From Macrostomum lignano (lineage: Eukaryota), in assembly GCA_002269645.1 (NCBI GenBank), contig NIVC01000175.1, forward strand, positions 558,001 to 622,000: a stretch of DNA of 64,000 nucleotides, given 5' to 3'. Of the stretch, positions 1 through 64,000 are shown one piece after another. Numbering within the stretch: position 1 is the stretch's first letter; each line of letters begins with the position of its first letter. Made by a program: the position numbers and the translations under genes. The notes beneath the pieces are model-generated. The model worked only from the letters and a program-made list of their open reading frames with translations. It was not told the origin of the DNA and made no database searches.

Positions 1-200
1 GCAGTTTTTTGTACTTTTAGGTAGGAAGACTTGAGTCTAGGAAATTTAAAGGTAGCCTAAGACATTCTCCGTAGTAAGTTTAGGGTGGGTGTAAAGTTTG
101 GTGTAATTTGGTTGAGTGGTTTGGGAGTCCATAGCGATCAAAATTGTCCACACACACACACACACACACAGAGTTTTGATTTTTATATGTAGAGATTACC
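1..200 (-). repeat. Interspersed repeat with internal (CA)n, Helentron/DINE-like; inverted copy at ~45640-45845
   Basis: Bases 1-200 are the near-exact reverse complement of ~45645-45845, including the (CA/TG)n tract. The family assignment is inference only. Confidence 0.7.
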
Positions 201-371
201 AATAAAGCAAAAAATCTATCAAATTATTTGCAAAAAATGGGTTTATTATGCAATTTAAAAGATCATTTAATATTGCAATAATAATATAGTTTTGAAAATA
301 GACATGTTGTAAACACTTTTTAACATACATTTGATAACTAAGCATATTTAATTTTTGTTTGGGTATACATC

Positions 372-907
372 CTATAGTTCGGAACACCCTGAATGTATGC
401 CGGACTAAAATCTCTCACAATATTTTTGGTATGCTAGTGTACGCCAAATTTTACGACAATGAATTATTTTGTTTTTAAATTGTGTAAAATAACATTTTTA
501 ACTGATAATTTGGTTAATACTTTTGCTTTTTTGCTGATATTATTTATAGCGAAAACCTAATACACGCAAAGATTTGTTTAAATTTTTTATTATGAGCTTT
601 AAAAACCCGGAAACTTAAAACTGCTTAAAAATAAACTCGTTATTTTATTTTATTTTTTATTTTTATTTTATTACTGTTCACAAACTCTTCCATATGATTC
701 TATTAACTGCATGCACACTATTTTCTTAGACTATTTGATTTGATTCCGCAACTGCAGGAACATGTACGCTACTTTTTGAATATACATTTTATATGCCAGA
801 TAGTACGCCAGATTTCAAAAAGTAAAAAATTGTACGCCAAGTGTACACCAAAAGTTGTGAATGTACGCCGGATAAATCCGGCATACCACCCTTCTTCCAG
901 ACTATGG
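372..907. mobile_element. hAT-like MITE (~536 bp)
   Basis: Perfect 8-bp TSD TATACATC at 364-371 and 908-915. Imperfect TIRs; the right end CAGACTATGG resembles the termini of the 45193-51115 element. Confidence 0.7.
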
Positions 908-3675
908 TATACATCTAGCATGATCCAGACTAGTTTGTATATCAATACAAAAAATTGTTATTTGACTATTTACTTAGGCCTACTATACTATTATGTCAAG
1001 ATATATCCAGGCTTCTTGAAGTTTATGTTGATAAAATAGTTGCAATTTTGATAGGATCATAATTCTGTCTCTATAAAGGTTTTTGATGGTGCTGATTTTA
1101 AATTTGAGCTTCATTTTTTGGTAGCTTTAACCCAATTATATGTTGCTTAAAGCCACAAATATCTAATATCTAATATCTAATAGCTTTTTAGATATTATTA
1201 TTAATATTAATCTTTTATTGGCCTAATGAAGTTCTAGCATATGTGCTACTATATTAAAAGTCTAGTGGATACATTTTCAAAAATGTATTTGTAGAAACTT
1301 TTGCTTACTGAACCTCATTAAATGAATAGGAAATTGAGTAAATTGTGATTGAGTACAGGTAACTTTCTGCTGTTTTATTTGCATTTTTGAGATTTTCGGT
1401 GTCCCAAAAGTGTCTACCGCAAGTTTTAGAAAAATCGGAAAATTGGAAGTATTTTATCAACATAAACTTCAAGAAGCCCATATATCCTAGTATGCATTAA
1501 AATATTTAGACCTTTGTTATACATTAGGAAATCTTGGTATACATGTGTTGCCTTTTGAACTATGGGTATTTAGCTTAAAAATAATAAGAGAAATCAAATA
1601 ATAGAAAGACTTATAAGACTTAGATTATAGGCCTATTTATGTCTAACAAAAATGGTATTACAAAACTTCACATAGGTATACAATAAAGATTGTACAATAG
1701 TATAACCTCTAGTTTAAGTACACACAAGCTAAAAAGTGAAGAAGATCTATTCTATTGTAATATTTTTATATTTTATTCTTTTATATACAAGGTTGAACAT
1801 TGAATTAGGGCCTACAATACAAAAAAACAAATTAATTATAATCTAAATATACTAAATTGTTAATTTAGTGTTTTTTATCTGTCTGTCTATTGTTAATTTT
1901 TTTCAAGAACCATCTGGCTAAGTTTTTTTTCAAATTAGCTTTAAAAAATCTCTATTTTTGGGGGCTAATGGCAAAGTGTAGGCCTAACTCATTTGATAAA
2001 AAATTTAAATAGGATCTATTATTTTAAAAAAGTTCAAAGAGAAATTGTCCATTGGCAAATAGAGTGGCAACTTTTCAATGTTGCGAAGTTCACACAAAAT
2101 TTTGAACAATATAATCAATGTGGACATAGGTCACATATTCGAAAAAAACTATTTTTTCATGCTTTCAATGTTTGAATTTTTAATTTGAATGCTCCCCTCC
2201 CTGGCCTGGGGACTTAATGCGCTAGTTTAAAACTAACTTTATAGATAGCTCATTTTGCCATTTATTATTTTTGCTGCAGATTCCTTAGTTACTATGCTAT
2301 TATTATTTTCCGATTCCATTGCAGATTCTGCCTTTCACTGGTTAGGCCTACCTGCTATCTATACCAATTAGTGACTTTGTCAACCATTTGAGAAAAGGCC
2401 AATTAATAAAATCACTAGCACCCAAATTTTCTAGCATAAAGGCTATTTACTTTCTACGTTTCTAGACTTCGCAACACCAGGATTTACAAGCTCGTTTGGG
2501 GTAACTACGTTTACTGAAAAAAAAACAGAAAATGATTATTAGTAACTTTGAACCTAAATAATTGCGTCAAACCAGTTTAAAAACATTTAAGATATAACAA
2601 ATTTAAAAAATGCGTTTAGCTTTCAAATGTAAAAAGGTATATTTGCTTACTTTTTAAAATAACTAATGTAATAAACCGCTTTCAAGATTGTGTTAAATTT
2701 AAAAAAAAATATAATTCAATAAACCCGTCGTGTTATAAACTATTCTGTTTGAACAATAACAAAAACAAAGAACTGCGCATATGTAATGAGGGTTTGCCTG
2801 CGACATGTTACTTAGGGGATCAATATCACGAAGGAATAATTACATGTATACTTAAAGATGGTAAATCTCGAAGGAATACATTTACTGTAATGTAATGTTC
2901 TACTGTACTGCTTACAAAGTTTGCGTATTTAATTTAAGTACATGTAACATGTAAAATGCTAAGAAAGTACGACCAAAGAAGAAAATTACATATACATCGT
3001 GACTGTAATTTTGGAGGTTCAACTTTGAATTCAAGGTTGAAGGCTCAATTTCAGAAAAAAACTGATAAATATTGTTCCTAAATGTATTGGCCATGGAAGA
3101 ACGAGCACGACTTCATATACATGTACATGTACATTTGGTCCAATTAAGTTTGAAAAACCGGCGGATTGCTATGGCGACGTCGCGGAACGTTGACGTCAAC
3201 AGCCATAAATCAAGGTTAATAGACTTGCTCTGTCATAAACTTGATCGGGAGCCGTACATTGTGTAAAAAATATCACCCTAAATATATTAATTAATGCATG
3301 CATATATGTACGTATACATGTACATGTACGTAGTAATGTTTACAAGTGTCTGTGCATCATGTATGTAAGGAAAAAGCTTTGCTGAAGCAAACACGTGCAT
3401 CTAACAATGCAATTTGGAATCTCGATTAAGTTGATAGAAATATATTGATCATGTACATGTACTATGTGCATTTAATTAATTTTATCGTTCGAGTTGCTTC
3501 ACTTTTTTCATTATTACATGCAGATCGTCTGTTTTTAATGAAATAAAACGAATTGTCTCTCCTTAAGTTAAGTTATTAAGTTATTCATCCTTAATTCAAT
3601 TTGCATACTGAATCTTTCTTGTCAATGATATAGCGTTAATTTGCATGCAGTTTCAATAATGACGTTGACGATTAA

Positions 3676-5485
3676 TCAATTAAAAAGCGGGCTCATGGCG
3701 ACCCAGTTGAAATCATAAACCGACGGGAGTCCAGCGTGGCTCACGTTTGGGAATTGACTCCACGCGAACGGCGACAGCGGGTGGCCTGCGCTGCCTCGAG
3801 ATGGCCCGCTGATGGCATAGCTTGTCAGATGCTTGGCCAACTGGAACTCCGTGAACTTCGTGTCGTAGCAACCAAAGGCGCCGGCATCAGAGCCCTTCCT
3901 CAGGTCGCCCCGACAGCAGATGCTGTTGCACGCGTCGCCCTCGGAGTACGGATCGTCGGCGAACTCGTTGAAGCGAAGGACGGCCGCCATGCCGGCTGCG
4001 TCGAAGACTCGAGGTGCCTCCCGGCGGAAGATTTTCGCTCGAGGCGCCATCTGGTAGGAGAAGTCCAGGCCGCGCTGCTTCACCACATCCGGGTAGCCGC
4101 TCAGGTTGTAGACCGTCTCGTGGAACGGCACGTTATAGGAAGGGAAATAGCCGGTGCGCAGCAGGCCCGTCTGATCCGAAGACACCACCAGAGTCGGGAT
4201 CTGCTCCACGACAGTCAGCGCTCCGTCATCGATGGACGCGTTTGGTCGGATTTTGCGTAGATCGATCACCATGTACTGATTGTTGTAGGTCCCGGAGTTC
4301 TGCTGAGTCATCACCCACGCCCAGTGGCTTCCATTCCTCGCAATCTGATTGGCCACTCGAACCCGTTGCCATGCCAACAGGCTCTGAGGCTTCCGTTTTG
4401 TACAGACTCACATTGAACACGCTGTTCGTAGTCTGCAGCATTACCATTCCGCTGTCGAGGATATAAAAGTCGTCCAGCGATTCTAGAAAACCGGGATAGC
4501 TTGAGAAGGAAATCAAAGGGCTGGACAAGTCTTTGTCGTTCAACTTGAGGAGGTAATTCTTGAAAATTCGAAGCGCTGCAGCATAAACAAACCAACTGGA
4601 GTGTCCCATAAAAATCTTTTCGAGGCCAGGAGTCACCCGAATCAAAGCGGAACAGTGCCCTGCTTTCTGGAAGAAAGTCGTGAACTCTGACTGCGACATC
4701 CTCATAAAGTGATCTTCCTTCGTGTTGTTCAACGCCGTCTGCAGGTCCAGCATGTCTCCAACTGCATTGAGCAGGTGCAGTACAAACGGATCCCGAACCA
4801 CGGTGTCATTCCTAGCCAAGTAGCCATCGATGAGTCCTTGGAGCTGAGCCAGAACAAAGCCGGTGTGCCTCGCCACCGCCGACTGCGGATTCGCCGCGGC
4901 AAACTGCCGTCCCCATTGAAATTGTCGAGTTAGAAACTGTCGAACTTTGGGTAGCAACACTTTCCTGCTTTGCTCAGTGCCGAAAAAGTTGGCCATCATG
5001 TTAGTGTACATGAGAGCGATGCGATCGGCAGTGAGGTAGCCCTCCACCAGGCCTGCTGCATACATCGAGGCCGTGTCATTCCTCAAAGCAGCGTCAGTTC
5101 CACTAATGACGTCGAGAATGTCCCAGCCCGTTTTGTTAAGCGTCTTAGCCAAAGATCCGTAGGCTACAGAATTTGGCGCCCAAGTGTTTGGCATAATTTT
5201 GAACTTGCCGTTCTTGTAAACGATGCTAGCTTTCACAAGGGCGTCCCGACCGTTTGGAGGTGGTGTAACCCATGGCGGGTAGTTGCGGCTCTTTGTTGGC
5301 TCTTGGATAGTCGGCTTATGAGTCAGCTGGTCCATCTGCCAGACGGTGTTTCTTTGCTTCGGCCAGCGAAGCCTCAACGATCGGTCACCACGATTGTCAT
5401 GCTCAACAACCGCTGAAGTTGTGAACTCGGTGAAGCCAGCAATTAGCAGAGCTGCTAGAAGAACAAAGGACAACGTTGATTGCAT
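3676..5485 (-). CDS. PLBD1: Phospholipase B-like 1 (Ntn-hydrolase), intronless, one frameshift at ~4393-4399
   Basis: Signal peptide MQSTLSFVLLAALLIAG; catalytic GHCSALIRV; GHSSWFVY; SYPGFLESLDDFY; LAWQRVRVAN; NSGTYNNQYM; SYNVPF; APRAKIFRR; DPYS..CNSICCRGDL. ORFs 4226-5485 and 3676-4377 join via a frameshift in TAC AAA ACG G AAG CCT CAG. Confidence 0.92.
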
Positions 5486-6159
5486 TGCGTGTTTGCAGTT
5501 TTACGTTCGTATAACTTGGTTGTCCGTTGGTGCAACAGAAACGCTTTCTTCTCAGCTTTATCTTTCGTTTGACTAAGCCGTTTTTGCTTATATAAACTGC
5601 ATACATGGAAGTTGCAGTCTGAAAATGATATCGAAATAAACGGTTTGCGTTCAAATCTAAAACCTGTTGCTTTTGTGCTTTTAATGTACGAATCGAAATT
5701 CAGCAGGCTGTGTATACAGATGCGTTATCTATGCGAATTCAACTACGAGTGTACGCTCCTGTAAGTCCACCGAGGTATATGACAATACATGTGCATGTAG
5801 AAGTGTATATCGCAGTTCACATACTTTAAAAATCTATGCAAATGACATACTTCGAAAGTTCGAAAGTTGCAGATAAACAGAAACAGTTTTTATCACACCC
5901 AGAAGGACGTTCGTCGAATAAAAACGACATGTACGAGCTAAAAGGAAAATTTGAGGTTCAAAGACTAAAGTCATGCCTGTGTGATAAACAAAGTTTTCAA
6001 GCAGATATCTGACTAGATTAAGATTTCAGTTTAACTTCTAACTTAAAAAAATTTAACTTCAACTAGCACATAAATTAACAGGCTTACGTTAAGTTAGGGG
6101 TTAGCAATTTTTTACAAAAGGGTCAGAGAGACAACCTAGCGCATGACTGTGCATGGGCC

Positions 6160-6897
6160 AGAGAAGGGTGAGAGAGAAGATGAGAAGAGAAAAGGAAGGG
6201 GGAGAGAAGAGGAGAGAGGAGAGGAGGGAAGGGAGACGAAAAGAGAGAAGGGAGGAGGAGAGGAGAGCAAAGAAAGGAAGGAAGCAGGGGAGAGAGAAGA
6301 GAAGAGAGAGAGAAGAGGAGAGAAAGGAGAGGAGAAGAGAGAGAAGAGAGAAACGAGGGAGGGAGAGAAGGGGGATAGGAGAGAGAAGAAAGGAGGAGAG
6401 GAGGTGAATAGGAGAGGAGGGAAGAGAGAAGAAGAGAGGTGGGGAGAGAGAAGAGGAGAGGAGGGGAGAGAGGAGAGGAGAGGTGGGGAGAAAGAAGAGG
6501 AGAGGTGGGGGAGAGAGAAGAGGAGAGGAGGGGAGAGAGAAGAGGAGAGGTGGGAGAGAGAAGAGGAGAGGAGGGGAGAGAGGAGAGGAGAGGTGGGGAG
6601 AGAGAAGAGGAGAGGTGGGGAGAGAGAAGAGGAGAGGAGGGGAGAGAGAAGAGGAGAGGAGGGGAGAGAGAAGAGGACGGGAGGGGAGAGAGGAGAGGAG
6701 AGGAGGGGAGAGAGTAGAGGAGAGAATGGAGGGAAGGTAGAGAGCAGAGGAGATATGAGGAGGGGAGAGAGGAGAGGAGAGGAGGAAGAGAGAGGAGGGG
6801 AGAGAGTAGAGGAGAGAATGGAGGGAAGGTAGAGAGCAGAGGAGACATGAGGAGGGGAGAGAGGAGAGGAGAGGAGAGAAAAGAGAAGAGAGAGGAG
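6160..6897. repeat. GA-rich polypurine tract
   Basis: Almost exclusively G/A with GAGAG/AGGAG subrepeats; the ORFs here are low-complexity artefacts. Confidence 0.9.
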
Positions 6898-7996
6898 ATC
6901 AGACAGCCGGGATCGAGCTCAGAATAGAGCTAAGAAGAGACACAGACCTTGAGCTGGCCGGATCGCTATTGTGAAGTTTCAAAGGACCAGTGAGATCAGG
7001 GGCGGACAGAAAGGCGTTGCGTGCCGCATGTGGTTGCCAACGGACCGGAGTTTGCGGACCCAGCATTAAATGTACACCCTGATTTTCCCAAAAAGACAGT
7101 ATTGTAGCAGCCATTTCCAACACGGATACTGTAAAATTGAGTTACTGTAGTCGAAGTGATCGGTAGGTATAATTTATTCTCACCTAAGATACCGATAAAA
7201 ATCACTTCGATAACTAAACCGGTATTCAGAAGCCTCCTGAGTAGAAGTTCGGGGTTCAGGGTCGAGATACCGGGTCATGGAGCACTTTATAACAGAACAG
7301 ATGTGCACAAAAATATTTTTATTACTCTTGGTGTCTGATTACCTGACAGTTCTTGCACGTCAGGGGTTTCAGTTTCGAATTGGTCCCGAAAAAATTTTTT
7401 GATGTATAATTTGCAAGTTTATTTAAACAAAAAAATCAATTTGTTAGCTCAGACTGTAAATTTGTGTTAGATAATACAATACGATTAGCATGACAATAAG
7501 GGTGACACATGTAAATAGTGAAAATTAACATTCGAAAATACTAGTAAGTGCACTGCAAGTTAAATAACAACAAATACATAACAAATACATCTAATTGTCT
7601 AGTAGCGCGTTAAATTAATGCACTTTATTAACCTTTTTATTTTTTATAACAGTTTTTAAGTTTCATAATCCCGTAAGTTGTGCAACCGCGCGCATTTTAC
7701 AGTATTGAAAAATTCAAATTCGTGCCAAAATTGACTAACTGCAATAGTAGCACCTGGCGTTAGAATTTCTCCTTAAGTTCAAATTAAAGTTTTAAGAACT
7801 TGAATTTTAGGTGACTAACAAGCGGAAAAAACTTTTGTTAAATTAAAGTGTACATTTCGACACAAATTAAATTGACAAATACTTTGAATTGTTTACTGTT
7901 TCATAAAGTCAAGTGTGACTAAATTAAAGTTTTGTATGTCATTTCGGTAGGTCAGGAATATCAATTTTAAGTGAGAGATTTCTGCATGAACTTCTT

Positions 7997-15755
<7,759 letters not shown>

Positions 15756-16848
15756 ATCCAAAAATGGTAGCTACTCGTAGCTGTTGCTTAGGCTGAGTTG
15801 ATACTAGAAGCTCAACAAAAACACACCATGCACAGCTTGCGTTTGCTTATGGCGTTGTGGTTAGAAGCTGATATTTTATATACTATATAAGTTGAATTTC
15901 GGCGGACCCCACAGCTGTCCGCACGAACTGGCATGCCAAAGTAAGAATTTTTGTCTTATACAGAAATATAAATTGACAAAAAAAACTGAATGTTAACCTG
16001 CGGCAAGAAAGAATGAATGAAATGGAAGGCTCCGACAGACGGAAAGAAAGAGAGAGAGAGACTGGAAGAATGTCAACAAAAATCTCTGCTTCCATATGCT
16101 CATAAATATAGTTTTAGCTATTTTCAGAAACTTTACACACTGCACAGTAATTCAAGGAGTCCTTGCACTCAGCATCTGGGGTGGAAGCCCACAAATTGAT
16201 ATATCGTTAATCTTGTGGTATAGCCGCGTGGGGTAACGCTAATTTATTGTACTTTAACAATAGTGTAGTCAGGGAGGTAGGTAGTCTTGATGATGGCGCC
16301 CCTGTTGTTGGCGCCTCTGCTGCTAGAACCTTCAAATGAAATGGCGCCCCGCTCAGATAAAATGGCGCCCATCAAAGGAAATGGCGCCCCAAAGACGCAC
16401 CACCAATAATAACCAAGTGAACAGACTATTGTTTTTTAGATTTGGCCGACAAATATTTTAGGCAGCAGTTAATGTTACAATTCCAGATATTTTTGCATCT
16501 GGAATTCTTTGAACGGAGAGTGTCATGAGGCCGGGAGGAGGTGAAACAGTGGTTAGCTTGCTAGAATGCAAGGTAATTGAAAGAGAAAGATTAAATTCTA
16601 CATTAGAATGTCTGACTGTGTCTGACTGTGTATGGCAGTGCAGTATTTACATAATGCTCTCTGCCACAATCAAACAATAAGCCATTTTTTGTCCAGTTGG
16701 TGTGCACAAAAAGTTTCACCTATGTTAAAGAGCTACAAGCTTCCAAACTACGTTTCAGGCAACTTCACGACCAGTTCTTGTGGCCCGAAGGACTGGTACT
16801 TGATGACCCCGTACACACCGTATATTAGTCCCTAACAAAGCAGCTATG

Positions 16849-17293
<445 letters not shown>

Positions 17294-17846
17294 GATTGAA
17301 TCTGTCTATTTACTCAATGATGCTATCGATGAATAAATAATGAACTGGAGTGCCTGTGCGGTGGCGCCATAACCCTCTGCAGATGCACAGATATGAGCAG
17401 CAGAATTAGCAGTATAGCTAATTAGCAGCAGAAGGGTTCGCGTTTTATGGTAGAATCTTATGCGAGCAATAATTGGAATACAAATATATCTATTGTTTGT
17501 TTGAGTGGGAGCCTCATGCGTCTGATAATCAATTATTTTTTTGCAACCCAGTGACATTTTTTGTCAGCCAGAGGCATGTGATGGAGACTAGCCACGGCAG
17601 CTGTAAAATATTTTAGGCGGCGGTTGAGGTTGTACTGTCTTGTTGGACTGCGTTGGCTTGGTGATGACAGCTAAGTCTGGAGGAGCTCCCATCTCCCAGC
17701 CCCATCCTTCATCATGGATTGGCTGCAGCCTGCGCTCCTAACGGCATAAATGCAGGTTTGCCTGCTTCCCATCAGGTCTCCCATCTCCCCGCAAACAATC
17801 TATCTAGCTAAAATTCACAGCTTAAAAACTTACAATCTTGTTGAAT

Positions 17847-20035
17847 ATGAAATTCTCGGTCATTTTGGCGATTGTGCTGATATGCGGTGAGTAAGCTCCA
17901 TTCGATCCATTTGCCTTCCTCTGTGGCTTACTGCAATCGTGGCTCACTTATTGGACGGCTATAGGTAAATATATCGATGTGGACTGTCCATAAATCTTTG
18001 CTCAACTTTTAGTGACGGACGCTGTGGGCAGCAAACGCTTCAATCGATTCGTCACCAGCGGCTCCGTTGAGCTGAGTGACTCTGTGAGTAGCTTGTTCGT
18101 CGAGACCGAAGTCGCTCGGGAAAGTCAGTGCCTGCTGCTGTGCCAGCTCCGCGGCTGCGCTGTCGCCGAGCTGAACAAGACCGCCAGAGTCTGTCGGGCA
18201 GTCAGCCTCAGCAATGAGTCATCGGGGCAGCCCGCCGGCCCAAACGGAAGTCACGTGACGAGACAGCTCGGCTCGCCCGATGACAGCGCTGTGACTTTGT
18301 GGAAAGCGGAAGAATTTGAGCAATACCTGATGAGTTTACCGTCAGCTGGACACTTGCTTAAAAGTGAGTCAAGAGATATGAGAATGTCTGCAAAAATCGT
18401 GACACACAAAGCTTCATCAGTTATAATGGACATTGCATGAACCCCTGCAGACAGCAGCTCGGGCAGAAACGGATCGATCGAAACCTTCACGGCTCCCGCT
18501 AGCGGCTGCTACCTGATCGAGGCTGCCGGAGCCAGAGGAGGCAACAACACCCTCACGAACACCACCGGAGGCCAGGGAGCCCAGGTGAGCGCCAGAGTCA
18601 ACCTGACAGCCGGAACCCAGCTGAGCATCGTGGTGGGCCAGATGGGCGGCTCGACCTCCCTGAGCAGCGAAGGAGGCGGCGGAGGCGGCGGCAGCTTCGT
18701 GTTCCGGACGAACGACCATCTGCTGCTGCTGGCTGCTGGCGGGGGCGGTGGCGCCACTCTGTGGAAAAATGGTGAGATGTCACGCTTGCAGCTAACGGCA
18801 CAGCAGATGCAATGGTACCTGCATTCAATACGGCAATAGTTAGTACGCCACAACTGTAAATCCTTAGCAGTTAGCTCGTATGCTTACTAATTATCCTGAG
18901 TAGTATGTATTGATTTCAATGAAGAACACTGCTAAGGCCACTCATCGTTGTTCAGGATGAGCGGCATGGACTACTTAAGTAGAAGGACGCGACACGCGCA
19001 AAAGTGCAAATTTTATTGGAGGCTGATTATTCAATCTTATGTGGCCCGGCTCCAGAAACTCGCCAAAGTGTAGTTTTTTTTTCACAGGATGCAAATAATT
19101 TAGTCCTCATTCATGTAAGACTTGTAATGTATGGTTTACACGATGCAGAAATCTTAGAAATTAGTTAAAGTCTAATTTAAAATAGGCCTAATACAATAAT
19201 AGACGTAAAATATTTCTAAACAATACTAAGCTAGACGGAAAAATATATTGATAAAAAACTTTGAAATATTACAATAGATACAAACATCACAGTGAAAAAG
19301 GATCTGCATCAAATTTTAAGATTATTTCAATGCCTGCACGCAAAGGGAAGTTCAGCCTAAAAAAAAACGACACGAATCGTGCGTCTCGCATCCTATATAA
19401 AAGATAAGTACGTAGTCCGTGATGAGCGGCTGCTAATGGCCGTATTTGATGCCGTTTAGAGACAATAATGGAAAAAGCAACAAAAAGTGGCAACCGCGTA
19501 TTCTTGAGACATCTAAGCTTGTTTAAACTTTTTGGAACTCTGCGCAGGACGGCCGGGAGAAGTCGGCGTCAACGCTTCCGATAGCATCGGATCTGACTAT
19601 TCCGCTACGGGATTCGGTGGCAGCAACGGACAGCCGGGCTTCAACGATCCAAGCGGCACGCGGAGCGACACCAACCACGGTGGCTGCGGCGCCGGCTGGC
19701 TCGGCAGGGCCGTCAACCCGAGGCGCAGCTCCGACGATGGCGAGCGAGGTGGCGGTCCAGCCGAAGGCTTCGTCGGCGGCAGCGCCGGTGGTGGCAGCGC
19801 TTGCGACGGCGGCTTCGGCGGCGGCGGCGGAGGCGGCTGCATGTGCGGCAGCAAAAATGGAGCCCCGGGCGCTGGCGGCGGCTTCAGCGGCGGCGGGGCC
19901 GGGGTCGGCTACGGGCACATCGGCGGCGGCGGCGGCTCCTTCTGCCTCGGGGGCTGCGTCTCCGGAACCGTCTCGACTGGCGACCAGGGCTTCGCGTCCA
20001 TCCGGTTGGAGTCCGCGTCCGGTAGCTGCGGCTGA
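17847..20035 (+). CDS. Secreted protein: signal peptide + PAN/apple-like domain + ALK/LTK-type glycine-rich domain; no TM or kinase
   Basis: Exons 17847-17886 (MKFSVILAIVLIC), 18013-18363 (C..LC....C......C..C PAN-like spacing), 18451-18771 (ETFTAPASGCYLIEAAGARGG..LSIVVGQMG..GGGGGGSFV..LLLAAGGGGG) and 19548-20035 (GGCGAGW..GGFGGGGGG..GGGFSGG..GGGGGSF, then stop). All three introns are phase-1 GT-AG. The exon 2 donor is the least certain junction. Confidence 0.78.
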
Positions 20036-23021
20036 GAGGCAATATTGGTAGAGCTAAGAGTAAGATCAAGGCAGACAGTTTCACAAGCTCTGAACCTTCT
20101 CAAATTCCCAACGATTGAGAGTGCATATTGCGTCTATTATCAACTGCCGCGTGCAAAATGCTTGCAAAGAAATCAGTGAGCGCAATTTTTTGTCTGGAAA
20201 TTCCACAAATAATTTTTTACATGTAACACTACATGCACACACACGACACACACTTTTTAATTACAGAGCTCGTTGATACTACAAAAAGAAGTGCATGCAT
20301 CGCCAAAAGACTGTTCGAACTAATTAACTCAATTTCCATATGCTGAAATGCTGCACTTCTTTTTGTAGTATTAACTGGCTCTTAAATTTAAACTTGTGCC
20401 TTTTGAAAGCTAAACACTGTGAGGATGAATAGCCAAATGAAGTGAAGTTTAGGAATTGTTTACAGATGTGCTGCTGAGAAACCGATAAATTCGAGTGACC
20501 CTGTATGAAATTTCATTCTCTATTCGATTTGTTTTACCTTAATTCAGTTTAACGATTTTTCAAGATCAACGCGTCTTTTCTCTATCAAAAAGATCAAAAT
20601 TTACCAAGTTTAAAATCGCAGCTTATTAAATTTTTCGTAGAAAATAAATCCAAAATGAATATATATTCAATGAAACTATATTTTTTTGTCTTTTTCCGTT
20701 ACAATAAACTAAAAATAAAACAAAAATAACCACAATTAGCTATTCCCGTATTTTTCTTGTGGTTTTGATCAATCTTCAATGGCTGTACATGCTCTGTGAA
20801 GATGTTTTTTACGACTAATTGTGAGTTGAGTGTACGAGGTTTGCTGCTGGGAGCTATAAGACTCTCCGAGCCTTCTTAGTACGTTTGTAACCGTTTTCAA
20901 CTTCGATCTAACTGCCCGGTGTCAAAAGTAGAGTCCTTCTTCGGACAGACTGGGAACAGACCCCTCTTGACAAAATCCATTCAGACGATACTGCTCTGAG
21001 TAGTCGGCCCAAGGCATGAATTTTATCCCCCGATTTCTGTGGGACAAAGCCAATAATTAAATTGTAGAGGCAGCTGCAACGATTCTGTATCTCGGCCCTT
21101 ACTGATTTGCCATTTTGCTGAGGCTTGCTCGAAAATCCAGTTTGTGCTATAGTCCTCAAGGCTTTTTCTAAGACTAAGTCATAGACTTTGATTATACTCG
21201 TAGTTAGCCTAAGCGTGTTCAAACGAAGCGAAACCCTTCGCTTCGATGAAGGAATAGATTCCTTCATCCATGGGTGAAACGTACGTCAGCCCGCCCGCTG
21301 CAAATTGTCTTTGGCCGACTTCAATAAAAAAATCGAATGCATACATAAGTTTTTAGTTAATGTTTCTACAACTTGAATATACTGCTTAATAATGCTTAGT
21401 ATCATTATCAGTTACTATTTTTTCGATTCACAAAATTTGGCCATAGACAATTCCTTAGATTTCATTCATTCTTTCTTTCTTTAGAGTGCTGGTGCGCCAA
21501 TGTGGGGGCCCCCTTGACCCCGCTGTCTTCTGACTTAATGCCATAGACATCAGCGGGCCGTGAAACCAACTGAATGCATAGGAGTAAATGGGATTTTACC
21601 ATAGACAGTCTCAGCGGGCCGTGAAACGCGGTTTTTCGCTCACTAACTATAACACTGTATGATTATCGAGAGGTCACGCTTCACACACAACTGCCATACC
21701 GGCCGACGCGGTAAGGCAGTTGTGTGTGAAGCGTTACCTCTCGATAGTGGAATTGTGTTTATTTTCGTCCAAAAACCAATTCAAAACGGCTAGGACACAA
21801 CTTCCCAGACGGGAATTGTTCACTAAGCGATTCTAGGGATTTGTGTCATAGGCATTTTCCACTTGGCGCAAGCCAAGTGATGGCCATAGACTAAACGTCT
21901 GGAACGAAAAGTTAAGCGGAACAGCCTGAAATTACCATAGACGAAACATGTTAAATGAAGTTGTGGTCTTATAAGCTGGAACTCTGCAGCAGAGGATACA
22001 TGTTCCTGTTTCTTCTGTTTGCCCTAACCTCTATTCATGCCACTCATACGAATGATAAATTGGTCGAATTTGCCGATTGAAAGCATTGACGGCTTGAATG
22101 GAATGAGGTCAACTTTCTCAGCGACTTGAGTATGGGTGGACGTGACGAGGCGGATGACGAAGAGTTGTTGGAGTTCATCCGATTCATTGAATGCGGTAAC
22201 GATGACGCTCTGCCACCACTGCCAAGCGAAGAAGAGGCTTGCCCCGAGGATCCCATGCGGAACAAACCATGCAATTCGGCCAATGTGAGTGTAACGTCTA
22301 AAGACATTTCTTATATAAATAAGAAGTTTTGATTTTTATAGTTAGAGATAATGTGGCCCAAACGAAACTAGGCACAATAATATGGATGGGCTGCGGAGGG
22401 CAGAAACAAGCAGAAACGAGTTGTTGAATGCCTTAACCGCTGGTTGTGCTGTGCGACGATGTCGTAGAAGGAGTTGCCCCAAGGTGCCCACAACGCTTCT
22501 GCAATTATTAATAATATTTTATAATGATCAATATTACTATTAATATTATAATACCTATTATTAAATACAAACTTTTATTTGCAGAAAATGAATAAATTAA
22601 AATGTCCAAAGGAACTTTGAATGCATGCAACTACAACTACAAGTTTATCGCTTACAAAGAGTCACATTCAGCCAAATTTTAGAGTAGGGGGGGGGGGTGG
22701 CTGAGAAACTTGATCCAGCGTGGGAGGCGTGGTGTGCTCAGAAATCCAGCTCAAGCACTGCAGTTGTGAGCGAATGACTCGAAGGGATTACATGTATTGA
22801 TAGATTTGGAATCGATCCAAAAATGTAGAACTTTTTTTCTAAATTTTTTTAATATAAGTCAAACTTTACTGAGACAAGTATACGCAAGCAGAAGTCAAGA
22901 TACTTAACGAAAAGTGCCACGTTTTTTAATGCGTTTTTAGCGTGCAAGTCTTACTTAAATTCTCGAATGCATTGGGTTTTTGTCATATTTTTCGTATCGA
23001 GTAGTGCATTCAGAATTCTCT

Positions 23022-23224
23022 CACTGACTGACTGACTGACTTAAGTGAATGGGTGACTGACTGACTCACTGACTGACTGACTGACTTAAGTGAATGGGTG
23101 ACTGACTGACTGACTGACTGACTCACTGACTGACTGACTGACTGACTGACTGACTGACTGACTGACTGACTGACTGACTGACTGACTGACTGACTGACTG
23201 ACTGACTGACTGACTGACTGACTG
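23022..23224. repeat. (TGAC)n microsatellite
   Basis: Direct observation. Confidence 0.95.
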
Positions 23225-23622
23225 AATTGGCCGAAATTGACAAAGCATAGAAAAAAATTACAATGCAAACATGCAATTACTAGTATTTCACAATACGTAG
23301 CTGTGATTTTATTTGAAGTACTGAGTTTATTTGAATAGTTTTTTAAATCAATTTTCTGTTATCAGAAAGTTGAAAGAAACAGTTAAAGAACGGATCTCAC
23401 AAAGCAGAAAAGTGGATAGTGGGCAGTTAGTTTTCTATGTTATCGTATCGTTGAAAATACGAAATACATGCAGATAGCTATAAATAGAGTTGTGATTCAA
23501 TGTGCTTGCTTCAGGCTAAGTCTGAAAAGGATAAACTAAACGTTTTGCGGATTTATTTATCAGCAATTATATGTGCAGACTGCAGTATTCTATGGTGTTC
23601 AACGTTTGAATTAAAAATGAAC

Positions 23623-24094
23623 TCATAGTAAGCCGAGCTGCTGGCGGAGTCGCCTGCGAATGAAGTTGAACAGAGGAATGTAGGACGGTCGGCTCAGTCT
23701 GTTCGAGAGTCCTGCGTAGGTATTGTAAGGTTTTTAGAAATTAGCATTGCTAGAGGATTTTAAAGAAACATGAAAAAGCCGCACCTTTCTTGTCTCGCCT
23801 TCCAGCAGCAATCGATGACTTGTTAGCAGTCCCGCCGCCTTCTTTGCGATGCTGCTGCAAACCGCGTAAAATTTCGATGCACAATCGCATGACAACCAGT
23901 TTGTCCACGGTAGCTTTCGTTGAGGCCATCAACTTGTTGATGACATCGTCCGGCGACCACCAATCAGCTCGTTCAACGTCGATCTTGGCCGTTTTCATCA
24001 AAGGCTGGCTGATGGCGATGGGCAGGGCGATAGCAGAAGCGACCGCCACTGCGGCGACGCTGACCAGGGCGAATATGACAAGAAATTTTACCAT
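23623..24094 (-). CDS. Secreted prepropeptide, paralog 1 (132 aa); predicted mature peptide GLSNRLSRPSYIPLFNFIRRRLRQQLGLL
   Basis: Exons 23785-24094 and 23623-23711 with a 73-nt phase-1 intron directly after the KK codons. Hydrophobic signal peptide; RRDKK processing site. Confidence 0.8.
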
Positions 24095-26367
24095 GGTTGC
24101 TTTCCGAGATTGCTAGCTTTTCTCAATGGGAATGTTTTCTACTCATTTTCGAAAACTTTTATAGGCGAATCCAAAGTGAAGGCGGCTTAACAGATTAAAA
24201 TTGTGGGGGTGGCTTGAGGAAGATTGGCTGTCGACGATTTCCTGGGAGGGGGGAGGGATGATTAGGCCTAAAAAATTGTGCAAAATTGTTTTGAAATAAT
24301 AAACACGTGCATCGCACCGCACGCAGAACAGAACGTCTATCGATTAGGTAGAAGCGATGATCAAATCTCAGACTAATTACGACAGAGATAATCGAACACC
24401 TGCATGATTTCCCTGCCTAATATGTTTATTTCTCTACGCCAATATCGATCCCTTCATTTGGAGCCAAATAGCTCCAAAATTGGAGCCAAAATCCCGTTAT
24501 ACCGAAAATATGGCGACAAATGCGATAAATGGGGATTTCATGTGATCGGAAACCTTCCTGTGCTATTTTCAGTTTAATACACGAACGTAGGTTTTCATTG
24601 TGCTTTTTTTCAGGACCTTCTAGCAGGCCACCATTTATGAAAAATTGCACTAAAACCTGACGCTAGTTACATGAGAACACCTTAAGCTGTTGTTTTACGC
24701 ATATCAATGTCTCAAATGTCTTGAGGACTTCTTTCAGTGTAGAAGATAGATTAATCACGAGATAAGGTAACAAGCATATACTGTGCAACGGTGTACAAAA
24801 AGTACTCCGCACTTTTGAGCCTTAAGTTCACATGAAATCCCAATTTATCCCATTTCTCCCCATAGAGATCGACAAATTCAAAAATGGTCGATTTTCGATA
24901 TAATGGCTTTAAATATAGCAACGACAGAGGGAAGCGGTCGAGTTGTGAATAGAGTCGGGTCGCTCTTCAACAAAAAGGATTTCAAAAAAGGACACTAGAC
25001 ACACACGGTCCGCCTTTGAGTTGGCCCTAATAATGGGTGTGATGCGGATGGCACGGCAACACATCAGGCCAAATTTTGTGGCCGAGCAGGGTGAGGCTAC
25101 TCTGCCCTCTACTGTCTGGCAAAGCAAAGGTATCGTACTACTAATATTAGCTAGAATCGGTTGAGTGTGTCTAACCTTAGGCGTTTAAGGCTGCTCGCAA
25201 TTTGCCATAACTGTCGATTCGTGCCTAGCTACTAAGTGAAAATCCCAGGTAAGTGCAAGTACCATTCGTAGAGGATTTCGTAGGATTTTTTTGTTACTTT
25301 GTGTACAATGAACGTAAAAATACAGAAAGCTAGTGAATATCAAAATACAAAATACAACAGTTACAATCTCTTGAGTAAACGGAGTATTCAAGTTCATCAT
25401 TTTTTTCTGCACCGATATGAAGTCGAATTGCAGTTGCCTTCTAGCTTGCGTGTTGTCTTTGATGAATTTTGCCAGAATTTCCTTCTTGATCCACTGGAGT
25501 AAGGTTTTTTAATATTCGAAACCTTATATCCAAGATGTCCTGTTTAAATTGGTCACCGAGAGCACTATGTAGTTCCAACTGCATTTAAACAGGGGCGAAC
25601 TTCAATTTCTATACCCTCACATGGCCCTTTGGGCAGTCGTTAGTCTCATTCTAAAGTTATATGATTTTGTATAAAGTTCTTTCTCATATTTTTTTATTGG
25701 TTGGCAGGATCATCACAAGATAATTGATATAGATGTAAACAAAATTCACAGCATTATCGGTTATGCTGGTCGCCACACCTTGTAAGATTACATTTTGTTA
25801 TAATGCAGCTTACAGAATATTCCGATAGGCCTATTTACCATGTGTAATTACATCACGCACCACCTCTCGCAGCACAAACCAAAACTACCGCCGATCGCTC
25901 TTTCGACATCAGCACCTCCTGCTGTTAATTCTTAACTCATGTTTTAGTTTTTTTCGTAATTAGTCGACAAAAAAGCAGGCTAAAACACCGTCATAATTGC
26001 CGTAGCTAGTTTGCTTGACTTCAGCCATAAATTTAACTCGGCTTCGAAGTGTTTAAACGCGTTTTATTTATTAGTTTAGACAAGTAATAAAATTCTGGTT
26101 ACAGGGCTCTGGGATAAGAATGGGTAGAGATTCTAAGGAACTAGCATAGCATCACTACAACAAATATAGTTAATTTTGAATTGCAACACATGGTGTAAGC
26201 TTTATAAATGTATACTTCTAAAACAGAGTGGGCCGAGTTTTCAACTTTTTTTAGAGACACTTGGATTTTTTTGAGACAACAAAGTCGTTCAACTACACAT
26301 TACTATTTTTAAATCTTTTAAAATTGTTAGTCGTCCGTAACGCCCAAGCATCAAAATGGTTGCTTGA

Positions 26368-26781
26368 TTACTGCAGCTCGATGCGAAGCGCGCCGCGTAG
26401 AAAGTTGAACATTGGAATGTAAGAGTGCCGGTGCATGTAGTGTTCCATACCTGTGGGAGATAGAAAAATGAATAAACAATTATACAATATGACTAGATTC
26501 GAATGCAGTTTCAAAGCGTAGAGTCCAACGGTAAAAAAGGTGCACATACCTTTCTTGATTCGGCCGCCGGATTCAATTTTGTTGGATTCTTCGCTAGCAG
26601 ATTTTTCACCAGCAGGCAAGTTCTGCTGCAGCTGGGGCACCAGAAAGACCCTCATGAAATGGTTGGTCAGCCGACTGGCCAGCTGGTCGACGGCAGCGTT
26701 CGGCATCGGCCGACCACTGGCCCCACCAATGGCCACTGCAGCCAAGCAGACGAAAGCGACAATCATGATCCGGTGATGCAT
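26368..26781 (-). CDS. Secreted prepropeptide, paralog 2 (104 aa); predicted mature peptide GMEHYMHRHSYIPMFNFLRGALRIELQ
   Basis: Exons 26550-26781 and 26368-26450 with a 99-nt phase-1 intron after KK. Signal peptide MHHRIMIVAFVCLAAVAIGGASG; GRIKK site. Confidence 0.8.
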   Translation of the reverse strand: MHHRIMIVAFVCLAAVAIGGASGRPMPNAAVDQLASRLTNHFMRVFLVPQLQQNLPAGEKSASEESNKIESGGRIKKGMCTFFTVGLYALKLHSNLVILYNCLFIFLSPTGMEHYMHRHSYIPMFNFLRGALRIELQ

Positions 26782-26879
26782 ATTGCTGCAAAACAAATTC
26801 TAGCGTCAGAGTTGAGCTGTAAGTTCGCGCCGGCACAACTTCACGTGGTTGTTAAAACTTTTCAGGGTTCCGTATCGGC

Positions 26880-26894
26880 CTTGCTTATATAGAC
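26880..26894 (-). promoter_or_regulatory. TATA-containing motif GTCTATATAAGCAAG upstream of peptide paralog 2
   Basis: Identical 15-mer at 32392-32406 upstream of paralog 3; lies ~100 bp upstream of the ATG. Confidence 0.65.
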
Positions 26895-29149
26895 GGATTC
26901 ATCGGTCGGTGCGCTAAGATTGGCTTGCGACATCTGTTAAGTTTTCCTGGTAGAAAAATAGCTCAATTTGGATGGATTCTTAGCTGCTTCACATCGACGC
27001 AGGTGAATAATTAGCAATTTAACAAAAATTGCTCGAGCGCTGTTGCCAATTATAATTATAATTCGAAAACTACTGTCGCACGGGCTCTTCAATTCAATTT
27101 TTTCCGACCGGTGAGACTTCACTTGCTTCAGAATTTTTCTCGTCAGCACGTTTTTCGGCAGCTGGCAAATTAGGGCTTTCTTGTGAGCCATCGAAAGTTA
27201 CGGGGAAAATTTGAGGTAGCTGCCGAAGACAGCTTAGATCGAGATAGCTTTCGTTCCAGGCGGTGGACGAGACGGTGAGGTACTCGATTGACTTCTGCCG
27301 AGCGCCAGGCCGCCTTGAAGATCGGTGACGAGCGAGTTTCAAAAGCGGTGGCACTTTCTCACCGCGCTAGCCTGGTCCATCCAAGCGATCTGTTGCGCCG
27401 TTGGCGACTCCAGCTGGCAAGCCTGACGCACACTCCACTGCTGTTGTTGTTATTGTTTTGTTGGCCTAAGAAAAGGGGACGTCAACGAAGCGGTGAAATG
27501 GATCAGGACCAAACCGACTGGAATCAATAACTGACTGGACAAGTTGACTGCGTCTGTCTGTGATGGTGCCATCATCCGCCGCAACAGCGCCGTCTTCAAC
27601 AATCTATGGTGGCCTCCTCACTTGCCATTTGGATTGGATTGGATTGTCACTTGGATTGGCCTTATGGCTGCCAACAGATAAAGCAACAACCTCCCAATAA
27701 ATCTGAAGGAATTTCTTTGCTTGCTTTGTCAATTCAGGAATACGTTTGACTCAGTGTTGAGTCCGCACTCTTATTCCGATCAAAGTTTCACATCCATTGA
27801 TCGACGTCGGCATTATGCGACTGTATCACGATCCTCAAGCTGCTGTTTTGGCTGTGGATTTCTAACTTTTTTCTGTTCAAATCTCGTCAGGTGCTCTACT
27901 GGGCGAAATGCGTGCGTCATATTCCTCTTAGGCGCCTCAGCGTGCTGAGCTCATCCAAGTAGACTCACTCCTTTGTAGTCTTAGAAGATCGTCAGATGAT
28001 AAAAAATTTTGGGTTCACTACATGGAAGGATCAACCAGTATAAGCTTGGTAAAAGAAAGTCGGGAGATGGAACAGAAATTTTGTCGAGTATTTCCAACGA
28101 CGGTACCCACGGCACCGATTAGAGATGAGCAATTACTTCACCGCTTCTTTGTCCAATTCAATTGCTGAAGCGCAATTTCCTAAGCACAGCTGCAGTTGAA
28201 TGCTCTGAGGAAAAAATTATATCAAACGAACAGCATCTTGGGTTTTCTAAATCGTTGCCTTTGGGAGAAATTATCCATTTTTCATACACCTGAGCAAGAA
28301 AATAGCTTGCATGAATTTCGCTTTTAGACAGCTCTGGGTGCTGACGCAACTTAGAGACTTGGTACTGCCGAGAGTATGGAGGGGTATTGCTGAAATGCTG
28401 TGGCTCGTTGGGGAGAATTTTCTGGGATGTCGAGGCTCATGATGCTGAAATGCGATGGAACTTTTTGCTGGCTCATGAAGGAGAACATGTTGGCTAACGC
28501 TCCCGACTGCCAGCAATCCCGCGCGGCTGTCCCATGTCCTTTCCCTGCCCAAGTTCGTCGGCAGTTTGGTCCTGGCGGTCCTACTGCAGAGCGTGACTGC
28601 AGAGTGTCGACCCACGGCGACCCACAGCTGCTGAACTACACGGCTTATCTGGTTGAGGCTCGTCTGAGTTCGTATAATAACAGCTAAGCTAAAGAACTCG
28701 TTACCAAGAGGCTGAATTGAGATCGGGACTCAACAAAACGAGAACACATCAAAAATAGCAACAAAAAACTGTAAAGGCGGTGTAACAAAATCTGTGTTTT
28801 AAGGGGCTCCGTCGAGAGGGTCACAAAACTAGTTACCCAAACTTCGAAAACTACATACTTAGCCGGTACCCACGGCAGAAATTCCTCTCATTCGAAGTGG
28901 AGTGATAAACCAGTACATGGTTACGCGTTCGCAGAGTTTGGAGTAGGGATCGAGACGCAGCCCCCTGATAAAGTTCAGCCCCAAATGCACTAAACCCCTG
29001 TGCCCTCTGGCGGAGTGGAGATCTTTAACGCATTGGTTGCGGTAGATTAGACTATATCCGATTCTCTTGAATCTCGATTCTCTTCTCTCTTGGCTTCTCT
29101 CCATCACGGTACCTTTAGTCCCTTCATCGTCAACAGTACATGTCTTTTT

Positions 29150-29365
29150 TGAGGCCTTTTCTGTAGCCTTTTCTGAGGCCTTTTCTGTGGCCTTTTCTGT
29201 TGCCTTTTCTGAGGCCTTTTCTGTGGCCTTTTCTGAGGCCTTTTCTGTGGCCTTTTCTGAGGCCTTTTCTGTGGCCTTTTCTGAGGCCTTTTCTGTGGCC
29301 TTTTCTGAGGCCTTTTCTGTGGCCTTTTCTGAGGCCTTTTCTGTGGCCTTTTCTGAGGTCTTTTC
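29150..29365. repeat. 12-bp tandem repeat (TTTTCTGAGGCC / TTTTCTGTGGCC)
   Basis: Alternating variants; reads KRPQn or TEKASEKAn on the minus strand. Confidence 0.9.
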
Positions 29366-30713
29366 CGTGGGCCGGTCCTCATATCCGGTTCTAGTAGCCG
29401 GTTCTGCTACAGGTCAATTTGGCTTGCTCAAATGATAGAGGGGGCTTGGGGCACGTCCTGCTGTTTCTATCTGCTTCGCACTTCTCTTTGCTGGCTTTTT
29501 TATCCCTTGTGGCTCTGGAGCTCTTCAATTCAAGCTTTTATGCATCCGTAGCGATCTGTTGGGACTTCACGAAGATTCCAGCGGTCAGACGGCATCATCC
29601 GCGAAGAGAACTTGCTTCCTTACAGCCAGCAGCGGAGGTGCTGCAGGAGCCACTCGGCGACTGCCTGTTGGATGACGCCCCATGTCCGGTTGGCCCCCTG
29701 TGACGCTGCTCTGCCAGTTTCTTAAGACTGTCTGACTGCGTCGTTGGACTGATGGAAATTTACCTTACCGTAGAATGGTTGTTAAAACTCAAACGGCAGC
29801 AGAATTGGCCCAACTGATATTCATGTCAAAAAAGTCGTGTCTTTAACTTCAAACTTCGTACGTTTCTTGTTTAAATTATGAGACAGATCACTCCTAATAC
29901 TAAAACTGACGTTTGTCTGTCTGTCCTAATACTAAAACTGACGCGATGTTTGTCTGTGTGTGTGTATTGCAAGTGAACTCCTACAATACTTGCAAGTCAG
30001 CGTCGAAACTTATATGGGAAAACTGCTATTTTAAGAGATGAGAGGAGAGACAGGAGAGACTAGAAATAAGATAGCAAAGAAAAGAGAGCAGAGATGAGAG
30101 ACTAGAGATGGAAAGCAGATTAGAGAGAAGAGATAAGAGACTACACTGTAGAGATGAGAGGGCAAAGAGGAGAGCAAAAAAGGCTTTACAGAGGATTTGG
30201 AGATGATTTGGAAGATGGGATTCAAGTCATGGAGTTTCAGCTGATGGATTTCAGGCAATGGAATTCCGGTGATGGGATTTCTTCCCCTATCTCCTCCGGA
30301 GGAGGAGTTCCACTCGTTTTTTATGAAACTGAAATAATCTTAGTCAACAAGATGATTTGCATAAAATTCCATCCTTCAAAAAAATTCAAATCTGTATCTA
30401 TAAAATTTAATATATATATTTTCAATTATTAAAGCAAATTTTACAAGCGTAGTAAGCATAATCGCAAAATCGATTCGTCTTTTTATTCGCGTGAAACAGA
30501 AAATTCGTATTCGGGACAGTCAAATATTTCTTCAGTAGACGAGAAAGAATTTTTAAATCAAATACAGTTTTGAACTTATTCAGAGCTTTCAATTCAAATT
30601 TGAATCAGCAATGATAATGTAATATTAAATAGGATTTCGATGAAAATTTAAAAATCAAGCCGCGTTCACTCCAGTCAGATGCACAATGTATGCAACTGAC
30701 TTGGATGGGGTGA

Positions 30714-31870
30714 ACAATCAAGGTCACAAAAATAAAAGAGAGATCGTTTTACAATCAAGGTCACAAAAATAAAAGAGAGATCGTTTTACAATCAAGGTCA
30801 CAAAAATAAAGGAGATAGATCGTTTTACAATCAAGGTCACAAAAATAAAGGAGATAGATCGTTTTACAATCAAGGTCACAAAAATAAAGAAGATAGATCG
30901 TTTTACAATCAAGGTCACAAAAATAAAGAAGATAGATCGTTTTACAATCAAGGTCACAAAAATAAAGAAGATAGATCGTTTTACAATCAAGGTCACAAAA
31001 ATAAAGAAGATAGATCGTTTTACAATCAAGGTCACAAAAATAAAGAAGATAGATCGTTTTACAATCAAGGTCACAAAAATAAAGAAGATAGATCGTTTTA
31101 CAATCAAGGTCACAAAAATAAAGAAGATAGATCGTTTTACAATCAAGGTCACAAAAATAAAGAAGATAGATCGTTTTACAATCAAGGTCACAAAAATAAA
31201 GGAGATAGATCGTTTTACAATCAAGGTCACAAAAATAAAGGAGATAGATCGTTTTACAATCAAGGTCACAAAAATAAAGGAGATAGATCGTTTTACAATC
31301 AAGGTCACAAAAATAAAAGAGATAGATCGTTTTACAATCAAGGTCACAAAAATAAAGAAGATAGATCGTTTTACAATCAAGGTCACAAAAATAAAGAAGA
31401 TAGATCGTTTTACAATCAAGGTCACAAAAATAAAGGAGATAGATCGTTTTACAATCAAGGTAACAAAAATAAAGAAGATAGATCGTTTTACAATCAAGGT
31501 CACAAAAATAAAGAAGATAGATCGTTTTACAATCAAGGTCACAAAAATAAAGAAGATAGATCGTTTTACAATCAAGGTCACAAAAATAAAGAAGATAGAT
31601 CGTTTTACAATCAAGGTCACAAAAATAAAGAAGATAGATCGTTTTACAATCAAGGTCACAAAAATAAAGGAGATAGATCGTTTTACAATCAAGGTCACAA
31701 AAATAAAGGAGATAGATCGTTTTACAATCAAGGTCACAAAAATAAAGGAGATAGATCGTTTTACAATCAAGGTCACAAAAATAAAAGAGATAGATCGTTT
31801 TACAATCAAGGTCACAAAAATAAAGAAGATAGATCGTTTTACAATCAAGGTCACAAAAATAAAGGAGATA
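30714..31870. repeat. 39-bp tandem array (~29 near-identical copies)
   Basis: Unit ATAGATCGTTTTACAATCAAGGTCACAAAAATAAAGAAG. The 376-aa ORF is an artefact of the unit length being a multiple of 3. Confidence 0.95.
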
Positions 31871-31911
31871 CTCGTACGTAGATCGTTTTTATCAGTCTAT
31901 CTTGCCAAACT

Positions 31912-32331
31912 TCATTTGATTTTGTAGCGAAGCGTTCCGCGGAGAAAGTTGAACAACGGAATGTAGGAATTTCGGCTCAGGTTCTGATCAGTATCTGCGG
32001 TAGGAGGTCAGATTTGCAACAGTTGAAACTTTTGTTGTTGAAGCATCAAAATGCTCGCACAATGAATAAGATACTCACTTTTCTTAGCCCGACGAGAGTT
32101 GCGTTCTGGTTGGGGTATTTTCTCCAGGTTGTTCAGTTGTTCAACCACGTAAGCTTTAATGATCTCGCTTGCCAGCTGAATAGCCATTTGGTTTAACACT
32201 GTTTCCAACTGTACCAACTTGTTGTTAGTAGCTGTAGGCCTCTTCAGTCCCTCTTCGACTGGTAGAGCAATGGCCGAAGACACCACAGCCGAGAAGACCA
32301 CTAGAGCCAGAAGGATGGATTGATGGTGCAT
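31912..32331 (-). CDS. Secreted prepropeptide, paralog 3 (111 aa); predicted mature peptide NTDQNLSRNSYIPLFNFLRGTLRYKIK
   Basis: Exons 32079-32331 and 31912-31994 with an 84-nt phase-1 intron after KK. Signal peptide MHHQSILLALVVFSAVVSSAIA; RRAKK site. Confidence 0.8.
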
Positions 32332-32391
32332 GGTCGATCTTTAGCTTTGGAGCTTTGTTACAAACCTGCAATTGAAACCTGCAAAAATCGG

Positions 32392-32406
32392 CTTGCTTAT
32401 ATAGAC
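32392..32406 (-). promoter_or_regulatory. TATA-containing motif GTCTATATAAGCAAG upstream of peptide paralog 3
   Basis: Identical to 26880-26894; lies ~60 bp upstream of the ATG. Confidence 0.65.
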
Positions 32407-33609
32407 AACATTGACACTTAATTGGGCTTGGCCTTGGGCCCGGGATTGGTCCAGCAGATCAGCGGTAATTTTGCGGCGCTGTTAAACGGCAGTTCTGGAG
32501 GCAGCTGCAGACGCATAGAGCTATTAAATCCAACAATCACCTGTGGTGCTCAAGATAATAGTTAACCATCCTTGATCACCGGGGTATGGGTGGGCAGGCA
32601 TTCTACAGTATTCAAAGATAAGGCCCAAAACTTTAAAATAAAATAACGCTTCGCCGCGCATTTGCGTCAAGAAAAGCAATTTTCTCTGTTAGATTGGAAG
32701 AATTAAAAAAGATTGCAGATGATTGTTGAAGTTATTTGGCACCTGGGCTAAAATAATTATCCAGGTTCCCGACTGGAGGGACAGGGAAGAAATACGCCAA
32801 CAGATTTTTCAGGTACCGAGACTGATTTTTTTAGCGACGAACGCCAAAATTCGTCTTCATTTTTCTGCGTCTTTTAAGCGGCTTCTTCAACACTACGGAT
32901 GATAGTCGGGTACCTTTCCCTTACTTTTCCTATACTTGATACAGTACATGTAGATTTTCTGCAACGTAAAACTATCATGATAAGCATGCGTTTCTCAAAG
33001 CATTTTTGAGAAACGGATAGATATAAAATGTTTGAGTAGATGTTGATAGAACGACAGTTTTCTTGAGTAATTTGCCTGTTTGCTCGATCGAGCTCGTAGG
33101 TTTCATTAACTCAAGGACGTGACAGTCTCTTCTAACTTTTGACGCGTGTCCTATCTTCAACTAACAAATGAGTTGATCTTCACGATGATCAGACAAGAGA
33201 CACTCGTGATTCGAAAGGTCACAGGTTTTTTGAAGATCAAAACACATGGTTTTTGTAACTACATTCACAAATACCCATGAGAGCCAAGCCCAGAACAAAC
33301 AGGGTGTTCATGCCTGATGATTAGAAAGTTAGGGTAGCTGTAACACCCTGTACTGGGCGTGTGTACGAGTGCGAACCTGCGTACAGTATTGGTGCGCTAT
33401 TGTATGTGCTCACTTAGCAGAATGGGTAGAATCGTCTCATCACTGGTTGTGACACGTCAATGCGGCAGAAGGTGCATGTTGCGCCAGGGTGCCTTGACCC
33501 TAAAAAGTTTTGTTGTGAACTGAAGTCGCCAAAACGCCACTGCTGTCCATTATGATTTTGGGAGAGTTACGGACCCGGTCACTTAAAAACGGTACTTAAG
33601 GCCAAGAAG

Positions 33610-33898
33610 CAGGGGCGGCGTCACCGGGGGAGGAGGGGACATGTCCCCCTAGTAAAAGCTATGGGGGGACATGCCAAAGCTTTGTCCCCCCCCCAGGCCC
33701 GTTTAGAATATGAATAATTTTGCTTCAGGGCGACAAAACAGGGTCTGCGGCGCTAAAATGAGTGCCCGCGGCGCTAAAATAAGCGCTGACAACACCAATT
33801 CTCTAAAAATTGTACATATAGGAATTTAGTCATGTACATGTACATGCATAATTCTTGGCTTTGTCCACCCCACCATAAAATCCATAGCGACGCCAGTG
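33610..33898. mobile_element. hAT-like MITE
   Basis: Perfect 8-bp TSD CCAAGAAG at 33602-33609 and 33899-33906. Termini CAGGGGCGGCG / GCGACGCCAGTG. Confidence 0.85.
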
Positions 33899-34037
33899 CC
33901 AAGAAGCGTCCCAGAGTCCCTTACCGACTCGTTGTAAGTAATACGTAAAATAGGAAAGAAGTGACTCTGCCTTGGTTTGCTCTGAGGCGCGCTTATCTTC
34001 CGGCTCTCGCTAACCTTAGTCAATTTTTTGCTGAATC

Positions 34038-36960
34038 ATGTCTGACTCTGTTAAAGTCCTACGTGAGAGGCTGCAAGGTCTTGGCTTGCCAACGTATGGC
34101 AATAAGGGTGAACTGATAGAACGCCTATTTCAGCATTGTCACACACTGGCCTCTGAACTGCAAAGTGAAGAAGCGGAGGCATCAGACCATCCAGTACGTG
34201 AGCGGGGCGAGATCGACGGTAGAAAAAGGGAACGAGGCGGCCGAGCTACCGAGCGACGCGGGGACAGCGGCGGCAACCGGAGGCCCAGGGTCTGGCGCGG
34301 CTGGAGGCCTGGAAGCGGAGCAACGGATCCGCCTGTTGAAGCTGCCAAAAGAGGAGGTCTGCTCCAGGCGGAGGTCAGCCAGCTCCAGCAACAGCCGGCC
34401 ACCTCAGAGCTCCATGGTGAGTTCTTCGATGCCTTTATGTCGGAGGAGGCGCATACTAGGAAGCAGGAGATAGGGCTTAGAAAAGTCAGTCCCAACCGCA
34501 TCACTGAGTTCATCAGTTAAGCGTAAGCAGCAGGACGCTGGTGTCACGCAGTCCGTGGACAGGTCGGGGAAGGTGGTCTTCAAGGTGAAGGAGGCTGCGG
34601 TGGAGACGTTGACGATGGGAGACTGGGTAGCTGGCAATGCACGCATCATGCTGAGAATGCTAGATGATGGCAGACTGGTGAAGTGATGGTGGTTGCCCTG
34701 ATATGTCGGAGCTACGTGACTATCTGCACTACACTGTTCGCATCGGTGAGCTGTTCTACCTCCGTTTCGAGAAGGCGCGGGTGCTGAGATTCGACAATGA
34801 GTGCCGGCTTGGTGACTCGCCTGGGAGGCGCGTGGTTCAGACATCGGCCTGGTGTCCACGTACTTGATGGCGCCACAAAAGAGCGAGGTCGCTGCAGAGA
34901 GACCGGTTAGGAGGGGCCAGGGCATCTGTTTCGATTTCAACAAGGAGGCTGGGTGCTGCAGGAGGAACTGCCGGTTTTCTCATCGGTGCCGGCGATGTGG
35001 TCAAGGCCATTCGAAAGCGGCCGTGCACGGGGGCCCGGCTGCGGAGGCGGCAGGGCTTCGACACAGACTGAATGGCGGTGAAGTTTTTAATTCCCGGATT
35101 TTATCTACCCACATGAACCTGACGGAGTGTAAGGAGGAGCTGAGTGTTGTAGATGTGCCGCGGGATCATAAGAGTTTCATTTTGGATGGAATGACCAGTG
35201 GGTTTCGTATCACTAACGTTCCGGCCAGCAGCAGTGATAGGATCGAAGTCAGCAACTACAACTCTATCAATGTTTTTATGGAGGCGGTGGAGAAGCAGAT
35301 CGGCAAAGAGGTTGAGCTGGGCCGTTACCGCCTGTGCCCGAAGGGGCAGCGGCCTGAGATTGTGAGTGCCATCGGTGTCTTGCCGAAAGACAACGAACGG
35401 GTGCGCCTGATTCACGACTGTAGCCGGCCGCCCAGTGGCTGTGTCAACTCGATGTGGTCGGTCAGGAGAAGCTGAACTTTTCTTGCGCGGAAAACTTTGC
35501 CAGGAAGTTGACTAGAGGGTGCTGGATGACCAAAGTCGACCTGAGAGAAGCTTATCGCGTGCGGTTGGTGTGCACCCTGACGACTTCAGCCGGACTGGAA
35601 TCAAGTTTCGCGCTTTCGGAACTCCAACACTGCGTCCTACATGTACGACACAAGGCTACCCTTTGGAGCGGCGGCTTCGGTGACGTGCTTTCACCGGCTC
35701 AGCGAGCGATGAAGCTGATGATGGTGCGGAGAGGTTTCATCAGGACTGAGGCGTACTTGGATGACTTTGCCTTTTGTGGTTCGCGTGAGGACTGTCAGAA
35801 ATTTTCCGATTAGATGGCTGACCTCGTGACTCGCTTGGGATTTACTTTCAACTGGGGCTAGTGTCAGCGGCCCTCTCAGCGTGTCCTTCTTGGGTGTCGA
35901 GTTTGACACTCACCGGGGTGAAGAAACTGTCGGATGAGAAGGTGGAGAAGCTTGTCTGTCTGCTGGAGCTGGAAGCGGAAAAAAACAGAATTTGTCGGCG
36001 GTCACTGCAGCATGTGATTGGTAAGCTCGGTTGGGTGGCGCAGGTTATCTGTTCTGGGCGCACGTTCATGCGGGAGTTGATCGATTGTTGCAAATGCTCT
36101 TCAGCCAGGGCAGCGGATGAAAAATATCGATGAGCGGCTGCGGAGCTTTTTTCAGTGGTGGACAGTCTCGTTGAAGTTGTGTTGGTGGTCGAAGTTGTGG
36201 CCATGAGTTGAATGATGTTGCCATCGAGTCGGATGCTTGCGGAAGAGGCAGTGCGGCGGTGCTGCGAATGCCCAATGGATTCTGGGACTGGTGCTATGTG
36301 GACTGGTTGATGGATGCGGACTTGGCGTTTGTAGAGCTGCCCATCAACTACAAAGAAACGGTGGCACCGCTGCTGGGCGTCATCCGCTGGAGGGAGCAGC
36401 TCAAGGGCTCCAGGAGCAGCATCTATTGCGACAACCAAGCCGCCTGCCACATTATCAGCAAGGGCGTTTCCAATTGTGCGCCACTGCAGCGGCTGCTGCA
36501 GACGGTGGCACTCACGTGCCTGCGTTATGGGATGAGTGTTCGTGCTTTCCCCGTGTCGAGCGAGTTCCAGATTTTTGTGGATGCGGCTTCTCGGCTGCAT
36601 GAGCCTAGCCAGTTGTTAAACTTTGTCATGGTTCTGTGTGCCAGTGGGCGCTGGCGACTCTGCACGTGCATGCTTTCTGCTAGTGGGGTCTGCTCCGCAA
36701 GTCTAGCCTGCTTCCCCGCAGAGCTAAGGGCCCAGAACCCATGCAGCGCTCCAACCTGCAGAGGTACCCCAGGGGTCTTGTCCTGCGCTGCGATCGGACA
36801 GTCCATCGGACAGTTTAAGGAGCGCGTGCATCTGTTCCTTCTTCCAAGACTGGCTCGGCGGTTGGCACAGTGCCCTGACGCCGCCCTCGAGCGACACATC
36901 TGAGAATCGGCTGGTGTCGGCTGATCAGCTTCTCTTGTCGCTCTGCTATGCCCGGGGCAA
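34038..36960 (+). mobile_element. Decayed tyrosine-recombinase retrotransposon (Ngaro/DIRS type): gag (SAP, CCCH finger), RT, RNase H, YR fragment
   Basis: SAP-like LRERLQGLGLPTYGNKGELIERL; gag TMGDWVAGNARIM..DYLHYT..IGEL; ICFDFN..C..C.F.H.C..CG.GH finger; RT RLIHDCSRP, KVDLREAYR, AYLDDF; RNase H SDACG, INYKE, YCDNQAA, VDAASR; YR WGLLRKSSL..GLVLR..QFKERV..CP at ~36680-36900. Multiple stops and frameshifts. Confidence 0.85.
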
Positions 36961-38895
36961 CCGACGTTTGATGACGGGCCCGCAGCTTCTTTTTATTTCT
37001 CTTCGATTTTTATTCGGCTATGTTTCAGTGTTGGTCACTAAGATGCAGTGACGTTTTATTGTCGGAGACTGAGATGACTCCGGAGCGCTTCTATAATGAC
37101 TCTGCAAGGGCCGTAGAGTCGTACATGTATCTGAAGCGTACCAGAGTCGCTGTAAAATCACCGAGTAGCCTCTAAAGCGCATCTGCGTCACTATGAGTGT
37201 TAAAATCGCATTTTGAATTAATAACAACTCTAGTCTGCTTGAGTTAGTAGAAAGTTAATCACTGACACGACGACTCCTGGACGATTCTTTCGCGACTCTT
37301 ACGATTCTGCAGTTCACGTGATGCGCACGTGACTCAACAGTCATCTCTCCGTCGCATTATAGTCGTTTAAGTCGTTAAAAAGTCACAAGAGCCGCTAGAG
37401 CATAGACCTTATACTCGTATTTCCTAGATAAGCCACTCAGCGAGTAGCGACCACAAGCATGCCCATAGAGCCTTTGTATTTCTTGAAAATTTTTGCGACT
37501 ACGGTATCAGATCAGTAGCTTGTACGCGTATCAAGGGATTTTTATGGTAAATTTAGCTATTTTCAGTATAAATGCTTGCAAATGAAGTTTATTTCACTTG
37601 AAGTAACGAACGAAAAACTTATTCAAATAAAACAGTTAAACATGTAAACGAAAATCGAGAGTGGGAACAGGAGAATCGCCTATTGAGAGTGGCCTATCTA
37701 GGGAATAATGCGCTGTCTGTCTGTCTGTCTATAGAGTTACTAAACATGAGTCGTCTTAAAAGTCCTTAAAAAGTCTAGAAAGAGTCGCTGGAGTCACTAT
37801 AATGAGCTGTTTGTAATGGTAGATTATGTAGTAGGTCAGGGAGGTAAATAATGGCCGAAACACAAGTGCACATAGCGCGAGTCTTACGGACGTTACTGCG
37901 AAGAGGCTAGAGCTCTGTTTGGGAGAAAAGAAGCATAGAAGGTTTGCAGAGGGCCAAAATTTCAGCAGAGTACGTGGGTTGAACCATAGACAAAAAGCAA
38001 AGAAATGCTTGATATGAAAGGTTCAAGTAACGTAAAACTTAAGTTAAGAAATACCGGTCAAGGAGTTCCAATAATAGAACTCCCTGACCAGATCATGGTG
38101 CCTAATGCGCGTTCTAGGGTTAGAAGTTCGAGACACATTACATCTGATATGAAATCTGAATTGCTTTTTTGTAGCTTTCTATCGAGCCGCACGCACTGAA
38201 TGCGGCGCAAGCCTTTGGGGGCGGGGCGAATCCCCGACTCCCCCGCATTTCAACCATAGACAAATTTTCAATAAAGTTAAGAATCATTAATGCAAAAATA
38301 GTATAGGAAGGATTACATATTCCTCGGCTACACTTGATGGCCTTCATTTCGAAGCCCATTCAACGGGTCAGCACTGCTGTCCAGTAGGATTCAGGCTTGG
38401 TGCACACAAATTTATAGGGATTAGAGAAAGCTAATTAATATAAGAATAAACCAACAAACAACACATTACAACTAATTATTAAGCGTCGATAAAAAGAGCA
38501 TTATCGAATAATGTTTAATAATGTAGTCGCTGTGCACGAATATGTATTTAGACACACGCATGTTTATATATGCATATCAGACCAATTTAAGACGCTTGAA
38601 AGATTAAAAGAGCTTATATAAAAAAGATTTACACATACATCAGGCCAATTCAATTAGTTAAATTATCAATCAAAATCTGAATTAAATAATTAAAACAATA
38701 TCCAGATAATAATGGTAGGTTTTCAACTACTGAGAAGCGTAAATTTAGCACACCAATTAGAAATAGTGCCTGTATCAATAGTCCTAGAATATATAAGATA
38801 TAACTAAATCAACTGGAATATTATATAGCAATCTGTCAAATTTATTGAGGCATCATAATAAGTTTATAAACATTAGTTAGTGCTTAGTAACAAAT

Positions 38896-39087
38896 CAGGG
38901 ACGTCGCCACCGGGGGGGGGAATGCCAATGCTTTGTCTCCCCCACCCCAACTTGTTAACCTGTTATGGAAATTTATAATTTTGCTTTAGGGCGCCAAAAT
39001 GACGCCAAAACGCCACAATCTAGTCATGTACATGTACAATTCTCAGCTTTGTCCCCCCCCCACATAAAATCCTTGGGGACGCCACCG
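38896..39087. mobile_element. hAT-like MITE (same family as 33610-33898)
   Basis: Termini CAGGGACGTCGCC / GGGACGCCACCG; TSD TAACAAAT / TAACCAAT. Confidence 0.75.
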
Positions 39088-39307
39088 TAACCAATAATTA
39101 TGAAAAGAGATAATATTAATAGTGCAACAGGCTTATTATAACAGTGATAATGACTCCCCAAATAATACACTGGATAATGGAAATTCAGCGAACATATTCC
39201 TTATTAATATGTAATTTGTTTTTGCCATTATTTGCAAACAGCAGCACCACCCTTTCACTTCATTTCAATGAATCCAAAAGTGAACGCCAAGCCAGGCAGA
39301 TTAGACG

Positions 39308-42300
39308 TTAATCCCGACGGAAAGTCCTACCGGACATTGTCTTCTTCTCCTTCTGCTCATTGGCATAGGACGGCCTGGCTCTATTAAGGATGGACAAGAA
39401 CTCGTTAGTCTTGGCCCGCATCCGCATATGAATGTAGACCTTGCTGCACTTGATATGATAGTGCAGATAGTTGCGGAACATGTGCACCAAGTCGATGGTC
39501 TTGTCGCGAGCCTCCGGCGATGTGTGCCGAGGAAACAGCACGAAGGTGACGTAGGCGACATTGTCAGCAACCAGAGCGTCAGTGCCGGCAATGCTCGACG
39601 GCGGATTCTTATGAGAATAGAGCACCTGCGGCGCCTGGTTGAAATCTCTGCGCGATTCAACAAACTCTTGAAGGAACACTTTGCCAACAATGATATCGTC
39701 GGGGTCGCGGAAAACCACGCTAAAGATGACGGTGACGCGGTCTGGGAGCGCCTCGACGTACCTGAATAGATGGGGAAGGTAAAAATATAACACCTTACTT
39801 ACACCTGCAACTAAAATACCCCCAGCCCCACCGGACACTCAACGGCCAGAAAATTGTTCGTATAGGGGGAGTGCCTGTGCCAAGTCGCACCTGAACCGGT
39901 TTAATTAGTTCTCCCTGAGATAGATATGTATAGATACACGTTTGCGCTTCTACTGTGGGACTTACCCCATGCCATCCCATTCTTCAGGCTCTTGAGTATG
40001 ATGACACCCCATCCTTCATGTTCTTTAATGTGAGTGAAACCCCATCCTTCAGGTTCTTCAGTGTGAGTGACACCTCATCCTTCAGGTTCTTCAGTGTGAG
40101 TGACACCCCATCCTTCAGGTTCTTCAGTGTGAGTGACACCCCATCCTTCAGGTTCTTTAGTGTGAGTGACACCTCATCCTTCAGGTTCTTCAGTGTGAGT
40201 GACACCCCATCCTTCAGGTTCTTCAGTGTGAGTGACACCCCATCCTTCAGGTTCTTCAGTGTGAGTGACACCCCATCCTTCAGGTTCTTCAGTGTGAGTG
40301 ACACCCCATCCTTCAGGTTCTTCAGTGTGAGTGACACCCCATCCTTCAGGTTCTTCAGTGTGAGTGACACCCCATCCTTCAGGTTCTTCAGTGTGAGTGA
40401 CACCCCATCCTTCAGGTTCTTCAGTGTGAGTGAAACCCCATCCTTCGGGTTCTTCAGTGTGAGTGAAACCCATCCTTCAGGTTCTTCAGTGTGAGTGAAA
40501 CCCTATCCTTCAGGCTCTTCAGTGTGAGTGAAACCCCATCCTTCAGGTTCTTCAGTGAGAGTGACACTTCGTCCTTCAGTGAGAGTGACACTTTATCCTT
40601 TAGTGAGAGTGACATTTTATCCTTCAGACTGAGTGACATCCCATCCTTCAGTGTGAGTGCACCCCATCCTTCAGGTTCTTCAGTGTGAGTGAAACCCTAT
40701 ACTTCAGTGAGAGTGACACTTCGTCCTTCAGTGAGAGTGACACTCCATCCTTTAGTGAGAGTGACATCTTATCCTTCAGAGTGAGTGACACTTCATCCTT
40801 CAGTGAGAGTGACACTTCATACTTCAGTGAGAGTGACACCCCATCCTTCAGTGTGTAACACCCTATCCTTCAGTGCGAGTGACACCCCATCCTTCAGTGT
40901 GAGTGACACCCTATCCTTCAGTGCGAGTGACACCCCATCCTTCAGTGTGAGTGACACCTCATCCTTCAGTGTGAGTGACACCCTATCCTTCAGTGAGAGT
41001 GACACCCTATCCTTCAGTGTGAGTGACACCCCATCCTTCAGTGTTAGTGACACCCTATCCTTCAGTGTGAGTGACACCCTATCCTTCAGTGAGAGTGACA
41101 CCCTATCCTTCAGTGTGAGTGACACCCCATCCTTCAGTGTGAGTGACACCCTATCCTTCAGTGTGAGTGACACTTCATCCTTCAGTGATGGTGACACTTC
41201 ATCCTTCAGTGAGAGTGACACCCCATCCTTCAGTGAGAGTGACACCCTATCCTTCAGTGTGAGTGACACCCCATCCTTCAGTGTGAGTGACACCCTATCC
41301 TTCAGTGTGAGTGACACTTCATCCTTCAGTGATGGTGACACTTCATCCTTCAGTGATGGTGACACTTCATCCTTCAGTGAGAGTGACACCCCATCCTTCA
41401 GTGAGAGTGACACCCTATCCTTCAGTGTGAGTGACACCCCATCCTTCAGTGTGAGTGACACCCTATCCTTCAGTGTGAGTGACACCCTATCCTTCAGTGA
41501 GAGTGACACCCCATCCTTCAGTGAGAGGCACGGGACTCCAACGCAGAATAACTCACAGGGTCTCATCATCACGATAGTGAATCACAGCCCTCTGCTCGGC
41601 GTCTCCACCAGCGGCTTGCAGATTAAAATATTTTTCAAAAACGCAGGCAAAACAGTTGCGCTTAAGCATAGACGCCTGCATAACGAGTTCTTTGTAGTTG
41701 TCTGGCAGATCGGTTAGGCGATAGCAAAGCGTCACATTGTAGCCTGGTTCGGTAGTGTCCAGCAGATAGTTGCCATATCTGGCTTTCAACAGATCGTGGG
41801 CACCATGGTCCTCCAGTTCCTTGAAGAATTTCAAGCTAATGCTCACCTGCATGTAGATTTTGTTTGATTTTACATACGATGAAAACGGGACTTTGACCAG
41901 AATCGTTGCAGGTAACACAGGTAAAATAGGAAATAAGTGACTCTAGACGACTCTAAAACGACAAGATGTCTCGGCAAAAGTCACTAAAAACTCGCCTAAG
42001 CATACATGCGCAACAGTCGGCCGAGTCGGCCGACCGATTTGGCGGCCAATCAAGGAAGTCGCAAAAATGCGACTTTTTTGGTAGTAAAAAGTACTAAGTA
42101 GTAGTACTAAGTAGCTGACGAGGCATTTTGACTTAATAAGACAGTCATAGTTACTCTTGCCGTTCACCCAAAGGGTTTTTTACATGTAAGTCGCATTTTG
42201 GCCAAAAACTACGTCGCATTTTTGTTAAAACTAAGTCGCATGGCCAACCGAATTTTGGAGGTTGCGCATGTATGCGCCTAAGAGTCAATTTGAGGCTTTT

Positions 42301-45300
42301 TGAATTAGAATCGCATTTTGCAATTTTAATGTCAACTCCGATTCTTGTCATACTAACGCCTTCAATTGGAATCACAAGATAAAGCATTTCAACTCACCCA
42401 GATGACAAAACGATCCTGACCAGGATTGCTAATATGATAGATGGCGCCATCAAAGTCGGCCACTTTGATGTCCACACTGTCAGGTTTGGAGCTGTTTGGA
42501 AGTAAAATTGAGTGACAAAGAATTTTCTTATTTCAGGTTTTTGCTTTACCAGGATGCCAGGTAACATTAGTCCATAAGTTCAACAGTACCCTTTTACACT
42601 GCTGAGCCTGTCTGACCCAAAAAAGTTTGCAGAATTCATGTACTTACAGATTACTTTAAATTTGGCAATTGATAGAAGTCTTGACATCCTAATAATTATA
42701 AAACTATTGGTAGTAAACTAATTATTAAATTTTGAAGAATTGAACCCTAAATCAAATAAAAAACTTAAATTAAATTTGATCTAGGTTAGATCCTAAATTT
42801 AGGATTTAAATTTAGGATACTAAATTAATGTTGATATATCCTAACATGCTATAGCAAAAAATCTAGTTGGCAAGTCTAAAATAAACTAGTTATATATTTT
42901 ATAGACTTATGATACCTAGGACTTTCAGAAGAGCTCAATATATATAATCTAGCCTATCTGGCTAAGTTAAGACTATATTCTAGCCATAGATCAAATCAGA
43001 TTTGGGCCTAATTAGATTTTGAAATATAATAGAAAAAATACAAATGGCCTAAACACTTGTAATGTGTTAGTATAAGCTGCCACACCACTGGTACTATTTT
43101 GCTTTGATTGCCCAAACTGACACCCCATATTGCAAAAGGTATCCTGTTGGAAAAGTTATGCACTTGTGTAGGCATAAAAGGTGAGAGAGGTGCACAAAAG
43201 AGGCACTTTAGTGGCCTATTTTGTGTGTGTTTTGGAAATGCAACTGAGTGCACCTTTTATGCCTAAATGTTACCAATATTTTTAAAAGAGGCATGAAAGA
43301 TGTACAATCAGTAAAGTGGTCAGGCATTAGGGGAATTATCATTTCGAAATTTTGGTTATATTTTAACAATTTAGACATTGATGATCATGCTACACAAGAA
43401 AGAAAATCTATAGGAAGTGAAAGGAAGTGCAGTTCAAAGACTCAGTGGGGAGGTGAGAATTGCCTTTTCTACAAGAAAAGATTGTGCGGGGCACACTGTT
43501 CCAGGCCTTGTGCTGCACCCACTTCAACCTCCACAAGCCCACTGGCTGAACTCATCGGCGTGGATTTTAATTGGCTAAAGACTTAAAGCCTTAATGAAAT
43601 GGATATAGGCTACTTGCATCTAGATCTTCAGCTTAAACAGTGGTGAAGTATAATACAACTTCTACTATATTTCTATGTACAAGTGTATAATACATATAAT
43701 ACACCAGCATTTTCTATTTCGTATTTTTAAAGTAAATTAAATCTTAAGTATTCTGGTTTAAACATATCAAAGATACTTTTTATAAAACATGTAAGCTTAT
43801 ACATGCAGAGGCAAGGTGTTAACCTTTTTGCATGATTAGTGAAAAAGTAAAAATTTGTTAAGCTCAAAAATTTCAATTTTGATTCTAAGGAACCAAAAAT
43901 TTTGATTTCGATTTCGATTTGAAAAATAATTTCAATCCATCACTACATTAGTGAGGAAAAGTTTCAAATCTTTCCAAAGAATAGTGAGAAATAGTAGCAA
44001 AGCACTTTTGCAAGTTGGAATGCCCCTTGCATTGCTTCTATGCCTAAAATGCCCACTGTGCACCTTTTGTGCCTCCAATGCACACTATATACATTTTTAT
44101 GTACCTCTACTATAGTGCAACTTTTGTTTACCTTTCACTCTATTAATACCCCCAATTCCTACTTTGTTCACCTTTTGTGTCTCCAATGCATACTGTGCAC
44201 CTTTAATTCACCCAACTCCCCTATGACACCTGTGCCCCTACCACCTACTTTGTTACGTTCCAAAATCAAAATTGAAATTGAAATTTTATGAAATCAAAAT
44301 TCAGAAAAACAAAGTATAGCATGACAAACACTCACTTTTTACTATTTATTTACTGCTCATGCAAAACAAAATACACGTATATATAGTGGAAATTAGTTTA
44401 TTTTCAGCCACTGAATAAGTAGAATCTCTCATTGCCACTTTGAATACAAAAACTTTTTTAACATGAAAACTATATATAACCATTGCTGCCCAGTTGTATG
44501 TATACATAATGCAATCTAGTATATACATGTAGTACCCATTGAATTTTGAGTTTTTAAAGTAGGCATGAAAGGTGAAGAGTTTTATACCTTCTGCCTCACT
44601 TTTGCCTCTTTTATGCCTATTTTGTGCCACTTGTGCACCGCGTGTTCACCTGAGTAGCTCTGCAGGGTCAGAAGGTGAATATAAGGCACGAAATAGGTGG
44701 TAGGGGCATAGGTGTCATAGGGGAGTTTGGTGTATTAAAGGTTGTGTGCATTGGAGGCACAAAAGGTGAACAAAGTAGGAATTGGGGGCATTGGTGGAGT
44801 GAAAGGTGAAAAAAAGGTGTGTTGTGGTGGAGGTGCATAAAAAGTGTACAGTGTGCACTGGAGGCACAAAAAGTGAATAAAGGTGCACAGTGTGCATTGG
44901 AGGCACAAAAGGTGAACAAATGGTGCACAGTGGGCACTTTAGGTGTAGAGGCAATGCAAGAGGCGTTCCAACTTGCGAAAGTTCTTTGCTACTTTTTCTT
45001 ATTATTCTTTAAACAGATTCAAAGCTTTTCATCACTTTTCGTGAGTATTTGAAAGTTATTAAAACTTATCAGTACAGGAAATGTTTACTTTTGTGGTTTG
45101 TCAGGATTAGGAAAGGGATAGCAGCAATTAGTATAGGTAAAAATAAAGCTTTTCTATGTTCATTCTGTGCGTGCAATATACGAGTATGTAACCCATACTC
45201 AGGAAGGTGGCCTGCATGCGGGAATTTTCCCGCGTGCACAAGCCATGCTAAAATTTTGGTGTGCAAAGTTGGCGTGCAAATAGGGGTCTCAAGCCACGCC

Positions 45301-48300
45301 TAAATTTTTAGCGTACAGGCTCATTCCATATAAGATGGACATATTTGGAAAATAGAAAAAAGTCAATATTTTTGCTTGCCATTGCCTAATTAGCCTATTT
45401 TTTTACCAAATGTTTATATTGTGCAATATATACAATCTAAGAATAAAGGAATGGTAAAATGTTGGATTAGTATGTTATCAATTGGCAAAAAGTCATTTTT
45501 GTAAAAATTTGGACATTTTTCAAAGCAAAAGACATCATTAAGATTTTGTACCTTTTAAAAACAAATAGAAAGCTTTTGAAGGTTGAAACAAACTATAGAT
45601 AAAAGTATAGTACTTGCATCATCAGATAAAAGCATTAGTGACCAAATAATCTCTACCTATAAAAATCAAAACTCTGTGTGTGTGTGTGTGTGGACAATTT
45701 TGATCGCTATGGACTCCCAAACCGCTCAACCAAATTACACCAAACTTTACACCCACCCTAAACTTACTACGGAGAATGTCTTAGGCTACCTTTTATTTCC
45801 TAAATTTGAGTCTTCCTACCTAAAAGTGCAAAAAACTGCTCAAAATGCGCATTTTTTTCACTAAATCCTCCATAGCGCCGCTCCACTTCTACCGATTCTC
45901 TTCAAATTTGACACAGATAATCTTAAAATATTTTGGCACAATCATGTAAAATTTCGAGTCTCAAAGTTAATTCTGAGCGGTGCTGTGCACTTTTAAAATT
46001 AGGCTGTTTTTTTCAGCGTAGCAACCACCCCAACCTCCACCCGCCTGCCTCTCTTTCCCGATCTGGGCAAAGGGTGCAAATAGGTTTTTAAATGACTAAC
46101 TTTGGGCTGCCATAAGTTTGCTTCACGTGAAGCGATTAACTTCAAATTTGACACAATTCTTCATTAACTTATTCTCTGTCTAAATGTAAAGTCTCAACTC
46201 TGTATCTCAATCAGGACGGAAACTGTAAGCATGTGAAGTTTGTCTGCTTTTTCTGTTGTTTGTGCCTCTCACTCATTCCCCAGAGCCAGACGAAGGGTCA
46301 GGCGATAGGGCTGAATGTACATAGCAAATGTACAGTGTTTTGGAATTCCACCCCGAGAGTGGAGAGGCTACATTTAGCCATAACAGTTTAGTGAGAAATT
46401 CTAACCACTGCCCTCCCCTCTGTATTGGCAAACTCTGCAGCAGTTTAACAGTGGATGGCAATTGGCAATTGGCAAATCGAGGGAATTCACTAATACCACT
46501 ATCCAGCATGGTTTGTAAAAGCGAAAGATTTATGAAAAGGCGATGCCATGCAATGCAATACAACCCTACTAAATTAGGCACACCATGGAAATTTTAGGTT
46601 TCTTTCAAAGGTACTGTACTGTGTAAATATTAAATGGCCTTCTAAGAAATGCGTATTTCCTTGGTTGTTAGACTGATGCAGACTGCAGTGGAGCTGAAGA
46701 TACACAAATTCCTTTCAGGGCTGCAGCCTACAAATTGGCAAGAAAGATGACGTGATCAAAGCATGAGAACAACCATGAGAGTACTACGTCCCACAAACTG
46801 GCTTTCCAAGCAGGGATGGGCAGACTTTTACCTCAAAGGCCAGATAAAGAATCCAGCTCATAGCTGAGGGGCAGATGAAAGTGGAAAGAAGAAGGAATAG
46901 ACGATTCAAAGAGAGGAGAGGCGACAGAGGGGATAAAAGAAAAGATAAAAGATAAAAGGAGAGATGAGGGGGTGAGGACGATGAGAGAGAGGGGGAGAAG
47001 AGGGGAGAGAGGAAAAGCAAGAGGAGAGAGAGGAAAAGCAAGAGGAGAGAGTAGAGATGAGAGAGCAGAGAGCTGCAGATGAGAGGAGAGAGGAGACAGC
47101 AGAGAGAAGAGCAGAGAGGAAACAGGTGAAAGAAGAGATGAGAGAGTAAAGGGAAGAGAGAAGAGATAAAGATACATCTCTACATCTCTAAGGTTGTAGA
47201 GATGAGAGAGGTGGAAGGAGAGATGAGAAATGAGAGATGAGAGATAACGGAGAGAGGAAAGTGGAGTGAGAGAAGAGAGGGAGACAGAGTATAGAAAAGG
47301 GAAGAGAAGAGAAAAGAAGAAAGGAGAAAGGAAAGTGAGGAGTCAAAAGAGGGGAAAGAAAAGAGTACAGAGGAGAGAGGTGAGAGAACATATAAGACAG
47401 AGATGCCAGATTAAAGAGGGGGATGAGAGAGCAGAGACGAGAGTGAACAGATAAAAGATGGGAGAGTAAAAGGGTTTCAAAATTGAATAACTTTCAGCTA
47501 CCATAAGTTTGCTCCACGTAAAGCGATTGACTTCAAACTTGACACAATTCTTCATTGACCCATTCTCTATCTAAATGTAAAGTTTTAACTCTGTAACTCA
47601 ACCGAAAAAGAAACTGTAAGCATGTGAAGTTTGTCTGCTTTTTCTGTTGTTTGCCGCTCATCCAACTCATTCCCCCAGACGAAGGATCAGGCGATAGGGC
47701 TCAATGTACATAGCGAATGTACAGTGTTTTGGAATAACTTTTTAATAGCTTTCTCTGTACCCCCGCGAGTGGAGAGGCGTAGAGAGGAGAGAGTTTAGCG
47801 AGAGATTCAAACTACTGTCCTCTGTATAGACAAGTCGCAGCAGTTAAACAGGGATGGCAAATCAAGGCGATATGGGATGGTTTATAAAAATAGCGAAAAA
47901 TGAATGAATAACTGATTACAATGCAATCCTACTAAATTAGTTACACCATGAAAATTTTAACATTAAGATTCGCATAAGGTAACTTTAAAATTTAAATGGC
48001 CTCCTAAGAAATGCGTATTTCCTTGGTTGTTAGACTGCTGCAGACTGTGGTGGTGGAGCTGGAGAATGGAGATACACAAATTCCTCTCAGGGCTGCTAAT
48101 TGGCCAGAAAAATGACGTGATTAAAGCATGAGAAATGATAACAACCATGATAGTACTTTCGAAGCAGGGATTGGCAGATTTTTATCTCAAAGGCCAGATA
48201 AAGAATCCAGCTCATGGCTGCGGGCCAGATGAGAGTGAAAAGGAAAAGTGGTGAGGAGAGAGCAGAGAAGAAGGGAGGAAGAAGCGAGAGGAGGGGAGAA

Positions 48301-48977
48301 AGGAAGGAGAGGAAAGAGTAAAGGTGAGAAGAGGGGAGAGATGAGACAGAGGATCGATGAGAGAGTAGAGTAGAGAAGATTGAGAAGAGAGTAGAGATGA
48401 GAAAGCAGAAAAAAGATGACAGAGGGTCAAGAGGAGAGGAGAGATTAGAGAGGAGAGAGTAGAAAGGATAGAGAAGAGAGGAGATAAGAGGGGGATAGAG
48501 GAGTGAGAAGAGAAGAGATAGAGATAAGAGAGTGGTGAAAGAAGAGGGAAGAAAGGAGAGATGAGAGAGTAAAGGAAAGAGGAGGAGAGAGGAAAGAGAT
48601 GAGATTGTAGAGATGAGACAGATGAAAGAAGAGACGAGAGAAAAAGGTGAGAGGAGAGTGCAGAGAGATAAGAGAAGATAATAGAGGAGAGAGAGTATAG
48701 AAGAGGGAAGAGAAAAGAAGAAAGGAGTAAGGAAAGAGAGGAGTCAGAAGAGGTGAAAGAGAAGAGTACAGAGGAGATAAGTGAGAGAACGTATAAGAGA
48801 GTAAAGATGACAGATGAGAGAGCAGATGAACAGACGAGAGATGGGAGAGTAGAGAGAACAGAGGAGAGATAAGAGAGAAAAGATTACAGAGACTAGAGGA
48901 GGGAGGAGAGACAGGGAGAGAGAAGAGGAAATAGGAGAATGAAGAGGGGAGAGAGTAGAGAGAAGAGAGATGGGAGA

Positions 48978-49035
<58 letters not shown>

Positions 49036-52000
49036 CAGAGCAGAGAGTAACGAGAAGAGATAAGAGAGAAAAGATAAAACAAGAGAAAGGAGAGATGAAA
49101 GAGCGGACGAGAGAGAAGAGAGGTGAGGGAAGAGACGAGCGACGAGGGGAGAGAGAAGAGATAAAACAAGAAAAGAGATGAGAGGAAAGAGAGAGAGGAA
49201 AGAGGTGAGGGAAGAGACGAGAGAAGAGGGGAGAGAGGAGAGAGAGAGGAAAAAGTAGAGAGGAGAGATGAGAGAGTAGAGGAGAGAGTTAAGAGAAGAG
49301 AGAAAAGAATAGAGAGGACAAGGAAGAGACGAGAGAAGAGGGGGAGAGAGGAGAGAGGAGAGGAGAGAGAAAAGAAGAGGGAAGAGATGAGATAAGAGAT
49401 ATGAAAGAGAAGAAAGATGAGGTAATATACGAAAGAAGATGGGAGAGAGGAGAGAGGAGAGGAGAGAGAAAACGAAAGAGTAGAGAGGAGAGAGGAGAGC
49501 AGAGAGAAAACGAAAAGTAGAAAGGAGAGAGGAGAGGAGAGAGAAAAGAATAGGGAAGAGATGAGATAAGAGAGATGATCAGAGAGGAGTGATGAGGGAA
49601 GATACGAGAGAAGAGAGGAGAGAAGAGAGAGGAGAGACGAGAGACAAGGAATGAGAGAGAAGAAAGGAAACAGAGAGACGATAGAAATTTTAAAGGATCC
49701 AAGGGACATAGGAGAGTCAGGGAGAGGCCAGAGTTTGCCAATACATGTTTTAGAGTCAGAGACAGACATTGCCTGGCATTCTGTGGAGTACCCCAGCAAA
49801 CAATATCAACGTTTGCCTCAAACTCTAATTTTACACGAATGTGCTCCATTTTATGTCTACCTCTATCCTACTAACATTAATTTGTTTGTGTATGGTCTTA
49901 GATTTCAGAATACATGCAAAAGTAGTTCTGGGGATTGGAATTCCCCGGGTTCAAAATCCGCGGGTTTCAACAGCTTGTCTATTATATTTTTAATGTATTA
50001 GTACCTCAAAGTTACTGAATTGACAGAAAAAAATATGTTACAACCATAATGTTACGACCATAAGGCTGCCTTTTCTTTTGTATCTTTGTTGCCTTTTGAG
50101 TTTATATATTCTAATAAAAGAGTATGATTTCTAAAGATGTTCTTAGTCAAATTTTAAAAATGTATTGCAAAATATCAAAAATGAAAAATGTTATAAGACT
50201 TTTACCTTTTAGTTTCTATATGTCAAAAATCCTGTCGTTACAACCATAAGTGTCATTTAAGGTTTAATAGCATCTATACTAATGATGATATCTATATGAA
50301 ACTCTATAAATATATTCTAGACAAAATAATCTTTCATTTAAAATATTGGTTTAGTATATTGTATTATTAGACTTTTTTTATAAGTAAAAATAACCTGTCA
50401 TGTTACGACCATGCTTATATGGAATGAGCCTACAAGTTTTTTACTTGGCGTGTAACCTTGGCATGCAATTACAAACTGACAGTATATCAACAAGTCAGAT
50501 ATAGATGTATACACTATATATATACAATATATCAAGTTAAATGTGAACAATTGAATTTGAATATTGATTAAACCAACTAGTTGAGGCTACAGCCTAGCCT
50601 ACAGCTAGGCCTACACTCTACAGCCTACATTAAAATTAAAATATCCAATAACTTTTAAACGCTCTTATTTTGTGACTCTTGTAGACTTTTAGTTTATTTG
50701 TTTCTTGAAATGTGAAGAAAAAGTTTTTGATATTCACTATGTTCTTTGTAGCGAATTTCCTTTTTTTTATATAAACTTTGTTTAACGTAAGTATAAAATT
50801 TATTTAAAAATAGTATCTAATACGGTTAATATTCAAATCAAGAATGCAAATACATTGTCAACGTAGAATAAATAGTCTATTGACAATTTATTTTTTACAA
50901 TTTACTATAGGGTAAACAGACGGTATAACCACTTTTGGCATACAGGATTTTGGTATACACAATTTTCGGTGTACATGATTTTTGGTATTCAAGATTTTTG
51001 GCATGCAATAGAAACGTCATGTTAAGGGTTTTAAAAAATTGGCATACATTGGCGTGCACCAAGGATTTTTCCATAAATTGATTCCCGCATGCACTTGCCA
51101 CCTTCCTGACTATGGTATATAACTCTCAGTTAATTTCAGTTAACAATTGCAACTACCCTTCCCTAGAACTTGAGGACCTGGCTGTCGGAGTAAAACAGGA
51201 GAAAGTAATTTGTTGTGATTCTTCTGTGCAATTTTCTGGAACCATTTGTGCAAACTCAACGCCAGTAGCAATTCAAACGTGGAATCCACCTTACCTCACT
51301 GGTGTTAGCAACTAATTTTCAAATGAACCCATTCCAAAAAACTTTCTCTGCCTCTACCTTATACTGTAATATGCAATATATTAGCAAATGCTTTTATAGC
51401 TATTTAAAGTTCTACAAAATTTATGAAAATTTACCGTTTCAAAAACTGCATGTATGCAAGCTCAAAGAAATAGTGGCAATCTTCAAGTTTCATTCGTTAA
51501 ATTATTTTTTAAATGATTTCTGAACTATCTTGCTCTGAGATGATTATTTTCGAGCTCTCCAGTGTAGTGTACCCAGCCCTTTCCTAGCTGAGAAAGTAGC
51601 AGCTTTGTTAATATTAACCTTTAAGGTACCATAAAGCCAGAAATATAAGATGCAAACAAGCAAAGCTAACATGTAATGCTGAGTATAAACAGACAGAAAT
51701 AGTAACACAGTGGGGTACAACAAGGGCAGTAGTAGCAGTCCAGTTCAGTAGCAACAGTTTAGCATATAGAACTCAATGCTTAGACATTATAGTAATGTGC
51801 GATCCAATATAGGATGCTACTGGTACAATAAAAGTGGGTGCCGCTGGTCATCCTGCCATAGTGTATTAGTCTTATAGTGTATTAGCTGCTTGTCTATTAA
51901 CTGCTTATGATATTACTATTAAATTACTATTATTTACTATTAATATTAAAATGCCACGTCAGTGAAAGCCACGTCATCATTACGTTACCGTAATATGGGC

Positions 52001-52804
52001 CATAAACATTCCTTTGTCTACCAATAGCTTTATGGTACATTAGATATATAATATTAACAAAATTGCTGCTTTCTCAACTAGGAAAGGGCTGGGTACACTG
52101 GAGAGCTTGAAAATAATCATCTCAGAGCAAGATAGTTCAGAAATCATTGAAAAAATAATTTAACGAACAAAACTTGAAGATTGCCGAAATAGCTCATTAA
52201 AAATTGTTTTTTGACTAGGACCTAGGTTCAAAGCTAACCTATTCAAAAAGTTAGCTTTGAAACAATGAAAATTTTCTTTTAAGCTTATGATGTATCTATT
52301 ACAAAAGATTTGTTAAGAATTGAAAAAAGTATATTATATTATTATGTTTGCATATTAATGACTTTGTTTTTAGTTTAATGCTAGTAATAATAGTATAGTC
52401 CTATAGAAAGTACTTGTTTTATTTGTTTTAACAATATAAAAGCCTCTATTTTGTGAGAAAGGGCTTTTATAAGTCTTCTAGAAGTCTTTTTTATGAAAAA
52501 TATTATATAGTTTGTTTTTGTTATTATCTTAAACTTGATTTTTTACATTAAATGAATAATTATTTGGGGGCCAATATAAGCTCTAGTAACTTTATGATAT
52601 TTGATTTAATAAAGAGCACTTAGTTACACAAGCCATAACTAGAAATACCAATAAAATAAGCAGCATTGACTTATTCTAAGAGAGAAAGTATGAATGAAAT
52701 AAATTAATTAATAAGATTACTCACTTAGGGTCCTGTCTAACTGACTCGATTCTAGGGATCAAGGTTTCAACGACGCATTGGTTATTAACTTCTAGCAAAA
52801 TCAT
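39308..52804 (-). CDS. ARPC2: Actin-related protein 2/3 complex subunit 2 (p34-Arc), 305 aa, 4 exons
   Basis: Exons 52725-52804 (MILLEVNN), 42398-42491 ([14 protein letters not shown]), 41557-41846 ([25 protein letters not shown]) and 39308-39761 ([34 protein letters not shown]). The phases join into 918 nt of open frame. Confidence 0.97.
39990..41527. repeat. Compound minisatellite (33-bp unit switching to 24-bp unit) in ARPC2 intron 3
   Basis: CCATCCTTCAGGTTCTTCAGTGTGAGTGACACC (33 bp), followed by CCATCCTTCAGTGTGAGTGACACC (24 bp). Confidence 0.92.
43960..45035. repeat. Imperfect inverted repeat (~300-bp arms) in ARPC2 intron 1
   Basis: ~43965-44255 is the reverse complement of ~44690-45030 (TGCACCTTTTGTGCCTCCAATGCAC subrepeats). 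Confidence 0.75.
45193..51115. mobile_element. Large non-autonomous hAT-like TIR element (~5.9 kb) with nested repeats
   Basis: Termini CCATACTCAGGAAGGTGGC / GCCACCTTCCTGACTATGG with further inverted similarity inward. 8-bp TSD TATGTAAC (45185-45192) / TATATAAC (51116-51123). No transposase ORF. Confidence 0.72.
46085..49680. repeat. Tandem ~1.39-kb duplication, each unit ending in a GA-rich polypurine tract
   Basis: 46085-46890 aligns with 47470-48225. GA tracts at ~46905-47465 and ~48230-49680. Confidence 0.8.
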
Positions 52805-55300
52805 TTTGAGCTGAATGCTAAGCTATGCAGTTTCCTAAACTCCACAAAAAAAGAAGTTCAGTTATCGGTATATAAGATTATATATTCGACCTTACTAAAA
52901 TTGTTAGGAGTTCTTCTGCAGTTAAAAAACAGTGGTAGTAGATTTTTATAAAAAATCACTAAATTTACAACAAAAAATATTATTTAAAGACAGTTCTACT
53001 GTCGCAATAAGATTATTAAAATAAACATTGAATTTTTATTATAGTTGCTTTAACAAAAAAATAATCCCTAATGGTTTTGTTAAAATGCGTTAAACTTCAA
53101 ATTACTATGCCGAACAATGAGATTCCTCATTCTCAAGCGTTAATACTTTGTAAGATAGGCCGGTACATACTATACCAGCATACTTAAGTTTAAAAACGCA
53201 TCCTGAAACTTTACTTGTATGCGATTTTGCACTTTGTTTTGTTTCCTGTCATATGCCGAAAGACGAAGGACGAAGAAACCTCGTTTTCTTTAAAAATTTT
53301 AGGAGGCGGGTTTTCCTAAAAAAATACACTACGGAGATAGGAAGTTTTCATTTTTCGGCACAAAAGTTGTTAATGATTTCGATAGGAGGCAGGACCTAGA
53401 ATATTAATCTTTTGATTCGTCAGTGTATTTTGACGGAAAAACCGGCCTCCTACATGTAAAACTTTCTAAGAAACGAGGTTTCCCGTCCTACCTGATCGAG
53501 TAGTCCGATCATATATGTCCTGTCCTGTCAAATCGCATCCTGCCATTCCCCCAGATCCCGGCCGTTGAATACAAATCATGTGCCGGACAATTTGTCGTGT
53601 CTGTCCTGCATGGTTAAATGGCCCTGCAGTGGACTTTTCGAATAGCCACCTACTCATGCATAGCGATGCGCCTACTGCGAGTAAAAGTATGTGTTATTTA
53701 CAAGTAAAGTTTATACTGACTTTTCTAAGACAAAGAAAAGGTTGTCTAAAAGTTTATTTTTCGTAGACATCTTTAAGAATTATCCTACCAAAGTTGCCTT
53801 TTTTATTATTTTTGCCTAATAGACACATTAAAGAAATCTCAAGGAAAATTCAATATGACTTTTAGACCAAAATTTTTAGCAGGGTCGTCTGCCGGCCGTG
53901 TGCTAGTGAAGATGCTTCGGTGACAAAATTTTGACGACAGATTGCATGATAGGAGAGAGTTCTAGATTGAATTGTTATGGCAGACTCTTTATGTATCTAT
54001 CCAGCGAAAGATTCAAACACAACAAACAAAGCTTTGTTTCTTCAAAAAAATTTTCGACAGTTGTTTCAATTATGATCCTTGTGTCAATAGCTACAGTGTA
54101 TAGGCATTTGTTGACGAATGCACCTTAAATTATATATATTACATGTAGTTCTCCCAGGAGTACAACAACGTACAAATGGACATCGTCAAGTACATTTATA
54201 GTTGAGCAACTACTTTTACGCATAATTCATAAATTAGGGGGAGCTCAAAACTAAATGATCAAATGGAAAACCCCCTACTACAGTCTAGCACAAAAACCCG
54301 TCTCAAGACCTCATAATCGCACAATCTTAAATTCAATTAGTCCCCTCTTCATTTTATCACAAACCATAATAACTTCACAATCACTCAAAATGTTATTCAT
54401 GCAAACAGAGAATTTTTTACATGTAAAGTTACATGCATATATTGTGTATAATATAAATGTCAATTGAGTTTCATTAACGCGACTAAACCATCTTCTATAG
54501 CATAATCATGCAGTAGCTAAAAATGCATTGATGATTAAAGCAAAAAAAAATAAATGTAATGCGTAATGCGTTCTACGTCTGGCTTTAATTCGCGAGCTTA
54601 ACCATGCATGCAGAGCAAACAGCAGTGAGCAGGACCAAAATTTGCCACGCCAATTTGAGTCAATATCCATCTATTAATTACCTGTGTTTACCAGCTTAGC
54701 ATAGACGTCAATGTTCACGCTTACAGGTCGTACACTACTATATATCAATCAGCCAGCAACCAACTCTGCATCCAATATACTGTAAATTAATTACCTCGGG
54801 CACACGCAAAGCAGTTTAGAAAATTTTGCTAATGAAAACTAAATTTACAGTATAAACATATATATGTACATGTAATAATACATACAAATCAGCCGTTGCA
54901 TTAGTTAGGTTAACAGGATCTTAGCTATTTGAGCGCGTCAATCAAGCAAAGAACCGCGTCAGCACTAATGATCACTATTTGTTCTGCAAAAAACCCAGAA
55001 AACTTACCATGTATTCCACACAGGGATATATTCGCCAATGCAAATAGTAGCTCGATCGTATATTGTGGGAAAAATCAAGCCAATGTATTTATCTCAGTAT
55101 CATTTCTGAATCGACTGTCATGGGCAACTAAATTTGAAGGACGCTACATTCGATTTTGTTAGAAATGATCTGGGGGCCGTAGGGAACGTAAATATTTGGT
55201 ATACAGTATATAGTATAGCATTTAGTAAGTAGAACGTATATACGTGCAGTTAGCGGATTTAGCATGCTCTACAGCAGACATCGGCAAACTACCTCCAGGG

Positions 55301-55692
55301 CATGGATGAATGAATAGAATGGATTGCTATTCTGGCTCTGGCTATTTTCGTTTTTGACTCTTTTGCATCCGGTTCCCCCCCCGTGCCTTTTCATTGGGTG
55401 ATGATTGCCATAGACAATTTTCGGCCTTCGCCCCTTTCTTTCGATGCACAAGCGCTTTCGCTCGTGTTTTGAAATAAAGGGGGAAGACCTACAAGCACGA
55501 TTCGAGAGTCGATTCGTCTACAATAAAATCAGTTCTTTGCGCTTGTGCATCGAAAGAAAGGGGCGAAGGCCGAAAATTGTCTATGGCAATCATCAACCAA
55601 TGAAAAGGCACGGGGGGGAACCGGATGCAAAAGAGTCAAAAACGAAAATAGCCAGAGCCAGAATAGCAATCCATTCTATTCATTCATCCATG
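55301..55692. mobile_element. Foldback MITE with ~156-bp near-perfect TIRs
   Basis: 55301-55456 is the reverse complement of ~55538-55692. TSD CTCCAGGG / GTCCAGGG. Confidence 0.88.
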
Positions 55693-56083
55693 GTCCAGGG
55701 TCAGATAGAGAACCTACACCTATAGCGCTTGACTGCGGACCAGAGGAGAGGAAAGAAAAGAGAAGAGAGAGAAGATTAGAGAGAAGGGAAATGAGAAAAG
55801 AAAATCTAATCTCAGATATCTCAGGGCCAGATTGCTATTGTGAAGTTTCAAAAACCCGAGTGATAGAAAGGCTTTGCGAGCCGTGGCCTACGGGCCGGGG
55901 TTTCCCGACCCCTGCTCTATAGAGGAATCGAAAATCTGTTCGGAAATTTTCCTGAGGCCTGCCGTGCGATTCGTGCGCCCTATCAGGGCCAGTGTCGCAT
56001 GCCTGTGCGTTTGAGTTTAGCTCAGTTGAGTTTGCAGGTAGAATCGAGAAAGTAGAATTCTTTGTAATAAAACTGTCATATTA

Positions 56084-57063
56084 CGAGGGGTGTCCGGAAA
56101 ATAGTGTTACTTTTACTTGGAGCAGACGGTTGGTAAGTTGCATTGACACAAGTTTGGTGTCGTTTGAAAGCGGCAAGTTTCTTGTTTAAAATGATTTACA
56201 TGTAAGCTGCAATAGATTTGGATTGATATTTTAAGAGATATGTGCACTTAAGTAGAGGGAGATTGGTCATAGACTTACAAAATCTAGACACAAGCCTTCT
56301 GTACTGACGATCCAGCTTCATGTCCTCAGTGAGCCATCAGGGAACCCAACGGGCACTCAGCTTGACATGAATCATCTTCTGCAGACACTTCTAAACTGTG
56401 GACTTCGAGCAATCTGGTCTATCGTCTATTTCGCGGATGCTTTGGTGGCAGTCTTCATCAATCAAGTCGAGAATGGATCCGAGAACGAGGCCGCCGCTGG
56501 CATGGATCTCGGTCGTCCTGACCTTCAGTCGGTTCAGTTCCAGTTCATGTCAGTTCTTCCACCCCTGATCTCGTTCACCCACTGTTCACTGTCATCGTGC
56601 CGACGGAATGGTCTCCATGCGCAGTTCAGAGTTGCCATGAATATCAGCTGCTTTGCACCCGGAGCTCCAAAGTGTAAATATGGCATGTCGCTTCCCAGTC
56701 TGAATGCACGTCCATTTGCCGATTGATGGATCAAAATTTGAGCACAGTGAAGATTTTTCTACACAACTGGTTCAGCCGCATTCTTTTGAGAAAGCTTTTC
56801 ACTGTGCCACATTTGACCATAAAACAACTCATACATTAAAAAAATATCGATTGCCATTGAGCAGAAGGCTAATTTCAGCAGATACGCTTGTATTTGAGCT
56901 TCTGTAAGTCTATCACCAATCTCCCTCTACTTAAGTGCACTTATCTCTTAAAATATAAATCCAAATCGATCGCAGCTTAAGTCATTTTTGAGAAGAAACT
57001 TGCCACTTTCAAACAACACCAAACCTCCAAGCAAAAGTAACACTATTTTCCGGACACCCCTCG
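56084..57063 (-). mobile_element. Internally deleted mariner transposon
   Basis: Perfect 31-bp TIRs CGAGGGGTGTCCGGAAAATAGTGTTACTTTT flanked by TA. The minus-strand relic SIREI..SKSTV..KLSARWVP.WLTEDMK matches the mariner HTH/WVPHEL region; it contains stops. Confidence 0.9.
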
Positions 57064-57116
57064 TATAATCAAGAACTTCGTACTAGCGATGGCATGCATT
57101 TAATTCACTGATATTG

Positions 57117-58868
57117 TTAGACTTGCTCGACCACCAAAGTGGCGTCGAAGGTTTCAGCTTTGCAGCCGGAATTCGTATTGCCGCGCGTTCCACTTCTGGC
57201 CGGATCGTTCTTGTCCTCTTCGTCGTCGCCTGTCCGAGGCGCCACGGCTCCGGTCCCGACGGAACAGCAGCCGAGCAGGCAGTCGTGCAGCAGCTCGAGC
57301 ACCTCCAGCACAGTCAGCAGAGAGCAGCCCATGTAGAGGCCCAGAATGCCGCCAGCATCCGACACGAGGTTAGCCAACTCGTAGCTGCGCTCGATTGTGA
57401 CTGTCGGCCCCAAGGATTTTCCGGCTTTGACCTTGATTTGCATCAGCTGGTCCTGCATATAGTTGCTGGCGATCAGACTGCGTTCTGAAGTCCTGTTATC
57501 AAGAATCTCCGTAATGATAGACTCCAATTCAACATATCCGGGATGCGTTTCGTTAGATAAACGACCTCTATTGACTGTCATTAGGATGCTCCATAATGAT
57601 GCGACCTGATTAGAGGAAAAAATTCTAGGCCAGGTACCAGATGAATACGTGAAGGTGTAGCTCCATGTTTCGCAAGGACGTCTGTTTTTGCAGTATCTTT
57701 GAATTTTCCTCTGATCAAGCGATTCGTAAAAATAGTCATTTTCATTCAGAAATGTTTTATTTCTCTGATAGTTACTTTTGAATAGTGGTCCATTAGTGTT
57801 CAAGCATCCGAGGGCGCTTTCAAATCTTTTGCTTCTCGGCAGCAGGTGGTTCACGCAGCCGCTATGCTTCATCAACAACTCGTTTATTCTCTCAGAGCGG
57901 CAAAGGTACTGGCTGTACTGGTAAGCCGTCTCGGACCCGTTGTACGGACTAACAATCCTCATGGGCTCGAGATCAGAGAGGCACTGCATCCCCTTGGACA
58001 GTGTCAGCTTCTCCATCTCCAGGTTAATTGTGTACTCTTTTCCAGAGCTCAGCTGCAGAACTGAGTCAGGACTCGGGTAGTGACCTCGTTTAGCAAAGTA
58101 CAAGTTGACTCCACTCCAACCCTTCAAATTGATACCCCAGATAAGATCCCAGGTAAGAAAGTCGAAACCGGATTGCTTTTCCAAAGGCACCGGAGCGATA
58201 TCAATCGTCTTGGAAAACTTGATGAAGGTACCATCTACAAACAACATTATTTCCAGATAATTGTTCTCAATGCTCAGAGCTGCTCTCTGCTCATCTGTGG
58301 GCTCGAAGCGGACACAGTTAAGCTCGGACGGGCTGTAGAAGGTGCTGAAGTGAACCTTTTCTCGACCCATTCCATTGATTGCGGTTCGCATAACAAGCTG
58401 ATCGGCTCTGTGACCCAATCTGTCACTGAGCAGCCGATATGGCAAGGTTGCCATCAGAGATTGGGCAAATTTACGAGAAGCATGTTGATGAGATGGTATG
58501 CCAAAGAGTTCATTGGTTTTGTTCACATAGCTGTTGATTTCTGACACTTGTTGTGAGTCCTGCATGTAGGGATAACTTCCTGACACAATGTTCGTGCTGC
58601 AGATGACCAGGTCCGGGAACTCGAACTCCACCGAGTCCTCCTGCAGAGTGGTCGTCTGCGGCTTTTCATGGTACTTGTTCACAAAGACTTGCACCTGGAT
58701 GACAAAGATCGTCATGAATGAGGCGAAAACCAGAAGCCAAATTAGTTTGATGTAGATTGGTCGCTGACCAGAGAGTCTGCTCAAACCGTGAGCAGATGTG
58801 CTCGACAGCCAAGCTTGAAAAGGTAGCAGAATTGCTGCCTTGTGGACTGCGGTTGGTTTCTCTGTCAT
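57117..58868 (-). CDS. DEG/ENaC (ASIC-like) amiloride-sensitive channel subunit, 583 aa, intronless
   Basis: Pre-TM1 STSAHGL (HG motif), TM1, FPDLVICSTN, Cys-rich thumb, TM2 SDAGGILGLYMGCSLLTVLE with GxS filter. Confidence 0.93.
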   Translation of the reverse strand: MTEKPTAVHKAAILLPFQAWLSSTSAHGLSRLSGQRPIYIKLIWLLVFASFMTIFVIQVQVFVNKYHEKPQTTTLQEDSVEFEFPDLVICSTNIVSGSYPYMQDSQQVSEINSYVNKTNELFGIPSHQHASRKFAQSLMATLPYRLLSDRLGHRADQLVMRTAINGMGREKVHFSTFYSPSELNCVRFEPTDEQRAALSIENNYLEIMLFVDGTFIKFSKTIDIAPVPLEKQSGFDFLTWDLIWGINLKGWSGVNLYFAKRGHYPSPDSVLQLSSGKEYTINLEMEKLTLSKGMQCLSDLEPMRIVSPYNGSETAYQYSQYLCRSERINELLMKHSGCVNHLLPRSKRFESALGCLNTNGPLFKSNYQRNKTFLNENDYFYESLDQRKIQRYCKNRRPCETWSYTFTYSSGTWPRIFSSNQVASLWSILMTVNRGRLSNETHPGYVELESIITEILDNRTSERSLIASNYMQDQLMQIKVKAGKSLGPTVTIERSYELANLVSDAGGILGLYMGCSLLTVLEVLELLHDCLLGCCSVGTGAVAPRTGDDEEDKNDPARSGTRGNTNSGCKAETFDATLVVEQV

Positions 58869-59321
58869 CTTTTTGGGTCAAGATTCAAAGCCGCATGTAT
58901 AAGACTGTATTAACTCAACAAGGAATACCGACCTTAGTCCCGTAGGTTCTCTCTTTTCTGACCGCAGTCGTCACCGATATCTCAAGAGCGCAGTATGATG
59001 AATCTGTCAATCCAGAATTGAAAATGCGGACTTCCCTACATTTACATGTGTATGTAACGTAAATGTTCTGACTGGGAATTTAGCTAGAATGTCAGCCATT
59101 GGCTGATGTGGCTCTTCAAGTCAACTTGGTCTGTGATTCAGTACAATGGCAGCATTTGTCCGGCAAATTCTACTAGTATAACCATTCCGTAATATTCATA
59201 CTACATGCACATAGTCATATTCAACTGAAAGCAGTAGTATGTAGTGCGCATATTTACGAGCGTATTATTGATTTGTTAACTAGCAGTAATAGCCCCCCCC
59301 CTTGCGGCGGCAAAAGATGAT

Positions 59322-60948
59322 GGAATAGGACTTTCCTTTGGCATCTCAGCATTCCTTTTTTAACCTTGGCAGCCTGGACAGGCCTGCAATGACATTATTT
59401 AGCTTAGCAATATGAACTTTATGAAGCTATAAACAGTCCAGAGTTGGTACTAAAGACTGTGCATCAGTTCCAGGGGGTTGGTAGTCGCCTATTGCGCTTT
59501 AGATCTTTAGGCCCCAATCCTGCTGAACTCCTAAGAAAAGCCAAAGATGTTGTGGGTAAATTTGCGAATTTTACCTCGCGAAGAAACTATAACCACCCGA
59601 GTATCCTTCCAAATATACTTTTCTAGCATTCGTTAAGTTACCTAAAACTCGGAATTGGCAGCAGTTATAGTATAAATCCGCCCATCTTATTTGACAGAGT
59701 AGCAGCCGTGTTAGAAACAAGGGAGCACGACAAGGGAGCTGGAGCTTCTTTATAAGAAGTCCATGGTCGGGTTGCAGTCCTTTGAAGCAGGGAGGCTGTC
59801 TTTGAGCAATCCATCCATCAAAACTGGTTGGGGTTTCCAGTGGACGTCAGGCTGACGTGGAAGCGCCGACGCAGATTAGAGGCGCTGGGCTCGCAATCAG
59901 AGAGGATGTTAAGGGTAATAAAATCGGCTAAGACCTTGTCTCTGAAGTTGAGATAAATATACCAGCGTATGACAAAAGCTATCGTCAATCATGAGGTTTG
60001 TCAAGTTTAAAATGGACACCGGCTTCGAGTAGTCGACGAGTCGTCTTAAAAGCCTTGTAGCGTACTTTAATAACTTTCTCGAAATTTCGTTAGATTTCTA
60101 AAGTCAAAAAGATTTATATTTCCAGAAACTTATTCAAGTTAGCATCTTATCTATAACATACGCATATAAATAGTAAATAATTATTTATTACTTAACTGTT
60201 AATATTCTACTCGTATTTGCGTAACGTATATAATTAAGTGTTTAATCGCTTTGTTAAGATGCGCTCAATCTTTCTAGAAATTTCCGGAAGACAGTTACAA
60301 ATCTATAAATATACGGCGACGGCAGTGACACGAATCACTCTCCCCTTGTTTTCTCTTCGATCTGATTTCCGTTGATAAACTACTAAATGAACCACCGCCT
60401 TGCTTTCATTCAATAACCAACAAAGACATCTACAGCCTCGCCGAGGACGAATTGATATCCTGTTTAAAATACCTTGAAGTAGGCCTTCATCTTAAGTCCT
60501 CAGCGGACACTGTCCGACCAAGGTCCCTCCTTCCGATAGTCCTAAGACTAGCAACAGGGCTGATACTCTCTATATTGAATGAGAGGGGTACTCTATATTG
60601 AATCTGCTCACTGTTTCCACTTCCGAGCTGTAAAGTGTTTTAAATAGGCCTGTAGTATTTTAAAAGGCCTAGTTTCTCGGCGAAATTCTTTTCAAGCAAA
60701 GATCTCGCATTGCAGTAAGGACCCTCGGACTTGCCTGTCTGGTCTCGCACCTTTTCTTCAAGTGGTCTAAAGCGCAATGGACGGCTCCCATCACCCCTGG
60801 AACTGATGCACAGTCTTTAGTACCAACTCTGGACTGTTTATAGCTTCATAAAGTTCATATTGCTGAGCTAAATAATGTCATTGCAAGCCTGTCCAGGCTG
60901 CTAAGGTTCAAAAAGGAATGCTGAGATGCCAAAAGAAAGTTCTATTCC
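59322..60948. mobile_element. Non-coding element with ~180-bp TIRs
   Basis: ~59322-59505 is the reverse complement of ~60762-60948. No clear TSD or intact ORF. Confidence 0.7.
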
Positions 60949-61064
60949 TGGCATTCTTCTCGAATCGTTTGTTAAACTATTTTTTCAATGTTTTTCCCAC
61001 TTTCTCCACCTGAGAAGCTTATTTTAGCATTTTTTGACATCCCCAAGCTATTAAAACAGTAAAA

Positions 61065-61271
61065 TTAACAACTTTGTTTTTTGCACTTCCAGTCCGGAAC
61101 AACGACCATCATGCACTTTGTTGAACCACGCTCCGCCATGCCGAGCACCCACTGACCAGGTTGGAAGGCACCCTGATAAAACTTACAGTGCATGAAGTAG
61201 GACTTGTCGACCTCCACATCAACATCAGGGCCACCAAGCTGGACCAAGGTGGTCCTCCAGCACCTGGGCAC
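61065..61271 (-). mobile_element. Merlin/IS1595-type (ISXO2-like) transposase fragment
   Basis: LGGPDVDVEVDKSYF..KF.QG..GQWVLGMAERGSTKCMMVVVPD matches the GG.G..VEIDES..RKY.RG..QWVFG.VER pattern. Confidence 0.8.
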
Positions 61272-61874
61272 ACACGTCGGGAATAAATTTGTGTAGTGAG
61301 TTCATACACAGACAATTTCACGAGTGGCGAAGCCACGAGTGACTAAAATTTATCATTGTCTATGACAAAACAATATACACAAACACATTGTCTCATGAAT
61401 GTATTTTTAGAAGCCTAAAATAATGATTCCTAAGCGTGGAATAATGAGCGTACAGCATGACACAATGCATTGTCTGTAGGATCGTCAAACAGAAAAACAA
61501 TGCAAAGAATCAGCGGTCCCAGTGCGTGACAACGATTGTCTGGCGAGCGCCGGTAGGACTGGGACCGCTGATTATTTATCCATTAACACTCAAAAATAGT
61601 GCAGTAGAAACATTGCTATGCGCTTTCGTCTATGGCATTAGTTGGCGCCGGAAGAAGTCGAGGAGGGGGGAGAGTGAGAATGGGGGTGTGGGGGCGAAGC
61701 CCCCACTTTCTAAAATGAAATATAAATAAATTTTAGTCTATGGCCCACATCGACATTAATATGCACTGTAGTTTTTTGATCCTATAAAGAGGGAGACAGA
61801 AGGTTTAAGAGAGCTGAGTAGAAAGACAGCAGATTTGATTTCTTGCATCTTTCAGTTACGCAAACAAAATCGCC

Positions 61875-62400
61875 ATGGCTGACGCAGAGCCAACTACAGT
61901 GGCAGAAGTTCTGCCTCCTCTATTTAACTACGGAGCTATGCCGAATGGGGAGATTTCAGGAGTAACATCCGGCGAGTTCGACTTGATTTGCACGTCATTG
62001 GATCATGCCCAAGGTCATTAGACCGTCGAGATGCAGCGAACCGCTATAGATTCTCCGAGAAAAGCTGCAAGAGACTTTCGCTTTCTTCTTGAGTTTATGA
62101 AGAACGTCAGTGAGAAAGCAGGCCTTACTAAGGTGTACACCGACCGCTGCATATGGTAGGTAGTTTGACCTGTACTTTTTCCCACCATATTCATGTGTCT
62201 CTGTGAAAACATTTGAATCTAGACAAATCAGTTGCCAAATTTTCCTAAACTGCAGAGTAACTAGAGCGTGCCACCTGGATACCTGTGGCCAGACTATCCA
62301 GGAAATCATGCTCATCACTGGGCGAAAGTGTGAGCGGACTGTTAAGCGCTACTTATCGAGGCGACGGGATCGCAGTTGTATAGGGCATCTCTGGCTGTGG
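61875..62400 (+). pseudogene. Crypton-like tyrosine recombinase relic with a spliceosomal intron
   Basis: FMKNVSEKAGLTKVYTDRCI, then a GT-AG intron at 62156-62255, then VTRACHL..IQEIMLITGRKCERTVKRYL. This resembles the M..IS..AGL...YTNHS.R.T...IM..TGH.S...V..Y pattern. In-frame stops present. Confidence 0.7.
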
Positions 62401-63693
62401 ATCAGGCCGAAACTAATGTCATTAATGTCATTAATTAACTGATTAACATACGATTTCTTTGTTGAACAGTTTTTGATGTTTTTCTAACATAAAAAAATAA
62501 ATTTTTTTCTTTGTTATTGTTTAAATTGCTGTTGCGTGTTAATGTCCAAAATGACATTAACACGTATCCCACGCGCGTGTTATTTTCACCAAAAAAGCAT
62601 AGCAATGTTCATACTCTAGAGTGCTCATACTTCCCCTCTATCTAACCAACTCATCCCTTTGGACCATAGACATTCTTATTTGATCCAGCGTGCAAGAATG
62701 CTTTGGAAGTCGCCATATGCGTGCAGAAATGCAAGTTTCTATGGTAAAAGCACCTTGAATTTACATGTGCACTCCGTGCAGAAATGTCTATCGTGCAAGA
62801 ATGTAACGCGCAATGTTTCTATATTTAGCATAACAGCCATAGACTACAAGCATAATCTTCTTTCCATCGTGCAAGAATGTTCAGACTAGCTCGCGCATAT
62901 TTTGTCTATGGTTCAAGTCTAACTCCACACCCCCAGCTCCACCCTTGTCTACTTTAGCCACACATGTTGGATCAAATAAGAACGGGAATCAAGCACTTTG
63001 ACTTGTCCGTCTATGGTAAAAACCCTCGTGCGCTACGCGCACTCGTGTTTCAGCCATTGACGCACTCGTCAGCGTGCTAGATTCCTCCAGTCCCAAGCAT
63101 CAGTACCACGTCAGACAACACGATTCCCGCGTTTTCGCACCAATCTGAAATAAAAAACTTCGAAACTTCAAATTGTTAGGAATCGTTAGGCATTGCTAGA
63201 CGACAAAAGTGTCATCATCCGTTGCCGCCGCAAGGAAGGGGCTATTACTGCTAGTTAGCAAAGCAACAATAAATATGCGCACCACATACTACTGTTTTCA
63301 GCTGAATATGAATATGTCGTATGAATATGAATATGAATATGAATATGAATATTTCGTTACCGAATTGTTATAGAATTTGCCGGACAAATGATGCCATTGC
63401 ACTGACTTGCTGAACAAATTGACTTTGAGAGCCACACCAGCCAACTGCTGACACTCTAGATGCCCAGCCAGAATATTTAGGTTCCATTCACACCTGAAAT
63501 TTGGGAAGTCGGTAATTTTTCAATTCTGGATTGACAGACTCATCATACTGCGCTCTTTGGATATCGGTGACTTAAACTGCGGTCAGAAAAGCGAGTACCT
63601 AGCTACGGGACTAAGGTCGCTATTCTTAGTTGCATTATTTTCGAAACGGTACATATATATACATGCATTCGCCCTGAATTCAGACACCCAAAC

Positions 63694-64000
63694 ATGCCTG
63701 ACGAGAAACCAACCGCAGTCCACAAGGCAGCAATTCTGCTACCTGTTCAAGCTTGGCTGTCGAGCACATCTGCTCACGGTTTGAGCAGACTCTCTGGTCA
63801 GCGACCAATCTACATCAAACTAATTTGGCTTCTGGTTTTCGCCTCATTCATGACGATCTTTGTCATCCAGGTGCAAGTCTTTGTGAACAAGTACCATGAA
63901 AAGCCGCAGACGACTACCCTACAGGAGGACTCGGTGGAGTTCGAGTTCCCGGACCTGGTCATCTGCAGCACGAACATTGTGTCAGGAAGTTATCCCTACT
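63694..64000 (+). CDS. Second DEG/ENaC copy, 5' part, truncated by the window end (absent from the ORF track)
   Basis: MPDEKPTAVHKAAILLPVQAWLSSTSAHGL..FPDLVICSTNIVSGSYPY; nearly identical to the reverse complement of 58566-58868. Confidence 0.92.
   Translation, partial: MPDEKPTAVHKAAILLPVQAWLSSTSAHGLSRLSGQRPIYIKLIWLLVFASFMTIFVIQVQVFVNKYHEKPQTTTLQEDSVEFEFPDLVICSTNIVSGSYPY

Follow-up and report, generated by a model that had tools for sequence, protein, structure and literature searches.

Three co-oriented genes of two exons each (g1, g2 and g3) were found on the minus strand at positions 23623-32331 of the window, the 64-kb stretch of Macrostomum lignano DNA that was analyzed. They are real protein-coding genes, together an old family in tandem, and the M. 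lignano genome holds at least one more paralog elsewhere. We put the chances at about even that they represent an undescribed, lineage-restricted, prohormone-like family of small secreted precursors that would be processed to a peptide signal. From the layout of the precursors we infer that the products are secreted, cleaved and released and act as signals, and we favor a role as a neuropeptide or peptide hormone.

Gene structure and promoters

The genes were read and translated from the minus strand. Coordinates below are window positions, and adding 558000 gives the position in NIVC01000175.1.

23552-23557, minus strand: g1 poly(A) signal, AATAAA, 66 nt past the stop codon
23623-23711, minus strand: g1 exon 2, GLSNRLSRPSYIPLFNFIRRRLRQQLGLL plus stop; 14-codon core at 23644-23685
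23712-23784, minus strand: g1 intron, 73 nt, GTGCGG..CGCAG, phase 1
23785-24094, minus strand: g1 exon 1, 310 nt; ATG at 24094; signal-like N-terminus MVKFLVIFALVSVAAVAVASA, then an 80-aa prodomain to RRDKK and base 1 of the split Gly codon
24156-24163, minus strand: g1 TATA box, TATAAAAG, 69 nt 5' of the ATG; CCAAT box at -133
26368-26450, minus strand: g2 exon 2, GMEHYMHRHSYIPMFNFLRGALRIELQ plus stop; core at 26383-26424
26451-26549, minus strand: g2 intron, 99 nt, GTATGT..CACAG, phase 1, open in frame
26550-26781, minus strand: g2 exon 1, 232 nt; ATG at 26781; signal-like N-terminus MHHRIMIVAFVCLAAVAIGGASG; prodomain ending in GRIKK
26884-26891, minus strand: g2 TATA box, TATATAAG, at -110; CCAAT box at -142
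31912-31994, minus strand: g3 exon 2, NTDQNLSRNSYIPLFNFLRGTLRYKIK plus stop; core at 31927-31968
31995-32078, minus strand: g3 intron, 84 nt, GTGAGT..CGCAG, phase 1
32079-32331, minus strand: g3 exon 1, 253 nt; ATG at 32331; signal-like N-terminus MHHQSILLALVVFSAVVSSA; prodomain ending in RRAKK
32396-32403, minus strand: g3 TATA box, TATATAAG, at -72; CCAAT boxes at -94 and -118

The initial annotation had described three co-oriented two-exon genes with a phase-1 intron after the KK codons, and our translation of the minus strand agreed with it. The introns are all GT..AG, 73-99 nt long and immediately 3' of the KK codons of an R-x-K-K motif, and they are phase 1 because the exon 1 lengths (310, 232 and 253 nt) all equal 1 mod 3. 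The predicted spliced products of 132 aa (g1), 104 aa (g2) and 111 aa (g3) end in exactly the three C-terminal peptides that had been quoted. As had also been pointed out, the second exons of g1 and g3 are missing from the ORF list, which runs on across the g2 intron because that intron is open in frame. Each gene has its own TATA box, 69-110 nt 5' of the ATG, together with a CCAAT box, and the g2 TATA box sits within a 21-nt element beginning GTCTATATAAGCAAG that is common to g2 and g3. A second genomic copy of g3, intact and with one substitution (Q4R), is present in the duplicated scaffold NIVC01000251.1. Micro- and minisatellites are abundant in the region around the three genes.

Conservation and relatives of the family

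Exon 2 of g1-g3 carries a 14-residue core (S10-R23), SYIP(L/M)FNF(L/I)RxxLR. Six-frame translation of the 64-kb window gave exactly three occurrences of YIPxFNF, all on the minus strand. An HMM of exon 1 and one of exon 2 each matched just the three gene sites, at E 1e-17 to 1e-39 compared with E > 0.6 for the next best match. The genes are a real paralogous family, as had been proposed. At the DNA level the paralogs could be aligned only over one TATA element and over 23-42 nt of the core, with about 86% identity in the core. By region, protein identity was 47% in the signal, 10-23% in the prodomain and linker, 75% in RxKK, 25% in the N-terminus of exon 2, 79% in the core and 11% in the tail. 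Between paralogs, the core has a dS of 0.8-1.4 and a dN of 0.09-0.23, which corresponds to a dN/dS of about 0.1-0.17 with synonymous sites saturated. Given this ratio, and 79% identity where the prodomain, linker and tail have 10-25%, purifying selection acts on the amino-acid sequence of the core.

When 1.84 billion representative proteins were searched exhaustively with HMMER, a single relative was returned, UniProt A0A1I8HG52, which is another M. lignano protein and is named just 'Secreted protein'. The family thus looks lineage-restricted, as had been suggested. The gene model of this fourth paralog has the same exon-1/exon-2 join as g1-g3, and with its inclusion the core reads SYIP(L/M)FNF(L/I)Rxx(L/I)R. 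Neither the proteins nor the peptides had a match in Pfam at E <= 10, nor did the peptides match PDB sequences at this threshold. Metagenome scans yielded no relative of the family, and a literature search yielded no relevant paper. The profile, Pfam, PDB and literature searches are all in line with the earlier statement that no described family matches. A 15-billion-protein collection does not contain the exact sequences of the g1, g2 and g3 products, and no gene is called at the g3 site in the examined stretch of NCBI record NIVC01000175.1.

The alignment upheld R8, S10-Y-I-P, F-N-F, R19 and L22-R23 as invariant. The expected excess of conservation in exon 2 was found for R8 and the 14 residues S10-R23, but not for the first 9 residues, which at 25% identity are as variable as the linker. 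This restriction of conservation to R8 and S10-R23 suggests that R8/S10, and not KK, probably lies near the start of the functional unit. In the fourth paralog R8 is RR, which abuts SYIP, and in g1 RRR follows immediately on FNFI, which makes the nonapeptide SYIPxFNF(L/I) a possible alternative product. A second, weaker conserved block, RPMPNAA(V/I)DQ(L/V)ASRLTN.., was seen in the prodomain between g2 and the fourth paralog, and it could mean that the whole protein works uncleaved.

Precursor architecture and proposed processing

The prohormone-like layout that had been claimed was recovered in g1-g3: a hydrophobic, signal-like N-terminus, a divergent prodomain, an invariant R-x-K-K and a conserved C-terminal peptide. 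By inspection, the N-termini consist of a short polar or basic n-region and 14-17 hydrophobic residues (mean Kyte-Doolittle 1.7-2.3), followed by small residues at -3 and -1 (ASA, SSA and ASG). R-x-K-K, the predicted cleavage site, directly precedes exon 2 and is invariant in all four members. Its P4 Arg is conserved at the amino-acid level, since the codons differ between g1-g3 (CGA, CGA and CGG). The KK codons, AAG AAA, are identical in the three genes and overlap the splice-donor consensus, so nucleotide-level constraint may account for part of the KK conservation. The C-terminal peptides of the four members are 27-34 aa long and reach the stop codon with ..GLL, ..ELQ, ..KIK and ..NQS, so the terminal Gly is indeed missing. 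Recomputed net charges were the same as those claimed, +6 (g1), +1 (g2) and +4 (g3), and the fourth paralog has +6. The best 14-mer hydrophobic moment of the peptides is 0.47-0.54. An AlphaFold2 model (pTM 0.22) has no compact fold; it places helices at 2-21 (signal), 29-53 (pro-helix) and 88-103 (over the core), with a disordered stretch at 54-87 that includes RxKK.

On this basis, the precursor would comprise a signal peptide, a fast-evolving and mostly helical or disordered prodomain, R-x-K-K at the end of exon 1 and the exon-2 peptide, with the 14-residue core as its selected, functional portion. After entry into the secretory pathway, a subtilisin-like prohormone convertase would cleave at R-x-K-K and possibly also at the invariant R8, and a carboxypeptidase would remove the basic residues. 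The free peptide would have about 18-29 residues, be non-amidated and Cys-free, carry a Pro-capped amphipathic helix at its start and act as an extracellular signal for a cognate receptor. The receptor-contact core would be kept across paralogs while the flanks and charge diverge. K-K is less favored by convertases than K-R or R-R, and this counts against processing. A convertase for the proposed cleavage does exist in the species: the M. lignano pc2 homolog RNA815_2403.2, which has an RNAi phenotype (PMC4490696). The precursors have the sequence features of the operational definition of planarian prohormones (PMC2953531), namely a signal sequence (by inspection), basic flanking sites and a length below 200 aa, here 104-132 aa; they show no similarity to a gene of other function in Pfam, PDB or HMMER searches.

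Two points speak against a neuropeptide in particular: the peptides lack an amidation signal, and they resemble none of the known neuropeptides. Also, orphan secreted gland proteins far outnumber prohormones in flatworms, and the prior therefore favors a non-neuronal product. More tentatively, and with less confidence than for the family itself, the genes may belong to a Macrostomum-lineage-specific peptide signaling system without detectable ancestry that has at least four paralogous ligand genes. Its ligand would be the non-amidated, Cys-free, Pro-capped helical SYIPxFNFxRxxLR, cut at the unusual R-x-K-K, and cognate receptors are presumed.

Alternative explanations

Another explanation, which we consider unlikely, is that the products are small secreted gland proteins (prostate/seminal-fluid, adhesive, mucus or epidermal) that act uncleaved. 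The pro-helix and C-terminal helix would then be the functional parts, joined by a flexible linker, and RxKK would be incidental or due to splice-site constraint. M. lignano has many prostate-limited transcripts, with a signal peptide in 38 of the 65 translated (PMC5977470), and the combination of TATA-box promoters and tandem duplication is typical of abundantly expressed secretory-cell genes. Sharing of two conserved blocks, the post-signal helix and the core, by g2 and the fourth paralog would fit this explanation, as would the identity of AAG AAA beside the donor site in g1-g3. However, the two helices are unpacked in the AlphaFold2 model (pTM 0.22), and the prodomain is only 10-23% identical over the four members, yet the P4 R and KK are invariant with differing Arg codons. 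Conservation focused on 14 residues between basic residues is, moreover, the pattern typical of excised peptides.

If the C-terminal peptide is released, it might instead be a host-defense or membrane-/LPS-binding amphipathic peptide like LL-37, FhHDM-1 or Sm16, which we judge improbable. Three of the four peptides suit such a role with net charges of +6, +4 and +6, as does the hydrophobic moment of about 0.5, but the g2 peptide has only +1, and the invariant S, Y, P and N are polar or aromatic residues that a purely physicochemical membrane function does not need. The exhaustive profile search retrieved no trematode helminth defense molecule (HDM) or Sm16, and the HDM signature EKI-x9-R-x2-D-x-L was absent by reading; g3 does contain EKI, but R, D and L do not follow it at the required distances. 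HDMs are also reported to be trematode-specific and to act on a vertebrate host; M. lignano, in contrast, is free-living. That the sites are chance ORFs, pseudogenes or repeat-derived is extremely improbable. The uncalled g3 site, the missing exact products and the satellite-rich region would point that way, but three copies are intact and alike in exon-intron design, each with a start, a stop and a TATA box, a fourth intact paralog is annotated in UniProt, and the HMM matches stand far above background. The low dN/dS of the core despite saturated synonymous sites effectively refutes this explanation.

Significance

M. lignano is a flatworm model in which transgenesis and RNAi both work, and in the literature searched its peptide signaling repertoire appears uncatalogued. 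If the signaling-system reading is true, flatworm biology would gain a new family of neuropeptides or hormones, and would gain it in a model species open to transgenesis. Processed ligands would offer a compact, testable entry, with three short genes, defined promoters and a synthesizable peptide of 18-29 residues, and a window on lineage-specific peptide signaling in which ligand families are born by tandem duplication with a 14-residue core kept. If the products are ordinary gland secretions, this would be a routine orphan family. In either case there is a lesson for annotation, as g3 is uncalled in the examined part of the record, the three products are absent from the collection, and ORF-based tracks miss the second exons of g1 and g3.

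Comparison with known systems

PDF, CRF/DH44/ELH and calcitonin/DH31 precursors resemble g1-g3 in having a signal peptide, a propeptide, a basic site and one C-terminal helical peptide. Similarity of the g1-g3 peptides to PDF and similar peptides was at chance level. An apparent likeness to CRF (S-x4-F-x2-L-R-x2-L compared with the N-terminal SLDLTFHLLRxxL) was rejected, with z-scores of -1.7 to +1.9 relative to shuffles for CRF, urocortin, sauvagine, urotensin I, DH44 and ELH. Membership of the CRF/DH44/ELH group was likewise rejected: the peptides have 27-34 aa compared with about 36-46, no Gly-basic amidation signal and no Pfam match. FMRFamide-like and NPF/NPY peptides were set aside as no RFG or RYG was read anywhere in the four precursors.

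With the HDMs (FhHDM-1 and Sm16/SPO-1) and CAP18/LL-37, the family shares architecture only, that of a secreted protein, about 90-130 aa long and helical, whose C-terminal amphipathic segment of about 30-35 residues is best conserved (PMC3093369). Such a conserved helix is the hallmark of trematode HDMs, which are not neuropeptides, and the HDM segment is freed by proteolysis (PMC3093369); release of the g1-g3 peptide is a predicted likeness. Cathepsin L cuts HDMs after a single Arg, whereas the g1-g3 site, R-x-K-K, is of the convertase type. HDMs occur only in parasitic trematodes, where they target host immunity, and no sequence relationship to them was detectable by exhaustive profile search.

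The functional annotation of the Mlig-pro proteins is poor. As prostate-limited putative seminal fluid proteins, Mlig-pro1-76 come from the same species, and many are predicted to be secreted with a signal peptide (PMC5977470), as g1-g3 are.

The Planarin family of Schmidtea mediterranea (Smed-spp-6, -7, -8, -9 and -17) consists of clustered, lineage-specific prohormone paralogs (PMC2953531). There is no sequence similarity between the two families, and the exhaustive HMMER search gave no planarian protein. In the planarian study cDNA verified the genes, and MS verified many of the peptides (PMC2953531), whereas g1-g3 are predicted from genomic sequence. In contrast to the Planarin family, g1-g3 have a single non-amidated C-terminal peptide behind R-x-K-K and a phase-1 intron at the site. 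In both families, precursors of less than 200 aa combine a signal peptide with basic sites around a conserved peptide, the paralogs are adjacent in the genome, and homologs are confined to a narrow flatworm lineage.

Structure and annotation of the genes

The three paralogous genes, g1, g2 and g3, were read and translated from the minus strand at 23.6-32.4 kb. They lie in the same orientation and have an identical design, with GT..AG introns ending in a pyrimidine-rich acceptor. Each intron sits right behind two lysine codons and is phase 1, since the exon 1 lengths are all 1 mod 3. The arrangement proposed in the initial annotation, of three co-oriented two-exon genes with a phase-1 intron after KK, was thus borne out, and the exon-2 peptides quoted there were identical to those translated. 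The ORF list also confirmed that the ORF track misses exon 2 of g1 and g3, because neither has a start codon; in the same list the g2 intron is open in frame.

Gene models (window coordinates, all on the minus strand)
g1: exon 1, 23785-24094; intron, 23712-23784 (73 nt); exon 2, 23623-23711; product, 132 aa
g2: exon 1, 26550-26781; intron, 26451-26549 (99 nt); exon 2, 26368-26450; product, 104 aa
g3: exon 1, 32079-32331; intron, 31995-32078 (84 nt); exon 2, 31912-31994; product, 111 aa

All three genes have a TATA box 69-110 nt 5' of the ATG and a CCAAT box, and in g2 and g3 the TATA box is embedded in a common 21-nt element. Acceptor-like tracts lie just 5' of the start codons of g2 (TTTGTTTTGCAG followed by CAATATG, 26782-26795, minus strand) and g3 (TTTTTGCAG followed by G, ~32370-32385, minus strand). 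Trans-splicing occurs in M. lignano, and these tracts could be spliced-leader acceptors or the ends of 5'-UTR introns. An AATAAA signal is found 66 nt past the stop of g1. A canonical AATAAA or ATTAAA is absent in the 400 nt after the g3 stop and, therefore, the 3' end of g3 may lie within or ahead of a 39-bp minisatellite (29.8 copies, 98% identity, 30714-31870), which starts ~40 nt past that stop. Two other repeats border the genes, an (ACTG)n microsatellite at 23023-23225, 50 copies long and ~400 nt downstream of g1, and a 12-bp repeat, CTTTTCTGTGGC, with 19 copies between g2 and g3 (29144-29370).

In a six-frame translation of the window, YIPxFNF occurs three times, always at g1-g3. Profile HMMs of exon 1 and of exon 2 each recovered exactly these genes (E 1e-17 to 1e-39). 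Neither the motif scan nor the HMM scans found further copies, pseudogenes or decayed fragments in the window, and nothing else rose above noise.

A stretch of NIVC01000175.1 in assembly GCA_002269645.1 (L001, 33.5 kb) matched window 29308-62804 at 100% identity, so record coordinates equal window coordinates plus 558000. Its sole called gene is ARPC2, one exon of which matches M. lignano proteins at 100% identity, and g3 is therefore unannotated there. The exact products of g1-g3, spliced or read-through, were absent from a collection of 15 billion proteins. A second scaffold, NIVC01000251.1 (L002), carries a duplicate of window 29380-62842 at 96-99% identity, which takes in ARPC2 and an intact copy of g3 bearing a single substitution, Q4R. 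Either the duplicated (neopolyploid) M. lignano genome or haplotypes left uncollapsed could account for this duplicate.

Other features of the window
39308-52804, minus strand: ARPC2 (Arp2/3 p34) gene, 13.5 kb (NCBI annotation); between exons 39308-39838 and 41553-41918 the intron is filled by large minisatellite arrays (39955-41572)
57117-58868, minus strand: single-exon 583-aa ORF with a full-length match to Pfam ASC (DEG/ENaC, amiloride-sensitive sodium channel; E 3.7e-47)
3676-5485, minus strand: phospholipase B-like gene, as overlapping ORFs of 419 aa and 233 aa that match Pfam Phospholip_B positions 1-256 and 260-487
34038-36903, both strands: retroelement-like ORFs with a weak RT_RNaseH match (36208-36903) and locally raised GC (0.49-0.56)
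6123-6848, 9999-10697, 11458-15371 and 48744-49849: low-complexity or tandem-repeat long ORFs, Ser/Leu/Pro-rich, of (CAGA)n type or with a translated repeat, accompanied by strong GC and AT skew

The channel ORF had no homologue at E <= 1e-20, a cut-off judged too strict, in a database of 5.8e9 clusters, and it appears on this account to be a divergent channel. Certain DEG/ENaC channels are peptide-gated; that this one lies within 25 kb of such peptide genes is probably fortuitous. The division of Phospholip_B over two ORFs points to a short intron or a frameshift near 4226-4377. The retroelement-like ORFs, which lie between g3 and ARPC2, probably represent an LTR or retrotransposon insertion that has decayed, and the low-complexity ORFs are, as far as seen, repeats and not genes.

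Relatives of the family

A profile of the three proteins gave a single match in a word-indexed search of the 5.8e9 clusters. This was P0001 (UniProt A0A1I8HG52), a 104-aa 'Secreted protein' of M. lignano with 63% identity to g2 and an exon join like those of g1-g3, SRSKK being followed by GAVATYVSRRSYIPMFNFLRGAIRKQLQKSINQS. P0001 was looked up for transcript proof in the public-assembly index and had no entry there. Exhaustive HMMER against 1.84e9 representatives recovered P0001 again and no further protein at E <= 0.001, Pfam had no match to the proteins or peptides, and searching all PDB chains by profile gave none either. The earlier view that no described family matches is supported by these searches, as is lineage restriction, the sole relative being from the same species. 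A relative retaining only the 14-residue core of the exon-2 peptide (S10-R23) would score below the reporting level in databases this large and, thus, 'Macrostomum-only' means that no relative is detectable at E <= 0.001-0.01.

In the JGI metagenomes, a strict degenerate DNA pattern gave 0 hits and a loose one 74, of which 31 could be translated with the motif in frame. All 31 were rejected as chance, having internal stops or being long bacterial membrane-protein ORFs with YIPGFNFFR. The data searched also cover one or more transcriptomes from a reasonably close relative (Logan SRR30276815; ARPC2 at 89% identity), in which no family member was found. In the literature searched, no paper contained the full-motif string or the A0A1I8HG52 accession, and matches to a 5-mer motif string, in 27 papers, were unrelated and due to chance. 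The supplements of a xenacoelomorph neuropeptidome paper had no match to the family, nor did the text supplements of a seminal-fluid screen in M. lignano, whose text is without sequences.

Conservation and predicted shape

Since paralogue DNA can be aligned only in the exon-2 core (23-42 nt, ~86% identity) and in the g2/g3 TATA element, the genes are old at the DNA level. Over 16 codons around the core, dS between paralogues is 0.8-1.4, near saturation, and dN is 0.09-0.23. The likeness is therefore kept at the amino-acid level, and recent gene conversion was ruled out as its source.

Regional identity among the four known members (g1-g3 and P0001)
Signal: 47%
Prodomain blocks: 16-23%
Linker: 10%
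R-x-K-K: 75% (R, K and K invariant)
Exon 2, first nine residues: 25%
Core, S10-R23 (14 residues): 79%
Tail: 11%

Conservation is focal, at R-x-K-K, R8 (the invariant Arg before the core) and SYIP(L/M)FNF(L/I)Rxx(L/I)R. The excess conservation expected of exon 2 was found, among these four paralogues, in the core (79%) and not in the first nine residues (25%) or the tail (11%). The nine residues following KK vary like a linker, which suggests that the functional unit probably starts near R8/S10. Also, RR immediately precedes SYIP in P0001 and RRR immediately follows FNFI in g1, making a nonapeptide, SYIPxFNF(L/I), a possible alternative product. Possible processed forms, as predicted, are GLSNRLSR.., (P)SYIPLFNFI.., NTDQNLSR..KI and (N)SYIPLFNFLRGTLRYKI.

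An AlphaFold2 model built with a five-row alignment was non-globular and of low confidence (pLDDT 55.7, pTM 0.22), with helices in the signal (2-21), prodomain (29-53) and core (88-103). The disordered stretch, 54-87, includes R-x-K-K and R8. The hydrophobic moment of the best 14-mer was 0.47-0.54. Net charges of the peptides were +6, +1, +4 and +6, the g2 peptide having +1; the first three values are those given initially.

Interpretation and comparison with known systems

The pattern S-x4-F-x2-L-R-x2-L in the core resembles SLDLTFHLLRxxL of the N-terminal CRF motif. Shuffle-controlled local alignments, together with the profile searches of Pfam and PDB, indicated that this resemblance is due to chance, and a CRF/DH44-like reading was rejected. 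The precursors, as read, have no Gly amidation donor and so do not fit the RFamide, NPF or amidated families, in agreement with the terminal Gly having been noted as lacking.

The possibility that g1-g3 are not real genes is effectively excluded, as it is contradicted by the selection pattern. Two points tell against processing: convertases favour K-K less than K-R or R-R, and the AAG AAA codons of KK are identical and overlap the splice-donor consensus. Prostate-limited secreted proteins of M. lignano are reportedly poor in functional annotation. There are many of them (PMC5977470), and g2 and P0001 have a conserved post-signal helix in common; both points would suit a gland protein that acts uncleaved, for example in the seminal fluid, a reading that we consider rather unlikely. 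We give still less weight to a defence or LPS-binding amphipathic peptide. In architecture the precursors are close to the trematode helminth defence molecules, whose strongest conservation is in the C-terminal ~35 residues, a part that is proteolytically released (PMC3093369), but exhaustive HMMER found no sequence relationship to them, the charge of the g2 peptide is low and the invariance of polar and aromatic residues favours specific recognition.

We favour a processed secreted peptide, with about an even chance of being right, and a neuro- or endocrine ligand would be its likeliest form. Focal conservation between invariant basic residues in a disordered linker is the pattern expected for an excised bioactive peptide, and M. 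lignano has a homologue of pc2 that gives a phenotype on RNAi (PMC4490696). Judged by sequence, the genes are best filed as a new, undescribed, apparently Macrostomum-restricted, prohormone-like family, which is useful because M. lignano is experimentally tractable. Two comparisons with planarians also favour a processed peptide. The genes fall under the operational definition of a planarian prohormone, namely a signal sequence, basic sites around the peptide and a length of <200 aa (PMC2953531), the signal being predicted and the cleavage sites read from sequence. Like the planarian 'Planarin' genes of the same study, g1-g3 are clustered, paralogous and lineage-restricted.
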